Shown: positions 1 to 64,000 of the stretch, piece after piece | Layout of the letters: each line of letters opens with the position of its first letter | Numbering within the stretch: the first letter of the stretch is position 1 | DNA from: Alphaproteobacteria bacterium UBA6149 | GTDB taxonomy: Bacteria > Pseudomonadota > Alphaproteobacteria > Rickettsiales > UBA998 | Assembly (NCBI GenBank): GCA_002423155.1 | Contig: DIUV01000044.1 | Coordinates: 62,278 to 126,277, forward strand | Direction of reading: 5' to 3' | DNA: 64,000 bases | Notes under the pieces: generated by a model | What the model was told of the DNA's origin: nothing | The model's input: the letters and a program-made list of their open reading frames with translations, nothing else | Database searches by the model: none | Made by a program: the position numbers and the translations under genes

Positions 1-330
1 GTCTTGGGATACTTGTAAGGCACCGAGAATGGCTAAATCTATATGTCCGCCGCGAATCATGGCAAAAGAGGTAGCGCTGTCGAAATAGGCGCTATGCGGT
101 AATTCAGTAATGGTTTGTTTGCCGGCGTTGATTAAGTCCGCATCTTCTTCACCTTCCAAAGGATATGGACCCATGCCGAGCATACCATTTTCGCTTTGCA
201 AGGTTACGAACATATTATCAGGAATATAATTGGCAACTAGCGTGGGAATGCCAATGCCTAAATTAACATAATAACCATCTTGCAATTCTTGTGCTGCCCG
301 ACGGCAAATATCTTCACGTGACCAAGTCAT
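1..330 (-). CDS. scoB: 3-oxoacid CoA-transferase subunit B (partial; C-terminus lies beyond the window start)
   Basis: Absent from the ORF track because it is truncated. My minus-strand translation from ATG at 330-328 gives [57 protein letters not shown]..., a typical CoA-transferase B subunit N-terminus. It lies downstream of scoA. Confidence 0.85.
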
Positions 331-517
331 ATTAGGATTCTCCTTTTTGTGTTTAAGCGCCCCCTCTTCAATTAAAAAGATTGGGGCTTTCCCGCTCAAT
401 GCGGGTGTCCTTCGCTGCGCTCGTCCGTTTTTATCCGCCTGCCGGCGTAACGTTGTACGGACTGGGTTTTTGTGTTGTCTTTCGTGTACGGGTATTTCTT
501 GTAAGGGTTGTCTTTGT

Positions 518-1216
518 TTAGCTTGCTCTTAGGGTTCTGGCTTCTATGCGTTTTTCGAAATGTTCGCCTTTTAATATGCGTTGTACGAATAATCCAGGAA
601 CATGAATATTATCGGCATCTAGTCCACCAGCGGGAACGATTTCTTCTACTTCGGCGATGGTTATTTTACCTGCCATTGCCATCGGAGCATTAAAATTGCG
701 TGAAGTCTTGCGGAAAAGTAGGTTGCCCGTAACATCGGATTTCCACGCTTTAATGATAGCAATATCTGCTTTTAGGGCGGTTTCCATTACGTAGGTCTCG
801 CCGTCAAAATCGCGTAATTCTTTACCATCAGCAATAATAGTCCCGACCCCGGTTTTGGTATAAAAAGCAGGAATGCCCGAACCGCCAGCGCGGATGCGTT
901 CTGCCAAAGTGCCTTGCGGATTAAACTCAATTTCCAACTCACCGGCGAGATATTGCCGCTCAAAAGTTTTGTTTTCACCTACGTAAGAAGAAACCATTTT
1001 TTTGATTTGGCGCGTGGTAAGCAGTTTGCCTAAGCCAAAATCATCCACGCCACAATTATTAGAAATTACGGTTAAATCTTTGACGCCAGAATCTCTTATG
1101 GCATCAATCAAATTCTCAGGAATGCCGCATAAACCAAAACCACCTGCCATGATGGTCATGCCATCTTTAAGCAAGTCGCTTAGGGCGTCCTTGGCGCTAT
1201 TGTAAGTTTTATTCAT
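518..1216 (-). CDS. scoA: 3-oxoacid CoA-transferase subunit A
   Basis: 232 aa. [15 protein letters not shown] and the SENG-type family pattern fit, and length and order relative to scoB are typical. Confidence 0.9.
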
Positions 1217-1301
1217 GAAAAACTCCTTTTATGGTAATGAAAACCCACTTTATATTCTAAAAGTTAAATAACTTTTAAGTTATATGCTATAAAATCAAAT
1301 T

Positions 1302-1970
1302 ATGAGAAAAATATTTATTGAATTATATAAAGCTTGGAAACTCGGACGCGAGCCCTTCTACCGTTTGGCTTTGAGTATGGTGATTAATTATATTTATAAG
1401 CCAGATTATCAACACTTGGATAAAATTCCTGCTCACGGGGCAGCGGTGCTGGTGTGCAACCATGTTTCTTACGCGGATGGGGCAATTTTAGCGGTAGGAT
1501 GTCCGCGTCCGATTCGTTTTGTAATTGATGCGGATATTTATAATCTACCCATCGTGAATTATTTTATGCGTCTCAATCGCGCTATTCCTATACTTCCCAC
1601 GCGGCAATCAGTAAGTGCTGCAATGGATGAAATTTCCGCCGGGCTGCAAGCAGGGGATTTAATCTGTATTTTCCCTGAAGGTCAATTGACCTATACGGGC
1701 GGCATTAGTCGCTTCAAACAAGGGGTTATTCACATGATAGAGCGCAACCCAGTGCCAGTTTATCCTTTGGCAATGACGGGTCTATGGGGAAGCATTTTTA
1801 GTCGGCGTTATCTAAAAAGCTGGCGACGGTTTTATCCTTTTCATAAACGCAACCCCATACGGGTTATTTGTGGCGATGCCATTGCGCCCGAGGGCTTAAA
1901 TGTTAATCAGTTACAGGTGGAAGTTTTGCGACTGAAGCATCAAATCCAAGCTCGTGATAAAAATTTATAA
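1302..1970 (+). CDS. lysophospholipid (PlsC/Aas-type) acyltransferase
   Basis: Acyltransferase HX4D motif (NHVSYADG) and FPEG motif; 222 aa. Confidence 0.7.
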   Translation: MRKIFIELYKAWKLGREPFYRLALSMVINYIYKPDYQHLDKIPAHGAAVLVCNHVSYADGAILAVGCPRPIRFVIDADIYNLPIVNYFMRLNRAIPILPTRQSVSAAMDEISAGLQAGDLICIFPEGQLTYTGGISRFKQGVIHMIERNPVPVYPLAMTGLWGSIFSRRYLKSWRRFYPFHKRNPIRVICGDAIAPEGLNVNQLQVEVLRLKHQIQARDKNL

Positions 1971-2751
1971 TTTCCTGCGCCAGCAAGGCGGGCGAAAAAT
2001 CCGTATGTCCAATATCAGGATAAAACAAGCCTTTTTTCGGTTCAGGTGCGGCGGCTAAGAGGCGCTGTCCTTGGTGCAGGGGAATAACCTCATCTTTGGC
2101 GCCGTGGAAAATTAAAAGTGGCATCTTCAGGTGGGGAATTTTTTCTAAAGAATTAAAATTATCCCGCGTAATATATTTAATGGGAAACATCGGATAAAGC
2201 TCCGCGCCACGCGCCGAAATGGAAGTGTAGGGAGCTTCTAAAACTAACATTTGCGCGGGAAATTCCGCCGCCATTTGCACCGCCACGCCGCTACCAAGTG
2301 ATTCTCCGTATAATATAATCGGTTGCTGGGGAAATTGTGTTTGGGCAAATTTTATGGCTGCACGAGCATCCATATAAATTCCTGCTTCACTGGGAGCGCC
2401 CATACTATCGCCATAGCCACGATAACTAACGGCGACCAAGCCAAAATTTTGGGCGATAAAACCATGAAACTTATCGGCTCGCATTTTCAAGTTCCCAGCA
2501 TTGCCGTGGAAATAGACAATAATGGGCAGATTGTTTTGCGGTGCTTGCCACCATAAGCTTAGTTGCGTACCATCTTCTGCCCTGATGCTGGTTTTTTGCG
2601 TGTCTTTTAACCCAACTATTTGTGGGTTTAATTCTTCTCGCAGGGGGTGATAAATAAGCTTGCGTTGGAACAAAAACAGCCCCAGCACCAAAAATGCATA
2701 AATTAAAAAACCATAAAATATAATTTTGAACAGCATTTTTGTATTATACAT
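1903..2751 (-). CDS. alpha/beta hydrolase (BEM46-like)
   Basis: N-terminal TM helix, HGNAGN oxyanion region and GESLGSG nucleophile elbow; 282 aa. Confidence 0.75.
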   Translation of the reverse strand: MYNTKMLFKIIFYGFLIYAFLVLGLFLFQRKLIYHPLREELNPQIVGLKDTQKTSIRAEDGTQLSLWWQAPQNNLPIIVYFHGNAGNLKMRADKFHGFIAQNFGLVAVSYRGYGDSMGAPSEAGIYMDARAAIKFAQTQFPQQPIILYGESLGSGVAVQMAAEFPAQMLVLEAPYTSISARGAELYPMFPIKYITRDNFNSLEKIPHLKMPLLIFHGAKDEVIPLHQGQRLLAAAPEPKKGLFYPDIGHTDFSPALLAQEIINFYHELGFDASVAKLPPVTD

Positions 2752-2846
2752 AAGAATACTTGCAATTTCCTTAATATTTCTATTAGTTGTGAATAAAATT
2801 ATCCCACACGATATTTTTTGCGAAATAATTTATTTTTATACATACT

Positions 2847-2944
2847 CTCCATTGTCATCCCCGCCTTGTGCGGGGATCTCGGGACACAAAAAAGACCGAA
2901 TTTGTAGCCCTAGATCCCCGCACAAGGCGGGGATGACAATGGAG
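2847..2944. repeat. palindromic element family A, copy A1 (GTCATCCCCGCCTTGTGCGGGGATC arms)
   Basis: 33-bp perfect inverted arms (2847-2879 / 2912-2944). The core is identical to the copy at 54893-54994. Each arm holds a nested CCCCGC-N5-GCGGGG hairpin. Confidence 0.9.
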
Positions 2945-3011
2945 GGTGTTGATAAGAAAAAATAATATTTTGTGGGGTTGAGAAAAATATAAAACTTACA
3001 ATGGATAAAAA

Positions 3012-3500
3012 ATGACTTTAGCAATAATTCTCACCATTCTCATGGCGATCGTCGTATATTTAGATACCTCACGTTTTGTGATACCTAATTGGTTGAATTT
3101 AATTATTCTGGTTTTGTTTCCTATTGCAGGGTTTATGCATCCTGAAGCGGTGCAATGGCTGGGCAGTTTATACTCATTTTTGCTCTATTTTGCCATTGGT
3201 TATGCGGTTTTTGTGCTGCGTTTAATGGGCGGAGGAGATATTAAATTATTGGCGGTTTGTGCGCTGTGGTGCAGCTGGGGCGAGGCGAGCACCATGCTTA
3301 TATTATATACGTCGTTATATGGGGGATTATTAACCGCTTTCTTGCTAATTATGCGCCCGATTTGCAGCACTTTTCTAAGCGCAGAAAAAACCAATTTTCG
3401 TGTATTGAGAAAGCGTGAGCCCGTCCCTTATGGCATCGCCATAGCAGCGGCTTTTCTTACCCTTTTATGGACGGAGAAACTCTCTGTAGTCGGATTATAA
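3012..3500 (+). CDS. cpaA: A24-family prepilin peptidase (CpaA/TadV-like, no methyltransferase domain)
   Basis: 162-aa polytopic membrane protein with both catalytic Asp contexts (YLDTSRFVIPN and GGGDIKLL). Confidence 0.75.
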   Translation: MTLAIILTILMAIVVYLDTSRFVIPNWLNLIILVLFPIAGFMHPEAVQWLGSLYSFLLYFAIGYAVFVLRLMGGGDIKLLAVCALWCSWGEASTMLILYTSLYGGLLTAFLLIMRPICSTFLSAEKTNFRVLRKREPVPYGIAIAAAFLTLLWTEKLSVVGL

Positions 3501-3503
3501 GCT

Positions 3504-6131
3504 CTATTCTTTTTTAAGCTTACTCGCCACTTTCTTTGCCGCAGGTTTTTTTGCGGCTTTTTCTGCAGGTTCTTTTTTAGTCGTCGCTTTCTTAACGGCT
3601 GCTTTTTTAGCCGGAGCTTTTTTCCCCTTGGCAGGAGCCGCCGCCGCACGCGCATTTATCAAAGCGATTGCTTCTTCCAAGGTTATTTTCTCTGGCGTTT
3701 GTCCTTTGCCCAAAGATGCATTGACTTTGCCGTGCTTAACATAAGGTCCATAACGCCCGGCGAATACTGCCACATCGCCGCCTTCTGGGTGCGCGCCAAT
3801 CACTCGCAAAGGCTCGGCGCTGCTTTTCTTGCCGCTTTCGCTAATTAGGGCGACTGCGCGGTTCATGCCTACGGTAAGCAAATCATCTTCCGAAGTCAGC
3901 GAAGTATATTTGCCATCATGCAGTAAATAAGGCCCAAAACGCCCCTGACCTGCGGTAATCATTTTATTAGTTTCTGGATGCAAGCCCACTTCACGCGGCA
4001 AACTTAATAGCTTGTTTGCTTGCTCTAAATTCATCCCTTCAACCGAAGTGCCTTTCGGCAAACTTGCACGTTTGGGTTTAGTGCCTTCACCCTGCTGCAC
4101 ATACACCCCATAAGGGCCTTTTTTCAGCCAGATTTCCTCGCCCGATTCAGCATTGCCCAGTAGGCGCGGCAAGTCAGTTATGGGGGCGCCATCTTCGCTA
4201 TTTGCGCCTGCATCTTCACCTAATTGTTTGGTATAGTTGCAAGTAGGATAGCCCGAACAGCCCAAGAATGCACCAAATTTCCCGGTTTTTAAAGACAAAG
4301 AACCTTCTGCACAGGCGGGGCATTTGCGCGTTTCTTCGGTGACATTTTGGGTGCCAAAAATAAAGGGTGCGAGTAATTTATCTAAAGCGGCAATAATTTC
4401 GGGCTGTTGAATTTCCTTTGCCTGCGCCACATTGGCGATGAATATTTGCCAAAAATCACGCAACACGGTTTTCCAATCTAATTTACCACTGGCCACATCA
4501 TCTAACTGATTTTCTAAATTAGCGGTAAAATCATATTCTACATATTTTTTAAAAAAACTTTCCAAAAAGGCATTCACCAAACGCCCACGCATTTCGGCAA
4601 TAAAACGGCGTTTATCTAAACGTACATAGCCGCGATCTTGCAATACGGAAATAATACTTGCATAGGTGGATGGCCTGCCAATGCCCAATTCTTCCAAGCG
4701 CTTAACCAAACTCGCTTCGGAATAACGCGGCGGAGGCTCGGTAAAATGCTGATTGCCTTTTAGCTCACTCGCGGATAAATCCTGCCCTACTTCTAATGGT
4801 GGCAACAAGCGGCTTTCTTCGTCTTCTTCGTCTTCGTCTTTTCCTTCGCGGTATAACGCCAAGAAACCATCAAATTTCAAAATAGAACCCGTAGCACGAA
4901 AAACCGCTTTAGTTTTGGGCTCCTCCGCTTCCATCAACACTTGATCATAAACGGCGGATTCCATCTGGCTGGCGACCATGCGTTTAAAAATCAATTCGTA
5001 TAATTTAAACGCATCATCTTCTAAAAAGCTGCGCATTTGTTCGGGCGTGCGACTAAGCGAAGTGGGGCGGATGGCTTCATGCGCTTCTTGCGCATTTTTT
5101 TGTTTCACCTGATAATTACGCTGGGTAGCCGGCACATAATTCGTCCCATGTTTTTGGGCGATATATTCCCGCGCACCGGCAATTGCTTCTTGCGAAACTT
5201 GTACCCCATCGGTACGCATATAGGTGATTAAACCTACGGTTTCGCCTTCAAAAGTTACCCCTTCATAAAGCTTTTGCGCTAAAGTCATGGTTTTTTTAGC
5301 GGAAAAACGTAAACGTCTCGAAGCATCCATTTGCAAAGTAGAAGTGGTAAAAGGTGGTTCAGGATTGCGACGTTGTTGTTTGGGCGTAACTTTTTTAATG
5401 GTTACATTGCAATTTTCCAAAGCGGCGACGATTTTTTGCGCCTGCTCGGCATTTATAATCGAAAATTTTTCTAATTTTTCCCCTTGCCATTCAGACAACC
5501 GCGCCACAAAACTTTCTTTTTTTGCGGTAGTCAAACGCGCGGTTACATCCCAATATTCACGGGCAACGAAAGATTCAATCTCCGCATCACGCTCACAAAC
5601 CAAACGCAACGCTACGGATTGTACCCGTCCTGCGGATTTTGCACTCGGCAGTTTCCGCCATAATACCGGCGAGAGATTAAAGCCCACCAGATAATCCAAA
5701 GCGCGGCGCGCTTGCTGGGCATTCACCAAATCCATATCCACTTCACGGGGAGATTCAAAAGCTTTTAAAATGGCGGTTTTGGTAATTTCATGAAAGACTA
5801 CGCGCTTGATAACCAAGCCTTTTTTCAGCGCTTTAGCTTCTTGCAGAGCTTCCACCACATGCCAAGAAATTGCCTCTCCTTCGCGATCCGGATCGGTCGC
5901 GAGATATAAAATATCCGACTGCTTGGCAGCACGGGCAATTTCATTAATATGTTTTTTGGAATCCGCATCCACCACATAATCCATGGCGAAATCTTCATCC
6001 GGGCGCACCGAACCATCCTTCGAAGGCAAATCGCGCACATGCCCAAAAGAAGCCAGCACGGTAAAATCCTTACCCAGATATTTATTAATAGTTTTGGCTT
6101 TAGAGGGTGATTCAACAACAACAGTATGCAT
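3504..6131 (-). CDS. topA: DNA topoisomerase I
   Basis: 875 aa: Toprim N-terminus (VVESPSKAKTI), Zn-ribbon CPAC...C region and a Lys/Ala-rich C-terminal tail. Confidence 0.95.
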   Translation of the reverse strand: MHTVVVESPSKAKTINKYLGKDFTVLASFGHVRDLPSKDGSVRPDEDFAMDYVVDADSKKHINEIARAAKQSDILYLATDPDREGEAISWHVVEALQEAKALKKGLVIKRVVFHEITKTAILKAFESPREVDMDLVNAQQARRALDYLVGFNLSPVLWRKLPSAKSAGRVQSVALRLVCERDAEIESFVAREYWDVTARLTTAKKESFVARLSEWQGEKLEKFSIINAEQAQKIVAALENCNVTIKKVTPKQQRRNPEPPFTTSTLQMDASRRLRFSAKKTMTLAQKLYEGVTFEGETVGLITYMRTDGVQVSQEAIAGAREYIAQKHGTNYVPATQRNYQVKQKNAQEAHEAIRPTSLSRTPEQMRSFLEDDAFKLYELIFKRMVASQMESAVYDQVLMEAEEPKTKAVFRATGSILKFDGFLALYREGKDEDEEDEESRLLPPLEVGQDLSASELKGNQHFTEPPPRYSEASLVKRLEELGIGRPSTYASIISVLQDRGYVRLDKRRFIAEMRGRLVNAFLESFFKKYVEYDFTANLENQLDDVASGKLDWKTVLRDFWQIFIANVAQAKEIQQPEIIAALDKLLAPFIFGTQNVTEETRKCPACAEGSLSLKTGKFGAFLGCSGYPTCNYTKQLGEDAGANSEDGAPITDLPRLLGNAESGEEIWLKKGPYGVYVQQGEGTKPKRASLPKGTSVEGMNLEQANKLLSLPREVGLHPETNKMITAGQGRFGPYLLHDGKYTSLTSEDDLLTVGMNRAVALISESGKKSSAEPLRVIGAHPEGGDVAVFAGRYGPYVKHGKVNASLGKGQTPEKITLEEAIALINARAAAAPAKGKKAPAKKAAVKKATTKKEPAEKAAKKPAAKKVASKLKKE

Positions 6132-6215
6132 TTTTATTCCTTAAACTGAAAGCGCAAGCCCTCGTCACTTAGCTTATTTTTTGTTTGAGCGCAAAGTGTT
6201 TGTGGAATCTGTTAT

Positions 6216-6611
6216 TCAAAGACCTAATTCTTTTCTAGCGGCTTGCGCAATAAAGCCCGAGCGAGTCAGCCCAAATTGCTTAGCTTTTAAATCAATTAAA
6301 GAAAGCAATTCTGCATCTATACTGGCATTAAAACGTATAGGTTCTTTCTTTGGGACATTAATACCAACAACAAAATAGGCGCTCGCGTCCTTATAATCAT
6401 CATTTTTTGATATATTCTCTAAACTACTGGGTTTAGGCAGGGGTAGGTTTTCCTCCAACATACAAGCAACATGCCCAGACAAAGCCTCTTGAGCCATATC
6501 TTTTGCGTCATCAATAGTGGTTCCTGCGGTAATACAACCAGGAAAATCAGGAAAACTTACCCCAAAATCAGATTCTTCTTCTTTGTGAATAACCGCTATA
6601 TAGTTCAACAT
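6216..6611 (-). CDS. hicB: HicB-family antitoxin
   Basis: HicB N-terminal fold pattern (YIAVIHKEEESDFGVSFPDFPGCITAGTTIDDA) plus a C-terminal RHH-like DNA-binding tail. It starts 1 nt after the hicA stop. Confidence 0.85.
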   Translation of the reverse strand: MLNYIAVIHKEEESDFGVSFPDFPGCITAGTTIDDAKDMAQEALSGHVACMLEENLPLPKPSSLENISKNDDYKDASAYFVVGINVPKKEPIRFNASIDAELLSLIDLKAKQFGLTRSGFIAQAARKELGL

Positions 6612-6612
6612 A

Positions 6613-6795
6613 TTATTTTAATCCCGCCTGTTTCAAAATATTATTCAAAGTTCCCTTAGGCACATCCCTTTTAGGGTGCGGAACTGTTGTAATACCCTTT
6701 TTCGTTGGGTGCTTAAAATGCCAATGGCTACCGCTGGTACGCATATGCTCCCAGCCATCACTTTTCAGCATTTTAATAATATCCGCACTATTCAT
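6613..6795 (-). CDS. hicA: HicA-family mRNA interferase toxin
   Basis: 60 aa with GSHWHFKHP, the HicA catalytic-His context. Confidence 0.85.
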   Translation of the reverse strand: MNSADIIKMLKSDGWEHMRTSGSHWHFKHPTKKGITTVPHPKRDVPKGTLNNILKQAGLK

Positions 6796-6835
6796 TGGTT
6801 ATTTTTACACAAAAAATGTGTATAAATCAAGTTTT

Positions 6836-7435
6836 TTAAGCATTCTTCAAATTATCTGCCACAAAATCCCAATTAACCAGATGTTCCAAGAACGCGCCCA
6901 TATAGTCCGGGCGGCGGTTTTGGAAGTCTAAATAATAAGCATGTTCCCACACATCCATAGTGAGCAAGGCGGTTTGTCCATGCACCATGGGTAAATCAGC
7001 ATTCGGGGTTTTAGTCACCTTCAATTTGCCAGCTTCTAGCACCAACCATGCCCAGCCACTGCCAAACTGGGTTGCGCCTGCGTTTTTGAATTGTTCGGCA
7101 AATGCTTCAAAGCTGCCGAAATCGGCGTCAATTTTTGCCGCTAATTCACCCGTTGGTTTGCCGCCGCCATTAGGCTTCATGGAGTTCCAATAGAAAGTAT
7201 GGTTCCAAACCTGCGCGGCATTATTAAAAATGCCCGCTTTGCTAGCATCAGCAGCGGATTTTTTGATGATTTCTTCCAAAGAAGCGCTTGCCAAATCAGT
7301 GCCTTCAATCAATTTATTCAAATTCACCACGTAAGTATTATGATGTTTGCCATGGTGAAATTCTAAGGTGCGTGCCGAAATATGCGGTTCTAATGCGGTG
7401 GCTGCGTATGGTAATGCGGGTAAAGTAAAGGTCAT
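6836..7435 (-). CDS. sodB: Fe/Mn superoxide dismutase
   Basis: [20 protein letters not shown] and DVWEHAYY motifs; 199 aa. Confidence 0.92.
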
Positions 7436-7477
7436 GATTATCTCTCTCGACTATTGTTAGTTGTTTGTATATGACTA

Positions 7478-7622
7478 AAGACCTCTGCGTAATGCTACTG
7501 CGCTGGGCTTCTAACGCTCAAGTTATTGAAAAACAATACTCATGTACCTACGTACACTCCGTTTATTTTTCAATAACTTGAGCGCTATAATCCTCAGCGC
7601 AGCGCATTACGCGAGAGGTCTT
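7478..7622. repeat. palindromic element family C, copy C1 (about 145 bp)
   Basis: Imperfect long palindrome AAGACCTCTGCGTAATGCTACTGC...GCGCATTACGCGAGAGGTCTT. A second copy lies at 54666-54809. Confidence 0.85.
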
Positions 7623-7655
7623 ACACTAGTCGTCTTATATACCAAGGAACGCAAT

Positions 7656-9797
7656 ATGGCAAAGAATCTCGCGCAATTAAAGCATAAATCTCATAAAAAT
7701 GAGCATGGTCAAAATGGGCATGCGGTTAGTTCGGAAGTTCGCCTAGAACAAGCAGTAAAATTGCTGGAGGCACGTCGTTTTAAGGAGTCTGATGCTATAT
7801 GTTTGGCGGTTTTAGAAAAAGAACCGCATAATTTAGATGCTTATAATCTAATTGCGGTTGCCGCAAAAGATAATGGCGATTTTGAGCGTGCCGTAAAATA
7901 TTTCCATCAAGCGCTAACTCTTGACCCTACTTATGTGCGGGGATTATTTAATTTGGCGAATTTAATGCGTGAACATGGCTATGTGGACGAATCTAACCAA
8001 TTATATGAAAGCATCCTGATACACGATCCTAACCATGTGCGCGCTTTATCCAGTTTGAGCATTATCAATCTAAATGCAGGCAATTATGTTGCGGCACTTA
8101 TCTTTTTGCGTAAACTTATAACTCTTATGCCCAATGACTCGAAAATTTGGGCAGGGCTGGCGCAAGCTATGGAAAATGGTTTGCAAGGAGATGATGCAGA
8201 ATTAGAAGAAATTGTCACTAAGGGCTTACATAATCCGCATATAGAAATAGAATATGTTGTACGTTGCGCCATCAAACTTGTTTCTACCAATAGTCAAATA
8301 AATCATTTTATTGGTTTAGTCAGCAATATCGGCGAAGATAAAAAGGGACAAAACTGGCAAGCATTTAAGCAAGAAATTATCGGAGATAATTTATTATCCA
8401 CCCTGCAAAAACCACTAATCCGTGAATTAATGAATAATCTACCCATTCCGCAGATTGGGTTGGAAAATTTATTAACCAATGTTCGTGCTGCCTTGCTGGA
8501 ATTAAGTCTGGAAAATGCTTTAGACGAAGCACAAATGAAGAGTTGGCAGCCAACTTTATTAGACTTAGCCTGCCAATGTTTTTTAAACGAATATATTTAT
8601 AATCTATCTGACTGGGAAAAAGATAAACTCGTAGGCTTTGCTAATTTAGTTGCAAATGCAGATATTGAAGATGCAGATAAACTAAACGAAAATGATTTAT
8701 GGAACTTAAATCTGCTCGCATGTTATCAACCTGTATATCTTTTAAAAAATGCGGAAAACTGGGCAGCATTAAAAGATAATGAATTTTCTCGTGCGACCAA
8801 AATATTTTTGACCGAGCAAATCATTAATCCTCGCATAGAACTTGCTCTCAAGCCCCAAATAGAAAAAATTGGGAATATTAAAAACGAGATTTCTCAATCG
8901 GTAAAAGCGCAATATGAGGAGAATCCTTATCCACGCTGGAAATCCATGTCGCCCTTAGTTGCTATGCCCGTAGCAAAAATACTAAATTTTCTATTTCCCG
9001 AGCAACCAATCAGCAAATGGCGCGTAAGCTCAGAACCAGAAATTTTAATCGCTGGTTGTGGAACAGGAAAACACGCGTTGGTTAGTGCCAGCCGTTTTGC
9101 CAATGCAAAAGTGCTGGCAATTGATTTGAGCACCAGCAGCCTTGCTTACGCCATCCGCAAAGCACAAGAACATAACAATAAAAATATTATTTTCCGCCAA
9201 GCCGATATTTTAGAATTAGGAGAGTTAGAATTAGGTGAACTAAAATTAGGGGTGGGGGCACAAAAATTTGATATTATCGAATCTGTTGGCGTGCTTCATC
9301 ACATGCAAGACCCGATGATGGGCTGGAAAACACTGACCAAATTATTAAAACCTAAAGGCTTTATGCGCATAGGACTATATAGTGAGCTCGCCAGAAAAGC
9401 GGTAATAGGCGGCAGGGAGTTAGTGCAAAACAATCAATATAATGCCGATATTGAAGGCATTAGAAGCTTAAGAAAGAATATTATCAGCAACCAATATTCT
9501 GCCAACGCGGCGATTTTATTAAAAGCCTACGATTTTTATAACGCTTCTGAGTGCCGTGATTTATTATTCCATGTACAAGAGCACCGCTTTACTTTACCGC
9601 AAATCAAAGAATCATTGGCAGAATTAGGCTTGGAATTTTTAGGGTTTGAAAATAGCAATACGGAATTATTCAAGCATTATGCCGCCATGTTCCCCGCGGA
9701 CAAAACTATGAATAATCTTGATAATTGGCAAGTATTTGAAGAAACTTATCCCTTTACTTTTGCCGGCATGTATCAATTCTGGGTGCAGAAAATATAG
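7656..9797 (+). CDS. TPR-repeat protein fused to a class I SAM-dependent methyltransferase
   Basis: N-terminal TPR-like repeats and a C-terminal motif I (ILIAGCGTGKHAL). Start moved from 7542 to the ATG at 7656 (AAGGA upstream), because codons 1-38 of the track ORF are read out of repeat C1. Confidence 0.7.
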   Translation: MAKNLAQLKHKSHKNEHGQNGHAVSSEVRLEQAVKLLEARRFKESDAICLAVLEKEPHNLDAYNLIAVAAKDNGDFERAVKYFHQALTLDPTYVRGLFNLANLMREHGYVDESNQLYESILIHDPNHVRALSSLSIINLNAGNYVAALIFLRKLITLMPNDSKIWAGLAQAMENGLQGDDAELEEIVTKGLHNPHIEIEYVVRCAIKLVSTNSQINHFIGLVSNIGEDKKGQNWQAFKQEIIGDNLLSTLQKPLIRELMNNLPIPQIGLENLLTNVRAALLELSLENALDEAQMKSWQPTLLDLACQCFLNEYIYNLSDWEKDKLVGFANLVANADIEDADKLNENDLWNLNLLACYQPVYLLKNAENWAALKDNEFSRATKIFLTEQIINPRIELALKPQIEKIGNIKNEISQSVKAQYEENPYPRWKSMSPLVAMPVAKILNFLFPEQPISKWRVSSEPEILIAGCGTGKHALVSASRFANAKVLAIDLSTSSLAYAIRKAQEHNNKNIIFRQADILELGELELGELKLGVGAQKFDIIESVGVLHHMQDPMMGWKTLTKLLKPKGFMRIGLYSELARKAVIGGRELVQNNQYNADIEGIRSLRKNIISNQYSANAAILLKAYDFYNASECRDLLFHVQEHRFTLPQIKESLAELGLEFLGFENSNTELFKHYAAMFPADKTMNNLDNWQVFEETYPFTFAGMYQFWVQKI

Positions 9798-9821
9798 TAA
9801 CTCCAACATACGGATAAATAT

Positions 9822-10223
9822 ATGTTAAATGAATTCAAACAATTTATCACGCGCGGCAATGTACTGGATTTAGCGGTAGGTATTATAATTGGCGCGGCGT
9901 TTACGGGTATTGTAAGTTCGCTTGTAAGCGACATTTTAATGCCTCCTTTAGGAAAAATCATGGGCGGCATTGATTTTTCTAATTTTTTCATCAATCTTTC
10001 TGATGGAAATTATGCCACCTTAAAAGCTGCCAAAGAAGCCGGGGCGGCGACGATAAATTATGGGGTTTTCCTCAATCAATTAATCAATTTCTTGATTGTT
10101 TCTTTTGCTATTTTTATCATCGTCAAACAAGCTAATCGCTTTAAAAAAGCGAACGATGCTAGCCCAGCTCCTGTTCGTACAGAAATATTATTAGAAGAAA
10201 TACGAGATTTATTGAAAAAATAA
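9822..10223 (+). CDS. mscL: large-conductance mechanosensitive channel
   Basis: 133 aa; the FITRGNVLDLAVGIIIGAAFTGIVSSLVSDILMPPLG N-terminus is diagnostic. Confidence 0.92.
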   Translation: MLNEFKQFITRGNVLDLAVGIIIGAAFTGIVSSLVSDILMPPLGKIMGGIDFSNFFINLSDGNYATLKAAKEAGAATINYGVFLNQLINFLIVSFAIFIIVKQANRFKKANDASPAPVRTEILLEEIRDLLKK

Positions 10224-10245
10224 CCTTAAAAAAACAGCCAGAAAA

Positions 10246-10677
10246 ATGTCACTACAACAAATATTTTGGGAAAATGTCGGCAATTCGTGCGTAATACCCT
10301 TTATGCGTGACCTGACTTTATCTGCTATGTTGTGGTTTAGTGAATTAGATGGGTGGCAAACCGCGCTAAATTTATGGGCAGTGCTGCTGGTGGGTATATT
10401 CGGCGGCATAATAGGCTGCTGGTTCAATTTTCATCTGGGTAAATTATTGGCAAATCTCCGCCGCAAATACCCTCATGCATTATCCGAGCAGCATTATGAG
10501 CGCGCCGCACGAATTTTTCATCGCTACGCCGCTTGGTCATTATTATTTTATTGGCAGCCATTGGGAGTTTTATTGCCCTTACTAGCAGGTTTTCTCGGCA
10601 TGCGCTGGTGGATGATGATGGGTTGGGTGCTATTAGGCGGCGCACTGCACCGCGGAAGTTTTTTTCTTAATATATAA
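10246..10677 (+). CDS. YqaA/DedA-like small membrane protein
   Basis: 143 aa, 3-4 TM segments. The C-terminal pattern RYAAWSLLFYWQPLGVLLPLLAGFLGMRWW resembles E. coli YqaA. Confidence 0.5.
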   Translation: MSLQQIFWENVGNSCVIPFMRDLTLSAMLWFSELDGWQTALNLWAVLLVGIFGGIIGCWFNFHLGKLLANLRRKYPHALSEQHYERAARIFHRYAAWSLLFYWQPLGVLLPLLAGFLGMRWWMMMGWVLLGGALHRGSFFLNI

Positions 10678-10768
10678 ACCTACACCCCCACAGCTTTAGC
10701 TCCCCCTTTAAGGTTGCATTAAGAATAGTTTTTTTCTATAAGTGCCACTTGGTTATAATGAGGCTAAC

Positions 10769-12319
10769 ATGTTGCACGAACGAATTTTAATATTAGATTT
10801 TGGCTCCCAAGTCACCCAATTGATTGCGCGGCGCGTCCGTGAGAGCAATGTTTATTGCGAAATAATCCCTTATACTACCTCGCTGGAACAAATTGCCAAA
10901 CTTGCGCCTAAGGGCATAATTTTGTCGGGCGGCCCTGCCTCGGTGGAAGGGCAAAACTCGCCGATGATTAGCCCGGCTATTTTTGAAATGGGCATTCCCA
11001 TCCTTGGTATTTGCTATGGTCAGCAATTAATGTGCAAACTCTTGGGCGGACAAGTGAGCGCAGGAGATACGCGGGAATTTGGTCGTGCTGTCGTTTCTGT
11101 AAGTAAAAATTGCCGCTTGTTTGATGGCGTATGGGCAGAAGGTGAATCACATCAAGTATGGATGAGCCACGGCGATAAAGTAAATAACCTTCCCCAAGGG
11201 TTTAGTGCCGTTGCCAGCTCCTCTGGCGCATTTTTTGCCGCAGTTGCGGATGAAACACGTAAATTTTATGGCGTACAATTCCACCCCGAAGTAGTTCATA
11301 CTCCCAGTGGTGGGGCATTATTAAAAAACTTTACCCATAATGTTTGTGGTTGTCATGGTGATTGGACGATGAGTAGCTTCATGGAAGAATCCATCGCAAA
11401 AGTGCGTAAACAAGTGGGAAGCAAGAAAGTTCTGTGCGCGGTCAGTGGCGGCGTAGATTCCTCAGTAGTTGCGGCTTTGCTGCATAAAGCGATTGGTGAT
11501 CAACTTATATGTATTTTTGTGGATACAGGAATGTTGCGCCATAATGAGGCAAAACAGGTAGAAGTAATGTTTACCGAACATTTTAAAATGCCGATTGCTT
11601 ATGTTGATGCTAGCCGCATATTCTTGCAAAGATTACAAGGCGTTACTGACCCAGAGCGCAAACGCAAAATTATTGGGGAAACCTTTATTGAAATATTTGA
11701 CTATGAAGCGTCAGAACGTGGCGGCGCAGATTTCTTGGCGCAGGGAACTCTCTATCCCGATGTGATTGAATCAATTTCGCACACAGGTGGCCCGAGTGTT
11801 ACCATTAAATCCCATCATAATGTTGGTGGCTTGCCTGAGCGGATGAAAATGGCGCTGGTTGAGCCATTACGTGAATTATTCAAAGATGAAGTTCGGGCAT
11901 TAGGGGTAACCCTTGGCATGCCCGAGCGTATGGTAATGCGCCATCCTTTCCCAGGTCCGGGCTTGGCTATTCGCGTAATTGGCGAGGTTACTACCGAGCG
12001 GCTGAATATTTTGCGGCAAGCGGATGAAATTTATTTAGAAGAAATTCGTAATGCAGGTTTATATGATGCAATCTGGCAAGCGCTAGCCGTTTTATTGCCC
12101 ATTAAAACCGTGGGAGTTATGGGTGATAATCGTACTTATGAAAGCGTCTGCGCGCTGCGCGCCGTCACTTCTACCGACGGTATGACCGCGGATTATTATC
12201 ATTTTGACCATGAATTTTTAAGCCGAGTTTCTAACCGTATCATCAACGAAGTGCGCGGGATTAACCGCATAGTTTATGATATAACTAGTAAGCCCCCCGG
12301 CACGATTGAGTGGGAATAA
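10769..12319 (+). CDS. guaA: GMP synthase (glutamine-hydrolysing)
   Basis: GATase ILILDFGSQ...CYGQQ, ATP-PPase SGGVDSS, and a C-terminal GTIEWE. ATG at 10769 preferred (GAGG upstream) over GTG at 10742. Confidence 0.95.
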
Positions 12320-12371
12320 GAAATTAGGCAAATCTTAAAAATAGAACAGTAATTACAGCACAGGAATAAAA

Positions 12372-13016
12372 ATGTCTGACACTTTAATGTTTGAAATAGA
12401 TGAAGATTTAAAACGCGATCAAATGCAGAATATCTGGAAATCTTTTGGTAGCTATGTCGTGGGCATTAGTTTTGCTATTTTGCTGAGTACTATCGCTTGG
12501 GTTGCCTGGCAAAATAGCGAAGAAACCAAAAGACAAATATGGACTGGACAATTAATTGTTATACAAGAAGAAATCCGCAACAATAAAAAGGCGGATGCAA
12601 TCAAACATCTGCATGAATTAACCACATCTGCTAAAGGCAATTTAGCTATGCTGGCTAATTTATGGCTCATCGCCTTAGAAGGTGGCAAAGCAGATAAAGT
12701 AAAAGACCTTGCCGCTTACGGAAGCTTAGCACGTTTATTCAGCGGCGAAACGGATGAAGCATCCATTAAAAAATTCCCCGTTTTTGCTACCACCGCGCGT
12801 GAAATACAAGCCGCAAAATTATTAGGTAAAAAAGACCAGAACTTAACCAAAGAAGATATTGAAAAAAACAAGGCAGAAGCAATTAAACTACTAAAAGATG
12901 CAGGTGGCGATATGTATGCCTCACCAGCTTTGCGTGAACGCGTGGTTATTTTATTATCTACGCTCGATGCTAAAGAAAAATCTCTCATCCCCCCCACCAC
13001 TAACTTGAGCAAATAA
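12372..13016 (+). CDS. membrane-anchored YfgM-like/TPR-like protein
   Basis: One N-terminal TM helix and a helical periplasmic part. Position upstream of bamB-der mirrors the yfgM-bamB-der order. Confidence 0.4.
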   Translation: MSDTLMFEIDEDLKRDQMQNIWKSFGSYVVGISFAILLSTIAWVAWQNSEETKRQIWTGQLIVIQEEIRNNKKADAIKHLHELTTSAKGNLAMLANLWLIALEGGKADKVKDLAAYGSLARLFSGETDEASIKKFPVFATTAREIQAAKLLGKKDQNLTKEDIEKNKAEAIKLLKDAGGDMYASPALRERVVILLSTLDAKEKSLIPPTTNLSK

Positions 13017-13018
13017 AT

Positions 13019-14347
13019 ATGCTTAGATTTTCTTCTAACGCCCTGATTATTCTAGCCAGTTTTGGGCTTTTTGCTTGCGATAGCATAAAAAATCCCTTCG
13101 CCAGCAAAGAAGCGCCAAAATTGGAAGGCGAGCGCAAATCCATTCTGAAAGACACAAATAAATTAAGTGTAAGCGATAGTCTTGCCGATCTAAGCATTAG
13201 CCTACCGCCTGCGGCAACAATCAATGATTGGCAACAAGAAGGGGGTAACGCGCAGCATAATATTGCTCCGATTGCGGCTAATTTAAATTTTACCCTCACA
13301 AATTCCATAAAAATTGGCGAAGGTAATGGCTGGAGCTCTGCACTTGCCCCTGCACCTGTGGTTTCCCAGCAGGCAGTTTTTGCCATGGATGCCAAAGGTT
13401 ATATCAGCGCTCATGACCGCAAAGATATTAACCAGATATTATGGAAAAGCGAAGCGGCAGCCAACCCCGAAAGCAAATTGGCAGGTGGCGGTTTAGCCCT
13501 ACATGATGATAAACTATATGTTGCCACAGGTGCTGGCGATGTGTTGGCACTAGAAAGCAAGAACGGCAAAGTTATTTGGAAAAAATCGCTAAGAATCCCT
13601 GCCCGTTCAGCTCCCACTATCTCTGACACGGGAGTATATGTTATCACCGCCAATAGTGAAATATTTGCGCTGGATATTGCAACAGGAGAGTTACGTTGGC
13701 AACATAAAGGCATCCAAGAAACGGCTAATTTGCTGGGCGCGGTTCCTCCTGCTTTGAGCGAGAATTTAGTGATTGCCAATTATCCTTCAGGCGAGATTTA
13801 CGCGCTTGACCAATCTGACGGCAGTGTGCGCTGGCAAGATTCCTTATTATTGCCCGAACATACCCAGGCTTTAGGCGTATTTTCTGGTTCGGGTGGTGCG
13901 CCTATTTTGGCTAATGGCGGAGTGTTCTCGGTTAGTGGCAATGGCTTACTCGCTGCCAATGTTTTAGAAACAGGATTACGCATCTGGGAGCGTCCTTTAT
14001 CTTCTAACTGCACTCCTTGGTTGGGGGGCGAATTTTTATATGTGATTAGTACCACGGGTGAGTTAGTAGCCACTCATGCAAGAGATGGTCGCATAAAATG
14101 GACGAGTGATATTTCAGAACTAATTGGTAAATCTCCAGAAATTATTGCGCACACTAAGGGTCCATATATCATTGGCGGACAATTATTAGTTATCCCCAGC
14201 AAGGGCGAATGGTTGGCATTCTCACCAACAGATGGAAAGCTAACCGCACGCTATAAGGTTCAAGATGGCATCGCCGCCCACGCCGCCTTTGCCGATAATT
14301 CGCTTTTTGCCGTAATGCAAAATGGCACTTTAATAGAAGTAAAATAA
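13019..14347 (+). CDS. bamB: outer membrane protein assembly factor BamB (PQQ-like beta-propeller lipoprotein)
   Basis: Lipobox LFAC at residues 17-20, repeated propeller blades (..W.....), and synteny with der. Confidence 0.75.
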   Translation: MLRFSSNALIILASFGLFACDSIKNPFASKEAPKLEGERKSILKDTNKLSVSDSLADLSISLPPAATINDWQQEGGNAQHNIAPIAANLNFTLTNSIKIGEGNGWSSALAPAPVVSQQAVFAMDAKGYISAHDRKDINQILWKSEAAANPESKLAGGGLALHDDKLYVATGAGDVLALESKNGKVIWKKSLRIPARSAPTISDTGVYVITANSEIFALDIATGELRWQHKGIQETANLLGAVPPALSENLVIANYPSGEIYALDQSDGSVRWQDSLLLPEHTQALGVFSGSGGAPILANGGVFSVSGNGLLAANVLETGLRIWERPLSSNCTPWLGGEFLYVISTTGELVATHARDGRIKWTSDISELIGKSPEIIAHTKGPYIIGGQLLVIPSKGEWLAFSPTDGKLTARYKVQDGIAAHAAFADNSLFAVMQNGTLIEVK

Positions 14348-14367
14348 CCTTTTAAAAAATCAAAAAA

Positions 14368-15723
14368 ATGAAAAAATTAGCTATCATTGGTCGCCCGAAC
14401 GTAGGAAAATCTACTTTGTTCAATCGCTTAGTTGGAAAAAAACAAGCAATTGTCGATGATATGCCCGGAGTAACGCGTGACCGCAAGAAAGCTACCGGGC
14501 GCATTGGCCCCATGGAATTTTGGGTAACTGATACTCCCGGATTAGAAGATACCGACGAGCGCAACTTAGAAGGGCGTATGTTCGCCCAAAGTATGGCGGC
14601 TATTTATGAGTCTGATGCGGTATTATTAGTGGTGGATGCGCAAGCAGGGATTACGCCGCGTGATTGTTTCTTTGCGGAGTTAGTGCGTAAAACGGGCGTG
14701 AAAGTAATCCTCGCTGCCAATAAAGCCGAAGGTAAAAACGTGACTGCCGCTATCATTGCCGAATCTTGGCAATTGGGCTTTGGCGAGCCTATCCCTATTT
14801 CTGCCGAACATGGCGAAGGCATGGCCGATTTATACGAAGCCTTAGCCCCTTACTTAGAAGAAGAGGAAATTGAGGAAGAAGATAATGGCGAAATCGTGGA
14901 AGTGGGGGATTCCTCGCATATTCACATCACCATTGCTGGACGACCTAACACGGGCAAATCTACCATGCTCAATAAATTATTGGGCGAAGAACGCGTATTA
15001 ACTGGTCCCGAGGCAGGCGTAACCAGAGATGCGATTTCGGTGCCCTTTATGTATAAAGATCAGGCAATGCGGCTAGTCGATACCGCAGGCATGCGCCGCA
15101 AAGCGCGGATTGAAGAAAAACTAGAAAAAATGTCGGTTTCCGAGACCACTCACGCCATTCGCTTTGCCCAAGTGGTGATTTTGGTAGTAGATGCCACACA
15201 ACCATTTGAAAAACAGGACAATACCATTGCCTCACTAATTGAGCGCGAAGGTCGTGCTTGCGTAGTGGCGCTTAATAAATGGGATTTAATTAAAGACAAA
15301 AAAGCATTGTTAGAAGACATTCAACATAAATTACTGGATGTAATGCCGAAAATGCGCGGTATTCCAGTTGTTCCCATTTCGGCGATGCGCGGCGAAGGGC
15401 TGGATAAATTAATGGAAGCCGCTATCCGAACTTTTCATTTATGGAACAAACGCTTGCCCACGGGCGAGCTAAATCGTTGGTTAGAAGATATTATCGCCGC
15501 GCATACGCCGCCTTTAGTAAAAGGTCGGCGCTGGAAAATTCGTTACGTAACCCAAGCAAAAACTCGCCCGCCGACTTTTGTTATTTTTACCAATAATAAA
15601 GACGACGCCCCTGAAGATTATCTGCGTTATTTAGTGAATAATCTGCGCGAGCATTTCAAACTACCAGGCATCCCCTTGCGCTTGTTACTGCGTACCAGCA
15701 AAAATCCCTTTGTGGATAAATAG
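14368..15723 (+). CDS. der: ribosome biogenesis GTPase Der (EngA)
   Basis: Two tandem G domains (GRPNVGKST and GRPNTGKST) plus a KH-like C-terminus. Confidence 0.95.
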   Translation: MKKLAIIGRPNVGKSTLFNRLVGKKQAIVDDMPGVTRDRKKATGRIGPMEFWVTDTPGLEDTDERNLEGRMFAQSMAAIYESDAVLLVVDAQAGITPRDCFFAELVRKTGVKVILAANKAEGKNVTAAIIAESWQLGFGEPIPISAEHGEGMADLYEALAPYLEEEEIEEEDNGEIVEVGDSSHIHITIAGRPNTGKSTMLNKLLGEERVLTGPEAGVTRDAISVPFMYKDQAMRLVDTAGMRRKARIEEKLEKMSVSETTHAIRFAQVVILVVDATQPFEKQDNTIASLIEREGRACVVALNKWDLIKDKKALLEDIQHKLLDVMPKMRGIPVVPISAMRGEGLDKLMEAAIRTFHLWNKRLPTGELNRWLEDIIAAHTPPLVKGRRWKIRYVTQAKTRPPTFVIFTNNKDDAPEDYLRYLVNNLREHFKLPGIPLRLLLRTSKNPFVDK

Positions 15724-15738
15724 TTTACATTATGAGCC

Positions 15739-17823
15739 ATGTTTAAAGCAAAAAAATCCTCGCATCCTGCCGCTCGTAATTATAAATCACGAGAAAAGAA
15801 TAATGCGGATACAAAAAAATCTTCGGTGTCTTTGTTAGATATTGTGGGCTTAAGCGCAGATGGAGAATTAATTGCCCAAGCAGCAAAAACCGATGAACGC
15901 CGCGAGCCCGAACGGATTATAGTTCTGCCGGCAAAACAAGGTTTAGCAGCAGCAATTGGTGATAGAGTTTTAGCGCGAGTGCACAAAAATGATGGCATAC
16001 TCACCGCCCAAATAATGAAAATTCTACCGAAGGCAACGACGCAAACTGTGCTGGGAGTTTTTACGCCCAATAAATATGGCGGCATGGTCGAGCCAGTGGA
16101 TCGTAAGAATCATAATAGCTACAGCATTGCCCCAGAATTTTGTGGTGGAGCGACCGCGGGTGAGTTAGTGGAAATTGATCCCCAGAATGCATCTAATCGT
16201 CGTTTAGGGGCACGCCCTGCACGGATAGTTAAATGTTTGGGGGCGTTGGATAATCCTCACGCGTTTAGTACGATTGCTATTCATAAACAAGAAATACCAA
16301 ATATGTTCCCAGAAGCGGCAATTAAGGAAGCGGAAAATGCCCTGCCGCCAGTTTTGTCTGCTGGGCGGGAAGATTTGCGAGATGTACCATTTATCACGAT
16401 TGACGGTGAAGATGCGCGCGATTTTGATGATGCCGTTTTTGCTCAAACAGATGCACAAAATCCTAAGAATTGGCGATTATTGGTGGCGATTGCCGATGTG
16501 GCTTATTATGTGCGCCCTAATTCTGCCTTGGATAGGGAGGCTTTTTTGCGGGGAAATTCCGTATATTTCCCGGATTTAGTCGTGCCTATGTTGCCCGAGG
16601 CTTTGTCAAATGGGTTATGCTCATTAAAGCCTAATGAGGATAGATATTGTCTGGTCGCGGAAATTTTTATTGATGAAAATGGGCAAATGTTGCGGCATAA
16701 ATTTATGCGCGCGATTATGCGCTCGGTAGCGCGTAGGACTTATAATGATTTGCAAGCAGAATTTGATGAAAACCGTTCCAGTGAAATAGTAAAAAATCTT
16801 TATGATGCCTATAGTTGCCTGCAACGCAGCATCGAAATTCGTGGTCCGCTAGATTTGAATCTACCCGAATATAAAGTGAGTTTGAATGAGCAAGGGCAAG
16901 TAGCAAATATTCAAAAAGTCAGTGGTTTAACCAGCCATAAATTGATTGAAGCTTTTATGATTGCTGCCAATATTGCCGCGGCGGATACGCTTTGTGCTAG
17001 TGGCTCGGATAAGCATGGCGGCATATTTCGGGTGCATGAAGCGCCCGATTTAACCAAATTGGGAACTTTGCGGGATATTCTCAAAATTAGTGGCTATAAA
17101 TTAGATATGAGTGGCTCAGCACACGCAAAAAACTTTAACCGTATTTTGCGTTTAGCCGAAGAGCGCGGCGAAGAAGCAATTATTCATACCGCCGTATTGC
17201 GCAGCCAAATGCAGGCTTATTATGCCGCGCATAATAAAGGGCATTTTGGGTTGGCACTGGGTTCTTATTGCCATTTCACGTCGCCTATTCGCCGTTATGC
17301 CGATTTGATTGTACATCGCAGCCTGATTGCAAAACATAAATGGGGCAGTCTGGTTAATGATATAAATGATGGAATAACCCCAGAAGAAACCAGTAATTTA
17401 GAGCAAATTAGCGAGCATATTTCCACTACCGAACGCCGCGCCATGTTGGCAGAACGTGATGCGATGGATCGTTATAAAACCGCTTTTCTGGCAGATAAAG
17501 TCGGCGCTGTTTTTGATGCGCGTATTTCTGGCATTGGTAGTTCAGGGTTTTTTGTAACTTTAGAAGAAACGGGAGCGGATGGTTATGTGCCCAAAAACAG
17601 TTTGCTCGATGATTTTTATATTTTTGATATAAAAACCAATCGCTTGAAAGGGCGCAAACACGGAAAAGTTTTTTTTGCGGGTATGCGTCTAAGGGTGGTG
17701 CTGGATATGGCGGATGTTTCTACAGGTTCCATGCGTTTTTCTTTGGCGGGGCAGGAGAGAAATTCATCTGGTTCTGCTGCTCATAAGTTGGGTGCCCCGA
17801 AAAAGCGGCGGAAGAAATTTTAA
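15739..17823 (+). CDS. rnr: ribonuclease R
   Basis: RNB catalytic region (ITIDGEDARDFDDAV, HFGL...YCHFTSPIRRYADL), a C-terminal S1 domain and a basic tail. Confidence 0.9.
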   Translation: MFKAKKSSHPAARNYKSREKNNADTKKSSVSLLDIVGLSADGELIAQAAKTDERREPERIIVLPAKQGLAAAIGDRVLARVHKNDGILTAQIMKILPKATTQTVLGVFTPNKYGGMVEPVDRKNHNSYSIAPEFCGGATAGELVEIDPQNASNRRLGARPARIVKCLGALDNPHAFSTIAIHKQEIPNMFPEAAIKEAENALPPVLSAGREDLRDVPFITIDGEDARDFDDAVFAQTDAQNPKNWRLLVAIADVAYYVRPNSALDREAFLRGNSVYFPDLVVPMLPEALSNGLCSLKPNEDRYCLVAEIFIDENGQMLRHKFMRAIMRSVARRTYNDLQAEFDENRSSEIVKNLYDAYSCLQRSIEIRGPLDLNLPEYKVSLNEQGQVANIQKVSGLTSHKLIEAFMIAANIAAADTLCASGSDKHGGIFRVHEAPDLTKLGTLRDILKISGYKLDMSGSAHAKNFNRILRLAEERGEEAIIHTAVLRSQMQAYYAAHNKGHFGLALGSYCHFTSPIRRYADLIVHRSLIAKHKWGSLVNDINDGITPEETSNLEQISEHISTTERRAMLAERDAMDRYKTAFLADKVGAVFDARISGIGSSGFFVTLEETGADGYVPKNSLLDDFYIFDIKTNRLKGRKHGKVFFAGMRLRVVLDMADVSTGSMRFSLAGQERNSSGSAAHKLGAPKKRRKKF

Positions 17824-18011
17824 TTGTTAACATGAATACATAAAATAGAATACATAAAATAGTTGATTTTTATCAATTTAATCTTTATATATCGCTTGCT
17901 TTTTGTATATCTGTCTATTGGGTAGATATTTCTAACTGGGTTGATTTTTAACCCATTCTTTGCTGCATGTGCAGTTTATCCTGTTGGTATTAGCTACCGA
18001 GGAGTTTTTTT

Positions 18012-18431
18012 ATGTTGTATCTTATCGCAGGTGTTGTTCTTCTTGCATTCGCTGCTGTAGAATCTAATTGTTGCGCAAAAAAAGCCAAACAATTGGATGC
18101 AGAAGCTTTGTTGATGCAAGAGAAATTCTTGGAAAAAATTTCTGATGCAAAAGGGGTGAGCTTAGAGTTCTTGGAATTGGCGGGTATTCCCACTCCGAAT
18201 ACTATTATTCTACATGGTGGAGGACGGCGGTTGGAGTTTCCTTCTGATAAAACGGTTTCCTTAGTTGTTGATGCAAAAAATATGGAAATAGTTTGGTCGG
18301 ATGAAGATTCAGGCGTGGTTAATCGGGTGCATATAGAATTTCATGCCCGTTTGGTGCGACCATATTTCTTTGTATGCTTGCCTACTTTCATTGATAAGGA
18401 AGTACGCTGCATTCGTTCAGTAAGTTGCTAA
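18012..18431 (+). CDS. hypothetical membrane-anchored protein
   Basis: 139-aa ORF with an N-terminal hydrophobic helix and GAGG upstream of the ATG. No recognisable motif. Confidence 0.35.
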   Translation: MLYLIAGVVLLAFAAVESNCCAKKAKQLDAEALLMQEKFLEKISDAKGVSLEFLELAGIPTPNTIILHGGGRRLEFPSDKTVSLVVDAKNMEIVWSDEDSGVVNRVHIEFHARLVRPYFFVCLPTFIDKEVRCIRSVSC

Positions 18432-18461
18432 CAAGTTGATGGTGGTTGCGTGCAACCATCA

Positions 18462-19541
18462 TCATTCCATGCCGCCTAAAATTATGCGTGCATCACTGCA
18501 AAATCCCAAAGCTTTAAATAAAGTACCCATTTCCAGTGGAGACACTAAGCGGTTGATGCTATTAAGTATTTCCCCTGCTTGCTTGCCGCTGGCGGCTGCC
18601 TGTATCAGGTTGCGCGTGCGAATTTCGGCGCCGAGTCTGGTTAATAATATTCCTTGGGGAATAACATCATAATTTGCCACCTGATTTTCTTGTAATATTT
18701 CACGCAAGGCATCAAAATCTACGTGGGCGGTAATATCGGCTTCGCCAGCATCTTCTAATACAGGGTGAAACCCATGATTTTTTACGGCTTGCAGGCTGTT
18801 GCCGTGGCTGCCGCCCGTATAACCATAATCTATGACTATACCGGCACCATGATATTTTTTGATATGTGAGGCAATTTGCCCCATGATTACTCTTGCCGCG
18901 GGGCAAGTTTCGACGATTTCTTTGTCATCACTATAGGCTCCGCCTTTAACTAAGCGGATGCCCATTTGTTGAATAGAAAAAGCTAGTTTCTCAGGATTCT
19001 GTGGGTCTAAGCTAATCATTCGCTCACATAATCCTATATCAGTGCGGATAAATTGCCGAATAGGTAACGCGTCAAAAAACTCATTGGCAACCGCCAACAA
19101 AGGCAAAGCAGGTAGTTGATTTAAGTTGGTTCTCCACAGAATATTATTATGGAGATGTTGCAAGCTGGCTTGTTGTTTCTCACACAGGACAGGGCTGGTT
19201 TCTATCATGATTACCTGCAAAGCCGCGTGGAAACCGGTGATTTTGGCAGTGCTGCGTAAAATATCCGCCATTAGAGTTCCGCGTCCGGGACCTAGTTCCA
19301 ACAATATGCAAGGAGAGGGGCTGCCGAGTTGCAGCCAAACATCTGCCAAAAACGCACCCAATAATTCGCCAAAAATCTGGCTGATTTCGGGGGCGGTAAT
19401 AAAATCGCCTTTGCTTCCCAAAGGGTCTTTGCGCATATAATAGCCAAATTCGGGATGGGCAAGGCATAAATCCATATATTCAGCTACGGAAATCGAGCCC
19501 TGTTGGCGGATTTTGTCTTTGATAATTTGCTCTAAATTCAT
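18462..19541 (-). CDS. SAM-dependent methyltransferase, MidA/NDUFAF7 (DUF185) family
   Basis: FITAPEISQIFGELLG and LLELGPGRGTLM motifs; 359 aa. Confidence 0.75.
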   Translation of the reverse strand: MNLEQIIKDKIRQQGSISVAEYMDLCLAHPEFGYYMRKDPLGSKGDFITAPEISQIFGELLGAFLADVWLQLGSPSPCILLELGPGRGTLMADILRSTAKITGFHAALQVIMIETSPVLCEKQQASLQHLHNNILWRTNLNQLPALPLLAVANEFFDALPIRQFIRTDIGLCERMISLDPQNPEKLAFSIQQMGIRLVKGGAYSDDKEIVETCPAARVIMGQIASHIKKYHGAGIVIDYGYTGGSHGNSLQAVKNHGFHPVLEDAGEADITAHVDFDALREILQENQVANYDVIPQGILLTRLGAEIRTRNLIQAAASGKQAGEILNSINRLVSPLEMGTLFKALGFCSDARIILGGME

Positions 19542-20347
19542 AATTTATTTTTACGTAACAATAATACCATTCCTGCAATAATCATGGGCAGGCACAGCCA
19601 TTGCCCCATACTGAATCCGAGCGACAATAACCCTAATTGTGTATCTGGTTCGCGAGCATATTCGATGATAAAACGAAAAACTCCATAGCCAAGCAAGAAA
19701 ACCCCACTTAGTAAACCAGTTCTTTTTAACGCAGGAGTATAGATTAAAAGAATAAGTAGAATCAGGAATAAGGCTAAACCTTCGGCACCAGCTTCGTATA
19801 ATTGGCTAGGATGACGTGGAAGTTCCCCGCCGCGAGGAAAAACCATCCCCCAAGGATGAGTGGTTACACGCCCGAATAACTCACCATTGACGAAATTTGC
19901 CAGTCTGCCAAAGAACAAACCAATGGGAGCCACACAAGCAACCGCGTCCATTAATTGAATGAAATTTATTTTTTGTGCGCGGGCAAATAGCCAGAAAGAA
20001 ATGATAACTCCCAGCATTCCGCCATGAAAGGACATGCCGCCTTGCCAAATTTTTAAAGCTTCTAGCCAATGCTCGGCATAATAGCTGTTATTATAGAATA
20101 AAACATAACCCAGACGACCGCCCAGCATGATGCCCAGCACTGCCCAGCCAATCATATCCTCACGGATTTTAGCAGTGGTAATGGGAGCTTCCCTACGGTT
20201 TTCTATTTTACCCAAATACCACCAACCCAATAAAATTCCCCCAATATAAGCAAGCGCATACCAACGTATCGCCAGTGGACCTAAATGAATAGCTACTGGG
20301 TCAAAAGCAGGGAAGATTAAGGGGCTAAGAGCAAGAGCGGATAACAT
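19538..20347 (-). CDS. lgt: prolipoprotein diacylglyceryl transferase
   Basis: Polytopic, 269 aa, with the GGRLGY and HPSQLYE signature. Confidence 0.9.
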   Translation of the reverse strand: MLSALALSPLIFPAFDPVAIHLGPLAIRWYALAYIGGILLGWWYLGKIENRREAPITTAKIREDMIGWAVLGIMLGGRLGYVLFYNNSYYAEHWLEALKIWQGGMSFHGGMLGVIISFWLFARAQKINFIQLMDAVACVAPIGLFFGRLANFVNGELFGRVTTHPWGMVFPRGGELPRHPSQLYEAGAEGLALFLILLILLIYTPALKRTGLLSGVFLLGYGVFRFIIEYAREPDTQLGLLSLGFSMGQWLCLPMIIAGMVLLLRKNKL

Positions 20348-21342
20348 TATAAATAATGATCTGGCTGTAATAAATAATTTTGTACATAGTCAGCAATGCC
20401 CTCTTCTAGCGTAGAAAAAGGTATGTCATAACCTGCTGCAAGTAAACGATCCATCTTTGCTTCAGTAAAGTATTGATATTTATCCTTTATTGCTTCAGGC
20501 ATGTCAATATAATGAATGTTGGTTGGTTTGTTTACCGCTTTAAAAACTGCCTCGGCTAAGTCCTTGAAGCTACGTGCTTTACCGCTGCCTACGTTAAACA
20601 AGCCAGAAACTTGTGGATTTTCTAATAACCACAGCACTACATTGGCGCAATCTTTTACATAAACAAAATCACGCAACTGTCCGCCATCGGCATATTCTTT
20701 ATTATAAGATTTAAATAATTTTACCGCCAAACCTTCCCGCGCATGGGGGAAAATTTGTAAGGCAACGCTGCGTTGCTCCGCCTTATGATATTCATTGGGA
20801 CCATAGACATTAAAGAATTTCAAACCCACCGATTGGAGCGGCTGCAATTCGCCAAAAGATTTAGTGCGAGCTATATAATAATCAAATGCACATTGGCTCC
20901 AAGCTTGGGTGTGCAATGGTCTTAGTTTTTGTAAATATTCCAATGAATCATCATCATCAAAACCATGTTCTCCTGCGCCATAGGTAGAGGCAGAAGAAGC
21001 ATAGATAAAGCGTTTTTTGTTTTCAATACACCAGTTACGCAATACTTTTGAGAAAGACACGTTGTTTTCTAGCGCCAAGTTAGAATTAGTTTCGGTAGTG
21101 GAGGCAACGCCGCCCATGTGAATGATGGCTTCTAACGTATCGGAATGCATTTCCAACCAATAAAATATTTCTCCCGGAGTGATAAACTCATCAACCAGAT
21201 GTTTCACATTATTGCGCCATTTATCGCCATTATCATAAGTGTCGCAAATTGCTATGCGGTCATTAGGATATTTAATGGTTAAAGCCGCAGCAATGTTCGA
21301 GCCAATAAAACCAGCACCACCAGTTACTAAATAAGTTTTCAT
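20347..21342 (-). CDS. hldD: ADP-L-glycero-D-manno-heptose 6-epimerase-like NAD-dependent epimerase
   Basis: TGGAGFIGSN Rossmann motif, FNVYGPNE, RDFVYV.D, and C-terminal collinearity with E. coli HldD. ATG at 21342 has AGAGGA upstream and is preferred over 21366. Confidence 0.8.
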   Translation of the reverse strand: MKTYLVTGGAGFIGSNIAAALTIKYPNDRIAICDTYDNGDKWRNNVKHLVDEFITPGEIFYWLEMHSDTLEAIIHMGGVASTTETNSNLALENNVSFSKVLRNWCIENKKRFIYASSASTYGAGEHGFDDDDSLEYLQKLRPLHTQAWSQCAFDYYIARTKSFGELQPLQSVGLKFFNVYGPNEYHKAEQRSVALQIFPHAREGLAVKLFKSYNKEYADGGQLRDFVYVKDCANVVLWLLENPQVSGLFNVGSGKARSFKDLAEAVFKAVNKPTNIHYIDMPEAIKDKYQYFTEAKMDRLLAAGYDIPFSTLEEGIADYVQNYLLQPDHYL

Positions 21343-21436
21343 ATCGTTCCTCTTTATTAGTTTCATGATACTGTAGATGACAAGTAATGAATATTGAGTT
21401 AATGATGATAATATATTTTATATTGAGGTTAAGTAA

Positions 21437-21667
21437 ATGCAAAAAGACAACAAATTATTTGAGGATATGGCACGCATGGCATCTGGTGCAGCAGGAGTGG
21501 TTTTTGATGCTAAGCGCGAGATGGAAGCCATGATTGCTGCACAATTTGAAAATTTATTAGCCAAAGCAGGCTATGTAAAGCGTGATGAATTTGAAGTGGT
21601 GCGCAAGATGGCACAAACTGCTTGTGAAGAAGTAGCAGAACTAAAGAAAAGACTGGATGAGGCGTAA
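21437..21667 (+). CDS. ubiK: UbiK/YqiC-family accessory factor
   Basis: 76-aa coiled coil; the VKRDEFEVVRKM...ELKKRLDE pattern resembles YqiC. Confidence 0.65.
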   Translation: MQKDNKLFEDMARMASGAAGVVFDAKREMEAMIAAQFENLLAKAGYVKRDEFEVVRKMAQTACEEVAELKKRLDEA

Positions 21668-21734
21668 CAATCATCAATTAAAACTTCTGCATAATCCACA
21701 GGAAGCTTGTTTAAGCGGTTCTTATGCTTTTACA

Positions 21735-22385
21735 TCACATATTTTTAACAAACTCGGGCAGGCTAGTCTGACGTACTCTTTTGTTGCGCTCTGCTTTTAA
21801 TATATGCACAATTTGCGCTAAAGTGGCGTCAACATCCTGATTTATGACTACATAATCATATTCATTCCAATGCGCCATTTCATCTGCTGCTTTTTCCATG
21901 CGATGTTTTACTACTTCGTCGCTGTCTTGTGCACGTGAACGTAAGCGATTTTCTAGCTCACGCATGGAGGGAGGGAGAATAAATACGCTAACTAAATCAT
22001 CGCGGCAACATTGCGCTAGTTGACGTGTTCCCTGCCAATCAATATCAAACAAAACATCTTGACCAGAAGCCAAAGCCGCATTTACAAAATCAGCAGGAGT
22101 GCCATAACTATTGCCAAAAACTGTAGCAAATTCCAGCAACTCGCCGGCTTTTGCCATCTTATCAAAGGTCATTTGATCAACAAAACGATAATCCTCGCCG
22201 TTGACTTCCCCCAATCTTTGCGGACGGGTGGTTACTGAAACCGACATGGTGATGCCAGCTTCTTCTGCCAAAAGTCGCCGTGATAAAGTAGTTTTTCCTG
22301 CTCCTGATGGCGAGGATAAAACAAACATGAATCCGCGCCTGAATCCAGTTAAAGATGTGTCAGTTAACGATTTGATATCTGACAT
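21735..22385 (-). CDS. gmk: guanylate kinase
   Basis: P-loop SSPSGAGKTT, TTRP.R..E..G.DY.F. Confidence 0.92.
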   Translation of the reverse strand: MSDIKSLTDTSLTGFRRGFMFVLSSPSGAGKTTLSRRLLAEEAGITMSVSVTTRPQRLGEVNGEDYRFVDQMTFDKMAKAGELLEFATVFGNSYGTPADFVNAALASGQDVLFDIDWQGTRQLAQCCRDDLVSVFILPPSMRELENRLRSRAQDSDEVVKHRMEKAADEMAHWNEYDYVVINQDVDATLAQIVHILKAERNKRVRQTSLPEFVKNM

Positions 22386-22987
22386 TATTTATCCCCTATG
22401 AATTTACGGAGGGAAACTGCTAAATTTTCTGGGCTTATATCGTGAGCAAAATGTGCCACATATTCGCCGTTGCGATTCATCAAATAAATAAATGCTGAAT
22501 GATTAACCATGTAAGTTTTTGTTTTTACATCCGCATGTTCTGAGGCATAAATTTTATAAGCAGCTTGTGCTTTTTTTAAATCCTCTAATTCTCCCGTTAA
22601 AGCGACAGTAGAGGGATGAAAATTAGCAACATAATCTGCCAATGTTTTTACATCATCGCGCTTGGGATCCACAGTTATAAAAATAGGCACTATTTCTGTA
22701 CTGGCTTTACCCAACATATTAAGCGCCTGGGTAATATGCATCATCGCTGTAGGGCATTCATCTGGGCAGCTAGTGAATCCGAAAAACACCAACATCAATT
22801 TTCCACGAAAATCCGTAGATTTAACTATTTTGTTGTGCTGATTAGTTAAGGAAAAATCTCCCCCAATAGTAGTTTTTTCTACAGGACGCACCTCCGCCGA
22901 AACGGCTGATTGCATTTGCCAAGTCAATAACATATACGCAACCAAAGCTAAAGCAGGGATAGCAATAAAAAATATCTTGTTTTTCAT
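22385..22987 (-). CDS. SCO1/SenC-family copper chaperone
   Basis: N-terminal TM anchor and a thioredoxin fold with CPDECP (CxxxC) and a downstream His. Confidence 0.85.
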   Translation of the reverse strand: MKNKIFFIAIPALALVAYMLLTWQMQSAVSAEVRPVEKTTIGGDFSLTNQHNKIVKSTDFRGKLMLVFFGFTSCPDECPTAMMHITQALNMLGKASTEIVPIFITVDPKRDDVKTLADYVANFHPSTVALTGELEDLKKAQAAYKIYASEHADVKTKTYMVNHSAFIYLMNRNGEYVAHFAHDISPENLAVSLRKFIGDK

Positions 22988-23126
22988 AATTTCTCTAATC
23001 TGTTATAAAGCCATTTTAATAAAGTTACTTGCATAAACTGTAAAGTGTTTTCCGCTTCTCTTAAGGTTAAAATCATGCTATCAGGATGACAGTTATTTCT
23101 TAAACAACAAGTATTGGAGATTTAAT

Positions 23127-23564
23127 ATGAGAAAATTATTATTACTCGCCCCCTTGAGCATGTTCTTAGCTAGTGGAATTGCTCATGCTGAAGGAGATAT
23201 GGCTCCTATGGGCAAGCACCCACGTAAAATGGAGCAGACTTTATCGAAACTACCTGCTGACAAAGCCGCTGCTTTTAAAGCGGTTATGGAAAAGAACAAA
23301 GCTGCAAACGAAGCAACCATAGAACAAATCAAAAAATTAGAAGACAAAAAATTTGATATTCTAAGTGCAGAAAAATTTGACCAAGCAGCTTATGTTGCAA
23401 CTACAGGTGAAATTCATAAATTACGCCAAACCATCATGAGCTCGCATTGTGATGCTTTCGCTAATTTTGCGGCAGGTCTATCTCAGGCAGAGCGCAAAAC
23501 ATTGGCTGATTCTTTGAAAAAAGGACATGGCAAAATGCGTGAAATGCATGGAGATAATGATTAG
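23127..23564 (+). CDS. secreted helical protein, Spy/CpxP/ZraP-like
   Basis: Signal peptide (..GIAHA/EG) and a helical Lys/Ala-rich body. The family assignment is tentative. Confidence 0.4.
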   Translation: MRKLLLLAPLSMFLASGIAHAEGDMAPMGKHPRKMEQTLSKLPADKAAAFKAVMEKNKAANEATIEQIKKLEDKKFDILSAEKFDQAAYVATTGEIHKLRQTIMSSHCDAFANFAAGLSQAERKTLADSLKKGHGKMREMHGDND

Positions 23565-23586
23565 TCTTTCCAAGTGGAATGAGTAT

Positions 23587-23621
23587 AAAAAAGCCTCTCG
23601 TTATTAACGGGGGGCTTTTTT
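23587..23621 (+). terminator. intrinsic terminator hairpin; left copy of the 35-bp direct repeat
   Basis: AAAAAAGCCTCTCGTTATTAACGGGGGGCTTTTTT has a 10-bp stem (two G-U pairs on the plus-strand RNA) followed by a U run. An identical copy lies at 25492-25526. Confidence 0.7.
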
Positions 23622-23652
23622 TAATTTTAATAATTCACGGAATTACCGAAAG

Positions 23653-23829
23653 CTACTTTGTAGTTTCGGATTTATTCTGATTTTCGTAATTATTCTTGTT
23701 GTTTAAATTGCTAAGTTCTGACTTAATCTCTTGAAGAGGGCTGTTATAATACATCCAATCCGGAGCTTTTTTAAAGCTCTCATTAGCCTCGGATAATTGT
23801 AACGAAATCCAATTTTTTCTTAGTGACAT
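23653..23829 (-). CDS. small hypothetical protein (58 aa) coupled to the deaminase gene
   Basis: AAGGAG lies 7 nt upstream of the ATG at 23829, which is 24 nt after the deaminase stop. The track start at 23847 is less likely. Confidence 0.35.
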   Translation of the reverse strand: MSLRKNWISLQLSEANESFKKAPDWMYYNSPLQEIKSELSNLNNKNNYENQNKSETTK

Positions 23830-23853
23830 AAATCTTCTCCTTATCATTGTATT

Positions 23854-25401
23854 TCAATCTATAATTTTAAGCCCGTATTTGTCCATTAAATTATCAAACT
23901 CTATTAAATGAGCTTCTTCCATATGAATGTGAAATGGCAAAAAAACTGTAAATTTAAATTTTGCCTTTTGTGGAGACCATTCAATAGCATCTCCAACAGT
24001 GTTTTTTCTTTTATCTATCATCTTAAATAGTTGGCTAGCTTTATTTGGAGAAATTCCCATAAAAGATTTGAAGTTTACTTTACCTTCTACATCTGTCGAA
24101 TCTATGCATACTGAGTCATCATACAGATCCTTTGTTTTGCTTTTAGGGTACGGCTCAATGAAATATAATTTACTTATTCCAGACGAAATTATATGCCTTG
24201 CACAAATATGGCATGGGAAAGTTGTGCAGAAAAGAGTTTTTCCTGAAAGTGATAGCCCTCTTTTTGCGGCATCTGTTATAGCTGCCATTTCTGCGTGCAC
24301 GATTCTACCAAATTCTAAAATATTTGATAGAGTGCTGTCCTTTAGAATATTTTTGTGCTCTCCCTCAGTACACTTGTGAATAAGACTATCGCTATCTTTT
24401 ACTTTATTTTTATCAAAGAAATCGGCCTTAAAAAGAGCGTTTATAACTTCAGTTAACATTTCATTTTTAGCTTTGGCACTACTATCAAATCCCACTTTAT
24501 GGTCCCTATAGTCTTTTGAATCTGGCCAATATTGTCCTCCGCCGGCTTTAGGTACCTCGTTGCATCCTAAAGATATTACGCAACCATCATCGTCTAAAAT
24601 AACAGCACCAACTTGTCTTGATAAATCAGCAGACCTAAGAGCAGAAACACTAGCTAGAAATTGACCATATTCTTCTTTTGTCGGGGTATGAAATGGATGC
24701 CCAAAAAGTATTTCTATAAATCTTTTTATATTATATTTTAGAGATTCCTTATCACTTTCATCAACAAATAAATCAGCAAGATGAAAGGCAGCACCAACAT
24801 TCTGTCCTGTCGCCCCAGCCTCTTCGTTGTAATCTCTTTCTATTAATGCTTCTGCATGTGAGTAGTATTTTGTATGTGCTGATTTTCCATAACTCTTAGC
24901 TATTTTTCTTGCTAAGGTTTCTTTCCTTTTCTCTCTAGGTGAATATACTGATATTAAAAAAAATAAGTCTCCATATATTTTTCTAAGAAGATTTACTTCT
25001 TCTGTATTTTTTAGTGAGTTAAAAATATAGGCTACTTTGCTTCCTGCCTTGCGCGAATCACCAGTAAAATAGCGGCGATTTTCACGAACGGTTGTCAGTG
25101 CGGCTAATGCCAAAGCATCACCTCTTTTCATCTTGTTTTTATAAGTTGTACCTGCCGTCATATAAGAATCTATTCTTTTATCTTGGAAGGTCTCTTCTAA
25201 AGTAACACCTAGTCCATCAATATGCGCCAATATTTCACTTAGCCTAATGCTTTGAACTGTGTAATCCAATTTATTAAGTTCCGAGGAAAGGCGTGCTATT
25301 GTAATATCTAAATCAGTGCCCACAGGACCAATTAATCCAAAAAATATTTCTGGCGTTGGATTTGATTCTAATAAATTTGCATCACTCTTTTTATTAGTCA
25401 T
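23854..25401 (-). CDS. AvcD-like / defensive dCTP-deaminase-like protein (N-terminal kinase-like fold fused to a zinc cytidine/dCMP deaminase)
   Basis: The C-terminal half has deaminase motifs SRQVGAVILDDDGCVISLGCNE, HAEMAAI and PCHICARHIISSGI. The N-terminal ~250 aa has a degenerate P-loop-like GLIGPVGT. The ATG at 25401 (AGAGGA upstream) is preferred over the TTG at 25440. Confidence 0.75.
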   Translation of the reverse strand: MTNKKSDANLLESNPTPEIFFGLIGPVGTDLDITIARLSSELNKLDYTVQSIRLSEILAHIDGLGVTLEETFQDKRIDSYMTAGTTYKNKMKRGDALALAALTTVRENRRYFTGDSRKAGSKVAYIFNSLKNTEEVNLLRKIYGDLFFLISVYSPREKRKETLARKIAKSYGKSAHTKYYSHAEALIERDYNEEAGATGQNVGAAFHLADLFVDESDKESLKYNIKRFIEILFGHPFHTPTKEEYGQFLASVSALRSADLSRQVGAVILDDDGCVISLGCNEVPKAGGGQYWPDSKDYRDHKVGFDSSAKAKNEMLTEVINALFKADFFDKNKVKDSDSLIHKCTEGEHKNILKDSTLSNILEFGRIVHAEMAAITDAAKRGLSLSGKTLFCTTFPCHICARHIISSGISKLYFIEPYPKSKTKDLYDDSVCIDSTDVEGKVNFKSFMGISPNKASQLFKMIDKRKNTVGDAIEWSPQKAKFKFTVFLPFHIHMEEAHLIEFDNLMDKYGLKIID

Positions 25402-25491
25402 TATTTCCTCTTTTTTGCCATTATATTGTTGTTTTTTCAAAATATTTAACTATGATATTAGTATTAGTTATATAACAATAAACTTAATCTG

Positions 25492-25526
25492 AAAAAAGCC
25501 TCTCGTTATTAACGGGGGGCTTTTTT
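25492..25526. terminator. right copy of the 35-bp direct repeat / terminator hairpin
   Basis: Identical to 23587-23621. It overlaps the stop codon of the 497-aa gene (25525-25527). Confidence 0.7.
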
Positions 25527-27018
25527 AATGCTGATGCCCGCCCATAGCGCATTGAATTTTATCAACATTTCGTTCTGGTGGCTTTATTTGTTGCCCAAAG
25601 CCAATATATTGCTCCACCCCGTTTTGCTTAATCTGCAAATAAAACTGGGTGGCGCCGCTATTATCGGGCTCTATATGAAATTGTAAAACCGGTCCACCTT
25701 TTGCGTCGGCAGAGTTTGGTTCTACTCCCACAGGATGCGTGTGAATAATAGATTTTCCATCCGCACTAAAGCCAACCAAATGCGCAAAAGCGCCCATGAT
25801 GGGCTCTAAATTAGTAACCGGATTTCCGTCTTTGTCACTAATGGTAAAATCTACCATAGATGCCTGATTTTGCTGCAATGGTTGAGCTAAATTCCAGTGC
25901 ACATGCAGACCATTTTTTTCTGCCTCATTATTAGACCGTATAAAAGGCACAATATTGCGAGAAATCGGAGAATTTATGGTGGTTAGTAATTTATGGTTCG
26001 TGTTATCAGATTTAAGCGTAAAATCGCTCCAGACATTGTAACTATTGCTGGTTTTGGGCATGAAGGAAAATTCATATATTCCAGGGCGTTCGGTTGGTTC
26101 TGGGTGAATATGGTGGTAATCTTGCAAAGCGGGATCTACCACAAATAAATGTAATTTTTTGGTATGCACAATTGCTAGCTCATCTGGAGTTAAGGGAGTG
26201 CCATTTTTATGAGTTAATTGCAAATATGCTTTGCAATTACTGCCAGCAATGGGAGGAGTTGCTGTGGTTATCGCAGCATTTATTGAGCCATCGGAATATT
26301 TTTGTTCTGGATAATTTTCTGGAGTCAATTTTTGTACAAAAGAATTTTCTTTTTCATCTGCTGGGCTTTGCCATAAATGCGCCCCCAACAAGGTAGAAAT
26401 AAACGGCATGCCGCAGGTGAAAATATGTGGAATTATTGAGGCTATCCCTAAGGCGGCTGCGCCCCCAGCATGATTATGCATGGCTAGCCCTAAAGTTTTG
26501 CTCATTACTCCTGCCATGTTTTCTGCCAAGGCAGTGTCTTTGGTCAAGGCAGCAAAAAAGACTAAGCCATTGGCAATACCCGTTAAAACGGTGGGTAAGG
26601 AAATAAGTGCCGTAGCCGCCAATGCGGTATAACGGATAATTTTTCCCCAATTTAACCCATGAGTACCATTATCGTGTTTTTCAATAAAATTGCCGAGTAA
26701 TATTCCACCAATTCCCACTGTACCAATCGTGGCAGCGCTAAAGCTGCTGCTGGTTAGTAATTTTTCACCAATCAAGGGAATGCCCGAAATAATTTTATTT
26801 ACCCCATCCGCCAGACCATGGCTATCTATCATACTGGCCTGCATGGCGGTTTTTGCTGCTTCTTCCCCCACACCTAACGAGGGCAAAATATGTGGAGCCA
26901 GCACAATAGCGGCACCCGTCAAAGCAATCCCCGTCATGATGGTACTTAAAGAAATACCCGAGGAAGATTGCAGGTGATGATGTACGTGTGGATCAGCAAT
27001 ATTAGATTCTGCATTCAT
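25525..27018 (-). CDS. polytopic membrane protein with His-rich termini and a C-terminal beta-rich, possibly metal-binding, domain
   Basis: 497 aa. N-terminal HVHHH, about 6 TM/Gly-rich segments, repeated ..YHHIHPEP.. and ..IHTHP.. motifs, and C-terminal CAMGGHQH. Confidence 0.5.
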   Translation of the reverse strand: MNAESNIADPHVHHHLQSSSGISLSTIMTGIALTGAAIVLAPHILPSLGVGEEAAKTAMQASMIDSHGLADGVNKIISGIPLIGEKLLTSSSFSAATIGTVGIGGILLGNFIEKHDNGTHGLNWGKIIRYTALAATALISLPTVLTGIANGLVFFAALTKDTALAENMAGVMSKTLGLAMHNHAGGAAALGIASIIPHIFTCGMPFISTLLGAHLWQSPADEKENSFVQKLTPENYPEQKYSDGSINAAITTATPPIAGSNCKAYLQLTHKNGTPLTPDELAIVHTKKLHLFVVDPALQDYHHIHPEPTERPGIYEFSFMPKTSNSYNVWSDFTLKSDNTNHKLLTTINSPISRNIVPFIRSNNEAEKNGLHVHWNLAQPLQQNQASMVDFTISDKDGNPVTNLEPIMGAFAHLVGFSADGKSIIHTHPVGVEPNSADAKGGPVLQFHIEPDNSGATQFYLQIKQNGVEQYIGFGQQIKPPERNVDKIQCAMGGHQH

Positions 27019-27053
27019 AATTAATGTATATTAAGCACTGCGGATGAAAAAGT

Positions 27054-28208
27054 CTAATATTCTTTATCCCAAACATCAAAAACTCGGCGGTGTTCCTGCA
27101 AAGCAAAGCGGTCAGTCATGCCTGCGATGAAATCGGCGACCAAACGGGCTTTGGCGAATTTTTCTGCATTTTCCGCTTGTTCCTTCCACTCGGTGGGCAA
27201 ACAATCTGGTTCGTTGATGAAAAAAGTGAATAATTCGCGCACCACTCTACGCGCTTTGCTGGTCATGCGGTTTACTTTGTAGTGGCGGTACATGCGCTCT
27301 TTTAAAAAAGCTTTTAGTTCGCGGTTATACGCCACGACATTATCGGAAAAATGCACTAATTGCTTGCCCACATTGCGCACATCTTCGACCGATTTTATAT
27401 TATATTCTGCAATATTTTGCTGAGTCTGGGTTAGCACATCTGCAACCAGCAAATTAATTATCCGCCGCACTACTTCATGTACTCTGCGCCGCGCATCTAA
27501 ATTGGGATAGGCGTTATCCACCGCATGCAAAACTTCTCCCACTAAGGGCAAATCTGCTAATTCATCCAAGCCAAAAAATCCTGCGCGAATACCATCTTCA
27601 ACATCATGATTATTATAAGCAATATCATCAGCAATCGCGGCAACTTGCGCTTCTAATCCGGCAAAAGTTTTGATTTCTAAATCATGTTTTTCTATATATT
27701 GAGCAATTGCAAACGGAACCTCCCCAAGAATTGGTCCGTTATGTTTAGCGATGCCCTCAAGCGTTTCCCAAGTTAGATTTAAGCCATCAAATTGGGCATA
27801 ACGATGCTCTAAACTGGTGAGAATCCGCAAAGCTTGGGCGTTATGATCAAACCCACCGAGTTCCTGCATCACCTCGCGCAGACCATCTTCGCCAGCATGT
27901 CCGAACGGGGTGTGCCCTAAATCATGCGCTAATGCGAGGGCTTCGCCCAAATCTTCATCCAGCTGCAAATAACGACACATCGAACGAGTTAATTGACCAA
28001 CTTCCAAACTATGAGTCAAACGAGTGCGATAATGATCGCCTTCGTGATTAATAAATACTTGGGTTTTATATTCTAAACGCCGAAAAGCCGCCGAGTGAAT
28101 AATCCGATCGCGATCGCGCTGGAAATCGCTGCGCGTAGAGCAGGATTTTTCTGCATATAGACGCCCGCGAGTTTGGCTGGCCTGAGTGGCGTATGGAGCT
28201 AGGGTCAT
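27054..28208 (-). CDS. dgt: dGTP triphosphohydrolase-like HD-domain protein
   Basis: FQRDRDRIIHSAAFRRLEYKTQVF, RLTHSLEV and HDLGHTPFGH motifs; 384 aa. Confidence 0.85.
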   Translation of the reverse strand: MTLAPYATQASQTRGRLYAEKSCSTRSDFQRDRDRIIHSAAFRRLEYKTQVFINHEGDHYRTRLTHSLEVGQLTRSMCRYLQLDEDLGEALALAHDLGHTPFGHAGEDGLREVMQELGGFDHNAQALRILTSLEHRYAQFDGLNLTWETLEGIAKHNGPILGEVPFAIAQYIEKHDLEIKTFAGLEAQVAAIADDIAYNNHDVEDGIRAGFFGLDELADLPLVGEVLHAVDNAYPNLDARRRVHEVVRRIINLLVADVLTQTQQNIAEYNIKSVEDVRNVGKQLVHFSDNVVAYNRELKAFLKERMYRHYKVNRMTSKARRVVRELFTFFINEPDCLPTEWKEQAENAEKFAKARLVADFIAGMTDRFALQEHRRVFDVWDKEY

Positions 28209-28495
28209 ACAGGCTTTGCTTCGTTTAAAATTTTACTTCTAGTAGCATGATAAAGACCTGATTCAAATACTATATCTATTCTTCGAGAAAAAAGTTTCTC
28301 CAAATCATTTTGGAAATCAACAAAGGCTAAAGGGTCGCGAGCATCTTCTACGTTAACTAAGAAATCTATATCACTATCAGCGGTTTCCTCACCTCTAACC
28401 ACTGAACCAAACACACGGACATCTCTCAAGCCTTTTTGAGTGGCAAGGGTAATAATGGCATCCCGATGGCGGTGTATTTTATCTAATAGTTTCAT
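28205..28495 (-). CDS. MNT-type minimal nucleotidyltransferase (antitoxin-like)
   Basis: GSVVRGEETADSDIDFLV signature; 96 aa. Its stop overlaps the dgt start (ATGA at 28208-28205). Confidence 0.75.
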   Translation of the reverse strand: MKLLDKIHRHRDAIITLATQKGLRDVRVFGSVVRGEETADSDIDFLVNVEDARDPLAFVDFQNDLEKLFSRRIDIVFESGLYHATRSKILNEAKPV

Positions 28496-28524
28496 ATAAA
28501 TCCTTCATCTCAAGGGATATTATA

Positions 28525-28586
28525 TAAAAAAACTCTCCCGTTTGCACCCCAAAAAATATTTTTGATTAATGGTCAAACGAGAGAGT
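28525..28586 (-). terminator. possible carD terminator (13-bp stem, large loop, T7 run)
   Basis: Minus strand reads AACTCTCTCGTTTG...CAAACGGGAGAGTTTTTTT directly after the carD stop. TATAAT and GAAGGA for the next gene follow. Confidence 0.35.
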
Positions 28587-28607
28587 TACAACAAGGTCTA
28601 ATATATT

Positions 28608-29159
28608 TTAAGCAGCAGCTTTCTCTTTTTCGTTCTGGCTACGCAAAACTTTTAGCAAACGATCAGAAGCTTCTTTAGAATCAATGCTTTCTGCCGCAGC
28701 AACTTCGCCAGCTAAACGACCAAGTGCAGATTCATAAATCATCCGTTCGCTGTAAGAACGCTCCGACTGATCAACATTTTTGTGCAAGTCACGCACAACT
28801 TCGGCAATAGAAAGAATGTTGCCTGAATTGATTTTTGCTTCATATTCCTGTGCACGACGGCTCCACATGCCGCGAGAAGTTTTTGCTTTTCCTTTCAAAG
28901 TTTTGATAGCTTTTTGGATTTGCACTTCGTCGCTGATATGGCGCAAGCCAGCAGCGGCGGCGCGGTGCATTGGCACGCGCAAAGTCATTTTTTCTTTTTC
29001 AAAGAAAATAACGAACAAAGTTAATTCAATTTCACCGATTTTCTGAGTTTCCACCCCTGTAATTTTGCCCACACCATGAGTAGGATATACAACAAAATCA
29101 TTCACGTTAAATACATCACGCACCGCGTTTTCATTGCACACAGTATTCTCGATTGTCAT
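28608..29159 (-). CDS. carD: CarD/CdnL-family transcriptional regulator
   Basis: VVYPTHGVGKITGVE...MTLRVPM in the N-terminal RNAP-interacting domain; 183 aa. Confidence 0.9.
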   Translation of the reverse strand: MTIENTVCNENAVRDVFNVNDFVVYPTHGVGKITGVETQKIGEIELTLFVIFFEKEKMTLRVPMHRAAAAGLRHISDEVQIQKAIKTLKGKAKTSRGMWSRRAQEYEAKINSGNILSIAEVVRDLHKNVDQSERSYSERMIYESALGRLAGEVAAAESIDSKEASDRLLKVLRSQNEKEKAAA

Positions 29160-29429
29160 ATTATTCCCCTTTTAAAAATTATCTCCGTCTCCAATCCAAT
29201 AAAGATTGGCGGAATTTAGCGTTGACTGGCACGCTCACCATTTTTTAAAAAACACACAGAAAACATCAGAGCAATACCCACGAGCAGCTCTGTGTTGACG
29301 TGGCAAATATGACACAAAATTGAGCAAAAAGAAACCATAAAATACAATTTTTCTAAAGTTTTATTCAAACTGGCGGACATTTGCTTTTAACCCTTTATAG
29401 AATTAGAAGTTAAACTCCTTTTATTTCTC

Positions 29430-29462
29430 GCCGCACGGGCGGCGGGCTTGCAGTTGCAAGCC
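29430..29462 (+). repeat. REP-like double hairpin (family F), copy 1
   Basis: GCCGCACGGGCGGC followed by GGCTTGCAGTTGCAAGCC. Related copies lie at 51845-51877 (+) and 33670-33703 (inverted). Confidence 0.7.
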
Positions 29463-29539
29463 TGTGTATAGTGCTTCAATTTTAGTGAAATTTAAAAGGG
29501 AGAAGCACTATAAACTGTAAAAACCGAAGGATTTCCGCT

Positions 29540-30538
29540 ATGCAGCACGATTATAAAAACCTTACCGCCACTTACGATGTTTTGGGGATTGGCAGTGCAA
29601 TTGTTGATATTTTAGCCTTAGTGGAGGATGAATTTCTGATTCGTGAGGCGCTCGACAAAGGTGGCATGTGCCTGATTGATGCAAAACGGGCGAATGAATT
29701 ATATGAAAGCCTTGGTCAATGCACCGAATGTTCGGGTGGTTCGGTTGCCAATAGCTTGGCGGCAATTGCCTCATTAGGCGGTAAATCGGCTTTTATTGGT
29801 CGGGTGCATGAAGATGCGCTGGGGAAAATTTTTACCCATGATATGCGCTCAGTAGGGGTGGATTATACCACCGCACCTGCCAAACACGGCAAACCCACTG
29901 CGCGTTGTATGGTGTGTGTAACTCCTGATGCACAGCGAACCATGGCAACTTATATTGGTGCCTCGTGTGAACTTAACACTACGGATATTGACGCACAAAA
30001 AATTGCTGATTCATCTATTATCTATGTAGAGGCTTATTTATGGGACTTGCCCGAAGCCAAAGACGCCATCCGCCAAGCGTTTGCCGAGGCAAAAAAAGCT
30101 GGTCGCAAAATAGCCTTTACCTTGTCTGACTCCTGGTGCGTAGATCGCCACCGCGCTGATTTCCTGGATTTTATTGCCGAATGCGTGGATGTATTATTCG
30201 CCAATGAGCATGAAATTTGCGCTTTATTTGAAACCGATGATTTAGAGCTAGCCTTAGAGAAAATTACTCCATTAGTTGATGTTACCGCGGTTACTTTAGG
30301 GGAAAGAGGTAGTATTGTTTTGCAAGACCAACAACGAAATGACATTCCCGCACAAAATATCAGCAAATTAATCGACAGTACTGGCGCTGGTGATTTATTC
30401 GCCGCAGGCTTTTTATATGGCATCACCCAAGGTTGGAGCCTATATGAAAGTGCGGCATTAGGAAATTCCTGTGCAGCGGAGATTATTCAACAATTGGGGG
30501 CGCGTCCACAACGCCCATTGAATAAATTGGTCGCTTAA
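29540..30538 (+). CDS. PfkB-family kinase (adenosine kinase-like)
   Basis: VLGIGSAIVDIL N-terminus, C-terminal TGAGDLFAAGF motif; 332 aa. Confidence 0.7.
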   Translation: MQHDYKNLTATYDVLGIGSAIVDILALVEDEFLIREALDKGGMCLIDAKRANELYESLGQCTECSGGSVANSLAAIASLGGKSAFIGRVHEDALGKIFTHDMRSVGVDYTTAPAKHGKPTARCMVCVTPDAQRTMATYIGASCELNTTDIDAQKIADSSIIYVEAYLWDLPEAKDAIRQAFAEAKKAGRKIAFTLSDSWCVDRHRADFLDFIAECVDVLFANEHEICALFETDDLELALEKITPLVDVTAVTLGERGSIVLQDQQRNDIPAQNISKLIDSTGAGDLFAAGFLYGITQGWSLYESAALGNSCAAEIIQQLGARPQRPLNKLVA

Positions 30539-30544
30539 AGCGCC

Positions 30545-31747
30545 ATGCAAAAAAAGCAACTCTTGCAAATATTTCTCTTAGCATTTGCTTGTGGTTTACC
30601 GCGTCTATTAGTTGCCTCCACTTTATCTGCCCGTTTGGTGGATGCCGGGATTCAGCGCGCAGCAATTGGTTTGTTTGCTTATGTTGCTTTGCCTTATGCC
30701 TTTCATTTTGTTTGGGCGCCTTTAATGGATAATCTATCTGCACCTTTTGGTCTGGCAAGACTAGGTCGCAGAAGAGGCTGGATATTATTGACGCAAATAT
30801 TACTAGTTCCTGCCATTATATTATTAGGCATCTTACAAAACCCTATTTATTTAGCCCTTGCTGCCGTACTGGTCGCCTTTTTATCTTCCAGTCAAGACGT
30901 GGTGTCGGATGCATTTCGTGCAGAATATATTGCTAAAGAAAATCATGGAGAAGCCGCATCCTTAACAGTTTTTGGCTATCGCGTGGGTATGCTTGCATCA
31001 GGAGCTGGGGCATTGTTTCTTGCACAATATTTCAGTTGGCAATTTGCTTATTTTTGTATGGCAGCTTTGTTACCCCTAGGAATGCTAACCGTTTGGTGGG
31101 TGCATGAGCCAGAATATAAAACCGCGCCCATTATCGCCACCAGCTTAAAAGACTGGCTCCGACAAGCATTTTTAACTCCCTTCAAACAATTTGCTGGACA
31201 ACATAAAAATTGGCTGCACTTACTAGCCTTCATCATGTGCTTTCGCCTTGCAGAAGGGTTTGTCGGCTTCATGTCCACCCCGTTTTTTTTGGATATTGGT
31301 TTCAACAAAGAACAAATCGCCACCATCGCCAAACTTTATGGCTTTGGCGCAACCTTAGCAGGTACTTTCTTAGGCGGAATGTGCGTAAAATGGTTAGGCA
31401 TGAAAAACGCACTTTTAGTTAGCTCCCTCACGCAAATACTCGGCGTCGGAACTTATATATTCGTCGCTTCTTTAGGTGCCAACCAAATGGCGCTTGCCGT
31501 TGCCATCACCGCCGACAATCTCGCCGCAGGCATGGCAGGTTCCATCGGGGTTGCCTTTCTTATGGGGCTAACTAATCCCGCGCATACTGCAACTCAATAT
31601 GCACTGCTGGGCGCTTTAGCAACGTTTGCTTCCACTAGCTTAGCAGGTGGCGCTGGCTGGGTATCGCAAATTTTTGGCTGGCAGGCAATGTTTACGTTGG
31701 CAATGTTTTTGGGGCTGCCCGCGATTTGGCTGTGGCGGAAATTGTGA
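30545..31747 (+). CDS. ampG: AmpG-family muropeptide MFS permease
   Basis: 12-TM MFS protein with the FVWAPLMD motif; adjacent to ampD. Confidence 0.8.
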   Translation: MQKKQLLQIFLLAFACGLPRLLVASTLSARLVDAGIQRAAIGLFAYVALPYAFHFVWAPLMDNLSAPFGLARLGRRRGWILLTQILLVPAIILLGILQNPIYLALAAVLVAFLSSSQDVVSDAFRAEYIAKENHGEAASLTVFGYRVGMLASGAGALFLAQYFSWQFAYFCMAALLPLGMLTVWWVHEPEYKTAPIIATSLKDWLRQAFLTPFKQFAGQHKNWLHLLAFIMCFRLAEGFVGFMSTPFFLDIGFNKEQIATIAKLYGFGATLAGTFLGGMCVKWLGMKNALLVSSLTQILGVGTYIFVASLGANQMALAVAITADNLAAGMAGSIGVAFLMGLTNPAHTATQYALLGALATFASTSLAGGAGWVSQIFGWQAMFTLAMFLGLPAIWLWRKL

Positions 31748-31757
31748 GGGTTGATTC

Positions 31758-32411
31758 ATGATAAAACTTCCCTCTCCTAATTATAACCAACGACCCACTC
31801 CCATAAGTGCGTTGGTTTTTCATTATACGGGCATGCAGGATGCGGCTTCGGCTTTGGCGCGGCTTTGTGCGCAAGAGTCGCAAGTTTCGGCGCATTATGT
31901 GGTTGATGAAGCAGGCGAAATTTATCAGTTGGTGGCGGAAGAACATCGCGCATGGCATGCGGGGGTTAGTCATTGGCGCGGGAGAGATAATCTTAATGAT
32001 TTTTCGGTGGGGATAGAAATAGTTAATCCGGGGCATGAATTTGGTTATCGTCCGTTTCCGCAAACGCAGATGGAAGCGGTGGCGCAATTAAGCTTGGCGA
32101 TTATTAAGCGGCATGATATTCCTGTTTCTAACATATTGGGGCATTCCGACATTGCCCCCGCCCGCAAGCAAGATCCGGGAGAATTATTCGCGTGGAAATG
32201 GCTGGCAGAGCAAGGAGTGGGCTATTTTCCTGTGTCTTCGGGTGAACTTATGGCTAGTGAGAAACTGGCAGATTATGGATATGCCACACATTTGAATTCT
32301 CTTGTTGATGTTATTAAAGCCTTTCAACGCCGCTTTCGACCAGCCGCAATAAATGGTGAATGGGATGATGAATGTGCTGGTTTATTGGGTGCTTTACTGG
32401 GCAATTATTAA
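31758..32411 (+). CDS. ampD: N-acetylmuramoyl-L-alanine amidase (AmpD-like, amidase_2)
   Basis: HYTGM, AHYVVDE.GEIYQLV, AWHAG.S.W and GIEIVN motifs. Confidence 0.8.
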   Translation: MIKLPSPNYNQRPTPISALVFHYTGMQDAASALARLCAQESQVSAHYVVDEAGEIYQLVAEEHRAWHAGVSHWRGRDNLNDFSVGIEIVNPGHEFGYRPFPQTQMEAVAQLSLAIIKRHDIPVSNILGHSDIAPARKQDPGELFAWKWLAEQGVGYFPVSSGELMASEKLADYGYATHLNSLVDVIKAFQRRFRPAAINGEWDDECAGLLGALLGNY

Positions 32412-32477
32412 CTTGACATTAATTATTGGTTAGCATAAAGGTAAGGCTCCTTTAAAACTAAGCCCTTGGAGGCTTTT

Positions 32478-33092
32478 ATGAAAATTTTAAATCTGGTTGT
32501 GCAGTATTTTATTGGTATTCTTAAAGAAGCGTTAACGGCAATCAAGTCAATGTGTGGTTTGAAAAAGATATGCTGGTTGGAAGTGTTTCAACAAGTATTG
32601 AGGTTTTTGTTGTTGATTATCATTATATTAATCTCTTTTGTTGGGCTTTTGTCTTTTCTATTGGGGCTATCGGCTTTATTCTTGTTTCCATCCGAGCTTT
32701 TGCTCTTTAGTAGCGGTCTAAAATTGATTACCTCCAATCATGAATTAGTAGGTGTGATTGTGGTTTTTCTATTTGTGGTTTGTGGTGTTGTAGCCATGCT
32801 GTTGTGGGCGCTATGCAACCCCAGACTGTGCTGTAGTGCAAACTTGTTTTATGATTCTTGGATTTTGTTGCAGCTAACCATAAAAGTTGCGGCTAAATCT
32901 TGGGCATTTTCGTTTGTGTGCGCTATAATTGGTTTGTTGGTTGGTCTGTTAGTGTGGGCGTTGTATGATGATCAACCTGCTTTTCAATATAGCAAAGAAT
33001 TTGCCATTTATTTTACCATGGCGGCGCAAATTTTTTCGCTAATTTGGTTTCCTACAACTGTTAAAGCAATTATTCAAAGCCGAAACGCTTAA
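32478..33092 (+). CDS. hypothetical polytopic membrane protein
   Basis: The ATG at 32478 is preceded by GGAGG. It has 4-5 hydrophobic segments and no recognisable family motif. Confidence 0.4.
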   Translation: MKILNLVVQYFIGILKEALTAIKSMCGLKKICWLEVFQQVLRFLLLIIIILISFVGLLSFLLGLSALFLFPSELLLFSSGLKLITSNHELVGVIVVFLFVVCGVVAMLLWALCNPRLCCSANLFYDSWILLQLTIKVAAKSWAFSFVCAIIGLLVGLLVWALYDDQPAFQYSKEFAIYFTMAAQIFSLIWFPTTVKAIIQSRNA

Positions 33093-33171
33093 AATACATT
33101 GCTTTGTTTCACCCTTTCTTTGTGCAAACCACGCAAAGAAAGGGGTTCCTGCAACTAGCTTACTATACTCA

Positions 33172-33606
33172 CTAGAAAGACAATAACTTATACATCGCAT
33201 CAATCGCCAACAAATAACCTTGGCTGCCCAGCCCAAAAACTCCCCCCTTAGCAATGGGCGAAATGTAAGAAAAATGCCGAAATTCTTCCCGAGCGAAAAT
33301 ATTAGAAAGATGCACCTCGATGATGGGTATTTCCACGGCAGATAGCGCATCTCGCAAGGCAATTGATGTATGGCTATAGCCAGCAGGATTGATAATAATC
33401 CCCGAATATTTCTCCCGCGCGTCTTGCACCCAATTGACTAATTCGCCTTCATGGTTGCTTTGCTTACAATCTAAGTTTATAGAGAGTAAATTGGCTTTTG
33501 CGCGACATTGTTGCTCAATATCGCTCAAGGTTTCTCGTCCATAAATTTCTGGCTCTCTGGTGCCGAGTAAGTTTAGATTGGGGCCATTTAGTAACAATAG
33601 ATTCAT
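33172..33606 (-). CDS. aroQ: type II 3-dehydroquinate dehydratase
   Basis: [26 protein letters not shown], and [15 protein letters not shown]. Confidence 0.92.
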
Positions 33607-33669
33607 GATTTTATCCTTAATATATAGAGATTCCTCTTTAAAATCACCCTAAACGGGAATCACTATACA

Positions 33670-33703
33670 AGCTTGCGACCGCAAGCTCGCCACTCGTGTG
33701 GCG
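33670..33703 (-). repeat. REP-like double hairpin (family F), copy 2, inverted
   Basis: AGCTTGCGACCGCAAGCT followed by CGCCACTCGTGTGGCG. The reverse complement aligns with the copies at 29430 and 51845. Confidence 0.6.
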
Positions 33704-33738
33704 TGAAAATAAAGAAGAAAGAAAAAAGAGTATAAAAT

Positions 33739-33939
33739 ATGCAGCTTATAGTAAATGGCGAAAAGCAAATATATGATATTTCTCTCAATATATCTGAATT
33801 ATTGACAAAATTAGCTATAGATACACGCAAAATAGCGGTAGAACGTAACTTACAAATTGTTCCCAAATCTTGCTATGGTTCCCAAAATTTGCAAGACGGG
33901 GATATAATCGAAATTGTCGCTTTCATTGGTGGAGGATGA
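33739..33939 (+). CDS. thiS: thiamine biosynthesis sulfur carrier ThiS
   Basis: 66 aa ending in GG, immediately upstream of thiG. Confidence 0.8.
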   Translation: MQLIVNGEKQIYDISLNISELLTKLAIDTRKIAVERNLQIVPKSCYGSQNLQDGDIIEIVAFIGGG

Positions 33940-33942
33940 AAA

Positions 33943-34713
33943 ATGCATGATACATTAACCATCGCAGGTAAAGAATTCAACTCGCGTTTGCTGGTTGGTA
34001 CGGGCAAATATAAAGACATGCCGCAAATGCAAGCCGCAATTGCCGCCAGTGGTGCAGAAATTGTCACCGTGGCGCTACGCAGAATGGCGCTGGCTAATGG
34101 TGGCAATATCACCGACCATTTAGACCCCAATATTTACACTTATCTACCCAATAGCGCAGGTTGCTACAATGCGGAAGACGCCATCCGCACCCTGCGTTTA
34201 GCGCGAGAAGCAGGCGGCGGTAAATTAGTAAAACTCGAAGTAATTGGTGACCCCAAAACCCTTTATCCGGATGTGGAACAAACCTTGGCTGCCGCAAAAA
34301 TCCTCGTTGCCGAAGGTTTCGACGTCATGGCTTATACTAATGATGACCCCATCATGGCAAAAAAATTAGAATTAGCTGGCTGCATCGCCATCATGCCCCT
34401 AGCTGCCCCGATTGGTTCTGGGCTGGGCATTCAAAACCCTTTAAATATTCGTTTTATCGTTGAGCAAGCTAATGTGCCAATCTTGGTTGATGCTGGAGTG
34501 GGAACCGCTTCTGACGCCGCCCTTGCCATGGAACTCGGCTGTGATGCAGTATTGATGAACACCGCAATCGCCGAAGCACAAGACCCCATAATGATGGCAC
34601 GCGCCATGAAATTAGGGGTAGAAGCAGGACGGTTGGCATTCTTAGCAGGGCGCATGCAAAAACGCGAGTTTGCCGCAGCTTCGTCACCTGAAATGGGTAA
34701 AGTAACTAATTAA
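33943..34713 (+). CDS. thiG: thiazole synthase
   Basis: 256 aa with the [15 protein letters not shown] and [11 protein letters not shown] patterns. Confidence 0.95.
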
Positions 34714-34737
34714 TAACGCTTTTAGGATACATTATAA

Positions 34738-35199
34738 CTAGCTATCTTCTGGCTGCCGCAAAGTTTCCTTTTTAGCGATATTTTTTGTATCAATATAGCT
34801 TTTCAAGATTAGTTCAGCGGTTGCTAGCGTTAAGCTTACTTCCCCGTCAGTTTCTTTTTCTGCCATAGCGTGGCGGAATAATTCAAAGATATATAAATCC
34901 TCATCTTCTGCGCTTAATTTTGCCCAAGATTGGCGGCGAATTGCTCGCATAGCCTGTTGGCGTGCCAACAAAAATATTTGCCTATCTAACTGTATTGGGG
35001 AGGCAGAAGAAACTATTTCTGCTGGTGCGCAGCCCAATGCTTTGGATAAAGTTTCTATCCAGCCCAAGGTGAGCTGTAAACTACCATTTTCCAGCTTAGA
35101 AATCTGACTTTTCGCTTTGCCAACCGATTCCGCGAGTTGCTCTTGGGTGAGCCCTCGGGATTTGCGGAGGTTCTTAACTCTATTTTGTGTGTTTTCCAT
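34738..35199 (-). CDS. XRE-family HTH transcriptional regulator
   Basis: N-terminal HTH (LRKSRGLTQEQLAESVGKAKSQISKLENG) plus an uncharacterised C-terminal domain. Confidence 0.7.
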   Translation of the reverse strand: MENTQNRVKNLRKSRGLTQEQLAESVGKAKSQISKLENGSLQLTLGWIETLSKALGCAPAEIVSSASPIQLDRQIFLLARQQAMRAIRRQSWAKLSAEDEDLYIFELFRHAMAEKETDGEVSLTLATAELILKSYIDTKNIAKKETLRQPEDS

Positions 35200-35307
35200 G
35201 GCTATTCTTATATACTCTAATTGTTACGAATTCGTTACCATGTTAAAGAAAAAATACTTTTTATAAAAGTTTCTAAAAGGGAAATATTTTTGCAAGAATA
35301 TGAATAA

Positions 35308-35338
35308 TTGGTTAATAAATTAACTAATTATTAACCAA
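35308..35338. promoter_or_regulatory. candidate operator palindrome between the XRE gene and the divergent 92-aa ORF
   Basis: TTGGTTAATAA-N9-TTATTAACCAA, with perfect 11-bp inverted arms. Confidence 0.3.
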
Positions 35339-35388
35339 TAGCTGCGATAACATAAACACATTCACAAAACAGTCGATTTCGGTAGATT

Positions 35389-35667
35389 ATGAACAATAAT
35401 AGCAAGCAGCATAATGCATTCAATAATATAGAAGAATCAGTAATATTGCAATTTGCCGAACGGCTATTAGAAATGAGTGAGGTAGAGTTAATGGAAGCGT
35501 TTTCCACCCCCGATTATTATGCGGCACTGACGGAATTAAAGAAAAATATTAAGATAGTCATTCAGCGTCGCCAATCATCTATTCACCTACTAAAAAAAGC
35601 CTCTGCACGATTGGTAGATATGGAAAAATTAGATAATTTACATAATGAAGCACAGGATTTTGCATAA
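35389..35667 (+). CDS. hypothetical protein (92 aa)
   Basis: ORF only; divergent from the XRE regulator. Helical with no motif. Confidence 0.3.
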   Translation: MNNNSKQHNAFNNIEESVILQFAERLLEMSEVELMEAFSTPDYYAALTELKKNIKIVIQRRQSSIHLLKKASARLVDMEKLDNLHNEAQDFA

Positions 35668-35734
35668 TTGTGCGATTTAATAATAAATTTTGCTTGCACA
35701 TAGTAGGATTAATATGCAAAAAGGATGCCTTGAT

Positions 35735-35819
35735 GCGGGTGTGGCGAAATTGGTAGACGCACCAGATTTAGGTTCTGGCGCCGCAAGGCGTGGGGGTTCA
35801 AGTCCCTCCACCCGCACCA
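35735..35819 (+). tRNA. tRNA-Leu (anticodon UAG), CCA encoded
   Basis: Hand-folded cloverleaf: acceptor GCGGGTG/CACCCGC, anticodon stem CCAGA/TCTGG with loop TTTAGGT, a long variable arm, T-loop GGGGGTTCAAGTCCCTC and a terminal ACCA. Confidence 0.9.
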
Positions 35820-35853
35820 AGTTTATTTTTAGGCAGCCCTCAGCCCCAAAAAC

Positions 35854-36480
35854 ATGCAATCCATTTATTACATCCAAACTTTATACATCGCCTCTTTCGT
35901 GGGTAGCGTTGCTTTTGCCTTGTCGGGTTTTTTGGTGGGCACGCGTAAGCATCTGGATGTGATGGGGATTTTTATTCTCGCTTTTTTAACTGCCAATGGC
36001 GGCGGCGTGGTGCGTGATTTATTGGTTGGGCGTGCGCCATCCATGCTGATTAGCACAGAGCCTTTCTGGTTAACTGCGGGAGTGGTCTGTTTGGCAACAA
36101 TCTTCAAACTACAGCGCTTGGCAGGGCTGGAGCGGCGCTGGATATTTGTGGTGTGTGATGGGGTAGGGCTGGTGGCGTTTGGCGTTACGGGGGCGTTAAT
36201 TGGTCTTGAAGAGCAGGTGCATTTCTTTGGCGTGCTTACCTTGTCACTCCTCACTGCAACGGGCGGAGGTATCATCCGCGATTTATTGGTTAACGAGGTT
36301 CCCGAAGTGCTGCATGGGGATTTTTATGGTAGTATTGCCCTGTTGCTGGGCGCAGCGTTATATGTATTAAATATGTTTGGATGGATAAATCCCGGATCTA
36401 TTTTAAGCGTTTTCGCTGGCGCCTTTGCCATGCGGATATTTGCTTATAAGCAAAAATGGCGATTACCTAAGATTAAGTAA
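35854..36480 (+). CDS. TRIC/UPF0126-family cation channel (YadS/YicG-like)
   Basis: Two repeats, each with a GGG(V/I)(V/I)RD(L)L motif; 7 TM; 208 aa. Confidence 0.75.
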   Translation: MQSIYYIQTLYIASFVGSVAFALSGFLVGTRKHLDVMGIFILAFLTANGGGVVRDLLVGRAPSMLISTEPFWLTAGVVCLATIFKLQRLAGLERRWIFVVCDGVGLVAFGVTGALIGLEEQVHFFGVLTLSLLTATGGGIIRDLLVNEVPEVLHGDFYGSIALLLGAALYVLNMFGWINPGSILSVFAGAFAMRIFAYKQKWRLPKIK

Positions 36481-36491
36481 CCGCCAGAAGA

Positions 36492-36920
36492 CTAATCAAA
36501 AAAACGGTTCTTAATAGCCAGCATGGTCAAACAAGCCTCTACCGCAGCTTTGCCCTTGTTTTTGCGTGATGGCAAAGCGCGTTCCCACGCTTGTTCTTCA
36601 TTTTCTACGGTTAGTACGCCATAACCAATGGGGGCTTGCTGATAAATAGCTAGTTCGTTGATTCCCCGTGCACTTTCAATACACACATAATCATAATGGG
36701 TAGTTTCTCCGCGGATTACGCAGCCCAAAGCTACGAAGCCGTCATATAATTCTCCGCCTTCTAAAGCAAAAGCAATCGCCGCAGGAATTTCAAACGCACC
36801 AGGGACGCTGAGCACTTCAAACGTATGTCCCTGTTTTTGTAATTCTTCGCTAGCGCCTTGTACAAGGGCGGCGGTTATGTCTTTGTAGAAATCCGCCGCG
36901 ACGATTAATATATTAGCCAT
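36492..36920 (-). CDS. ribH: 6,7-dimethyl-8-ribityllumazine synthase
   Basis: 142 aa with VPGAFEIP and GETTHYDYV motifs. Confidence 0.9.
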   Translation of the reverse strand: MANILIVAADFYKDITAALVQGASEELQKQGHTFEVLSVPGAFEIPAAIAFALEGGELYDGFVALGCVIRGETTHYDYVCIESARGINELAIYQQAPIGYGVLTVENEEQAWERALPSRKNKGKAAVEACLTMLAIKNRFFD

Positions 36921-36942
36921 GATTATTATTCTCCTTTTGAGG

Positions 36943-38064
36943 TTAATACCTATTTGTAAGCGGCGTATAGCCAGATATATTTAAACCATAACCTTCTAAC
37001 CCAATAACTGCGCGTTGGGTATCAGAAAGTAGCAACATGTTTTGCACGCCTAAATCCAGCAAAATTTGTGCGCCAATGCCGTAATCACGTAAATCACGTT
37101 GGCTAGTGTTTTTATCCGCAGGTGCTTGGCGGCGGCTTAATATTTCGGAGATAGCTCCGGGGAGTGGATTGCGTAATAAAACTAAAACGCCGCAATCACT
37201 TTGGGCAATTTGCCGCAAAGCAGCTTGCAATGCACCGGTGCGCGGCTTATTTGCCTCTGCTAGCACATCATGCAGTACATCTAAGGCGTGCATTCTTACT
37301 AGAGTGGGTTTCTCAGGATGAGGAGTTCCTTTTACTAAGGCGATATGTTCGGTTTTGGTTAGGCGGTTTTGATAAACCACCATTTTGAATTCGCCGCCAT
37401 ATTCACTAACAAAATCTGTTTCTTGTACACGCTCAATCAATCTTTCAAAGCGGCGGCGATAGGCTATCAAATCGGCAATCGTGGCGATTTTTAAATTATG
37501 TTCCTTGGCAAAAGGTATCAAATCGGGCAGGCGTGCCATGCTGCCATCATCATTCATAATCTCGCAAATTACTCCTGCTGGGTTTAGCCCGGCGAGGGTA
37601 GAAATATCCACCGCTGCTTCCGTATGCCCAGCACGAACTAACACGCCACCATCACGCGCCATGAGGGGAAATACGTGCCCCGGAGAAACAATATCAGAAC
37701 TCGGGGCGGTTTTATCAATTGCCACCGCAATGGTGCGTGCACGATCGGCGGCGGAAATGCCCGTAGTTACCCCCTCACGCGCCTCAATGGAAATGGTAAA
37801 GGCGGTTTCGTGGCGCGAACCATTATGGCGTGCCATTAAAGGCAGATTCAGCTGTTCTACGCGCTCACGATTAAGCGCTAAGCAAATTAAGCCGCGCCCA
37901 TATTTCGCCATAAAATTCACGGCTTTATCATCGCAATAATTGGCTGGTATAACTAAATCACCTTCATTTTCGCGCTGCTCATCATCCACGAGGATAAACA
38001 TTTTTCCTTGTTTGGCATCGGCAATTATATCTTCAATCGGGGAGAGATGTTGAGTATGGGGCAT
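36943..38064 (-). CDS. ribBA: bifunctional 3,4-dihydroxy-2-butanone-4-phosphate synthase / GTP cyclohydrolase II-like
   Basis: The DHBP synthase N-terminus has DDEQRENEGDLV and HTEAAVD motifs. The C-terminal GCH-II-like half lacks obvious Cys ligands and may be non-catalytic. Confidence 0.85.
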   Translation of the reverse strand: MPHTQHLSPIEDIIADAKQGKMFILVDDEQRENEGDLVIPANYCDDKAVNFMAKYGRGLICLALNRERVEQLNLPLMARHNGSRHETAFTISIEAREGVTTGISAADRARTIAVAIDKTAPSSDIVSPGHVFPLMARDGGVLVRAGHTEAAVDISTLAGLNPAGVICEIMNDDGSMARLPDLIPFAKEHNLKIATIADLIAYRRRFERLIERVQETDFVSEYGGEFKMVVYQNRLTKTEHIALVKGTPHPEKPTLVRMHALDVLHDVLAEANKPRTGALQAALRQIAQSDCGVLVLLRNPLPGAISEILSRRQAPADKNTSQRDLRDYGIGAQILLDLGVQNMLLLSDTQRAVIGLEGYGLNISGYTPLTNRY

Positions 38065-38072
38065 GGTTTTTT

Positions 38073-38663
38073 CTATTTGTTTTTGAGCATTTTTTCAACA
38101 TAGCGTGCAAGCATATCAATCTCAAGGTTTAAGCTTTCCCCCAGTTGTTTTTCTGCCAGATTAGTCTGCGCTAAACTATGGGGAATCAGCATGATGCCGA
38201 ATTGCTGGTTTTCTGTATGAGTTACGGTTAGCGAAACGCCATTTAGGGTAACCGAGCCTTTTTCCGTAATAAAAACAGCTAATTCAGGCGGATATTCAAG
38301 CATTATCCGCAGGCAATCCCCCACTTCTTCGCGCGTTTTTATGGTGGCAATGCCATCCACATGCCCACTAACCAAGTGCCCCCCCAACTCATCCCCCATA
38401 CGGAGCGCGCGTTCTAAGTTGATTTTTTGCCCAATTTTCCAGTTGTTTAAGTTGGTGCAGCTTAAAGTTTGCACGGAAACATCGACCAAAAATGCATTAT
38501 GTTCTTTGTGAGTAACCGTCAAACATACCCCATCACAAGCAATGGATGCACCTAAGGCAATGTTTTCTAAATCATAATTAGTGGCAATCGCAAAACTTTT
38601 ACGGGTTTCATGATTAATTATCTGGGTGATAGTGCCGAGATCGGAGATGATGCCTGTGAACAT
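38073..38663 (-). CDS. ribE: riboflavin synthase alpha chain
   Basis: MFTGII N-terminus and a duplicated GASIA.DGVCLTV / GSV.LNGVSLTV barrel. Confidence 0.92.
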   Translation of the reverse strand: MFTGIISDLGTITQIINHETRKSFAIATNYDLENIALGASIACDGVCLTVTHKEHNAFLVDVSVQTLSCTNLNNWKIGQKINLERALRMGDELGGHLVSGHVDGIATIKTREEVGDCLRIMLEYPPELAVFITEKGSVTLNGVSLTVTHTENQQFGIMLIPHSLAQTNLAEKQLGESLNLEIDMLARYVEKMLKNK

Positions 38664-38713
38664 TTTTTATTTTCCGCAAATATATTGAATAATAATTGTT
38701 TCGTGAGGTGTAA

Positions 38714-38813
38714 CTATCGTCATGCCGCCGTAGGGCGGTATCCATGCCTATCTGCTAGCTGCACAGCCAGTTGTTTGGCATGGATACCGCCCTGCGGCGG
38801 TATGACAATAGAG
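38714..38813. repeat. palindromic element family B, copy B1 (GTCATGCCGCCGTAGGGCGGTATCCATGCC arms)
   Basis: Inverted arms at 38714-38748 / 38779-38813, inside the ribD-ribE spacer. Further copies lie at 48798-48898 and 62116-62214. Confidence 0.85.
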
Positions 38814-38841
38814 AGTTTTTATGATTAAATCGCGTTACTTT

Positions 38842-39996
38842 TTATTCAATATTCTCTTGATTCTCTTGGTTGTTAATGTTGTGTAGGTTGCGATTTATAT
38901 CATATATCTCTAAACAATCTTCGCCAAGGGAAAGTTTTGCTTGGATTTTCCAACGTGCTCGCTTAGCAAGCGGTAAGTTTGCATCACCAATAAAAACCGG
39001 CAGACCATCCGCCCCCATTAATAATGGCGCACGATACCAATAGATCTGTTGGGCGATATTAGCGTTGATAGCGCTGGAGGTTATTTGGCTGCCCCCTTCG
39101 ATTAATAGGCGGTTTATGCCGCGCTTGGCTAGTTGCTGGGCGATTTCTTTTAGCTCTAAACTAGCTAGCGTGATTATTTCTATGCCGAGATTTTCTAGTT
39201 CGGCGCGTTTATGTTGGTCGGTTGATAAGCTGAAAATTATAGTCGGATAGGTTTTGGCCGTTTGCGCAATCTGGCTGTTTAGGGGGGTGCGTAATTGTGA
39301 ATCCAAAATCACGCGCACGGGTGAGGGCAGACCGTCTAAGCGGCAATTGAGCATGGGGTCGTCGGCTAATATTGTGCCAATACCAGTCAGAATTGCATCA
39401 TGCCGGGAGCGCAGCAAATGCACGTGCCGACGCGCTAATTCCCCAGTTATCCAGTTGCTTTCGCCGGTGCCGGTGGCGATGCGTCCGTCTAAGGAGCTGG
39501 CGATTTTTATATTTATCTCAGGCAGATTTTCCTGCATGCGGCGGAAAAATCCTGTGAGGGTAGGGTAGGCTTCAACACTTAAAAGCGGGGTGATTACTTC
39601 TATGCCTGCTTGTTGGAGCATCGCAGCACCTTTACCATTCACCAACGGGTTGGGGTCGGACAAGGCAAATACTACTTTAGCAACTTTGGCATCAATTAAA
39701 CTTTGTGCACAAGCCGGAGTTTTGCCCAGATGCGCACAAGGTTCTAAACTGACATAAACAGTAGCCTCAGCCGCATTTTCTCCTGCTTGGGCAAGCGCAA
39801 GACTTTCCGCATGCGGACGACCGCCATCGCCCGTGCGTGCGGTGGCAATTATTTGCCCATTTTTGACGATTACACAGCCAACCGAAGGGTTTTCACCTGT
39901 GCGTCCCAAGCCGCTTTGCGCAAGGCGGAGGGCTTGGCGGAGGAAATTGCTGTGCATAAGCTCTTTATTTATGGTTGGTTTATTCATCTCATCCAT
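38842..39996 (-). CDS. ribD: bifunctional riboflavin biosynthesis deaminase/reductase
   Basis: Deaminase HAE...PCAHLGKTPAC and a reductase C-terminal half. It also has a short Asn/Gln/Glu-rich C-terminal tail. Confidence 0.9.
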   Translation of the reverse strand: MDEMNKPTINKELMHSNFLRQALRLAQSGLGRTGENPSVGCVIVKNGQIIATARTGDGGRPHAESLALAQAGENAAEATVYVSLEPCAHLGKTPACAQSLIDAKVAKVVFALSDPNPLVNGKGAAMLQQAGIEVITPLLSVEAYPTLTGFFRRMQENLPEINIKIASSLDGRIATGTGESNWITGELARRHVHLLRSRHDAILTGIGTILADDPMLNCRLDGLPSPVRVILDSQLRTPLNSQIAQTAKTYPTIIFSLSTDQHKRAELENLGIEIITLASLELKEIAQQLAKRGINRLLIEGGSQITSSAINANIAQQIYWYRAPLLMGADGLPVFIGDANLPLAKRARWKIQAKLSLGEDCLEIYDINRNLHNINNQENQENIE

Positions 39997-40142
39997 TATT
40001 ATTTAACATTGTGTAGGGTTATGGTTTTATTATTCCAAAAGAGTATCAGGTGGCATGCTTAATGCTTTATTTACTAATTTAATGCTATATTGTAATATAA
40101 ATCTATATTTTTATAAGTAATACATAAATTAGGGCAATATCT

Positions 40143-42221
40143 ATGACGCAAATAATACGAGCAGTGAGCAAATTAGTTAGTTTTTTAAAAGTTACTAGCG
40201 AACCTCGCCATAAATTGCGTGCTGCGGGCTTTAGCTTAATTGAATTATCGGTGGTTTTGACCATTATTGGGGTTGTTACAGCGAGCGGATTGTCGATCGC
40301 GACGAGCTCATTGGAGCGTACCAAATACACTTCCAGCAAAGATAAAATGACTGAAGTGCTTGCGGCACTTAGCCGTTTTTATGCGTCTAATTACCGCTTG
40401 CCTTGCCCAGCAGATCCAGCGCTTGCTCCAGGTGCGGGTGGATATGGGCAGGAGATTTATAGCACGAACGGAACTACTGCAGGTTTATGTGATGCGGTTA
40501 CTACTCCTGCAAATACAGCTGCTGTGGGCGGAAGTACTAGACGGCACGTTACTTCTAATGATGCTCTGGGGGTGGCGCGGGATGCTTATGTGCGTCAGGG
40601 CTCATTGCCAACTCGTGCTTTGGGTATTGCAGATAATATGATGTATGATGAATATGGTTATAAATTCACCTATGTAGTGACGGAAGCTTTTACCACGGGA
40701 ACCTCATCTGCCCCAGCAAGTGCAACAGGAGCAATCACGGTTAATGATGGGTTGGGCAATAATCTTACTATTGTTGCCGAAATGGCGGTTATTTCGCACG
40801 GGAAGGACCATAAGGGAGCTTATAATAAAACTGGTACACAAACCAGTACTTGTGGAGCAAGCACTAATTTAGACGTAGAAAATTGTGACACGGAAGTTAA
40901 CGACGTTTGGTTGACCGACGCGCAATATAACGCAGGTACGGTGGCGGCGTCGTATTTCGATGATTTGATTAGATGGCAGGATAAAAATACGGTGATAGGC
41001 ACTTATGCGGCTAGTGGGAGCGGAAGCTCTGGTTCTAGTTCTAGTAGTAGCGGTAATTGCAATTATTATTTATTAACAACTAATAGATATGTTTATTTTC
41101 CTCCTGCTAGCAGTACTGTAACCTATCCCCTAACCGTGCGCATTGTAGCAATCGGTGGAGGTGGAGGAGACAACTACGGTGGCTCAGGTAATATTGTCGC
41201 TGTAACAGATAGCACAAATATTACAAACTCTGGACCATATTATGTAATGATAGGTGCTGGTGGAGTTGCTGCTTCTCAAACAGGTGGAGTTGGTGGAGCT
41301 GGTGGAACTGGTTATAAAAATGGTGGCGCAGGCGGTACGGGGGCTGCTCATGCTAGCAAAGAATTGGGCGGTGGCGGTGGCGGTGGATCTTCAGCCTTTG
41401 GAAGTTATAGTGCAGGCACTATTGGGACTCCGTTCATCGTAGCGGGTGGTGGTGGTGGTGGTGGCGGGTATGGTACTAATTATGAGGATTCCACAGGCGG
41501 TGGCGGTGGCGGTGGTGGAATAACTACAGGCAGTAATGGTGGAAATTATTCTGGCGTTAACGGTGGGAACGGAGGAAATGGAGGGTCTGCAGGTGTTTGG
41601 GCTGGATCAGGTGGTGGCGGTGGCGGTGGTGGTACAGGTAAACTAGGTACTGGTGGTACTGGTGGTAATGGTAATGGCGGCGGTGGCGGCGGCGGCGGTG
41701 GTGATGCTTGTTGTACTAACGGCGGTGGCGGCGGCGGCGGTGGTGGTTACGGTGGTGCTGGTGGAGTTTATTCTGGCGGTGGCGGTGGGTTTAATGGAGG
41801 AATTGGTGGTTCTCCTGTGACAGGAAGAGGAGGAGCAGGCGGCGGCGGCGGTGGGAATGGTACTGCTTGGGACGGCGGCGGTGGTGCTGGTGGAAATACC
41901 ACCACTGGCGGCGGTGGTGGAACATATAACGTCCCAGGTGGTATTATTGGCGTTGCTCCTGCTGGAGCTGGAAATGGGGGTAAGGGTGGTGGTGCTGGTG
42001 CGTCAGCTATTAATACCCCTGTGGCCACTTATGTAACTGGCAACTATAATGTAGGAGGTATAGATTTTAAATGTGCATCTTTTGTTGATAGCGGAATTAA
42101 AGGTTTTAGTATTACTCCTAAAGATGCGACTGCTACTACTGCCATAGGTAGAGCCTACTCTAGTGTTGGTGGTGGGTGGAGTGCGTCCTCTGGGGCTGTT
42201 TACATCGAATGGGATCAATAA
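40143..42221 (+). CDS. type IV pilin-like (prepilin N-terminal) protein with a giant glycine-rich C-terminal domain
   Basis: Prepilin motif G/FSLIELSVVLTIIGVV (Gly-1, Phe+1, Glu+5), a Ser/Gly linker, then about 290 aa dominated by Gly runs interrupted by short beta-like strands. The true start may be internal, because the leader from 40143 is 29 aa. Confidence 0.6.
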   Translation: MTQIIRAVSKLVSFLKVTSEPRHKLRAAGFSLIELSVVLTIIGVVTASGLSIATSSLERTKYTSSKDKMTEVLAALSRFYASNYRLPCPADPALAPGAGGYGQEIYSTNGTTAGLCDAVTTPANTAAVGGSTRRHVTSNDALGVARDAYVRQGSLPTRALGIADNMMYDEYGYKFTYVVTEAFTTGTSSAPASATGAITVNDGLGNNLTIVAEMAVISHGKDHKGAYNKTGTQTSTCGASTNLDVENCDTEVNDVWLTDAQYNAGTVAASYFDDLIRWQDKNTVIGTYAASGSGSSGSSSSSSGNCNYYLLTTNRYVYFPPASSTVTYPLTVRIVAIGGGGGDNYGGSGNIVAVTDSTNITNSGPYYVMIGAGGVAASQTGGVGGAGGTGYKNGGAGGTGAAHASKELGGGGGGGSSAFGSYSAGTIGTPFIVAGGGGGGGGYGTNYEDSTGGGGGGGGITTGSNGGNYSGVNGGNGGNGGSAGVWAGSGGGGGGGGTGKLGTGGTGGNGNGGGGGGGGGDACCTNGGGGGGGGGYGGAGGVYSGGGGGFNGGIGGSPVTGRGGAGGGGGGNGTAWDGGGGAGGNTTTGGGGGTYNVPGGIIGVAPAGAGNGGKGGGAGASAINTPVATYVTGNYNVGGIDFKCASFVDSGIKGFSITPKDATATTAIGRAYSSVGGGWSASSGAVYIEWDQ

Positions 42222-42233
42222 AAATTATTTGCT

Positions 42234-42266
42234 AAATGGGAGAGGCACACATCGCCTCTCCCATTT
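42234..42266. terminator. bidirectional intrinsic terminator between the pilin-like gene and hipA
   Basis: A perfect 13-bp stem (AAATGGGAGAGGC / GCCTCTCCCATTT) and 7-nt loop, flanked by A/T runs on both sides. Confidence 0.6.
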
Positions 42267-42268
42267 AT

Positions 42269-43492
42269 TTAACTGCAAATTACTTTGGCAACCAAGTTTT
42301 TCGATAGGTCGCTAACTCCAGCCATATCGGCAAATTCTGCCCAATTATTGATTGAGCTAATAACTTCATCAATAATCTTTTGTGCGCTAAAAACCCCAAA
42401 TTTCTCTGCCAGTTTTAGTAAATGTGCATGCGTGGGGTTTTTGCCTTCTCCCATGATGGTGGTGCAGTGTTCTCCGCCGGGGCCGTTGGAAAAGGTGAGG
42501 TCGTAAGCGGGGGCGCATTGCCAGTTTCCTTCTGCGCTCATTAAAAAACTGAAATTTTTGGCATGGTCATCGCGGTTATGGGCAAAAACATTGAAGGTGG
42601 CGAGGCGGAAGATTTTTTCTAGTTCTTGTATGTTATGTGTCAGTGCTAGCGTGGCACGCATTATTTGTTCATAATCCAAGGAGGGGAGGCGATGATCTGC
42701 GTTAATTAATCCTGCGATAGTGTGTATATGTACGCGCTGTTTTTGGTTTCTATCAAAACGCTGCACCCCAAAATATCCAGCTCCTTGAGGAGAAATGAAT
42801 AAATGGGTGGGCATCATCTCCAGTCCTGCGGCTTTTGCCATTAGGCTATAGGCATATTCTATGGCGCCGATGTCTTGAGGGTCATTACTGGAAGCAAATT
42901 TTATCATCCAATGTTCGTAATTATTGGGCAGATTGTTATTGCCAGAAATAAAGTGTTTTTTGTTGGAGCTAATGCCCACCATAATTTTGGGACGTGCACC
43001 CGCAGAGGAACCAGATAAGTCTAGTAGTTCATCAAATAGTGCCTCAGGTGCTCCTGCTAGCACGGCTTTGCTTGTTTGCGCTAGTTTGTCCAGGTTTATG
43101 GGTTCTGGCAATGTGTGGGTGCTATTATATGGCTCATATACTAGCGCACCCATGCCATGTTTGCCGACTTGGGCGAGGCGGTCGAGCGGGGTTAGTTGTT
43201 CGGGCATGATGCCGTTTTGGCGAACTTGTCTATCTAGTAATAAACGTCCCCAACCATCGGGAAGGCTATCGTTAAATACGCCAAATAATCCTTCAAATAC
43301 CAGGTTTTCGCAAGGGATAGCACCGATTTGCAAGGGGAGTTTAAAGGGGGAGATTTCTATTTTTGTTTTTATAAACTCTGGAGCATATTCAAAATAAATA
43401 CGGCGATTCGCCAGCGCCAGGCGACCAAGTTTTTGGGGATTGTTATTGCAATCTAAAAAAACATTTAAAGAATTAACCGGATGATATTTCAT
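42269..43492 (-). CDS. hipA: HipA-family serine/threonine kinase toxin
   Basis: HipA N-terminal coupling domain and the catalytic region NRDDHAKNFSF; 407 aa. Overlaps the upstream HTH gene by 4 bp. Confidence 0.85.
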   Translation of the reverse strand: MKYHPVNSLNVFLDCNNNPQKLGRLALANRRIYFEYAPEFIKTKIEISPFKLPLQIGAIPCENLVFEGLFGVFNDSLPDGWGRLLLDRQVRQNGIMPEQLTPLDRLAQVGKHGMGALVYEPYNSTHTLPEPINLDKLAQTSKAVLAGAPEALFDELLDLSGSSAGARPKIMVGISSNKKHFISGNNNLPNNYEHWMIKFASSNDPQDIGAIEYAYSLMAKAAGLEMMPTHLFISPQGAGYFGVQRFDRNQKQRVHIHTIAGLINADHRLPSLDYEQIMRATLALTHNIQELEKIFRLATFNVFAHNRDDHAKNFSFLMSAEGNWQCAPAYDLTFSNGPGGEHCTTIMGEGKNPTHAHLLKLAEKFGVFSAQKIIDEVISSINNWAEFADMAGVSDLSKNLVAKVICS

Positions 43493-43827
43493 TGTTTTCT
43501 CCCCCGCTTACGTATTTTGGGTTGCTTTAACAATTCATCTAGCGTGAGCGGGGTGGTGGGAGGTGGCGTGGTGAAAAGCAATTCAAATTCTTTTTCTGCG
43601 TGCAAGGCGATGGCGATTTTTAGTAGATGCGCCAAAGAAATTTTACCAGTATTTTCAAATAGTTTGATGCTGCCTAAGCTAACCCCAGATTTTTGCGCGA
43701 GGGCGGTTTGGGTAAGGTTCAGCACCAGCCGTTGCGCTTTAGCACGCCCAGAAATTTCTTGCAATAGCTCTAAGGGTGTTTTTATCATAACAGCTAATAT
43801 ATTATCCGCTAATGAGCAAAAAGTCAA
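43489..43827 (-). CDS. hipB: HipB-like XRE-family HTH antitoxin
   Basis: HTH LNLTQTALAQKSGVSLGSIKLFENTG; 112 aa; translationally coupled to hipA. Confidence 0.75.
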   Translation of the reverse strand: MTFCSLADNILAVMIKTPLELLQEISGRAKAQRLVLNLTQTALAQKSGVSLGSIKLFENTGKISLAHLLKIAIALHAEKEFELLFTTPPPTTPLTLDELLKQPKIRKRGRKQ

Positions 43828-43854
43828 TTAGTGGATAATATATTAGCTGTAATA

Positions 43855-44388
43855 TTATTTAAGTGGGGAAATAACCATCATCATTTGTTTGCCTTCTAGG
43901 CGGGGTTCTTGCTCTACCTTCATTACTGCGCTTAGTTGGGCGCGGACCTCGGCGAGTAATTTGATGCCTAGTTCTTGGTGAGCGATTTCGCGGCCACGGA
44001 AACGTAAGGTTAGTTTTACTTTGTCACCTTCTTCCAAGAATTTCATTACGCTGCGGATTTTTACTTCCAAATCGTGTTTTTCGATGGTGGGGCGTAATTT
44101 CACTTCTTTGATGGTGATTACTTTTTGATTTTTGCGTGCTTCATTTGCACGTTTTTGCAATGCGTATTTATATTTGCCATAATCCAGTACTTTACATACA
44201 GGTGGTTCAGCATTAGGGGAGATTTCGACGAGATCCATGCCAGCTAATTCAGCACGGCGGATGCCTTCATCTACAGAAACCACACCAATCATAGTTCCAT
44301 CGGCATCAACGAGGCGAATAGAATCAGCGCGAATTTGCCGATTTATTCTAGGTTCATCAGAACGCGGTTGTTGTACAGGAGGCTTCAC
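43855..44388 (-). CDS. infC: translation initiation factor IF-3
   Basis: INRQIRADSIRLVD...VCKVLDYGKYKY... pattern. The track start is GTG; the true non-canonical start was not resolved. Confidence 0.9.
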   Translation of the reverse strand: MKPPVQQPRSDEPRINRQIRADSIRLVDADGTMIGVVSVDEGIRRAELAGMDLVEISPNAEPPVCKVLDYGKYKYALQKRANEARKNQKVITIKEVKLRPTIEKHDLEVKIRSVMKFLEEGDKVKLTLRFRGREIAHQELGIKLLAEVRAQLSAVMKVEQEPRLEGKQMMMVISPLK

Positions 44389-44533
44389 CGCTTAACTCTC
44401 ATTATCATTAATTATCTTTCTATTGGTTTATCTTTGATTGGCTTAACCCAATTTTACTAGTTTTACCATATCAAGCTTAACAAATAGTGAAAAAACTTGG
44501 AAACTGCAAGTTTTTTTTGTTATCTTCCGTTGC

Positions 44534-45799
44534 TTATTCCTGTACTTCAATAAATTGACCGTCTTTTTGCACGCGCACTACTCTTTGAGGATAGGGGATA
44601 TTTATATTATGTTCTTTAAATTTATGCCAGATGGCAAACATTACATCGCTTTGTGGTTCTAATCGTCCATCGCGCATATTATCTACCCAAAAATAAAGTA
44701 CTAATTGAATAGAGTGATCGCCAAATTGGGTGATAAAGCAACTAGGTTGGGGGTTTTTTGAGCATTTGGGGTGTTCGTTAGCAGCCTCTAGCAGTAATTT
44801 CTTGGCGAGTTCTAAATCTGATTCGTAGGCAACCCCCACTTTTATTTCTGCGCGACCTTTGGCGTTAGAAAATGTCCAGTTAGTAACCCGTTGCGAAATA
44901 AATTCTTCATTAGGAATAAGAATATCTTTGCCATCTATCATTTCTACTCGAGTATAACGAGCAGAAGTCTGCCTTATATAGCCAAAAGTTCCGTCCGCTA
45001 GTTCAACTAAATCATCTACTTCAATGGATTTTTCAAATAATAAGATAATTCCGCTGACAAAGTTAGAGGTGATTTTTTGCAGTCCAAACCCCAAGCCCAC
45101 ACCCAATGCGCCCGAAAACACCGCCAGAGCGGTTAAATCAACCCCCAGCATATTTAGCACTATCAGCGCAACTACCAAGTATAAGACCGTCTGAAAGGCT
45201 TTTAAAATAAGTGTGCGGTTACTGGCGCGGATGGAGCGGACTCTTTTTAGCCATTTTTCAAACATATCATCAATAAAACGCGCCAACCAGAACAAGACCA
45301 TTAAGGCAATTACGGTTTTTAGCCCTTGAAAAATAGATAATTTGAACGAGCCAATACTAATAGAATATTTATCCAATAATTTGGCTAATGGTTCCCACAC
45401 GCCAAATAAATGCAATATAGTGATGGGAGAAATTACGACGAGAATAAACCAGCCCGCTACATTTTTGGAAGCGAGCAAACGCACGCAGCGTATGGCAAGC
45501 CAAGCAACCGCCATGCGCAGAGCAAAAGGCAAGGTGAGGCTGGGTTGCTCAATATAATCAGCAAATGCTAGCGCAAAGCCTAAGAAAATTACTGATAATA
45601 ACGGGGCAATTAAAATTGCGCCCCAGCGAGCGATCCGAAAAACCAGTTTTTTAGATTCTACGCGTACTAAACGACGCGCAACCAGCCTGCCCAATAATGC
45701 CCCTACCAGCAGCAATGACGCGCTGAATATTACATCCATAGGGTCAATTTGACTGATTATGTTGAGTAATTTGTCACCCATTTTTTCTAGCATATACAT
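44534..45799 (-). CDS. MscS-family mechanosensitive channel
   Basis: Multiple N-terminal TM helices, then the MscS core (FSGALGVGLGFGLQ..ISNFVSGIILLFE, IPN..F). The start is ambiguous (45799 or 45793). Confidence 0.8.
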   Translation of the reverse strand: MYMLEKMGDKLLNIISQIDPMDVIFSASLLLVGALLGRLVARRLVRVESKKLVFRIARWGAILIAPLLSVIFLGFALAFADYIEQPSLTLPFALRMAVAWLAIRCVRLLASKNVAGWFILVVISPITILHLFGVWEPLAKLLDKYSISIGSFKLSIFQGLKTVIALMVLFWLARFIDDMFEKWLKRVRSIRASNRTLILKAFQTVLYLVVALIVLNMLGVDLTALAVFSGALGVGLGFGLQKITSNFVSGIILLFEKSIEVDDLVELADGTFGYIRQTSARYTRVEMIDGKDILIPNEEFISQRVTNWTFSNAKGRAEIKVGVAYESDLELAKKLLLEAANEHPKCSKNPQPSCFITQFGDHSIQLVLYFWVDNMRDGRLEPQSDVMFAIWHKFKEHNINIPYPQRVVRVQKDGQFIEVQE

Positions 45800-45991
45800 T
45801 AGACTTGCCTAATTTCTCGTTGTATTGATTGCGCTTCAGTCGTTTCTTTCTGATAAAGCCCTGAGCGTTAAAAAAACATGGCTTAATGTCATGTTTTTAG
45901 GGAGGGGGCAGCGTAGCGGTGCTACGTGAGGACTCTGAAGAAGGAAAAACGACACAGATGCATTGCTACAATGAGAAATTAGGCAAGTCTA
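45800..45991. repeat. 192-bp MITE-like element with 25-bp terminal inverted repeats
   Basis: TAGACTTGCCTAATTTCTCGTTGTA (45800-45824) matches TACAATGAGAAATTAGGCAAGTCTA (45967-45991) at 24/25 positions. It has a GC-rich hairpin core. Confidence 0.8.
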
Positions 45992-45992
45992 T

Positions 45993-47174
45993 TTAAAAGT
46001 CCCTCAATAGAGCGCGTAGCCTTGGCTCGCGTAGCCATCCCGCTTCGCGATAGATTTTTATAGATAGGCTAGGGTCTGCGAGATGGTCTAAAAAACGTGC
46101 TAAGGTTTGGATTATATTTAAAGTTTCTTCCTCTGCCAAAGGAGTGGTTTTTTGGTTGCTGGCAACCATTAAGGCAAGTTTTACGGTGCTTAAGCGAATG
46201 GCTATTATACTGGCACGTTCAGTTAATGATTCGCCAAATCCCCCAAAAGGAAATAAAGCGGCAGCAAGCTGGGCAGTTATCCAGCGGCGTAATATTGGCT
46301 CAAAATCGGCTTCATTTTTTTGCCAGGCTTGTTCTATCTTTAGCCAGTTGCGGTAGCTATTATCCGAGGTGGTCATGGCAGTTCCGCTTGCCTGATGAAT
46401 TATGCTCGCGTCTAACGCGGTTGCTATATCGGCAATTATTCCGTCTAATTTTGGGCGTTTTATAGCGGGTTTGGTTGCCCCCACTAGTCCTGCAAGCGCA
46501 TGAAGAAGATTAAATGGATCGTCAGGAACTATTTCGGGGGTGGGTAAGCGTGCGGCGGCGTTTTTTAAATAAAATGCACTAGCCTCAGCCCAGTTGGCGA
46601 TTTCTATATGTTCTAATGACTGAGTTACTGAAAATATTTGTGCCATTATATTGGCAGAACTAAGCTCTTTTCTTTGGGTTATTTGTAAAAATTGCTGATG
46701 TATTTGCAACGCCGCATCTGCGGATAATTCGGGGGGTAAATAATTTTTCAGCGAGGAGGGCAGCCGCAAAATTTCAGACCCTTGGTGGGAAAAACTATTA
46801 TCTTCCGTAAGCGCCAGACGAGCTATTTCTGGGCAAGAAAGCGCCGCGGTCATTATGATATGTTCGCCGAGCGTAGAAGTAATCCGCGGAAAGAAATTAC
46901 AGGCATCGCCTAAAAAATCCGTGCCTTTATCTTGGTGAATCCCGCATAATCCGTTGCTAAATTTTACACAATAATCGGTAACATCGTCGCGTTTCATAAT
47001 ATGGGTTGTGCCATCAGAAACAACCGCATCTAATAATTCGGGCGCGTGCTCAACATATTTCTGGTAAATTTTCTCGTCCAACTGCATCCGCCAACCCTTG
47101 CAGCAAGTATCTGCGCATTTATCTCCCAAGCAGGAAAATTTTTCCAAGAAAGCGGATTGTTGGAGCGCTGACAT
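45993..47174 (-). CDS. fliB: FliB-like flagellin lysine-N-methylase (YkgJ-type Cys-rich protein)
   Basis: The N-terminal FSCLGDKCADTCCKGW motif matches my recollection of Salmonella FliB. Size is 393 aa and the context is flagellar. Confidence 0.6.
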   Translation of the reverse strand: MSALQQSAFLEKFSCLGDKCADTCCKGWRMQLDEKIYQKYVEHAPELLDAVVSDGTTHIMKRDDVTDYCVKFSNGLCGIHQDKGTDFLGDACNFFPRITSTLGEHIIMTAALSCPEIARLALTEDNSFSHQGSEILRLPSSLKNYLPPELSADAALQIHQQFLQITQRKELSSANIMAQIFSVTQSLEHIEIANWAEASAFYLKNAAARLPTPEIVPDDPFNLLHALAGLVGATKPAIKRPKLDGIIADIATALDASIIHQASGTAMTTSDNSYRNWLKIEQAWQKNEADFEPILRRWITAQLAAALFPFGGFGESLTERASIIAIRLSTVKLALMVASNQKTTPLAEEETLNIIQTLARFLDHLADPSLSIKIYREAGWLREPRLRALLRDF

Positions 47175-47177
47175 ACA

Positions 47178-47735
47178 CTACGCGTCGATAAAATGGCGAA
47201 CTACATATTTGTTGTTACGCAATACATATTGTTCAGCTGTGCGTTTGTTGCTGTCAATAAATAAAGGCGCACGTGCATTTACCGAAAGCTTAACCGTATT
47301 ATCTAACTCACGATGTACAGAAACAATAAAGAAAAGCGTAAGGCTATCTAATGGAATGGACAAATCTTTGCAGCCTTCCGCAATATCTTCGGCACTAACA
47401 ATCGGATTTTCCAATTCTGTGGGCATGGTAATGAAAGATAAAGCCACATCTTCTAATGATTGCAATAATTTGAAGCGGCTGAATTTTTCTAAAGGAAAAT
47501 TTGCCAGAAAAAATTTATTACGATCAGGCATGCCTAGCATACCCTTGGGAAATACAATTGAATAATCTGGTTCAGCTATTGATTCACCGTTCATCTTCGG
47601 CACTTTTATTTTCCCAAAACGGGTGTCTAACCAATCTCCACTAGCAGGCATATTGCTAGATAGGAAATTGTTAGGGTTAACCATTGGTGCATCAATAGTT
47701 TTGGTAATCATTGCAGCTGCTGCTCCACTCATCAT
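47178..47735 (-). CDS. fliW: flagellar assembly factor FliW
   Basis: The F.KGMLGMP...FKLLQSLED..LSF....P... and NARAPLFI...R.A.Q.VL.N.KY.V.H pattern is typical of FliW. It carries an N-terminal extension. Confidence 0.7.
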   Translation of the reverse strand: MMSGAAAAMITKTIDAPMVNPNNFLSSNMPASGDWLDTRFGKIKVPKMNGESIAEPDYSIVFPKGMLGMPDRNKFFLANFPLEKFSRFKLLQSLEDVALSFITMPTELENPIVSAEDIAEGCKDLSIPLDSLTLFFIVSVHRELDNTVKLSVNARAPLFIDSNKRTAEQYVLRNNKYVVRHFIDA

Positions 47736-47764
47736 TTTTTCTCTTCAAATAGGTTTAATAAAAT

Positions 47765-48688
47765 TTACTTTATGAAGTCAACTAATCTCAATGAATTAAT
47801 CACCGAGAATGCCTTGAAAGAAGCGTTTAATATGGTTTGATCAATTGATATTTGCGTTGAGGCAGCAACTTGATCGGTTGCAATTAAATCAGAAGCTACA
47901 CCCTTTAAATATAAACGCAAAGAGTCATGCCTATCATTAATATTCTGTAATTGTACAAGGTTAGAATTCATCGAGGATTTTATGGTTATAAGCCCATCTA
48001 ATCCGCTCGAGAGCATATCCATTGCGCTGGATAATTTGGCTTGATCATTTGTTCCTGATGCTTCCACGCTTAAAGAAATTGCGGCAAACACTTTTTGGAA
48101 TGCCTCATCATCTGCGCGTACGTTATATTGTATATCGTGATTATCTTCAGCGCGGATGGTGAAATCTTCCAGGCTGCCATTATAATATCCAGCATCAGGA
48201 GTGCCCGAAACCACAGGTTCAGGAATTGACGGATCTACGATAACCGGAGGAGTATCGGTTCGTGTGCCGCCAAATAAAAACCGCCCACCTAAGTTGGTGT
48301 TTAGCAACCCCGCGAGCGATATTTTATCGTTCAATACCTGTTGAGAAAACGCCGCAGTATCACTAGCATCTTGCGTGCCACTGCGGCGCAAGGTTAATGC
48401 CGCACGTACGTCTTCGGTTATTTGGATAATATTATCCATCGCTTTACTGGCGGTTTGCAGGCGCGATATTCCTTCCGTAACATTGTTTTGATAGGTTTGA
48501 ATTCTCCGCATCTTGTCTTCTAAGCCAGTGAATTGCTCAATATCTCCCAACATTCCTTGAAAATTATTGGTTTTAAACCCACTGGAAATTTGACCCTGCA
48601 CATTCGCCAAATCAAACTGCACTTTTCCAAAATCGGATATAGTGCGTTGTTGTAAAGCTAAGGTTCCTACGCGGCTAACTACAGTCAT
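47765..48688 (-). CDS. flgL: flagellar hook-associated protein 3
   Basis: Flagellin-like N- and C-terminal helices; position after flgK. Confidence 0.85.
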   Translation of the reverse strand: MTVVSRVGTLALQQRTISDFGKVQFDLANVQGQISSGFKTNNFQGMLGDIEQFTGLEDKMRRIQTYQNNVTEGISRLQTASKAMDNIIQITEDVRAALTLRRSGTQDASDTAAFSQQVLNDKISLAGLLNTNLGGRFLFGGTRTDTPPVIVDPSIPEPVVSGTPDAGYYNGSLEDFTIRAEDNHDIQYNVRADDEAFQKVFAAISLSVEASGTNDQAKLSSAMDMLSSGLDGLITIKSSMNSNLVQLQNINDRHDSLRLYLKGVASDLIATDQVAASTQISIDQTILNASFKAFSVINSLRLVDFIK

Positions 48689-48730
48689 TTACTTGCTCTC
48701 CATCGAGAATTATATTTTCAGTTTATTCCC

Positions 48731-48962
48731 CTACACGACAGTACTATTAATAACAGTATTACATATTGATATATAATGTATCTTTATAACAAATATATCC
48801 GCCGTCATACCGCTGTAGAGCGGTATCCATGCCTATCAACTAGCTGCAAGCCAATGGTTTGGCATGGATACCGTCCTGCGACGGTATGACAATGGAGAGT
48901 TTGTATGTATAATACATTGTTATTTAATATATAAATTCCTTGTTAATAGTGCTATCGTACAG
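48731..48962. repeat. composite palindromic element: outer CTACACGACAGTACTATTAA inverted repeats enclosing family B copy B2 (48798-48898)
   Basis: Outer arms lie at 48731-48750 and 48943-48962. The inner part is a GTCATACCGC...GGTATGAC palindrome. It sits in the flgK-flgL spacer. Confidence 0.8.
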
Positions 48963-49027
48963 AGTGCAGTTTATTATAGATAATTAACACTAATAGTCGA
49001 GTAATTACTACACAACTAGCGCCAATA

Positions 49028-51748
49028 TTATCGAATACTATCCAAAAGATTGCCAAACAACTCATTTGTCACAGTGATTACCCGCGCAGAAGCTGAGTAA
49101 GCATGTTGGAAAATGATGATGTTCGCCATTTCTTCGTCGATATTTACTCCGCTGATGGCATTTACGCGCTCCACAAAACCATCTAGCAAGGTTTGACTGT
49201 CCTTGTTAGAGCTGGTTGCTTGCGCTGCCATGTTAGAGACATTCGCAAGAATTTGTCCAGAGTAAGTAGAAAAAGTTACATTAGAATTAGCCAGCCCACC
49301 TGCTTGTTCAAAGCTGATTAGTTGGTTACTTAAATTTGCCATTGCCTTAGCTGCTTGCGCATTGCCGCCATAACGCACGTAAGTATAAACCGGATCATCA
49401 GTAACATCCGCAGATTGTGGGCTGGCTTCCAATTTCCCTGTGCTAATTAAATTCGCATTATCTAGCAATCTGTCTTCTACAGCTAGATTAAGCGCACTAT
49501 TTTTTAGACTATCGCCCGTGCTGGAAAGATTATTGCTTCTGAAGAAATTATTTAACCCAAAATAATGCGAGAATCCCCAATCAGTTCCCGCAACCGCTGG
49601 ATTAGTATTTATAAATCCTAGTTGTTGGCTGGTTCCTTCTTGCAATGCCACGCTATTATCGGGGTCATAAGTTTCTAATTTTAAATATCCATCCGTATCC
49701 GTATAGATGCCGTTATTAGTGGCTAATTCATTGCCATCTGCATCGACCAACATTGCCCGTAAAGTGGGTTGGCTGGTGGTGGGGAATATGCGCGACGCTT
49801 GCCCAGTCACGGCGGTGCTGTTGTAACGGTCATTCAACAAATTTTGTTGGCTGTTTAAAATGCGGTAAGTAACCGTCGCCGTATTTACGCTTGATGCTGT
49901 GCCAAGATTGTCATCTACGCCAACATTTACAGTGATGTCGTAATATCTGGAAATTGAATTTCCTGATAAATCAACCGTAGCAATTCCTGTATCTCGCGTG
50001 CGCTGTTTTTCTCCTGCATCTACGCTATCCCATTTAGAAGTTCCTGTGGTTGCTGCCAAAGGAGCGGTAGTAGCGGTAGAAGTAGCATTTGAGGGCAGCA
50101 ATATATCAAAAGAGTTTGCCGTAACATTGGTCACTTCAAAATATTGATTAAAGCTGCTGGAATTTATGCCATTAATCGCGCCGCCCGGATCAGAAATATA
50201 TACTTTTCCACCTGTTGACAAGCTGTGCCCTACCGCATTCACGGTAACTGTGGGGCTGCCATTAGTAGTAGAGAAACTACTTATCGTAAATTGCGGCGGC
50301 GGAGTAGTAACATTGGTGATGTTTGCCCCTGTATCATCTAATACAGTTATTCCCGTAACAAAAAAATCGGCTGCACTGTCGGAGATATTATGCAAATCAA
50401 AATCGAAGCTAAACATTGCCGGAGTATCAGGCAGGGCGCTGGTATCAGATACTAATTGAATATTATTTAAATTGCCTAACTCAGTTTTTAGTGGAGGGGG
50501 GCCAAAATAATTATTAATCTCATCAATAATGGTCTGTATGGTCGGCTGACCTTGTCCTAAACCACTTTCTAATTTCGATAAATCTAAAGATAGTGGGATG
50601 ATGCCTTTGCCAGCTTCATCATCATAAGGTGAGTCTATGGGTTGCCCTGCATTATCCAGTGCCGCAATTTGTACAATGCCTGACCAGTCACTACTATCCG
50701 TTGCCCGCAAAACGCGATCCCCGGTTAGGCTATCTGTTCCTGGATAAGACGAACCATCATTATTAAGGGCATTAAAACTATCACGCAGATTCGCGGCTAG
50801 TTGATCTAATTGTGCAAGAATATCAGGTATTTCTTGGTCGCGCAGCTCATGCAATGCTTTTAAGCTACCGCTTTTTAAGGTGGTGGTAATGTCGCTATCT
50901 GTGCCGCTGGAAATAATCGTCGCTGATGATCCTTCTACCTCGCCCGCATCATTTACTGCGGTGATGGTTAGGGCATTAAGTGCAACTTCGTTACTAAAAC
51001 TATCAGGAGAATTTACTGGGCGGTAGCTTAGTTGATAGTTTTTTTGATCAGAAAGTGCAATTCCTCCCGAACTATAAACATTAACTTCGCTATTATCGCC
51101 CATATAGGTTTTTATATCCATATATTGCGCTAGCTTATTCAGATTCTGGTCTTGTTGGTCTTGTAATCCTGCAATCGAATTGCCCAATACTTTTGCATTA
51201 GAAATGGCAATATTAGTGGCGTGTATGCTGGTTAAGATAACATTGATAGTGGTAACTGATTGGTTGATGTCTTGATCCGCCTGATAACGCAAATCTTCTA
51301 ACTGGGCCGCCAGACTAGATACTTGATAGGCAAGATTCTCACCCGAAGAAACTGCCTGCTCACGTGAAGAAGTTTTATCAGGCGATTCCGCCAAAGACTG
51401 AATAGCATTGGTAAAGCTGGTTAAATAAGCGGCAATGCTATTTTGCGCTCCCGGTTTGCCGAGCATTATCTGAATACGGTCCATATAATCTTGCAATATT
51501 TCCGTACGCCCCACCTCGGATGAATGGCTTTGTACTGCACGTTGTAGATAGGTATCTACCTTGCGAGTTACATCATCTATTCTTACGCCTGAGCCGTTAT
51601 TGTTTAAATAAAGCGCAGACAAATCAACCTGTTGGCGGGAATAGCCTTCGGTGTTGGCGTTCGCAATATTATGCGAAATAACATCCAACGCCTTTTGGCT
51701 CATTGCCAAACCGCTAAGTGCGTTATTGAGAGATAGAGATATGCTCAT
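49028..51748 (-). CDS. flgK: flagellar hook-associated protein 1 (unusually long, 906 aa)
   Basis: N-terminus MSISLSLNNALSGLAMSQKALDVISHNIANANTEGYSRQ and C-terminus EEMANIIIFQHAYSASARVITV. Confidence 0.92.
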   Translation of the reverse strand: MSISLSLNNALSGLAMSQKALDVISHNIANANTEGYSRQQVDLSALYLNNNGSGVRIDDVTRKVDTYLQRAVQSHSSEVGRTEILQDYMDRIQIMLGKPGAQNSIAAYLTSFTNAIQSLAESPDKTSSREQAVSSGENLAYQVSSLAAQLEDLRYQADQDINQSVTTINVILTSIHATNIAISNAKVLGNSIAGLQDQQDQNLNKLAQYMDIKTYMGDNSEVNVYSSGGIALSDQKNYQLSYRPVNSPDSFSNEVALNALTITAVNDAGEVEGSSATIISSGTDSDITTTLKSGSLKALHELRDQEIPDILAQLDQLAANLRDSFNALNNDGSSYPGTDSLTGDRVLRATDSSDWSGIVQIAALDNAGQPIDSPYDDEAGKGIIPLSLDLSKLESGLGQGQPTIQTIIDEINNYFGPPPLKTELGNLNNIQLVSDTSALPDTPAMFSFDFDLHNISDSAADFFVTGITVLDDTGANITNVTTPPPQFTISSFSTTNGSPTVTVNAVGHSLSTGGKVYISDPGGAINGINSSSFNQYFEVTNVTANSFDILLPSNATSTATTAPLAATTGTSKWDSVDAGEKQRTRDTGIATVDLSGNSISRYYDITVNVGVDDNLGTASSVNTATVTYRILNSQQNLLNDRYNSTAVTGQASRIFPTTSQPTLRAMLVDADGNELATNNGIYTDTDGYLKLETYDPDNSVALQEGTSQQLGFINTNPAVAGTDWGFSHYFGLNNFFRSNNLSSTGDSLKNSALNLAVEDRLLDNANLISTGKLEASPQSADVTDDPVYTYVRYGGNAQAAKAMANLSNQLISFEQAGGLANSNVTFSTYSGQILANVSNMAAQATSSNKDSQTLLDGFVERVNAISGVNIDEEMANIIIFQHAYSASARVITVTNELFGNLLDSIR

Positions 51749-51785
51749 ATTTTTATTTCCGCTAGAATTATTAACTATAGTATTT

Positions 51786-51819
51786 CTTATTTTAAATTAC
51801 GTTCGTAATTTAAAATAAG
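51786..51819. repeat. 34-bp near-perfect palindrome upstream of flgK
   Basis: CTTATTTTAAATTACG TT CGTAATTTAAAATAAG, with 16-bp perfect arms. Confidence 0.8.
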
Positions 51820-51844
51820 ACGTTCAGTCGCCACTAAGGCTAAC

Positions 51845-51877
51845 GCCGCATGGGCGGCAGTCTTGCGGTCGCAAGAC
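51845..51877 (+). repeat. REP-like double hairpin (family F), copy 3
   Basis: GCCGCATGGGCGGC followed by GTCTTGCGGTCGCAAGAC. Confidence 0.7.
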
Positions 51878-51938
51878 CATAGCAATTTCGAGTATTTTAT
51901 GTTAAGTAAAATTAGAAATTGCTATAAAATACAATCAA

Positions 51939-52400
51939 CTAAATGGTCTTATTTACCGTAATTGAAACCGCTGCATTGCTTAAATCAGTTTTGCCGGTTT
52001 CATTATAAATGCCGTTGCTTTTAGCTTCGCTGACTACTTCGCTTATAGCTTCCACCACTTTCATATTTACTTCGCGTGCGAGTAATAATCTATTATAGTT
52101 TTCTTCCGCAACTATTTGGAAAATATTGACTATTTCCGCCAAATCTTCCGCTTCTTCATCGGTTATTTCTTCTAAAATATAGGGATGATTGAGTAATATC
52201 TTTTTTTGTCTTTCTAACACTTCCAATAATTGCGTTTTTTCTTTTTGCAAGGGCTCCAAATCACGAATACGCATTTGTTCCATTAGCTCAGTTTCTTTTG
52301 CCAGCACTTGCGCTAATTTTGCGGTTAGCTCAATTAGGTTGTTTATATTGGGTGCAGTAGAAAAAACTTCATCTTCTTCTTGTTGGGCGAGAGCGGACAT
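51939..52400 (-). CDS. FlgN/FlbY-like flagellar chaperone-type protein
   Basis: 153-aa helical acidic protein. Its position after flgI and the rod-binding gene matches the Caulobacter flgI-cheL-flbY order. Confidence 0.45.
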   Translation of the reverse strand: MSALAQQEEDEVFSTAPNINNLIELTAKLAQVLAKETELMEQMRIRDLEPLQKEKTQLLEVLERQKKILLNHPYILEEITDEEAEDLAEIVNIFQIVAEENYNRLLLAREVNMKVVEAISEVVSEAKSNGIYNETGKTDLSNAAVSITVNKTI

Positions 52401-52823
52401 TTATATCTCCTTATTATTGGTTTTATTATTAGTTTCTTCGGTTTTTTCATCCATAAATGGATGCGCAGAATTGGTATTTGCCACTAGGCTATTGCTGGTC
52501 ATAACCGCAGGTCGTTGACCTGCTTCTTGAACCGCGAGCATTTCTTTTTTTACATAATCTGCCACGCCAATACCACCTGCGCGAGACATTATTTTCCCGT
52601 ATTGTTCAATCATCATGGATTTATATATTTCTTCTGACTCTCCGCCGCCAAAATTATCATCGGGCTTAATGCCGTCAAACATGTGCTCTAACATTTGTGA
52701 TAAAAACACCGACTCAAAATCTTGGGCAGCTTCATCAATTTGTTCCATCGTTGCCGGTTTGTTTTTCCCCTGCAAAGGAATCATTTGCGTATTGCTAAAG
52801 GAATAATTTGAAATTGCGTCCAT
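52401..52823 (-). CDS. flgJ: flagellar rod-binding protein (FlgJ N-terminal domain / CheL-like, no muramidase domain)
   Basis: AAQDFESVFLSQMLEHMF is the rod-binding domain signature. Confidence 0.75.
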   Translation of the reverse strand: MDAISNYSFSNTQMIPLQGKNKPATMEQIDEAAQDFESVFLSQMLEHMFDGIKPDDNFGGGESEEIYKSMMIEQYGKIMSRAGGIGVADYVKKEMLAVQEAGQRPAVMTSNSLVANTNSAHPFMDEKTEETNNKTNNKEI

Positions 52824-52833
52824 TTTTTCCTCC

Positions 52834-53985
52834 CTATCTGGTTTGTATATCGGCTTGCAATGCGCCTGCCGCTTTGATGGTTTGTAATATAGTTATCATA
52901 TCCCGAGGACCCACGCCCAATGCATTTAATCCGGCGACTAAATCTTTTAAAGTGGCGGAATTTTTTAACACTGCCATACGTGCATCGCTATTTTCATTTA
53001 CACTAACATTGGTGCTGGGAACCACTACTGTCTGCGCACCTTCGGGAGCAAAAGCATTTGGTTGAGAAACTTTGGGAGCTTCATCAACTTTTACTACCAG
53101 ATTGCCTTGGGCTACAGCCACCGTATCAATCCGCACATTTTCGCCCATAACAATTGTGCCCGATGCTTCATCAATAACAATCCGCGCAATTTGATCGGTC
53201 TGCACATCCAAAGTTTCAATATCGGCGAGCATGGTTGCGACATCCCCTTTATAAGCAGGGTTGGCGTGAACCATTACCGTTCCTGGGTCAATCATGTTGG
53301 CAGTTCCCGGACCTACACGCCCATTAATAGCCTCGGCAATATGGTTGGCGGTAGATAAATCCGGGTTGCGTAAAGCTAGTTTTACAGATTTTAGACCATT
53401 TAGATCAAAGTCAATTTCCCGTTCTACAACGGCTCCATTCGCTACTGCTCCACTGGTGGGCACGCCTTTGGTAATTGAAGAGCCCGATTGACCACTCGCC
53501 TCAAACCCACCCAGCGCAATCGCGCCTTGAGCTACGGCATAAACTTCCCCATCCGCGCCATATAAAGGAGTGGCAAGCAAAGTTCCGCCTTGCAGGCTTT
53601 TTGCATCTCCCATGGCGCTTACAGACACATCAATATTGCTCCCCGTGCGGGAAAAACCGGGCAATTTAGCGGTGACCGTTACGGCGGCGACGTTACGAGT
53701 TTTAAGGCTGGTGCCACGAGTATTCACCCCTTGGCGTTCCAAAAAAGCAATCAGGCTTTGTTCAGTGAAGGCACTGTTTTGTAAGCGATCTCCCGTGCCG
53801 TTTAAGCCCACCACCAAACCATAACCCAGCAACATATTGTCGCGGATACCTTCTACTGCTACGATGTCTTTTATACGTGCCGCTTGTGCTGAAGCGCAAA
53901 ACACCAACGCCATCACAATCATCATGAATGAGGCGGAAATTCTTGCCATTAACAGGCGCACAGAGGAAGAAAAAATATTTAACAC
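52834..53985 (-). CDS. flgI: flagellar P-ring protein
   Basis: Signal peptide followed by RIKDI..VEG.R.N.L.GYGLVVGLNGTGD; C-terminus ALGV.P.D.I.ILQ.IK.AGAL.A.I. Confidence 0.95.
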   Translation of the reverse strand: MLNIFSSSVRLLMARISASFMMIVMALVFCASAQAARIKDIVAVEGIRDNMLLGYGLVVGLNGTGDRLQNSAFTEQSLIAFLERQGVNTRGTSLKTRNVAAVTVTAKLPGFSRTGSNIDVSVSAMGDAKSLQGGTLLATPLYGADGEVYAVAQGAIALGGFEASGQSGSSITKGVPTSGAVANGAVVEREIDFDLNGLKSVKLALRNPDLSTANHIAEAINGRVGPGTANMIDPGTVMVHANPAYKGDVATMLADIETLDVQTDQIARIVIDEASGTIVMGENVRIDTVAVAQGNLVVKVDEAPKVSQPNAFAPEGAQTVVVPSTNVSVNENSDARMAVLKNSATLKDLVAGLNALGVGPRDMITILQTIKAAGALQADIQTR

Positions 53986-54027
53986 AGCGCAACATACCAG
54001 AATTATTTTTATATCACCCTATCTATA

Positions 54028-54043
54028 TGCGATTTTCGTGCCA
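54028..54043 (-). promoter_or_regulatory. candidate sigma-54 promoter for flgI
   Basis: Minus strand reads TGGCACGAAAATCGCA, with GG and GC at the consensus -24/-12 spacing (TGGCAC-N5-TTGC). It lies about 45 nt upstream of the flgI ATG. Confidence 0.4.
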
Positions 54044-54167
54044 AACCATCCAATGAATTGCTATCAATGGGTTAGAAGCCCTGATTAATAAATAGTAGGC
54101 ATAATTTTCCCCACGTGAAAAATTACCCACAGAAATCGTTTCTCAGCAACCTGCTAAGCTTGCAGGA

Positions 54168-54614
54168 GTGTTTTTATTGGCTTATATAAGGGGAATGAAA
54201 ATTGAAACCAGCTTTTCTATCCCTCTAATTTCTAAAGCACGCAGGCGGAGCAAAACGTCGAGCGTAGGTTCTGGTTTTGCCGAGGTTTTAGACGAGGTAT
54301 CGCTGGTGGATGCACCTACGGAGATTGCTCACACTGCTCCCGTAAATGCGTTAGATGCAATTTTAGCATTGCAGGAAGTTTCCGACGAAGAAGGGCAGCG
54401 CAAACGGGCGATAAAATCAGGACATTCAGCCTTGGATGAGCTGGAAAAATTACGTGTGGCGATGTTATTTGGTGCGGTTCCCAAGGAAAGATTATTGGCA
54501 ATCAAACAACAAATGGTAAATTTAAAGACGCGCACCCACGATCCCGAATTGCATATTATTTTAGAAGAAATAGAAATAAGAGCCGCGGTGGAATTAGCAA
54601 AATATGGGTTTTAA
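54168..54614 (+). CDS. fliX: flagellar assembly regulator FliX
   Basis: About 140 aa, divergent from flgI as in Caulobacter, with a conserved central/C-terminal helical region. The start is ambiguous: GTG 54168, TTG 54177 (AGGAG 8 nt upstream) or ATG 54195. Confidence 0.65.
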   Translation: MFLLAYIRGMKIETSFSIPLISKARRRSKTSSVGSGFAEVLDEVSLVDAPTEIAHTAPVNALDAILALQEVSDEEGQRKRAIKSGHSALDELEKLRVAMLFGAVPKERLLAIKQQMVNLKTRTHDPELHIILEEIEIRAAVELAKYGF

Positions 54615-54618
54615 CAAG

Positions 54619-55208
54619 CTACACGACAGTACTATTAACAGGGCATTTATATGTTGAAATATAATAAGACCTCTGCATAATGCTACTGCTCTGGACTTCT
54701 AAGTGCTAACTCATTGAAAAATAATACTCATGTACTGATGTACACTCCGTTTATTTTTCAATGAGTTAGCACTTATAAGCCTCAGCGCAGCGCATTATGC
54801 AGAGGTCTTATAATACAAAAGTTCGCTCTCTCCGTCGTCATTCCCGTGCAGACGCACTACTGTCCAAGTAAATTTATTTATATATATCAGCACTATCCGT
54901 TGTTATCCCCGCCTTGTGCGGGGATCTCGGGACACAAAAAAGACCGAATTTGTAGCCCTAGATCCCCGCACAAGGCGGGGATGACAACGGATAGTTGTTT
55001 TAATACAGGTGCATATATAATATAAACCTTTTTAATTTTAATTGGACAGTAGTGCGTGCAGACGGGAATCTCTTTCACCCCAAACGAAGCACTAACAAGC
55101 GGAAAAAGAGATTCTTAGTCGCTCGGGAATGACGACGAAGAGAGCGATTTTGGAAAATAAATGATTCCAATTCAATGGTTTAATAATATTAACAGTACTG
55201 TTGTGTAG
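54619..55208. repeat. 590-bp nest of palindromic elements (outer D-type IRs; family C copy C2 at 54666-54809; GTCATTCCCG-type element split by family A copy A2 at 54893-54994)
   Basis: Outer arms: CTACACGACAGTACTATTAA (54619-54638) and TTAACAGTACTGTTGTGTAG (55189-55208). Inner matches to copies elsewhere in the window were read directly. Confidence 0.8.
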
Positions 55209-55227
55209 CGTGGGGTTTTAATCTCTT

Positions 55228-55551
55228 TTATTGCTGGTTTTCAATAGTCAGCTCATTCTTACTTTCGCCCGTGCAGGTGTCGTATGCAATAGTATGAATT
55301 TTTTTTCCGTCTTTGGAGATGGTGGTCAGACGAAAAATATTGTTTTCGCTGCGTGCTTCAAGAATTTTATCGCCTAAATTAGTGAGAACAACTCGTTTTT
55401 CATTACAAACAGAATGCTTGCGTGCGGAGCTAACTTTAGTGGCAACTCCATAAAATAACAAAACCAGACCGCCCATTAACAAGGCTCCCAGCGAGATTAC
55501 CATTAGTTTTAAGCCCGTATGTTTTTCTTGTTGCATGATTTTCCGTGCCAA
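55228..55551 (-). CDS. hypothetical membrane-anchored protein
   Basis: 107 aa with a single N-terminal TM helix. Confidence 0.4.
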   Translation of the reverse strand: MARKIMQQEKHTGLKLMVISLGALLMGGLVLLFYGVATKVSSARKHSVCNEKRVVLTNLGDKILEARSENNIFRLTTISKDGKKIHTIAYDTCTGESKNELTIENQQ

Positions 55552-55603
55552 TTTGATATTTTAAGTTATAACTAGCTAATATTTTTCTATTTAACTATCA
55601 AAA

Positions 55604-56593
55604 ATGGATACAGAAAACGAATATAATTTTATTGTCAGCGAAGAAAAGGCAGGAACGCGGCTAGATGTGTTCTTAACTGCTGGTGGTTTATCACGTAGTC
55701 GCGCAAAGGCATTGCTTACCGAAGGGCAGGTAACGCTTGCCCAAAAATCGGGAGTAGGACAAATAGTTAGTGATGCTTCACGCAAGGTACGTGTGGGAGA
55801 GCATTATCAGATTATTGTCCCACAATTGCGTGAAGCAAGTATGGAGGCGCAAGATATCCCGCTTAACATCGTGTTTGAAGATGAGCACATGCTAGTGATT
55901 AATAAAGCCGCGGGAATGACGGTACACCCTGCCGCAGGTAGCCCAGATGGTACGCTGGTAAATGCTTTATTAGCTCATTGTGGAGGTTCACTTTCAGGAA
56001 TTGGCGGAGTGGCACGCCCAGGGATTGTACATCGTTTGGATAAGGATACTAGCGGTTTGATGGTGGTGGCAAAGCATGACGCCGCACATCACGCGCTGGC
56101 GGCGCAGCTGGCGGATCGTAGTTTGAAGCGGGTTTATAATGCATTTTGCTGGGGAGTGCCTGCCTTAGATAGTGGTTCGGTGGATGGGGCGATTGGTCGT
56201 TCGCCCAAGAATCGCAAAAAAATGGCGATTCTTAAGCAAGGCGGGCGCGAGGCGCTTACCTATTATAAGGTTTTAGATAAATATCATGAGAATTTTGCCG
56301 CCAAGATAGAATGTCGCCTACAAACAGGGCGCACGCATCAGATTCGCGTGCATCTTACCTTTTTGGGGCATGCACTGATTGGTGATCAACTTTATGGGGG
56401 CGGCTCACGCTTGGTCGGCAAAACTGCCGCTGGTTTGCAAGCGCCGGTGCGTGATTTGCTGCGTGATTTTTCCCGGCAAGCACTACATGCAGTGCAAATT
56501 GCGTTTATTCACCCTGCCAGTGGGGAGCGGATGGAATTTGCTTGTGAGCTGCCGGATGATTTATTGGCATTACAATCTGCCCTTGAAATATAG
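55604..56593 (+). CDS. rluD: RluA/RluD-family 23S rRNA pseudouridine synthase
   Basis: S4 domain N-terminus and the catalytic HRLDKDTSGLMVVAK motif. Confidence 0.88.
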   Translation: MDTENEYNFIVSEEKAGTRLDVFLTAGGLSRSRAKALLTEGQVTLAQKSGVGQIVSDASRKVRVGEHYQIIVPQLREASMEAQDIPLNIVFEDEHMLVINKAAGMTVHPAAGSPDGTLVNALLAHCGGSLSGIGGVARPGIVHRLDKDTSGLMVVAKHDAAHHALAAQLADRSLKRVYNAFCWGVPALDSGSVDGAIGRSPKNRKKMAILKQGGREALTYYKVLDKYHENFAAKIECRLQTGRTHQIRVHLTFLGHALIGDQLYGGGSRLVGKTAAGLQAPVRDLLRDFSRQALHAVQIAFIHPASGERMEFACELPDDLLALQSALEI

Positions 56594-56647
56594 CTGGTTT
56601 TCGCTTATAATAATCGCGGTAGTTTAATCATAATTTGGTTTTAAAAA

Positions 56648-57511
56648 ATGGTTACGAAAAATCTTCCTGTTATTTCACAGGAAAGTGATTTTAGACAATA
56701 TCTCGCAGAAATACGTAAATTCCCCGTTTTAGATGCGGATGAAGAATATATGCTTGCCAAAAGCTGGGCAGAGCATGGCGATTATGATGCTGCGCATAAA
56801 TTAGTTACTAGTCATTTGCGCTTGGTAGTAAAAATCGCGGCGAGTTTTCGTGGTTATGGTCTACCTTTCACCGAATTAGTTTCGGAAGGAAATATTGGGC
56901 TTATGCAGGCGGTAAAACGCTTTGATGCTGAGCGGGGCTTTCGTTTATCCACTTATGCTATGTGGTGGGTGCGAGCGGCAATCCAGGAATATGTCTTGCG
57001 TTCCTGGTCTTTGGTAAAAATGGGCACGAGTGCAGCACAAAAACGCTTGTTTTTTAACTTGCGGAGTTTAAAACGCAATTTGCAAGCGGTTGAAGCTGGG
57101 CAATTGCGTCCGGAAACCATTACGGAAATTGCGCGTATATTAGACGTATCCGAGTCAGAAGTGGTGGATATGGATCAACGCATGTCAGCAACTGATCAGC
57201 GCTTGGATGCGCCAGTGGGCGGTTCGGACGGCGAGACTAATTGGGGTGATTTGTTACCCTCGCAAGAAATATCACAAGAAGAAGATTTCGCCGACAAACA
57301 AGAACAAAAAATTCGTCATGGTTTGTTGAAACGTGCCTTGGCAAAACTAAATCCGCGCGAGCGAGATATTATCCAACGCCGCCGCTTGGACGAGGTGCCA
57401 ACTACTTTGGAAGATTTAAGCAAAGAACATAATATTTCTCGCGAACGCGTGCGCCAAATTGAGGTACGCGCAATGGAAAAATTGACAGAGATGGTACAAG
57501 AAGCGGCTTAG
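56648..57511 (+). CDS. rpoH: RNA polymerase sigma-32 (heat shock)
   Basis: Regions 2-4 present. The RpoH box-like QKRLFFNLRSLKR and 287-aa length fit. Confidence 0.9.
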   Translation: MVTKNLPVISQESDFRQYLAEIRKFPVLDADEEYMLAKSWAEHGDYDAAHKLVTSHLRLVVKIAASFRGYGLPFTELVSEGNIGLMQAVKRFDAERGFRLSTYAMWWVRAAIQEYVLRSWSLVKMGTSAAQKRLFFNLRSLKRNLQAVEAGQLRPETITEIARILDVSESEVVDMDQRMSATDQRLDAPVGGSDGETNWGDLLPSQEISQEEDFADKQEQKIRHGLLKRALAKLNPRERDIIQRRRLDEVPTTLEDLSKEHNISRERVRQIEVRAMEKLTEMVQEAA

Positions 57512-57638
57512 GGTTGTTTTGTTGCTTGCGTATTGAGCTTATCCATTAATATTGTGTAACATCCTTCAATATTTTGTATGATTTCATTATTCCAAAAGCG
57601 AATGATACGAAATTTTTTTGCTTTTATATAAACAGTCC

Positions 57639-59621
57639 TTATTGCACCAAAGACAATACTTTGGCAAAAACTTCTTGAGCGTCTAATTCGGTAGTATCAA
57701 TTTTTATGGCATCTTCTGCGGGAACTAAAGGGGCAATTGCGCGGGTGCGGTCTCGCTCATCGCGTTCGGATAATTCGTGGAGTACGGAGTCATATACTAC
57801 TTCAATTCCTTCGCCTTGTAATTCCCGGTGGCGGCGTTGTGCGCGGGTTTCTAGCGAGGCATTGATAAATATTTTTAGATCGGCATCAGGGCAGACTACG
57901 GTGCCAATGTCGCGCCCGTCGAGCACGGCTCCTTCGCTGCGTTCGGCGAATTTGCGTTGATATTCCAACAAAGCATCACGTACTTTTGGCATGGCAGACA
58001 CTATGGACGCCGCCCGTCCGATGCGTTCTTGGCGTAGGCGTGGATTGCTCAAGTCATTTTCGTCAATGGTTTGCGCCGCGTGGAGGGCGGCTTCTTTATC
58101 ATTGGGGTCTTGGTTTGCATAAACCAATTTTAAGCCAACGGCGCGATATAGGCTTCCCGTATCTAAATAACTCATGCCGAAATGTTCGGCTAAGCGGCGA
58201 GCTAAAGTTCCTTTTCCTGAAGCGGCAGGGCCGTCCACCGCGATTATTTTTGGACGTTTTTGTTGGGTAGATATTGCCGCACGAATATCCGCTCCCAAAC
58301 TGTTCATTAATTCGATAAAATCAGGAAAGCTGGTGCTGATGGCAGTGGCATCATCAATAATTATGGGGTTTTCGGCAACCATACCTAACACAGCAAAACT
58401 CATGGCGATGCGGTGGTCAAAATGGGTGGTGACTAGTCCGCCGCCGCGGATTTTTCCGTTAGTGCCTTTTACGGTGAGATTGTCGCCCGTAATGATATTT
58501 TCTACCCCACAGATTGATAATCCTGCGCTGATAGCGTTTAGGCGGTCACTTTCTTTGACGCGTAATTCCTGCAAGCCTTGCATTAATGTATCTCCATTGG
58601 CAAAGGCGGCGGCGATGGCTAAAATGGGATATTCGTCAATCATGCTGGGCGCGCGCTCCGGCGGAACAATAATGCCGTGTAACTGGCTGGCGCGCACGCG
58701 TAAATCTGCCACTGGTTCGCCACCTGCTTCGCGGAGGTTTAAAAACTCAATTTGTCCGCCCATTTCCTGCAAACATTTATAAAGTCCGATGCGCGTTTCA
58801 TTAATGCCAACATTTTCTAATATTATATCCGCGTGGGGGATGATGAGGGCGGCAACCGCTAAAAATGCGGCGGATGAAGGGTCAGTCGGGACTTGGATAT
58901 GACGTTCGGCGAAGCTAATCTGGGGCTGTCCGCGTAGGGAAATTTCTCTTTGTCCTGCGTCATTTTCCTGCGTAGTTATTTCTACGCCGAGGAATTTTAG
59001 CATCCGCTCGGTGTGGTCACGCGTGGCTTCGGGCTCGATTACTTTGGTGATACCGGGAGTATTTAACCCAGCCAATAAAATGGCGGATTTAACTTGCGCG
59101 GAGGCAACCGGCAATGTGTAGGTAATGGGAAGGGGGTTCTTGGCACCTTGTAGGGCGAGGGGTAAAAATTTCTCTTCCCGTGCCATGAACTCGGCGCCCA
59201 TTTGGTAAAGCGGCTGCATTACGCGTCCCATGGGGCGGCTGCACAGGCTGGCATCGCCCGTAAACACACTTACAAAAGGATAAGCGGCTAATAACCCCAT
59301 CATTAAACGCGCACCTGTGCCTGCATTGCCCATATCCAGCACTTGGGTGGGCTGATGCAGACCCGATATACCCACGCCTTGTACCTGCCATTTGCCTTTG
59401 CCAGAATTTTCGATGGTTACGCCGAGTGCGCGTAATGCTTTGGCGGTTGCCAGTACGTCTTCACCCTCTAATAACCCCTCTATATAAGTAGTGCCGAGTG
59501 CGAGGGAAGAAAGCATCAAAGCGCGGTGGGAAATAGATTTATCGCCAGCTACTTTAGCTTTTCCTTGAAAATGTGCGGCTTTATGCGAAATTATAGAAAA
59601 TTTGGTATTTGTGTGCGTCAT
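57639..59621 (-). CDS. aroA-cmk: bifunctional 3-phosphoshikimate 1-carboxyvinyltransferase / cytidylate kinase fusion
   Basis: An EPSP synthase body (GDKSISHR, LGNAGTGARL) is joined in frame through the linker RAAISTQQKRPK to Cmk (IIAVDGPAASGKGT...YLDTGSLYRA). Confidence 0.9.
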   Translation of the reverse strand: MTHTNTKFSIISHKAAHFQGKAKVAGDKSISHRALMLSSLALGTTYIEGLLEGEDVLATAKALRALGVTIENSGKGKWQVQGVGISGLHQPTQVLDMGNAGTGARLMMGLLAAYPFVSVFTGDASLCSRPMGRVMQPLYQMGAEFMAREEKFLPLALQGAKNPLPITYTLPVASAQVKSAILLAGLNTPGITKVIEPEATRDHTERMLKFLGVEITTQENDAGQREISLRGQPQISFAERHIQVPTDPSSAAFLAVAALIIPHADIILENVGINETRIGLYKCLQEMGGQIEFLNLREAGGEPVADLRVRASQLHGIIVPPERAPSMIDEYPILAIAAAFANGDTLMQGLQELRVKESDRLNAISAGLSICGVENIITGDNLTVKGTNGKIRGGGLVTTHFDHRIAMSFAVLGMVAENPIIIDDATAISTSFPDFIELMNSLGADIRAAISTQQKRPKIIAVDGPAASGKGTLARRLAEHFGMSYLDTGSLYRAVGLKLVYANQDPNDKEAALHAAQTIDENDLSNPRLRQERIGRAASIVSAMPKVRDALLEYQRKFAERSEGAVLDGRDIGTVVCPDADLKIFINASLETRAQRRHRELQGEGIEVVYDSVLHELSERDERDRTRAIAPLVPAEDAIKIDTTELDAQEVFAKVLSLVQ

Positions 59622-59745
59622 AACGAATTATTCATCATTTTATTTATATAATGGTTTTATAACGGGAGAAATACATAGAGTCCACTTGACAAATGTATTT
59701 TTCTGCCCTCAAGAATAGATTATAATTTAAAGGAAGTGAAAAATA

Positions 59746-60228
59746 ATGGCATTAGGTGAAAAACGCAACTGTCCTGCATGTGCGGCAAAATTTTATGATT
59801 TGGAAAAAAACCCAGCAATTTGCCCAAAATGTGCCCATTCTTTTGACCCCGAAGCACCAGCAAAAGCCAAATTGCCGCGTAAGGCAAAGCGTGTGGAAGA
59901 ATTAATTGCACAAAATCAAGATAAGGCAGATGCTTTGTTGCAAAAGAAAAAACTGATTCAAAATATTGATGAAGTGGGCGATATTGATTTGAGCGAATTT
60001 GATGATGCAGAAAAAGTCGCTATCACTGATTCACTGGATGATTTTGAAGAAATTGGCGATATGGAAGTAGATGCAATTGGCGAATTAGAAGATCGCAGCG
60101 TTGATGATGACCGCATGAGCAGCGATGATGTGGACGAAGAATTAGACATCGAAGAAATCGACGGAATGGTGAGCTTAATTGATAAAGTAGAAGATGATGA
60201 AGACGAGGACGATGAGGACGATAAATAG
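59746..60228 (+). CDS. FYDLN_acid (TIGR02300-like) zinc-ribbon protein with an acidic tail
   Basis: CPACAAKFYDLEKNPAICPKC N-terminus and an Asp/Glu-rich C-terminus. Confidence 0.7.
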   Translation: MALGEKRNCPACAAKFYDLEKNPAICPKCAHSFDPEAPAKAKLPRKAKRVEELIAQNQDKADALLQKKKLIQNIDEVGDIDLSEFDDAEKVAITDSLDDFEEIGDMEVDAIGELEDRSVDDDRMSSDDVDEELDIEEIDGMVSLIDKVEDDEDEDDEDDK

Positions 60229-60288
60229 TTTTTGTCTTGCTTTTTTGTAGGGTAATTTCACCAATTGTTAGTCTTGTTTTTTATCAGC

Positions 60289-60540
60289 CTAGACGATACT
60301 ACTATTAGAACTATTGTCAAAAGCGGTGTTATATGTGGCGTTATATGCTGATATATAATGCAATTTAGGTGAATGTATCCGTCGTCATCCCCGCTCTTTA
60401 AGCGGGGATCTTGAGCGACAAATTCAGTCCGAATTCGTGTCTTGAGATCCCCGCTTAAAGAGCGGGGATGACAACCGAGAGAGCAGAAAAATCATCATTA
60501 TTCAATGCATTGCAGCCTTATTAACCTTACTGTCGTGTAG
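60289..60540. repeat. composite palindromic element: outer D-type IRs enclosing family A variant A3 (60384-60472)
   Basis: Outer arms: CTAGACGATACTACTATTAG (60289-60308) and TTAACCTTACTGTCGTGTAG (60521-60540). Inner part: GTCATCCCCGCTCTTTAAGCGGGGATC / GATCCCCGCTTAAAGAGCGGGGATGAC. Confidence 0.75.
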
Positions 60541-60557
60541 GGTAGGTTAATTGTAAA

Positions 60558-60770
60558 TTAATTGTTCTTCGCTTGGTTCATTAGAAAATTTAGTTTTTTT
60601 ACCGCTAGTTGGCTGAGATAATTTTTAGAATAGGCGGTGCTGCCGACGATGGAGGCTTCCTGTCCTGTTTGTAAATTAATCGCGGTTACTTTTACTGCTT
60701 TACCATAAGCAATAAACTCGATAGCAATATCTTTACTAAGGTGAGAGTCAGTGGGTGGGGATGGGGGCAT
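60558..60770 (-). CDS. small conserved-looking protein (70 aa)
   Basis: The IEFIAYGKAVKVTAINLQTGQEASIVG pattern resembles a small alphaproteobacterial family I recall, but I cannot verify this. It overlaps the tlyC 3' end by 23 nt. Confidence 0.4.
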   Translation of the reverse strand: MPPSPPTDSHLSKDIAIEFIAYGKAVKVTAINLQTGQEASIVGSTAYSKNYLSQLAVKKLNFLMNQAKNN

Positions 60771-62028
60771 CTTCCTGTCTTTGCATGCGAATTTTTAATA
60801 TCTGGTTAGATTTTTTCTCTAACACTTCAAAATGAAACTCGTGAAAAGAAAAAATTGCCCCTACTTCTGGGATGCTGCGTGCTTCATGAATTAATAATCC
60901 TGCAATGGTGGTGGCATTATCATCGGGCAAATGCCAGTCTTGGTGGCGATTTAAATCGCGGATTGCCACCATGCCGCCCACTAACCAACCTTGCTCACCT
61001 ACAGGCAAAATATCTGCGCTGCGGATAAAATCATGCTCATCATCAATATCGCCGACAATTTCTTCTAATATATCTTCCAAAGTGATAATGCCGAGGAAAG
61101 AACCATATTCATTAACCACATGGGCAAAATGGCGGCGGCGCGAACGAAAGCCCAATAATTGCTGGCGTAAATTAGTGGTTTCCGGCACAAACCATGGTTC
61201 ACTCAAAATACTGATAATCATATTATGCGTAATCTGCTCAATTCCATAAGCGGAGATTAATTTCATCAAGTCCTTGCTGTGCAGCAAACCAATAATATTA
61301 TCAGGATTTTCGCGCCAAAAGGGAATGCGGCTATGCGTGGAATAAATTACCAGATTAATAATTTCACGCGCCGGTAAATCTATGTCAATGGTTTCTACCT
61401 GTTTGCGGTGTACCATTACCGAGCCAACTTCTACATCGTTTAAGTCTAAAATACTGCCCAACATATCGCGATCTTGTTTGCGCATTTCGCCAGTACTATG
61501 ATGTAGTTCAATCGTTCCGCGAATAACTTCTGCGGCGGAAAGTAACGATTTCCCATCGGAAATATCTAATTTAAATAAACGGGAAACAGCATGGATAACC
61601 CACTGAATACTAAAATTCATGGGCGTCAATACTCGCACCAGAACCACCATCATAGGTGCTACCACCAGCGCACAACGCTCCGAATTTTGCAAAGCATAAG
61701 TTTTTGGCAGTACTTCACCAAAAATAAACAACAACACGGAAAGGATTGCCGTAGAAAAGAAAATAGCCTCGTTACCAAAATATTGAATCGCCGTACTGGT
61801 TCCCACTGCCGTAGCGGCGGTTAACACCAAAGTATTGCCTAATAAAACTGTGCCAATCAGGTGCTCTTTATGCTGGCGCAACCACGCAATTTTTTGCGCA
61901 CGGCGATTGCCCATCATCACTAAACTATGAATACGTGGGCGAGATATAGTGGTCAATGCGGTTTCTGAACCAGAAAAAAACGCTGAACCAAGAATAAGTA
62001 AAAAAATCAGTACGCCGCTAAAAATCAT
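60748..62028 (-). CDS. tlyC: CNNM/HlyC/CorC-family transporter (DUF21-CBS-CorC_HlyC)
   Basis: The N-terminal DUF21 TM region has a GEVLPK motif, followed by a tandem CBS region and a C-terminal CorC_HlyC domain. Confidence 0.85.
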   Translation of the reverse strand: MIFSGVLIFLLILGSAFFSGSETALTTISRPRIHSLVMMGNRRAQKIAWLRQHKEHLIGTVLLGNTLVLTAATAVGTSTAIQYFGNEAIFFSTAILSVLLFIFGEVLPKTYALQNSERCALVVAPMMVVLVRVLTPMNFSIQWVIHAVSRLFKLDISDGKSLLSAAEVIRGTIELHHSTGEMRKQDRDMLGSILDLNDVEVGSVMVHRKQVETIDIDLPAREIINLVIYSTHSRIPFWRENPDNIIGLLHSKDLMKLISAYGIEQITHNMIISILSEPWFVPETTNLRQQLLGFRSRRRHFAHVVNEYGSFLGIITLEDILEEIVGDIDDEHDFIRSADILPVGEQGWLVGGMVAIRDLNRHQDWHLPDDNATTIAGLLIHEARSIPEVGAIFSFHEFHFEVLEKKSNQILKIRMQRQEDAPIPTH

Positions 62029-62115
62029 TTTTATATAAAATCAAGTTGATGGTTCAATTGTTGTTTTATGCAACATAATTTTGTATTATTTAATAGCATG
62101 TTAACTCGATGATGT

Positions 62116-62214
62116 CGGTTGTCATGCCGCCGTAGGGCGGCATCCATGTTTATCAATTAGCTTATGAGCCAACGGGCTAGCATGGATACCGCCCTGCGGC
62201 GGTATGACAACGGA
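62116..62214. repeat. palindromic element family B, copy B3
   Basis: GTCATGCCGCCGTAGGGCGGCATCCATG...CATGGATACCGCCCTGCGGCGGTATGAC. Confidence 0.85.
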
Positions 62215-62308
62215 TGGTTTTTTGTAATAAAATATTTTTTATTTAATGTTATGACGATTGCGTAGAATAGCCCGATTATAACAATCTTTCATTTTTTTTC
62301 TATGTTTT

Positions 62309-64000
62309 TTATTCGCCACTATGCAAGCGCACTTCTTCCAACTCCAACCAGCGCAATTCTGCCGCATCCAACTCTTTCACACTTTCGGCAAAACGCTTAG
62401 TGGATTTATCAAAAACTACTGGGTTGCTGGTATAAAGTTCTGGGTCTGCCAATAGAAGTTTTAACTGCGCTTGTTCTTCTTCCAATTTAGCCATGCGCTC
62501 AGGCAGTTTTTCTAATTCATGCTTTAATTTAAACGACATCTTAGTCGAAGAATTTTCTGTAAAAGCGCGTTCAGCATTGTTTATTTTGCTTAACCCTTCG
62601 GGCTTGGGTTGTTTTTTCTTCGCTTCCAGATAATCACTATAGCCGCCAATATAGCCTTCTATTTGTGCATTGCCCTCAAATGCTAGAACTTTGCTAACTG
62701 TACGGTCAAGAAAATCGCGATCATGGCTGACTAAAATCAGCGTTCCTGCATAATCGGCGAGAATTTCTTGCAGCATATCCAGCGTATCCATATCCAAATC
62801 ATTGGTGGGCTCGTCGAGAATTAAAACATTGCCGGGATTGGCGAGAACTTTGGCTAACATTAAGCGGTTCTGCTGCCCACCTGAAAGAGTACTCACTTGG
62901 TTACGTGCCACTTTTGGATCAAACAAGAAGTCCTTTAAGTAACCACACACATGGCGCTGCCGCTGCTCGGCACCGCTGCCCAAAGTAACATGGTCACCAC
63001 CATCACTACATAAAGTTTGCCAAAGGCTCTTTTTGGGGTCTAATTGCACGCGGTTTTGATCAAAATAGGCAATTTCCATGGTTTTTCCGCGCGATACTCG
63101 ACCCGAATCCGCCTCGATTTCGCCAATCAATAATTTTAAAAAAGTAGATTTACCCGAACCATTTTGCCCCAATATACCAATTCTATCCCCACGCATAATC
63201 CGCAGGTTAAAATCTTTCAATATAGGTTTATCGCCGTAGGATTTGTTCACCATCTTAAATTCAGTAACAATTTTAGAAGCTTGGGTGGGCGTTAACGGGT
63301 CTAGCTCAATCGTGCGCATGGTTTGATTGAACGAAGCTTTATCAGCGCGTAGTTTATCGCGCAATTTATGCAGCTCACTCAAACGCCGCTGGTTACGCTT
63401 GCGCCGTCCGGTAACTCCGCCTTGCGTCCAATCTACTTCCGCTTCGAGTTTTTTTTGCATATTTTGAATTTCGCGCGCTTCTTGCTCCATTATTTGCTCT
63501 GCCCAAGCATCAAAATTCTGATACCCACCCGAAAAACTCCGCACTGCGCCGCGGTCAATCCATAAAACTTTACGCGAAATGGCGTTTAAAAATGCGCGGT
63601 CATGGCTCACGCAGACTAACGCACCGCGATAAGCTTTCAGGTAGGTTTCCAGCCATTCAATCGTGCCTAAATCCAAATGGTTGGTTGGCTCATCTAGCAA
63701 TAATATATCTGGCTCTTCTACTAAGGCTCGCGCCAAAGCCGCCCGCCGTAACTGCCCACCCGAAAGCGTTTTCATTAAAGCCGCATCTTCTAACCCCAAG
63801 GGGGCAATTACCATATCCGCCAGATGCTCGCGTGATTCACCCAAATCTTCCAAACCAATATGCACACTGGGTTTTAATCCATCTACCACAAATTGCTTCA
63901 CGCTAGATTCGGGCGGATAAACCACTTTTTGCGCCAGATACCCAATGGTAATGCCGGGCAAAACAAAGCGCTTACCTGCATCCAGCTCTAATTCCTCTAA
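62309..64000 (-). CDS. uup: ABC-F family ATPase (Uup-like), N-terminus beyond the window end
   Basis: Two ABC signature/Walker B sets (LSGGQLRR..LLLDEPTNHLD; GQNGSGKST; LSGGQQNR..LILDEPTNDLD) and a C-terminal coiled coil. The reading frame stays open to position 64000. Confidence 0.85.
   Translation of the reverse strand, partial: LEELELDAGKRFVLPGITIGYLAQKVVYPPESSVKQFVVDGLKPSVHIGLEDLGESREHLADMVIAPLGLEDAALMKTLSGGQLRRAALARALVEEPDILLLDEPTNHLDLGTIEWLETYLKAYRGALVCVSHDRAFLNAISRKVLWIDRGAVRSFSGGYQNFDAWAEQIMEQEAREIQNMQKKLEAEVDWTQGGVTGRRKRNQRRLSELHKLRDKLRADKASFNQTMRTIELDPLTPTQASKIVTEFKMVNKSYGDKPILKDFNLRIMRGDRIGILGQNGSGKSTFLKLLIGEIEADSGRVSRGKTMEIAYFDQNRVQLDPKKSLWQTLCSDGGDHVTLGSGAEQRQRHVCGYLKDFLFDPKVARNQVSTLSGGQQNRLMLAKVLANPGNVLILDEPTNDLDMDTLDMLQEILADYAGTLILVSHDRDFLDRTVSKVLAFEGNAQIEGYIGGYSDYLEAKKKQPKPEGLSKINNAERAFTENSSTKMSFKLKHELEKLPERMAKLEEEQAQLKLLLADPELYTSNPVVFDKSTKRFAESVKELDAAELRWLELEEVRLHSGE

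Follow-up and report, generated by a model that had tools for sequence, protein, structure and literature searches.

A low-GC islet with an anti-phage dCTP deaminase gene and a putative small partner gene lies between two copies of a terminator hairpin

Gene content and boundaries of the islet

Analysis of the window, the whole stretch of 64,000 nucleotides, located an islet of low GC content between two convergent genes (Table 1). The islet contained only two ORFs, and on both sides it was bounded by the same 35-bp sequence. Across the 64 kb, 1870-bp windows had a mean GC content of 0.429 (sd 0.029), and the islet had the lowest value of all; a value as low was found in 0 of 5839 non-overlapping windows, and the minimum was positioned at 23621, exactly at the repeat boundary. 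The GC profile thus bore out the claim of an earlier note, made from the letters of this DNA, that the 1870 bp are more AT-rich than their surroundings. The contrast is moderate, and defence genes are often AT-rich even if they are long resident.

Table 1. Positions in the window of the islet, its genes and the sequences that flank it
Feature	Position	Strand	Evidence
Left flank, 145-aa Metal_resist-family protein, convergent with the islet	23127..23564	+	PF13801, E 1.6e-11
Left hairpin copy with U-run	23587..23621	.	Exact repeat, folding energy, terminator scan match
Islet, low GC, one two-gene operon	23622..25491 (1870 bp)	-	GC 0.334, no terminal inverted repeats
Conserved 58-aa helical partner ORF (putative)	23653..23829	-	AAGGAG site, relatives, codon changes, hhalign, AlphaFold
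Anti-phage dCTP deaminase (predicted), 515 aa	23854..25401	-	PADLOC, NF041025, PF00383, AlphaFold/Foldseek, invariant residues
Upstream region with TATAAT box and GAGGAA ribosome-binding site	25402..25491 (90 nt)	-	Read from sequence
Right hairpin copy	25492..25526	.	Exact repeat, folding; overlaps the stop codon of the 497-aa gene (25525-25527)
Right flank, 497-aa membrane protein (unknown family)	25525..27018	-	ORF call; SCO1/SenC neighbour in relative

The TATAAT box, read from the sequence, lies about 20 nt ahead of the deaminase ATG; the sigma-70 consensus scan called no promoter in 25402-25491. The Rfam search of the islet returned only sub-threshold matches to the terminator hairpin, and no replication gene was found in the islet.

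The islet junctions are real. The same junctions were present at 100% identity in two independent JGI assemblies and in the NCBI and ENA records, the longest contig being 140 kb. The k=31 Logan contigs ended exactly 30 nt inside each hairpin copy, as a 35-bp repeat predicts.

The deaminase gene

The large ORF was assigned by profile searches to the anti-phage dCTP deaminase family (Tal et al., 2022, bioRxiv 10.1101/2021.04.26.441389; NCBIfam NF041025; PADLOC dCTPase). It matched the PADLOC dCTPase model with an E-value of 1.1e-153 (511 bits) and the NF041025 equivalog with 446.4 bits (cut-off 400), residues 31-479 covering positions 1-437 of the 437 in the profile, while PF00383 matched the C-terminal domain with 64 bits. 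More than 6000 homologues were found, many of them named anti-phage dCTP deaminase. The motifs HAEMAAI, PCHICARH, SRQVGAVILDDDG and GLIGPVGT were all present, at alignment positions that are invariant or nearly so across the family, which agrees with the deaminase signature and P-loop-like motif named in the earlier note. Among 24 sequences, H382, A383, E384, C410 and C413 were invariant, and the catalytic HAE and PCxxC were intact.

The AlphaFold model (pLDDT 85.4) combined a kinase-like N-terminal fold with a dCMP-deaminase fold in the C-terminal part. The best Foldseek match of the C-terminal domain was 7fh4, the PBCV-1 dCMP/dCTP deaminase; the N-terminal domain matched the adenylate-kinase-related structures 3h0k and 3lw7 with a target-normalised TM-score (TMt) of 0.69-0.74. 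A search of the PDB by sequence found no full-length structure of the family. Judged by sequence and predicted fold, the large ORF clearly belongs to the anti-phage dCTP deaminase (AvcD-type) family and therefore encodes an enzyme of a known kind. The HMM searches and the structure prediction, both of which the earlier note had proposed, thus agreed with its AvcD-like label for the protein family; the label does not extend to an AvcID-type RNA-antitoxin module, since the upstream region measures only 50-90 nt.

Two starts are possible for the gene. A longer ORF of 528 aa (23854-25440, minus strand) opens with TTG. The ATG at 25401 is the likelier start because it has the GAGGAA ribosome-binding site, because NCBI calls the 515-aa form and because the model of the 528-aa form is disordered over its first 22 residues. 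The 515-aa form (P0221) is recorded in NCBI, JGI and ENA, the 528-aa form only as a JGI protein (P0001). A 582-aa Logan "fusion" that reads TGA as Trp is most likely a gene call under genetic code 4.

The small downstream ORF

The small ORF lies in frame with the deaminase, past its TGA stop and 8 codons, and an AAGGAG site stands 7 nt 5' of its ATG; a 64-aa reading from 23847 is less likely. AlphaFold predicted helices at residues 3-21 and 31-55. The deaminases 71-73% identical to that of the islet have downstream ORFs 50-53% identical to the small ORF. Comparison with one relative (locus L013) showed 11 synonymous and 11 non-synonymous codon changes, and the differences were concentrated at third codon positions (17/38, compared with 19/76 at positions 1 and 2). 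Five short relatives of the small ORF were found among 1.84 billion representatives.

The wider group of such ORFs encodes proteins of about 50-67 aa with the core motif W-[IL]-x2-Q-[IL]-x9-[WA]-P-x-W. Profile-profile alignment with hhalign linked the subfamily of the window to this WPxW group with an E-value of 7e-5 and a probability of 62%. In a leave-one-group-out test, the held-out downstream ORF ranked 1-3 among 9974 six-frame pieces in 11 of 13 groups; the window's own subfamily gave E 0.35 and rank 3. The tie between that subfamily and the wider group, read from these sequence profiles, is only moderate. The profile also detected two loci outside its training set, L056 and the Vibrio plasmid locus L066; in the RefSeq record of the Vibrio plasmid the small ORF is left unannotated. 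A PHROG of unknown function matched 5 of 7 members.

A small ORF was found at the deaminase stop codon in 22 of 57 sampled loci, about a third, a count that is partly circular because most of the positive loci had served to train the full HMM. About two thirds of the sampled loci lack it, and it is therefore not essential to the family. A GGAG ribosome-binding site stood at the right distance ahead of the ORF in 13 of 16 lineages, and the starts often overlap the deaminase stop, which suggests translational coupling. The motif is kept at the amino-acid level in loci that, where checked, share no nucleotide similarity beyond the coding parts. At one locus (L074) the ORF ends after 32 codons. 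Pfam, NCBIfam and PADLOC models gave no match to the small ORF, scans of the metagenome and viral collections with its back-translation gave none, and a word-index search returned nothing, short proteins being probably outside the index. No published description of a 58-residue partner gene was found. The earlier note had mentioned "one small ORF" in passing; the ORF does exist, and on the sequence evidence it is a real, conserved, translated partner gene of the deaminase family.

The repeat and the terminator hairpin

The 35-mer AAAAAAGCCTCTCGTTATTAACGGGGGGCTTTTTT occurs exactly twice in the window, with 0 mismatches between the copies (35/35), as the earlier note had reported. Among 100 shuffles no such repeat arose, and no third copy was found when up to 3 mismatches were allowed. 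Folding showed that both copies form a hairpin followed by a U-run, in agreement with the same note. On the plus strand the folding energies were -20.9 kcal/mol for the left copy and -21.4 kcal/mol for the right copy (z -5.2 and -4.8). On the minus strand the hairpin was weaker, at about -13 kcal/mol (left copy -12.8), because two G-U pairs turn into C-A mismatches. The hairpin is therefore an asymmetric two-way terminator.

The left copy is the terminator of the 145-aa gene, strong on the plus strand, and likely the weaker terminator of the islet operon on the minus strand. The right copy terminates the 497-aa gene on the minus strand and shields the islet from read-through. Both copies have plausible terminator roles. 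A duplication of the hairpin would leave every one of the three transcription units, namely the 145-aa gene, the cassette operon and the 497-aa gene, with a terminator copy at its end.

Beyond the left copy the sequence continues with a seventh T before AAT; beyond the right copy AAT comes directly. If one slipped T is allowed, the repeat becomes 38 nt long and takes in the stop codon of the 497-aa gene. The repeat, so read, may extend into that stop codon, which fits a host origin of the hairpin. The hairpin core was found neither in the 65 other loci that were fetched nor in IMG/VR, and it had 0 matches in metagenome_contigs, a collection that does not hold the source contig itself.

Cassette copies elsewhere and the search for an empty site

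Within the window, the neighbours of the cassette are housekeeping genes and not a defence island. The neighbouring dgt gene was considered as a defence dGTPase and rejected, as the housekeeping equivalog accepts it and the anti-phage model does not. Elsewhere, a CRISPR-Cas9/AbiE defence island carries a cassette copy with 87% nucleotide identity, which is evidence in favour of a recent horizontal transfer. Deaminases with 73% and 71% identity adjoin MutH/methylase/ubiquitin-like genes and a type I restriction-modification system. With a foreign composition, and with its closest relatives in the defence islands of genomes that are not related, the islet was shown indirectly to have a foreign origin. 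The hairpin accompanies no other cassette copy, including the 87% identical one; flanking repeats were not found at other isolated or island-borne cassettes, and no nucleotide homology between cassette copies was seen beyond the coding parts. A cassette from IMG/VR had no match in an E. coli genome.

All public contigs of the source organism carried the 100% identical filled allele or were broken at the repeat, and when the 145-aa and 497-aa proteins were looked up by exact sequence, the same strain came back in five samples. A scan of GTDB genomes with the 497-aa protein gave only non-syntenic matches of 39-41% identity. Its relatives were at most 47% identical, and two long contigs among them were not syntenic. 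A SCO1-SenC gene overlaps the 497-aa homologue at one locus (L073) and sits just upstream of it at another (L001), so the islet interrupts a related gene group. No empty site with a single hairpin was present in public data. Even the closest relatives known for the 497-aa protein share only 47% identity with it and no synteny, and the insertion into the terminator hairpin described in the earlier note is therefore kept here as a putative event; because no empty site was found, the insertion as such and the direction of the duplication are likewise inferred.

Arrival of the islet and alternative explanations

JGI gene calls and Pfam searches over 17127-32018 found no integrase or recombinase in the islet or in the roughly 6 kb to its left and right, and no transposase was found in the islet, as the earlier note had stated for both enzyme types. 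Terminal inverted repeats were absent (the best inverted match of the islet ends was 8, against a shuffle mean of 9.3). A DDE-type transposon was rejected on the lack of such repeats and of a transposase. An integron cassette was also rejected: the hairpin loop GTTATTAAC fits neither RYYYAAC nor GTTRRRY, and no integrase or array lies nearby. The 35-bp duplication exceeds known target-site duplications by far, and no att-like conservation that would explain it was found.

The preferred reading, to which we give a probability of about 0.72, is that an acquired two-gene anti-phage cassette was placed at a shared terminator and that the host hairpin was duplicated on its entry. The cassette would be a self-contained, horizontally acquired unit at the terminator common to two convergent housekeeping genes. 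The 58-aa helical protein would belong to the cassette and not to the host, and the hairpin would be host sequence, duplicated when the cassette entered. By analogy with tested family members, the deaminase would be held in check as long as the cell is healthy; once a phage stops host transcription, it would turn dCTP and dCMP into dUTP and dUMP, and their loss would starve phage DNA synthesis.

Perfect direct repeats of tens of bases around a foreign segment are the usual mark of site-specific integration. The 35 bp could accordingly be an attachment-site core, with a small element that brought its own hairpin copy integrated by a tyrosine or serine recombinase acting in trans or since lost. 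The reality of the repeat and the absence of transposon-like ends speak for such an event; this origin is nevertheless unlikely, because neither the islet nor 17127-32018 holds an integrase, the hairpin is a gene-specific terminator in a lineage without near relatives, it is missing at every other cassette copy and from IMG/VR, and the possible reach of the repeat into the 497-aa stop codon fits a host origin. It is very unlikely that the cassette is an old resident whose second hairpin arose by local duplication or convergence, each transcription unit needing a terminator. No empty site is known and each copy could plausibly serve as a terminator, as that history would have it; the 35/35 identity of the copies speaks against old age or convergence, and the extreme composition of the islet and the patchy distribution of the cassette, in unrelated contexts and with the 87% identical copy elsewhere, also stand against it. 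An assembly artefact, in which a free 1.9-kb circle or DNA of another organism sharing the 35 bp was threaded between the two genes, is highly improbable. A circle sharing the repeat with the chromosome would give an identical assembly graph, the data are all metagenomic and the k=31 contigs break at the repeat; against this, the independent assemblies and records agree on the junctions, foreign DNA would still need the host-specific 35-mer, and the islet has no replication gene.

Alternatives were also weighed for the two genes. That the small ORF has no role as a protein partner, being conserved as an RNA element (e.g., a downstream AvcI-like antitoxin) or present by chance, is distinctly unlikely: the enrichment of differences at third codon positions, the well-placed GGAG sites, the constancy of the motif in amino acids without nucleotide similarity outside the coding parts in the cases checked, the frequent overlap with the deaminase stop and the PHROG match all point to a protein, even though an RNA is the regulator known for the family (PMC10511110), the ORF is short and missing from two thirds of the sampled loci, and at L074 it runs for only 32 codons before a stop. 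A housekeeping dCMP deaminase of pyrimidine metabolism, with no defence role, is scarcely credible for the large gene. Its C-terminal domain does match PF00383 and solved dCMP deaminases; however, housekeeping enzymes have 140-190 aa, whereas this protein carries a 250-aa kinase-like N-terminal domain and matches the defence equivalog over the full length, the ComEB model gives only 45.8 bits (cut-off 219), and the distribution of the deaminase is sparse and tied to defence islands.

Comparison with known systems

The deaminase resembles the dCTP deaminases of Tal et al. in its kinase-like N-terminal and zinc deaminase C-terminal domains, its size (about 500 aa, with HAE and PCxxC), its score above the equivalog cut-off and the homologues in defence islands; at 515-528 aa it is also longer than the 350 aa used to delimit that family. 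That family is catalogued as single-gene, whereas a small ORF follows the deaminase here and in about a third of the sampled loci, and the islet copy stands alone among housekeeping genes, outside any defence island.

The AvcID type III toxin-antitoxin system of Vibrio (Hsueh et al., 2022; PMC10511110) has a toxin from the same protein family, and a similar trigger would be expected, the loss of a labile inhibitor after phage transcription shut-off. The same operon encodes, just ahead of the toxin, the AvcI antitoxin, an RNA of about 171-300 nt (PMC10511110). The islet differs in having 50-90 nt upstream, no structured-RNA match and, instead, a putative downstream protein-coding partner. Because 50-90 nt is less than the AvcI minimum of 171 nt, the locus cannot be an AvcID-type RNA-antitoxin module.

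In the islet, the gene of a potentially toxic enzyme comes first, and that of a small protein with a low-complexity tail, apparently coupled to it in translation, comes second. This is also the order of those type II toxin-antitoxin modules that begin with the toxin gene, as in higBA and hicAB. The small ORF differs from their antitoxins in that it has no DNA-binding domain, its antitoxin role is putative only and it is missing in two thirds of the loci.

The cis-mobilisable elements (CIMEs) of streptococci are att-flanked and carry no recombination genes. The islet is likewise a foreign segment that lacks its own integrase and lies between perfect direct repeats of tens of bases; unlike in CIMEs, its repeat is the whole intrinsic-terminator hairpin of a lineage-specific gene pair and not the end of a tRNA or conserved gene, and no known related element carries its hairpin site. 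Defence cassettes of integrons (bioRxiv 10.1101/2024.07.02.601686) are similarly compact, at 1-2 kb, and lie at hairpin-forming sites, whereas the islet lacks an attC core (RYYYAAC / GTTRRRY), intI, attI and a cassette array, has its own upstream region and has the hairpin duplicated on both sides.

Significance

The deaminase alone is one more member of a well-known defence family. The interest of the locus lies in how toxic deaminases stay silent and then switch on, which is understood only for the AvcI RNA of Vibrio. We infer that the small protein has a regulatory effect on the deaminase and is most likely either a labile inhibitor or a trigger adaptor; the AvcI RNA, which has this task in Vibrio, does not fit into the locus. 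Conserved but overlooked by annotation, such a micro-protein is encoded at the end of about one in three of the family genes sampled, which makes it a concrete candidate, easy to test, for the missing regulator. It is a tentative proposal, rather doubtful at present, that many "single-gene" dCTP deaminase systems are really two-gene systems in which a coupled helical protein would do the job of AvcI as a labile inhibitor or phage sensor. Published constructs may have included the small ORF, cut it off or disrupted it by C-terminal tagging.

The hairpin duplication is a clean single example. As a second and weaker case, the exact duplication of a whole hairpin may mark an undescribed route by which defence cassettes are placed at terminators able to form cruciforms, with no recombinase dedicated to the task. 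If it recurs, it could show how recombinase-less defence cassettes enter the terminators of convergent genes and leave the neighbours undisturbed.

Deaminase gene of the islet

The large ORF of the 1870-bp islet matched the PADLOC dCTPase model (E 1.1e-153), Pfam dCMP_cyt_deam_1 and the NCBIfam equivalog NF041025 "anti-phage dCTP deaminase" (446.4 bits, cut-off 400), and had more than 6000 homologues below E 1e-10, many carrying that NCBI name. In an alignment of 24 sequences, H382, A383, E384, C410 and C413 were invariant, and GLIGPVG lay on conserved columns. In the AlphaFold model (pLDDT 85.4, pTM 0.82; residues 1-22 disordered), the C-terminal half resembled dCMP/dCTP deaminases, the best being 7fh4, the PBCV-1 bifunctional enzyme, and the N-terminal half resembled the adenylate-kinase-related P-loop proteins 3h0k and 3lw7; a sequence search of the PDB found no full-length family member. 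Translation probably begins at the ATG at 25401 (515 aa), which is served by a GAGGAA ribosome-binding site; the 515-aa form is also the one called by NCBI.

Tal et al. define the system by an N-terminal kinase, a C-terminal deaminase and a length above 350 aa (bioRxiv 10.1101/2021.04.26.441389), and the large ORF had all three. As for defence islands, such a location was found for relatives only: a 73% identical homologue neighboured a DNA methylase, MutH, a ubiquitin-like module and an HTH/M78 pair, and a 71% identical one a type I restriction-modification system. The islet encodes a bona fide member of the anti-phage dCTP deaminase family with its catalytic residues intact. The family is already known, and the earlier note was correct in assigning the protein to it as a kinase-fold/deaminase fusion with a C-terminal zinc deaminase signature and a P-loop-like N-terminal motif; the HMM searches and the predicted fold supported the assignment.

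Features of the window and of related loci
Feature	Coordinates	Strand	Remarks
Left and right hairpin copies	23587-23621; 25492-25526		
Small ORF	23653-23829	-	58 aa; AAGGAG site 7 nt before ATG
Large ORF (deaminase)	23854-25440	-	
dgt	27054-28208	-	PADLOC dGTPase model, 352 bits
96-aa nucleotidyltransferase	28205-28495	-	overlaps dgt start
Dispersed repeats	38718-38829, 48803-48912, 62120-62231		about 110-135 nt, 78-90% identical
Dispersed repeats	2823-2943 with 54871-54991; 7478-7612 with 54666-54800		about 110-135 nt, 78-90% identical
GGT/GGC-rich imperfect repeat run	41340-41995		
L074 cassette copy	1083-2248		JGI 3300045502, contig Ga0494960_00010372; 86.8% nt identity to window 24899-23716
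L019 cassette	4001-5761		alphaproteobacterial MAG GCA_028281785.1
L066 small partner ORF	3987-4166		Vibrio nigripulchritudo plasmid NZ_AP027047.1; MSPNSTLVAHLSKSKSRVESWPAWKQE..., overlaps annotated deaminase stop codon
L068, L069 60-aa ORFs	705-887; 922-1104		annotated

Hairpin repeat and junctions

The 35-mer AAAAAAGCCTCTCGTTATTAACGGGGGGCTTTTTT occurred in two perfect copies (0 mismatches), where chance would give none; allowing up to 3 mismatches revealed no third copy in the window. As plus-strand RNA, each copy formed a 16-pair stem (-20.9 and -21.4 kcal/mol, z about -5); the minus-strand RNA of either copy folded less stably (about -13 kcal/mol), since C-A mismatches replace two G-U pairs. 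The hairpin is thus a good terminator for the plus-strand 145-aa gene, whose stop lies 22 nt before the left copy, and a poorer one for minus-strand transcripts. The 497-aa gene ends in a stop codon (25525-25527) that overlaps the right copy. Since (T)AAT follows each copy, the repeat extends to 38 nt including this stop codon, allowing one slipped T. The GC content between the copies was 0.334 (window mean 0.429, sd 0.029), the lowest of all 1870-bp windows, with the minimum at position 23621; none of 5839 non-overlapping windows was as low. The perfect repeat, its hairpin nature and the AT-richness of the islet had all been described from the sequence, and they were borne out, the last by sliding-window GC.

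The window belongs to an 85-kb JGI metagenome contig, and the flanking 497-aa protein was also found in NCBI and ENA records on contigs of up to 140 kb. In a second JGI assembly, one contig (21413-25267) spanned the left junction and another (27722-25316) the right, both at 100% identity. In three Logan runs (k=31 assembly), contigs ended at 23616 and 25497; both ends lie 30 nt inside a copy, exactly where a 35-bp repeat must break an assembly at this k. Because the JGI, NCBI/ENA and Logan contigs agree, the filled locus was treated as physically real. All samples contained one and the same strain and thus offered no variation between populations.

Probable insertion and transfer of the cassette

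No recombinase was found in the islet or in 17127-32018, in line with the earlier remark that no integrase or transposase is present. The islet had no terminal inverted repeats, and neither attC cores nor a second such insert were found in the window. The search for an empty site returned none; the nearest relatives of the 497-aa protein were 47% identical and not syntenic. Insertion of the islet at the hairpin is plausible, and could have occurred through staggered cuts at the foot of an extruded cruciform that were then filled in, through Campbell-type integration of a circle bearing the same 35 bp, or with the help of a recombinase in trans.

A copy of the cassette from another metagenome (L074) lay in a defence island with AAA_13, AbiEii and DUF6088, type II CRISPR Cas9-Cas1-Cas2 and Fic genes. 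It was 5'-truncated, with a 10-N scaffold gap inside the gene, and its small ORF ended after 32 codons, leaving only the conserved core. Similarity to the window stopped within the coding parts, and L074 lacked the hairpin. The hairpin core was absent from all 65 other fetched loci and from IMG/VR, and no flanking repeats were found at other isolated cassettes, such as L019. In one relative the 497-aa protein came immediately after SCO1/SenC, and in another it lay a short way downstream of an SCO-like match; from these neighbours, the islet looks to lie inside a copper-related group of SCO, Metal_resist and 497-aa protein genes. On the sum of these observations, we favour a host-derived hairpin duplicated at insertion over a site carried by the element.

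At L019, the deaminase and small ORF, the latter not called in the record, stood among housekeeping genes, between tsaD and a creatininase-family gene (then gpsA).

Neighbouring features

Read from PADLOC only, dgt would be a second nucleotide-depletion defence paired with the deaminase. This was ruled out, as dgt passed the housekeeping dGTP triphosphohydrolase equivalog NF002328 (543 bits vs 467) and failed the anti-phage dGTPase model NF041026 (249 vs 400). The nucleotidyltransferase resembled MntA-type antitoxins (below cut-off) and matched PADLOC candidate PDC-S09 (E 3.5e-30); no HEPN partner was called beside it in the JGI annotation. The dispersed repeat families contained an internal palindrome (CGTCATGCCGCCGTAGGGCGGTATCCATGCC ... 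GGCGGTATGACAA) and resemble miniature mobile or REP-like elements within this genome. The GGT/GGC-rich run probably encodes a glycine-rich repeat protein.

Small ORF downstream of the deaminase

The small ORF was in frame with the deaminase gene, its ATG following the TGA stop and 8 codons. The two closest deaminases were followed by ORFs of 55 and 67 aa, 50-53% identical to the 58-aa ORF, with the N-terminal 40 residues strongly conserved. Of the first 38 codons, compared with those at locus L013, 16 were unchanged, 11 differed synonymously and 11 non-synonymously, and third positions were enriched for differences; nucleotide similarity between cassettes was limited to the two coding regions. 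A HMMER scan of 1.84 billion representatives found five short relatives. Pfam, NCBIfam and PADLOC held no model for the ORF, and phrog_38465 (PHROG, function unknown) weakly matched 5 of 7 members. AlphaFold predicted helices at 3-21 and 31-55, with confidence dropping in the polar tail.

The two genes were likewise in frame, one stop codon apart, at L056. On a 1930-bp Logan SRR contig (the islet with 30 nt of each repeat), they were merged in a 582-aa call (P0220) that takes the in-frame TGA for Trp, most likely because genetic code 4 was applied to this short, AT-rich contig.

The family was sampled with 44 IMG/VR loci and several other deaminase-encoding loci. Many had a 50-74-aa ORF starting at or overlapping the deaminase stop codon, with the common core [WFL][IL]xxQ[IL]...[VIL]xxWPxW[KM]. 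In leave-one-group-out profiles, 11 of 13 groups had their held-out downstream ORF at rank 1-3 out of 9974 six-frame pieces (E 3.5e-5 to 0.35), and two loci outside the training set were detected, L056 (E 0.002) and the V. nigripulchritudo plasmid NZ_AP027047 (L066; E 1.7e-7). GGAG preceded the ORF at the right distance in 13 of 16 lineages. Of 57 loci, 22 carried the ORF; with redundant loci counted once, the figure was roughly 15 of about 49. The deaminases beside it were 33-73% identical to that of the window. The subfamily of the window aligned with the wider WPxW group in hhalign (E 7.3e-5, probability 62%), and its profile matched L019 (E 0.011); together with the identical position, this gives moderate, not strong, support for placing it in that group.

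Other helical 55-58-aa ORFs (MPDHLEWLENQARLARQQIEQQ..., MQDSEILRRIEREKEKFEKLETWKKE...) overlapped the deaminase stop codon in L028 and L071 (Azospirillum plasmid), L030 and L040, and failed the profile. These could belong to the group as divergent members, which would raise the share of loci with a downstream partner above one third. The 4.6-kb ColE1-type E. coli and Klebsiella plasmids L068 and L069 had no downstream small ORF; their 60-aa ORF, ending ...EDSKSLKW, lay directly upstream of the deaminase gene and could represent another kind of small partner. Tiny non-mobilisable plasmids with the deaminase as main cargo numbered 25 Klebsiella and 13 E. coli records.

Regulation and proposed working

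The Vibrio deaminase is inhibited by AvcI RNA, which is encoded directly upstream in the same operon, requires at least about 171 nt and is observed at about 300 nt (PMC10511110; PMC12409362). Here, only 50-90 nt separated the right hairpin from the deaminase start codon, and an Rfam search of the islet returned nothing but sub-threshold look-alikes of the terminator. The upstream regions of the two closest homologues were also short (about 90-140 nt). The locus is not an AvcID module. In L066, 1.25 kb without annotation upstream of the deaminase could contain an AvcI-like RNA, which may coexist there with the small partner ORF.

The two genes of the cassette form an operon that has a short upstream region of its own and lies between two terminator copies. 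Judging from the sequence, the duplication leaves a terminator behind each of three units (145-aa gene, cassette, 497-aa gene), and the right copy also protects the cassette from read-through. By analogy with tested relatives, the deaminase would stay inactive until host transcription is shut off by an infecting phage, and would then turn dCTP and dCMP into dUTP and dUMP, blocking phage DNA synthesis. The small protein may be a labile regulator in lineages without AvcI.

The earlier note had listed one small ORF in the islet; the ORF is present, and its conservation, which had gone unnoticed, points to a partner of the deaminase. The searched literature, a limited collection in which earlier notice is possible, described the system as one gene or a gene with an RNA and did not mention the small ORF, which had no annotation in the RefSeq record of L066. 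The most interesting result is a conserved downstream micro-protein in this defence family, unannotated where RefSeq was checked.

What the first reader, a model, noticed from the sequence alone, without database searches (positions are those of the whole stretch)
40143..42221. Pilin-like N-terminus fused to an extreme polyglycine domain
Seen in the sequence:
- The protein begins with a canonical type IV pilin / pseudopilin class III signal (…RAAG|FSLIELSVVLTIIGVV, with Glu at +5).
- It continues with a ~230-aa pilin-sized region and a SGSGSSGSSSSSSG linker.
- The next ~290 aa are mostly glycine. Runs reach at least 9-10 consecutive Gly, e.g. GNGGGGGGGGGDACCTNGGGGGGGGGYGGAGG.
- These runs are punctuated by short strand-like segments (TVRIVAIGGGGG, YYVMIGAGG, FIVAGGGGGGGG).
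- It ends in a ~70-aa non-Gly C-terminus.

The strand-then-GGGGG periodicity recalls glycine-rich domains built from polyglycine-II helices. That comparison is from memory and unverified.

No pilus or T2SS assembly genes flank the gene. It sits between ribD and a hipBA module. The only prepilin peptidase in the window is a CpaA-type enzyme 37 kb away, which lacks the N-methylase domain expected for a Phe+1 pilin. It could be a minor-pilin tip adhesin, a surface fibre, or something not yet described.
Basis: partly seen in the sequence, partly recalled or inferred. Interest (0 to 1): 0.7.

Follow-up and report, generated by a model that had tools for sequence, protein, structure and literature searches.

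The report
Pilin carrying a glycine-rich binding head
This is a real, conserved gene from an uncultured flagellated alphaproteobacterium that joins a type IV pilin to a glycine-rich domain also found on phage tail tips and in the human ALK receptor, so it is most likely a sticky tip for a pilus.

Summary
ORF 40143-42221 (+) encodes a 692-aa protein with four parts:
- a class III (prepilin) signal, G29|F30 with E34;
- a ~260-aa pilin module;
- a Ser/Gly linker;
- a C-terminal module of about 390 aa, whose stretch 317-625 is 46% Gly with runs of up to 9.

The pilin module belongs to a large family (at least 1,958 hits), mostly stand-alone ~320-aa proteins from Rickettsiales-like and other alphaproteobacterial MAGs. 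A minority of members carry a C-terminal Pfam Gly_rich_2 (PF21722) domain.

The window protein's own C-terminus fails the Pfam model. Three results still place it with that domain:
- Its strand-rich first half matches a Gly_rich_2 HMM built without it (z = 9.8 against shuffles).
- Its AlphaFold model (pTM 0.63) has only ALK/LTK "TNF-like + glycine-rich" ectodomains as its top 20 PDB hits.
- The same model matches phage "glycine-rich domain" proteins in BFVD (E = 1e-7).

dN/dS of 0.07-0.47 against an orthologue rules out a degenerate remnant. A 42-bp in-frame indel inside the Gly codons separates two otherwise identical alleles.

Best reading: a modular type IV pilin with a new kind of module, probably a tip-displayed adhesin. 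No pilus assembly genes were found nearby, so the filament system is unknown. This is a new variant of a known kind, of moderate interest.

The parts
40143..42221 (+). Complete gene for the 692-aa modular pilin (stop codon included)
   Evidence: ORF list. The exact protein is on record in 3 assemblies. A 67%-identical orthologue is P0002.
40143..40229 (+). Leader peptide, aa 1-29, ending in Gly29. Its length is uncertain: GTG at codon 8 or TTG at codon 25 are alternative starts.
   Evidence: N_methyl and TIGR02532 hits at aa 26-48. An SD-like AGGG lies 8 nt before the ATG. The leader is not conserved with P0002.
40230..40391 (+). Mature N-terminus F30...E34 and the long alpha-1 helix (aa 30-83), the polymerisation and membrane-anchor element of type IV pilins
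   Evidence: AF2 helix 32-83 with pLDDT 83-95. F30, L32, I33, E34, L35 and S36 are invariant in the family. PDB pilin hits run through this segment.
40392..41012 (+). Globular part of the pilin module (aa 84-290), with family-invariant LPCPA, YG, C116, S218/G220 and FDD motifs
   Evidence: Family profile A2 scores 283 bits against the window. At least 1,958 homologues. dN/dS is 0.067 against P0002. The fold was not modelled with confidence.
41013..41054 (+). Ser/Gly linker SGSGSSGSSSSSSG (aa 291-304)
   Evidence: Sequence. It lies between the two module envelopes, N 15-295 and C 300-692.
41055..42218 (+). Glycine-rich module (aa 305-692): eight beta-strands (306-311, 315-319, 330-337, 351-360, 364-369, 417-423, 426-434, 685-691) interleaved with Gly runs. 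Gly_rich_2 / ALK-LTK TG-like fold.
   Evidence: AF2 pTM 0.63. Foldseek against PDB gives ALK/LTK as the top 20. BFVD phage glycine-rich proteins at E = 1e-7. Shuffle test z = 9.8 for aa 305-450. Collinear alignment A7.
41678..41719 (+). 42-bp in-frame indel (aa 513-526, GGGGGGGGDACCTN), present here and absent in allele P0001/L085. It is bounded by a ~25-bp direct repeat CGGCGGTGGCGGCGGCGGCGGTGGTG.
   Evidence: The gene-to-gene alignment has 0 substitutions and one 42-bp gap. GGT/GGC micro-repeats were found by TRF.
41997..42182 (+). Lineage-specific insert (aa 619-680) before the last strand of the sandwich. It is shared with P0002 and absent from canonical Gly_rich_2 domains.
   Evidence: Alignments A5 and A7. 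pLDDT is 28-41. dN/dS is 0.47 over aa 621-692.
40051..40066 (+). Sigma-54-like motif TGGCATG-N4-ATGCT (GG-N10-GC), 77 nt upstream of the ATG. A lead only.
   Evidence: 2 matches in the window against 1.03 expected. Not found upstream of relatives.
3012..3500 (+). Candidate processing enzyme: a lone 162-aa A24 prepilin peptidase without a methyltransferase domain, 37 kb away beside topA
   Evidence: Pfam Peptidase_A24 at E = 5e-14 is the only domain. No NCBIfam equivalog. The same arrangement occurs in L091.

Best explanation
The gene encodes a bimodular ('modular') type IV pilin.

Proposed mechanism:
1. The precursor inserts in the inner membrane.
2. An A24 prepilin peptidase removes the leader after Gly29, exposing Phe30 with Glu34.
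3. The hydrophobic alpha-1 helix lets the subunit enter a type IV filament built mainly of other subunits, probably plain ~320-aa members of the same pilin family.
4. A bulky ~390-aa module hangs from the pilin head on a Ser/Gly linker, so the subunit most likely sits at the filament tip.
5. The module is a beta-sandwich interleaved with glycine runs, of the Gly_rich_2 / ALK-LTK 'TNF-like + glycine-rich' fold. The same kind of domain sits at the distal, host-contacting ends of phage tail proteins.
6. It would act as a rigid binding head (adhesin) for a surface ligand on a host, prey or substrate. The fast-evolving inserts and loops between Gly runs would supply specificity, and slippage in the GGY codon repeats would supply length variants.

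Shown: the gene is real and under purifying selection; the pilin signature and alpha-1 helix; family membership of the pilin module; the recurrent pilin + Gly_rich_2 architecture; the fold-level match of the C-module.

Inferred: processing, incorporation into a filament, tip location, adhesin function and the ligand.
For: - Pilin identity: N_methyl and TIGR02532 score above their curated cut-offs. The alpha-1 helix 32-83 is predicted confidently. The family profile hits solved T4P major pilins, 8tj2 at E = 4e-6 plus geopilin, PilA5 and PilE1.
- Pilin family: at least 1,958 homologues, mostly stand-alone and labelled prepilin-type, concentrated in Rickettsiales and other alphaproteobacterial MAGs.
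- Recurrent fusion: 12 of 248 fetched proteins carry both modules. The relatives' C-modules hit PF21722 at E down to 4e-25. In L002 and L088 a Gly_rich_2-tipped pilin is followed by two plain paralogues, the pattern expected for a tip subunit plus shaft subunits.
- C-module: aa 305-450 score 19.7 bits against a query-free Gly_rich_2 HMM, while shuffles score -24.5 +/- 4.5 and 0 of 1000 reach it. AF2 gives pTM 0.63. The top 20 PDB hits are all ALK/LTK TG domains at probability 0.90-1.00. BFVD phage glycine-rich proteins match at E = 1e-7 with TM 0.39-0.46 normalised by the query.
- Selection: dN/dS is 0.067 for the pilin module, 0.20-0.28 for the Gly module and 0.47 for the tail. In 115 Gly/Gly columns pS is 0.62 and pN is 0.
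- Literature: modular pilins are widespread and probably tip-located adhesins (PMC8179133). Polyglycine-rich domains on phage tail tips are presumed host-binding (PMC6851490, PMC13252515, PMC13243795). T4P components occur in basal and aquatic Rickettsiales and are proposed to mediate host attachment (PMC10847448).
Against: - No T4P or T2SS assembly genes were found in the 64-kb window, about 4.4 kb beyond its left edge, within 10 kb of the relatives examined, or recurrently among 142 ORFs flanking 24 other family members.
- The only A24 peptidase seen is a short Tad-type-sized enzyme without the methylase domain.
- The globular pilin head could not be modelled; pLDDT was below 50 because the alignment was faulty.
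- The query fails Pfam PF21722 and PF12810 outright.
- The second half of the Gly module cannot be told apart from shuffled sequence.
- Foldseek TM-scores to ALK/LTK are low, 0.2-0.3 over about 150 residues.
- PGII geometry was not measured.
- There are no expression or binding data.
Confidence: 0.55

Rival explanations
1. It is a pilin-like protein that never leaves the envelope. It would be either a T2SS-type pseudopilin or an inner-membrane-anchored periplasmic protein that uses the class III signal only as an anchor, with the Gly-rich module acting in the periplasm or cell wall.
For: No pilus machinery is nearby in any locus examined. Weak N-terminal matches to GspG and GspH models, about 19 bits. 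Only a short A24 peptidase is in the window.
Against: The GspG and GspH matches cover only the shared alpha-1N segment and fall far below the cut-offs of 80-89 bits. The best solved relatives are T4P major pilins. The Gly_rich_2 fold is otherwise seen on extracellular, distal phage and viral proteins and on a receptor ectodomain. A ~390-aa appendage on a pseudopilin has no precedent that I know of (own knowledge).
Confidence: 0.15
2. It is a shaft (major or abundant) subunit, so the whole filament is decorated with Gly-rich heads. That would give a thick 'bottle-brush' fibre rather than a tip adhesin.
For: The flexible 14-residue Ser/Gly linker could let the module project from the filament body; PMC8179133 notes this possibility. 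It is the only family member in the 64-kb window.
Against: In related genomes the fused gene sits beside plain paralogues. Fusions are a small minority of the family: 1 of the 120 best hits carries PF21722. Steric modelling of other modular pilins favours the tip (PMC8179133).
Confidence: 0.12
3. The Gly-rich part is a non-functional low-complexity expansion, a frameshifted remnant or an assembly artefact attached to an ordinary pilin gene.
For: Pfam and exhaustive phmmer find nothing for the C-terminus beyond its own cluster. GGY micro-repeats and a 42-bp indel show the DNA is prone to slippage.
Against: The 692-aa ORF is identical in three assemblies. The 67%-identical orthologue keeps the frame, all the non-Gly anchor strands and the terminal YIEWDQ. 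Gly/Gly columns have pS 0.62 and pN 0, and dN/dS is 0.2-0.3. The fold is predicted with pTM 0.63 and gives specific structural hits.
Confidence: 0.03

Closest known systems
Modular type IV pilins (Streptococcus sanguinis PilB with a vWA module and PilC with a lectin module; ETEC CofB; V. cholerae TcpB), as defined by Raynaud et al. 2021 (PMC8179133)
   Same: A class III signal and pilin module at the N-terminus, a short linker, and a bulky extra module at the C-terminus that is expected to bind ligands and to be displayed at the filament tip.
   Different: The extra module is a glycine-rich Gly_rich_2 / ALK-TG-like domain. It is not named among the architectures quoted in the parts of that paper I read, and PF21722 appears in no searchable paper. 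The pilin module is about 260 aa, from a lineage-specific alphaproteobacterial family. No function or localisation data exist.
Pfam PF21722 Gly_rich_2 ('Glycine-rich domain'), found in phage and giant-virus tail or fibre-like proteins and in many uncharacterised bacterial proteins
   Same: The same order of motifs: strand then GGGGG, Y.[IV]TVG.GG, S.F, I.A.GGGG, NTGGGGG, and a terminal G.V.I.[YW] strand. The first half is significantly similar. The predicted fold matches BFVD members at E = 1e-7. Close relatives of the pilin family carry bona fide PF21722 at the same position.
   Different: The window protein does not reach the Pfam threshold, with no hit even at E <= 1. It has longer Gly runs and three lineage-specific inserts (aa 382-405, 542-555, 619-680). 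The conserved 'SISG...YY' hairpin is replaced by GDACCTN or deleted.
ALK/LTK 'TG' supradomain (TNF-like + glycine-rich; PDB 7nx1, 7mzy, 7lrz, 7n00, 7lir)
   Same: These are the only solved structures retrieved by the model, filling the top 20 at probability 0.90-1.00. Beta-strands interleave with poly-Gly runs in the same order over aa 324-536.
   Different: TM-scores are only 0.2-0.3 over about 150 residues. The sequence similarity does not survive composition correction, z = 1.2. There is no PF12810 hit. The context is bacterial and pilin-anchored, not a receptor kinase, with no EGF-like domain and no ALKAL ligand.
Phage polyglycine-rich 'brush' domains and the gp38 polyglycine sandwich (Salmonella phage S16; mycobacteriophage Bxb1 tail tip 9d93)
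   Same: Glycine-rich motifs separated by short variable segments on a distal, host-recognising protein (PMC6851490, PMC13252515, PMC13243795). The Bxb1 tail-tip chains are the best non-ALK PDB hit, with TM 0.40-0.44 normalised by the target.
   Different: The Bxb1 match has low probability, 0.2. No gp38 structure appears among the 38 PDB hits. gp38's sandwich is a 73-residue insertion in a beta-helix, a different architecture.

Membership tests
Type IV pilin / type 4 filament subunit | Class III signal peptide: a hydrophilic leader ending in Gly, then a hydrophobic stretch of about 20 aa with Glu at +5 | tested here: met
   RAAG|FSLIELSVVLTIIGVV. PF07963 scores 23.0 bits against 21.2. TIGR02532 scores 22 against 16.3. 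F+1 and E+5 are invariant in the family.
Type IV pilin / type 4 filament subunit | Long N-terminal alpha-1 helix of about 50 residues | tested here: met
   AF2 helix 32-83 with pLDDT 83-95. The profile aligns to alpha-1 of solved pilins, 8tj2 at E = 4e-6.
Type IV pilin / type 4 filament subunit | Globular beta-sheet head packed on alpha-1C | tested here: inconclusive
   aa 94-300 were modelled at pLDDT below 50 because the MSA was garbled.
Type IV pilin / type 4 filament subunit | Cleavage (and methylation) by an A24 prepilin peptidase | not testable with these tools
   A 162-aa A24 peptidase lies at 3012-3500. It lacks the methylase domain. No biochemical data.
Type IV pilin / type 4 filament subunit | Assembly by a T4F machinery (extension ATPase, platform protein, secretin in diderms) | tested here: not met
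   None in the window, about 4.4 kb beyond its left edge, or near the relatives. The rest of the genome is not available, so absence is not shown.
Modular pilin (sensu Raynaud et al. 2021) | An N-terminal pilin module fused by a short linker to an extra, non-pilin module | tested here: met
   Module envelopes are N 15-295 and C 300-692. The linker is aa 291-304. The definition is in PMC8179133.
Pfam PF21722 Gly_rich_2 | Score above the Pfam gathering threshold | tested here: not met
   No hit at E <= 1. The same holds for P0001 and P0002.
Pfam PF21722 Gly_rich_2 | Collinear conserved motifs with similarity beyond composition | tested here: met
   For the first half only: 19.7 bits against -24.5 +/- 4.5, z = 9.8, 0 of 1000 shuffles. 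The second half gives z = 1.2. The whole domain is no better than its reverse. hhalign gives probability 28%.
Pfam PF21722 Gly_rich_2 | Shared fold with family members | tested here: met
   Foldseek against BFVD: 'Glycine-rich domain-containing proteins' at E from 1e-7 to 3e-5, TM 0.39-0.46 normalised by the query. The model is of moderate quality, pTM 0.63.
ALK/LTK TG supradomain (PF12810) | Sequence match to the family | tested here: inconclusive
   No PF12810 hit. phmmer to ALK chains gives E = 5e-4 with a bias score of 44. The shuffle test gives z = 1.2 with composition correction and z = 5.1-5.7 without it.
ALK/LTK TG supradomain (PF12810) | TNF-like beta-sandwich interwoven with a glycine-rich subdomain | tested here: inconclusive
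   The top 20 PDB hits are all ALK/LTK at probability 0.90-1.00, but TM is 0.18-0.32 over 140-232 alignment columns.
ALK/LTK TG supradomain (PF12810) | Lattice of polyglycine-II helices | not testable with these tools
gp38-type polyglycine sandwich | A three-layer PGII sandwich inserted in a beta-helix | tested here: not met
   No gp38 structure appears among the 38 Foldseek PDB hits. The architecture described in PMC6851490 differs.

The most novel reading that the evidence does not exclude
The Gly_rich_2 / ALK-TG-like glycine lattice is a mobile, ancient surface-binding module exchanged between phage tail tips and bacterial type IV pili. In uncultured flagellated Rickettsiales-like bacteria it would form the pilus tip that grips eukaryotic host or prey cells. 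In-frame slippage in its GGY codon repeats (the 42-bp indel) would give rapid length or antigenic variation. The same module family would then be the prokaryotic or viral source of the ligand-binding domain of the metazoan ALK/LTK receptors.
Probability: 0.15. Interest if true: 0.75.

Novelty: new variant of a known kind. Interest (0 to 1): 0.45.

Why it matters
If confirmed, this adds a structurally unusual module to the repertoire of pilus tip adhesins: a beta-sandwich with polyglycine runs, otherwise known from the ALK/LTK receptor ectodomain and from phage tail tips.

It also gives a handle on how poorly known aquatic Rickettsiales-like bacteria attach to hosts. These bacteria are flagellated and carry T4SS genes, and attachment is a step thought to precede intracellular life (PMC10847448).

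It links three settings of one fold (phage receptor-binding proteins, bacterial pili, an animal receptor kinase). It also offers a compact, bacterially encoded example for studying how PGII-rich domains fold and bind.

Practically, databases label the whole family only as 'prepilin-type N-terminal cleavage/methylation domain-containing protein', and the window protein's C-module has no annotation at all.

Tried and rejected
1. Full-length AF2 on a mixed alignment (A6) gave mean pLDDT 43.5. The cause was a garbled 2370-column MAFFT alignment in which aa 121-300 were covered by about 2 sequences. Only the alpha-1 helix is usable.
2. An exhaustive phmmer search of aa 305-692 against 1.84 billion representatives returned only its own cluster, because the bias correction removes Gly-rich matches.
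3. hhalign of the C-module (2 sequences) against the relatives' Gly_rich_2 domains gave probability 28% and E = 6e-4, too weak to use.
4. The whole-domain HMM shuffle test was uninformative: the real score was no better than the reverse or block-shuffled sequence. The test works only on the strand-rich first half.
5. A profile of the relatives' Gly_rich_2 domains against PDB sequences gave no hit. The single-sequence ALK hit is largely compositional, so the ALK relationship rests on the fold search only.
6. Sigma-54 promoter idea: the motif at 40051-40066 is not more frequent than chance and is absent upstream of relatives. It is kept as a lead.
7. Searches for nearby pilus machinery in the window, in 9 loci with precomputed Pfam, and in a bulk scan of 142 flanking ORFs were all negative. 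Extension past the right window edge failed because that protein is not on record.
8. The organism could not be named. The housekeeping proteins are not in the collection under their exact sequences, and the best reference-genome relative of the pilin is 37% identical.
9. A literature search for PF21722 / Gly_rich_2 found no papers.
10. An antifreeze or ice-binding role, by analogy with the PGII bundles of snow-flea antifreeze protein (own knowledge), was considered. There is no supporting evidence and it was not pursued.
Full report
**Observation.**
- The N-terminus reads ...KLRAAG|FSLIELSVVLTIIGVV. It passes the curated thresholds of Pfam N_methyl (23.0 bits against 21.2, aa 26-48) and TIGR02532 (22 against 16.3).
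- The Ser/Gly linker is aa 291-304. All the quoted strand-plus-Gly strings are present.
- aa 317-625 are 46% Gly. There are eleven runs of at least 4 Gly, the longest being 9. 'Mostly glycine' and '9-10' are slight overstatements.
- G+C and GC skew peak over the Gly codons.
- An 86-aa Pro-rich ORF on the opposite strand is just the mirror of the GGN codons.

**The gene is real and selected.**
- The identical 692-aa product is on record in three independent assemblies.
- A syntenic contig (L085) carries an allele with no substitutions and one 42-bp in-frame deletion, at window 41678-41719. The deletion is bounded by a ~25-bp direct repeat of GGY codons.
- A second organism from the same JGI sample encodes a 67%-identical, 720-aa orthologue, P0002, at a non-syntenic site.
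- Against P0002, dN/dS is 0.067 for the pilin module, 0.20-0.28 for the Gly module and 0.47 for the last 72 residues.
- In 115 aligned Gly/Gly columns, synonymous sites have diverged (pS 0.62) with no replacement. dS is near saturation, so the ratios are rough, but the direction is clear: the glycines are kept at the protein level.

**N-terminal module.**
- A profile of aa 1-295 with eight relatives (A2) finds at least 1,958 proteins. The listed ones are mostly 263-405 aa (median 322) and, where named, are called 'prepilin-type N-terminal cleavage/methylation domain-containing protein'.
- F30, E34, LPCPA (86-90), Y101-G102, C116, S218/G220 and F272-D273-D274 are invariant.
- In one-per-species genomes the family sits mainly in MAGs labelled Rickettsiales or Alphaproteobacteria, with single Midichloriaceae and Holosporaceae genomes and two Micavibrio MAGs. 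The best identity to the window protein is 37%.
- The profile hits solved type IV major pilins through alpha-1: Myxococcus PilA 8tj2 at E = 4e-6, plus geopilin, Thermus PilA5 and PilE1.
- AlphaFold predicts a helix at 32-83 with pLDDT 83-95.
- The globular head was not modelled, because the mixed alignment I supplied was garbled.
- Matches to the GspG and GspH models are confined to alpha-1N and fall far below their cut-offs.

**C-terminal module.**
- Pfam gives nothing for the query itself, neither PF12810 nor PF21722, at E <= 1. An exhaustive phmmer search finds only its own cluster.
- Seven more distant relatives have the same pilin module followed by a bona fide PF21722 Gly_rich_2 domain, at E down to 4e-25.
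- The query aligns collinearly with these through every non-Gly anchor.
- Glycine bias makes ordinary statistics unreliable, so I built a Gly_rich_2 HMM from 116 domains without the query or its two close relatives and compared the real sequence with shuffles.
  - Over the whole module, the real sequence is no better than its reverse.
  - Over the strand-rich first half (aa 305-450), it scores 19.7 bits against -24.5 +/- 4.5. That is z = 9.8, with 0 of 1000 shuffles reaching it and the reverse at -15.6. P0002 behaves the same way.
- With a clean 52-sequence alignment (A7), AlphaFold gives pTM 0.63 and mean pLDDT 63.
  - It predicts eight strands, and most of the first ~230 residues of the model score 70-89.
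  - Three low-confidence, lineage-specific inserts lie at aa 382-405, 542-555 and 619-680.
  - The final strand (685-691) returns to the sandwich at pLDDT 83.
- Foldseek against the PDB returns ALK and LTK 'TG' (TNF-like + glycine-rich) ectodomains as all of the top 20 hits, at probability 0.90-1.00 and E from 9e-4 to 0.1. TM-scores are only 0.18-0.32 over about 150 residues. Next come two mycobacteriophage Bxb1 tail-tip chains at probability 0.2.
- Against BFVD, the best hits are phage and giant-virus 'Glycine-rich domain-containing proteins', at E = 1e-7 and TM 0.39-0.46 normalised by the query.
- The direct ALK sequence hit (E = 5e-4) does not survive composition correction, so the ALK link is at the level of fold only.
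- PGII geometry could not be measured.

**Context.**
- The window is alphaproteobacterial and flagellated: FliX, FlgI, FlgK, flagellin and FliW are present.
- The gene lies between ribD and hipA plus a hipB-like gene.
- Almost every ORF of 110 aa or more was scanned, and none is a T4P, T2SS or Tad assembly gene. The only related gene is a lone 162-aa Peptidase_A24 at 3012-3500, beside topA.
- About 4.4 kb beyond the left edge adds nothing.
- The relatives' genes are likewise scattered among housekeeping genes.
- In a bulk scan of 142 ORFs flanking 24 other family members, the only recurrent pilus-related family was N_methyl, meaning further pilins.
- In one widespread lineage, a slot beside tRNA-Ala(UGC) holds either one plain pilin or a three-gene array whose first gene is Gly_rich_2-tipped.

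**Interpretation.**
- The architecture fits the published definition of a modular type IV pilin. More than 1,200 proteins in 264 architectures are known, and they are argued to sit at the filament tip and bind ligands (PMC8179133).
- Polyglycine-rich domains on phage tails are host-recognition elements whose variable loops between glycine motifs set specificity (PMC6851490; PMC13252515 and PMC13243795).
- T4P components are reported in basal and aquatic Rickettsiales and proposed to mediate host attachment (PMC10847448).
- I therefore read the protein as a pilus-displayed adhesin head. The dN/dS gradient along the protein and the slippage-prone Gly codons fit an exposed, fast-evolving distal module.
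- Processing, filament incorporation, tip location and ligand are all inferred. The assembling machinery is unknown.

**Novelty.**
- The concept, a modular pilin, is known.
- The module and the carrier family are uncharacterised. No searchable paper mentions PF21722.
- This particular protein is not recognised by any domain model beyond the 23-residue N_methyl motif.
- I rate it a new variant of a known kind, of moderate interest.

Noticed in passing
window 23854-25440 (-) and 25525-27018 (-): An anti-phage dCTP deaminase (NCBIfam NF041025, 446 bits against a cut-off of 400). Next to it is a 497-aa ORF with no Pfam or NCBIfam hit, possibly a partner or a separate defence gene.
   Followed up: partly
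window 41678-41719: A 42-bp in-frame indel between two alleles that are otherwise 100% identical, flanked by a ~25-bp direct repeat of GGY codons. It is either slipped-strand or recombinational length variation, or an assembly collapse in one metagenome.
   Followed up: yes
window 40051-40066 (+): A sigma-54-like -24/-12 motif, TGGCATGCTTAATGCT, 77 nt upstream of the pilin start. Only 2 occur in the window against about 1 expected, and relatives lack it. In other lineages rpoN or a sigma-54 activator gene lies near the pilin (L001, L002, L084, L088).
   Followed up: partly
L002 7097-10884; L088 7990-11901; L084 9832-10945; L089 9809-10993: In a widespread Rickettsiales-like lineage, a slot right beside tRNA-Ala(UGC) holds either one plain pilin or a three-gene array (a Gly_rich_2-tipped pilin plus two plain paralogues). 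This is a variable pilin locus at a tRNA gene.
   Followed up: partly
L002 13011-18884; L088 13503-19367; L084 11981-18067; L089 12280-18105: A conserved ORF of about 1,950-2,030 aa with no Pfam hit on record, lying 1-3 kb downstream of the pilin slot, between purE and a Mur-ligase gene (murD-like).
   Followed up: no
P0004, P0144, P0007 (relatives, not in the window): Some family members carry two tandem Gly_rich_2 modules (P0004, P0144). P0007 has about 500 aa of Cys-rich EGF-like repeats between the pilin and Gly modules (EGF_laminin 17.5 bits, below its threshold). This recalls the EGF-like domain next to the ALK TG domain.
   Followed up: no
window 3012-3500 (+): A lone 162-aa A24 prepilin peptidase without a methyltransferase domain, adjacent to topA and not in any pilus or Tad cluster. 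The same arrangement occurs in L091. No NCBIfam equivalog matches it.
   Followed up: partly
window 42269-43827 (-) and 6216-6611 (-): Two toxin-antitoxin modules: hipA plus a hipB-like HTH gene directly downstream of the pilin gene (convergent), and hicB, with hicA adjacent according to L091.
   Followed up: no
window 41768-42028 (-): An 86-aa Pro-rich ORF antisense to the Gly region. It is a mirror artefact of the GGN codons, not a gene.
   Followed up: yes
window 45993-54614: A flagellar gene cluster (FliB-like, FliW, flagellin, FlgK, a rod-binding protein, FlgI, FliX). FliX points to an alphaproteobacterium, and the organism is flagellated, unlike classical Rickettsiales.
   Followed up: partly

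Follow-up and report, generated by a model that had tools for sequence, protein, structure and literature searches.

Bacterial MITEs such as Nezha, Chunjie, Correia/CREE and RUP (PMC3184786) are the closest described counterparts of the elements reported here, which share with them a small non-coding size, TIRs, a duplication of fixed length, many copies, an intergenic location and folding of the whole element into a hairpin. The present elements differ in their 9-bp duplication, in combining four TIR types with a common superfamily of GC-rich double-hairpin cores, and in having no known parent IS; no sequence match was seen in Rfam, among plasmids or, for the O-type end, in GTDB representative genomes. 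For Correia and RUP the duplication is TA. An assignment to Correia/CREE (26-bp TIR, TA duplication) was rejected on the 9-bp duplications and the unrelated ends.

REP and REPIN sequences with their RAYT (PMC3116915, PMC2817692, PMC3333891) are likewise inverted doublets of GC-rich palindromes in about 100–200 copies, whereas here the doublets lie inside TIR-bounded elements with 9-bp duplications, and the 5' motif is not GTAG. The BIMEs of enterobacteria and NIMEs of Neisseria also join GC-rich hairpins to AT-richer modules in many combinations. In contrast to these, the units described below are discrete, carry TIRs and duplications, form no alternating hairpin-spacer arrays (the Neisseria-restricted dRS3-RS arrays of NIMEs included) and reside in an alphaproteobacterial host. 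REP hairpins are also targets of insertion sequences: IS1397/ISKpn1, ISPpu9/10, ISPa11 and ISRm19/22 (PMC1525189, PMC3184786) enter small extragenic palindromes specifically, and such sites are used too by the E-type elements of this organism. The latter, however, are non-autonomous, make a loop-centred duplication of 8–10 bp and use as targets the hairpins carried as cargo by other MITEs. IS1397 makes a duplication of 3–4 bp and IS110-family members are not known to make any. Pneumococcal BOX/RUP/SPRITE clusters (PMC3049150) and Tn3-derived mosaic TIMEs (PMC4133298) likewise involve clustered, mutually inserted small repeats and modular or mosaic non-autonomous elements; none of their families, hosts, ends or duplication lengths is related to those seen here. 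The families are new, and the kind, nested MITEs with REP-like hairpins, is known already: the locus illustrates it neatly without being surprising, and no new class of system is opened.

The window (the whole stretch of 64,000 nucleotides that was analysed) contains fliX and, convergent with it, a small ORF at 55228–55551. Between their two 3' ends, the fliX-downstream spacer of about 600 bases is a pile-up of three small non-coding mobile elements (Table 1): O(D), with O-type TIRs and a D core; C, a palindrome; and E(A), with E-type TIRs and an A core. Our preferred reading, to which we give a probability of about 80%, sees it as a nest made up of three MITE-like transposable elements, all non-autonomous. 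It is a clean, well-bounded case of small elements stacking in the genome of an uncultured alphaproteobacterium, where a spacer of about 6 nt has grown to some 600 nt.

Table 1. Features of the nested block, of related copies in the window and of comparable elements of the same organism (numbers without a handle are window positions; L126, L127, L128 and L135 are handles for loci of the organism)
Feature	Position	Strand	Description
Left target-site duplication GGGTTTTAA	54606-54614		9 bp; includes fliX stop TAA (54612-54614)
O-type left TIR CAAGCTACACGACAGTACTATTAA	54615-54638	+
O(D) left arm, AT-rich	54639-54666	+	ends in TATAATA (54660-54666), the C insertion site
C element, 142-nt palindrome	54667-54808		ends AGACCTCTGCATAATGC / GCATTATGCAGAGGTCT; inserted in O(D) left arm
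Second TATAATA flanking C	54809-54815		first copy 54660-54666
O left arm end CAAAAGT, then D core left part	54816-54853	+	TCGCTCTCTCCGTCGTCAT plus 5' half and loop of small hairpin ATTCCCGTGCAGAC
E(A) duplication GTGCAGAC	54846-54853 / 55056-55063
E(A), 202 nt	54854-55055		TIRs GCACTACTGTCCAA (54854-54867 / 55042-55055), AT-rich arms, central A core 54892-54995
D core right part	55056-55147	+	GTGCAGAC copy, GGGAAT (3' half of left small hairpin), spacer, second hairpin region, end ATGACGACGAAGAGAGCGA
O(D) right arm, AT-rich	55148-55188	+
O-type right TIR TTAACAGTACTGTTGTGTAGCGTG	55189-55212	-
Right target-site duplication GGGTTTTAA	55213-55221		perfect 9-bp copy
A core with AT-rich arms	2801-2975		core 2825-2966; degenerate G/O-like ends CCCACACGATATTTTTTG / ...AATATTTTGTGGGG
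Second C copy	7478-7622		older, standing alone
B core	38714-38876		core 38714-38811; degenerate O-type right end 38863-38876
Sister O(B)	48719-48975		element 48728-48966, B core 48804-48890, 9-bp duplication CAGTTTATT 48719-27 / 48967-75
Sister O(A)	60285-60544 (entry 60248-60544)		A core 60378-60478; no duplication; degenerate H-type TIR 60248-60271
B core with decayed arms	62120-62231
E-type end in core loop			the nest itself (D hairpin)
E-type end in core loop	L128 1-84		opposite orientation to the nest; same D hairpin
E-type end in core loop	L127 1419		other cargo (F), D hairpin
E-type end in core loop	L127 10094-10418		A hairpin
E-type end in core loop			one further A hairpin
9-bp duplication CTTTTGTCA	L128		O(A)
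9-bp duplication ATGCTAAAT	L126		G(A)
9-bp duplication CTCACCACC	L126		H(B)
9-bp duplication GCTTTTATT	L135		G(D)
9-bp duplication GCACAAGGC	L127		E(F)

Every inverted repeat listed in the initial annotation is present in the sequence. The outer pair is 24 nt long with 88% identity, against the 20 nt given before; the C palindrome, counted with its flanks at 54660–54815, has arms that match at 96% over 24 nt and at 97% over 29 nt; the ends of the GTCGTCATTCCCG element pair over 27 nt at 93% (54823–54849 / 55121–55147); and the interrupting GCACTACTGTCC / GGACAGTAGTGC pair lies at 54854–54865 / 55044–55055. The A palindrome has 47-nt arms at 91% (54892–54995). What was described as four layers resolves into three mobile units on two levels. 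The outer inverted repeat and the GTCGTCATTCCCG element form a single composite unit, O(D), whose junctions recur unchanged at L127 1419–1520 and L128 85–222; the AT-rich DNA and the family A palindrome are likewise a single TIR-bounded unit, E(A); and C adjoins D but does not enclose it. Direct repeats flanking the elements (GGGTTTTAA, TATAATA, GTGCAGAC and, at a sister copy, CAGTTTATT) had gone unrecorded.

The outermost element, O(D), is MITE-like, with 24-nt TIRs, a perfect 9-bp target duplication and a GC-rich double-hairpin D centre. The right copy of GGGTTTTAA ends just 6 nt (55222–55227) short of the convergent ORF's stop codon. At the left boundary of O(D), read depth in the source metagenome rises from ~10 to ~130; the corresponding step in the copy at 48728 is 12 to 204. 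Compared with the left arms of further O elements, that of O(D) shows 81–89% identity, and the right part of the D core is 86% identical to L128 89–174. Matches to the outer inverted-repeat pattern number 4 in the window against 0.00 expected, and folding of 54615–55212 (598 nt) as single-stranded DNA gave –187.6 kcal/mol, compared with –58.5 ± 4.9 for shuffled sequences (z –26); chance is thereby ruled out. An orthologous empty fliX site was not seen among the assemblies compared, in which contigs from relatives end before the spacer and the others are of the same strain, 99.98–100% identical to the window and without presence/absence differences.

Paralogous empty sites were found for both inner elements. 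In contigs from three metagenomes, X1, X5 and X6 (the last two with landfill relatives), C is skipped by exactly 149 nt with 7 nt common across the joint; a sister copy lacking C reads ...TTGAAA|TATAATACAAAAG, and a near-identical O(D) arm GAAA|TATAATA|CAAAAG. Depth inside C is 65–76 at ≥99% identity, against ~10 for unique sequence. Identity of C to the copy at 7478–7622 is 86% gapped and 82% ungapped, somewhat below the roughly 90% estimated by eye; that copy and the mini-C copies have only TA-like ends, compared with the TATAATA flanks seen here.

E(A) has E-type TIRs of 14 nt at 100% and sits in the loop of the left small hairpin of D, flanked by a duplication of 8–10 bp. Sister D copies without E(A) read CGTGCAGACG|GGAATCTCT or skip from 54844 to 55066. 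Depth is ~380–425 over its arms and ~2285 over the A core, again against ~10 for unique sequence. The A core consists of two hairpins, ATCCCCGC-CTTGT-GCGGGGAT, in inverted orientation; with its flanks it is 92% identical over 121 nt to 2827–2943. It had been called identical in its core to 2847–2944, which holds for the two small hairpins but not for the loop between them, which has changed. In five instances or more, an E-type end falls within a core hairpin loop (Table 1); two E-type flanks are something other than core hairpins, so the loop preference is not absolute. Because the hairpins that E-type elements target are the cargo of other elements, nests build up readily.

For the wider family, some 130 kb from this organism were examined, including three further contigs detected by searching with a single spurious ORF that overlies the A core. 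Source samples of the organism are JGI 3300001605 and 3300012990, ENA ERZ27315062 and the runs SRR942940 and SRR5323133. Four TIR types (O, E, G and H, with end sequences CAnnCTACACGACAGTAC, GCACTACTGTCC, CACACTACCCGACAC and CAGGGCAATTTCACCAATCGTTAA) and four core types (A, B, D and F) were distinguished. O-type ends occur 13 times in about 117 kb. Perfect 9-bp duplications flank seven TIR elements, and one more, the L127 O(A), has 8/9; a 9/9 match of flanks arose by chance 4 times in 200000 random trials, or 2e-5 per pair. Ends and cores pair freely: A cores occur with O, G and E ends, D cores with O and G, B cores with O and H, and F with E. The left arms of O(B) and O(A) are 92% identical around unrelated cores, the arms of G(D) and G(A) 91%, and an inner arm, TTATATATCAGCAC, is common to E(A) and the G elements. 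All four core types have common ends (CTCTCCGTCGTCAT...ATGACGACGGAGAG) and an 8-bp stem with compensatory changes; the stem is perfect in 25/26 half-cores, with at least two Watson-Crick pair types at 5/8 stem positions. The units are 142–598 nt long and hold only short spurious ORFs. Copy numbers, taken as depth over the ~10 of unique sequence and assuming that all depth stems from one genome at about 10x, are 13–25x for the O left arm, 6–12x for C, 12–35x for D, ~40x for the E(A) arm, ~140x for the B hairpins and ~200x for A.

The arrangement of outer inverted repeats around an inner palindrome had been reported to recur at 48731–48962 and 60289–60540, and this was borne out by the sister O(B) and O(A). 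The entry at 60248–60544 is probably the remnant of a nest like that at L128 3979–4420, given the degenerate H-type TIR adjoining it. The initial annotation took the motifs for repeat families rather than unique sequences and expected discrete insertion boundaries; the motifs are indeed multi-copy and the boundaries discrete. Together, the small non-coding size, the TIRs, the multiple dispersed copies, the constant-length duplication and the paralogous empty sites of C and E are those of MITEs. Similarly, the hairpins share characters with REPs, being short, GC-rich extragenic palindromes with 8-bp stems in about 140–200 copy equivalents, and the A, B and D cores are inverted REP doublets that form a larger hairpin, as REPINs do.

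As reported before, the window encodes no transposase, none appearing in the Pfam gene tables, and neither an autonomous element whose ends match nor any gene for a transposase or Y1 (RAYT) protein turned up in about 130 kb of the organism. Elements of the IS200/IS605 family have subterminal hairpins and are not known to have terminal inverted repeats or to make a target duplication. An IS200/IS605-like partner, which had been suggested as a candidate, does not fit the TIR elements and would be possible only for the hairpin cores; an IS200/IS605 (PATE) origin of the TIR elements was rejected because TIRs and 9-bp duplications are present in the O, E, G and H types. Assignment of a transposase family from the ends was likewise rejected. 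The CAGGG start of the H-type end with its 9-bp duplication resembles ISAs1, a likeness offered only as a lead. A CRISPR was discarded for want of regular spacers. Searches with the O-type end gave 0 matches in GTDB representative genomes and 2 in JGI metagenome contigs, these being one unrelated sequence and attributable to chance. The A small hairpin (GATCCCCGC-N4-8-GCGGGGATGAC) had >120 matches in diverse GC-rich GTDB genomes, none related to family A by BLAST, and these are uninformative since the motif is too generic. A protein search with a 2157-aa chimeric query made of spurious ORFs over all modules returned nothing, and BLAST of the nest and the H-type end against plasmids nothing meaningful.

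That the nest might be a chimeric path through repeats, present on no single molecule, is suggested by the short-read assemblies, which break inside it (contig ends at 54693, 54750, 54829 and 55056). Each junction, however, is covered by an independent contig of single-copy depth or by a second assembly: a 2871-nt contig covers 53800–54693, the C interior at 54700–54809 is also covered by a contig, a 57-nt contig found in all four runs at a single-copy depth of 10–13 covers 54782–54838 and joins C to D, and an ENA MEGAHIT contig is 100% identical over 54829–64000. With the perfect GGGTTTTAA at both sides, which agrees with a single insertion, an artefact is highly improbable; the nests themselves account for the breaks that short-read assemblies of this organism show at such sites. 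The block could also be envisaged as one product of recombination or gene conversion, 598 nt long, with no element having transposed into another. The free combination of TIR and core types, the arms that are 91–92% alike around unrelated cores and the inner arm common to E(A) and G speak for such a composite, and since the same arms carry different cores, a modular reading does hold for the joining of TIRs to cores. It fails for C and the element bounded by GCACTACTGTCC: each has discrete ends, flanking direct repeats and sister copies with exactly the predicted empty sites. Moreover, E(A) is found at this hairpin of D in two copies, once in each orientation, and E(F) in a third, which fits repeated insertion rather than a single recombinant common to all. 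The two options raised initially, nested insertion and modular composite, therefore both apply, at different junctions; the contigs with empty sites refute a purely modular origin of the whole block as the sole explanation, and such an origin is unlikely.

Retention mainly for a host function, with mobility in the past, would be in keeping with the very stable fold and the position between two 3' ends, where a bidirectional terminator, mRNA-stabilising hairpins or a structured RNA might serve; REP-type hairpins can either stabilise transcripts or attenuate them (PMC3184786). This we consider improbable, as Rfam gave nothing at threshold (sub-threshold matches being to generic miRNA hairpins only), terminator-like sites were not enriched in a promoter and terminator scan, the same families occur in promoter-side and other contexts (the O(B) copy at 48728 lies upstream of a flagellin gene), and near-identical copies of C suggest recent spread. 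On a further alternative, the A, B and D cores would be REPIN-like elements that a RAYT-type Y1 transposase moved by themselves into the middle of AT-rich MITEs already in place, giving five mobile units in all, under two systems of transposition. In line with it, the cores are inverted doublets of 20–22-nt GC-rich hairpins, ~100 nt in all, matching the REPIN definition (PMC3116915), are 5–10 times commoner than any single arm type, lack flanking duplications, keep their stem pairing by compensatory changes and exist at 38714 and 62120 with only decayed arms. The proposal nevertheless seems doubtful. About 130 kb of the organism yielded no RAYT gene; the hairpins have a conserved 5' flank of CGTCGTC(AT), with GTAG present only in some B loops, whereas the SMAG REPs of Stenotrophomonas have a GTAG 5' motif (PMC3184786); and no core-less O, E, G or H element was met among the loci or joints. 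The core is always central, so independent core insertion would need strict targeting of the centre.

Under the preferred reading of three nested MITE-like elements, the order of events that we infer would begin with a fliX stop some 6 nt from the convergent small ORF. An O-type element, with 24-nt TIRs starting CA, AT-rich arms and a D core, would have inserted at that stop and duplicated GGGTTTTAA, for which a DDE-type cut-and-paste or copy-and-paste transposase acting in trans would suffice. In a second step, the 142-nt palindrome C would have landed at TATAATA within the left arm, and an E-type element with an A core would have entered the loop of D's left 8-bp hairpin (ATTCCCGT-GCAG-ACGGGAAT), duplicating 8–10 bp centred on that loop. 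The mosaic of TIRs and cores most likely came about by recombination at the common core ends, or else by deletion inside older nests. The hairpin-loop preference of E-type elements and the free pairing of ends and cores offer leads on target choice and on the origin of mosaic MITEs. One possible extension, put forward tentatively, is a self-feeding system in which an E-type transposase is aimed at REP-like hairpin loops that are themselves the cargo of other TIR elements, so that each transposition seeds new targets and the nests enlarge; later deletions within nests ("nest and trim") would give the TIR/core mosaic, and the covarying hairpin would be a cis-acting module for targeting or synapsis rather than a passenger.

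Neisseria dRS3 is a 20-bp sequence of the form ATTCCC-N8-GGGAAT (PMC1797815). The D hairpins ATTCCCGTGCAGACGGGAAT and ATTCCCGTCTGCACGGGAAT fit this consensus, ATTCCCGTGCAGACGGGAAT letter for letter, whereas the A and B hairpins do not, and the D hairpin, like dRS3, is the target of a mobile element. The likeness is probably a coincidence, since the match extends to no more than 12 fixed bases and, among several hairpin variants, one agrees with the consensus.

Inverted-repeat searching and a reading of 54300-55600 were used to dissect the nest, the repeat-filled block downstream of fliX (54615-55212). All of the repeats listed in the initial annotation were present (see table), and the identities estimated there by eye proved slightly too high: the C palindrome, a 142-nt element, is 86% identical to 7478-7622, and A taken together with its flanks matches 2827-2943 at 92%. 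The outer-IR pattern has four matches in the window against 0.00 expected, and the fold energy of the 598-nt block as single-stranded DNA is -187.6 kcal/mol, compared with -58.5 +/- 4.9 for shuffled sequences (z -26). The boundaries also carry direct repeats, which had been overlooked. Deletion in silico of the block and one GGGTTTTAA copy leaves 6 nt between the stop codons of fliX and the convergent ORF, and removal of the inner insert with one GTGCAGAC copy (10 nt, CGTGCAGACG, when end bases are left out of the TIR) regains D's left small hairpin as ATTCCCGTGCAGACGGGAAT. A 9/9 flank match is expected by chance about 2 times per 100000. The flanks of C are TATAATA in the nest, with only TA-like ends in other copies.

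Junctions between the O arm and D were found again in two further contigs of the same organism (L127 1419-1520 and L128 85-222); the outer IR and D core are therefore one unit, designated O(D) for O-type ends around a D core. No core-less O element was seen among the loci or joints examined. AT-rich DNA and the A palindrome likewise form a single TIR-bounded unit, E(A), and C is positioned next to D, within O(D)'s left arm. The nest is three units (O(D), C, and E(A)), not the four layers originally described.

Because short-read assemblies break within the nest, each junction was checked. A 2871-nt contig covers 53800-54693, connecting fliX with C by way of the left TIR; a 57-nt contig of single-copy depth (10-13) covers 54782-54838 in all four runs, linking the right end of C with the left end of D; and an ENA MEGAHIT contig continues from 54829 to the window's end at 100% identity. 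The nest is thus no assembly artefact. Copies without the inner insertions occur in the same metagenome. C-less contigs in metagenomes X1, X5, and X6 lack exactly 149 nt, namely C and one TATAATA, and a nearly identical O(D) arm without C reads TTGAAA-TATAATA-CAAAAG. D hairpins without insert read CGTGCAGACG-GGAATCTCT, the predicted empty site, and a contig from X5, a landfill metagenome, jumps from 54844 to 55066.

Coordinates of the nest, its flanking genes, and related elements (bare positions refer to the window)
Feature	Position	Remarks
flgI	52834-53985	minus strand
fliX	54168-54614	plus strand
Small ORF without family	55228-55551	minus strand
Further neighbours		rluD, rpoH, aroA-cmk fusion
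GGGTTTTAA direct repeat	54606-54614, 55213-55221	encloses entire block; fliX stop codon in left copy
Outer IR	54615-54638 / 55189-55212	24 nt, 88%
C palindrome	54660-54815
TATAATA direct repeat	54660-54666, 54809-54815	either side of C
GTCGTCATTCCCG element	54823-54849 / 55121-55147	27 nt, 93%
GTGCAGAC direct repeat	54846-54853, 55056-55063	either side of GCACTACTGTCC-bounded element
GCACTACTGTCC / GGACAGTAGTGC pair	54854-54865 / 55044-55055
A palindrome	54892-54995	47-nt arms, 91%
Sister element	48728-48966	perfect CAGTTTATT on both flanks
Other nest	L127 9946-10497	O(A) with E(F) in A core's right hairpin
Other nest	L128 3979-4420	H(B) with O(A) at B-core edge
Other nests	L128 1-222, L127 1190-1520	O(D) copies with E-type element in D hairpin
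E-type site	nest itself	D hairpin
E-type site	L128 1-84	E(A), opposite orientation
E-type site	L127 1419	cargo F
E-type site	L127 10094-10418	A hairpin
E-type site		additional A hairpin, known from a contig only

A query with a spurious ORF that covers the A core returned three predicted "proteins" whose contigs (L126, L127, and L128) come from the same samples as the window; with window extensions L003 and L135, ~130 kb was examined. The elements are built alike, with a GC-rich double-hairpin core in the middle, an AT-rich arm on each side, and a TIR at each end. The TIRs are of types O (CAnnCTACACGACAGTACTATTAA), E (GCACTACTGTCCAA), G (CACACTACCCGACACTTTTTTG), and H (CAGGGCAATTTCACCAATCGTTAA), and the cores are likewise of four types (A, B, D, and F). 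Seven elements have a perfect duplication of 9 bp at their flanks: O(D) of the nest (GGGTTTTAA), O(B) (CAGTTTATT), L128 O(A) (CTTTTGTCA), L126 G(A) (ATGCTAAAT), L126 H(B) (CTCACCACC), L135 G(D) (GCTTTTATT), and L127 E(F) (GCACAAGGC). The flanks of L127 O(A) match at 8/9 positions.

Several variant forms were also seen. Mini-C forms of 33-36 nt, in which only C's two ends are left (L126 9890-9925; L135 11660-11696), are internal-deletion derivatives. The F cargo found in E-type elements measures ~300 nt and contains a long inverted repeat, CCCCTCTCCCTCTGGGAGAGG... (L127 1190-1420, 10108-10404), one copy being truncated directly against a flagellin-gene end. O(A) 60285-60544 is preceded, 13 nt upstream, by a degenerate H-type end, TAGGGTAATTTCACCAATTGTTAG (60248-60271), an arrangement resembling the H(B) nest of L128; this O(A) seems to be what a deletion left behind, and that would account for the absence of a duplication. 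The hairpin CCCCGCCCCAAGGGGCGGGG, just upstream of a B core at two unrelated loci (L126 10203-10226; L135 about 15081-15100), could be a further repeat module.

The left arms of O(B) in the window and O(A) in L127 are 92% identical up to GTCAT, beyond which the cores diverge wholly, and G(D) and G(A), with unrelated cores, share arms of 91% identity. The modular composite suggested at the outset therefore holds for the pairing of ends with cores. Exchange likely proceeded by recombination at the core ends common to all cores (CTCTCCGTCGTCAT...ATGACGACGGAGAG) or by deletions within nests. A perfect 8-bp stem is present in 25 of 26 half-cores, and as two or more Watson-Crick pair types occur at 5 of its 8 positions, the hairpin itself is conserved.

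Against a depth of ~10 for unique sequence, depth was 130-250 for the O left arm, ~65-125 for C, ~140-370 for D, ~380-425 for the E(A) arm, ~1400-1500 for B hairpins, and ~2285 for the A core. Four runs of a single 2013 hydrocarbon metagenome contain 97% of the DNA (GC content ~43%), and relatives occur in landfill metagenomes. These relatives also carry the nest-region families, the E(A) left arm being the sole nest part found absent from them. One RpoH relative is 96% identical and every other at most 69%, those with organism names including MAGs labelled Rickettsiales, Dongiaceae, and Stellaceae, which makes the host an isolated, uncultured alphaproteobacterium.

E-type ends adjoin core hairpin loops at several places, and the opposite orientation of E(A) in L128 indicates an independent event or an inversion. 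Two other E-type flanks are not such hairpins; the targeting is a preference, not a rule. From what is generally known of insertion sequences, the TIRs together with a duplication fixed at 9 bp suggest that a DDE-type transposase acts in trans. As the initial annotation had stated, no transposase gene lies in the window, according to Pfam gene tables and a further check. The CAGGG start of H-type ends, with 9 bp duplicated, is reminiscent of ISAs1 and offers a tentative lead to the transposase family.

The cores resemble REPINs, inverted REP doublets folding into a hairpin (PMC3116915), but have no GTAG flank, and a RAYT gene was not found in the ~130 kb examined. A match of the D hairpin to the Neisseria dRS3 consensus ATTCCC-N8-GGGAAT (PMC1797815) is treated as coincidence because it covers just 12 fixed bases. 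Insertion into one another is documented for BOX, RUP, and SPRITE (PMC3049150), as are REPINs within REPINs (PMC3116915) and insertion sequences aimed at REP hairpins (PMC1525189; PMC3184786); the elements thus represent a known kind, with families that are new and occur in a new lineage. It is less usual that a non-autonomous element with an 8-10-bp duplication prefers hairpin loops, and that four types of end combine freely with four types of core.

Elsewhere, the final ~35 nt (38842-38876) of a ribD-like ORF on the minus strand (38842-39996) overlap a degenerate right end of O type, TTAATGTTGTGTAG, adjoining a B core (38714-38811); the C-terminus and stop codon of this gene may come from the element. 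The C copy at 7478-7622 includes the longest start codon of a TPR-methyltransferase ORF (7542-9797), and some gene calls in other assemblies start 38 codons downstream (713 aa in L130 and L135; 751 aa in L129). Two identical 35-nt hairpins, AAAAAAGCCTCTCGTTATTAACGGGGGGCTTTTTT (23587-23621 and 25492-25526), with one gene between them, have A and T runs on both sides, as in bidirectional terminators. A 25-nt IR at 96% around 142 nt (45800-45991) and a palindrome with 27-nt arms (43787-43853) were seen without duplication. A 692-aa ORF (40143-42221) combines an N-terminal prepilin methylation motif with long glycine-rich GGX coding repeats, and toxin-antitoxin pairs (HicAB, ParE, HipA, PIN, and Gp49/HTH) are numerous among housekeeping genes in the window, L003, and L126-L128.
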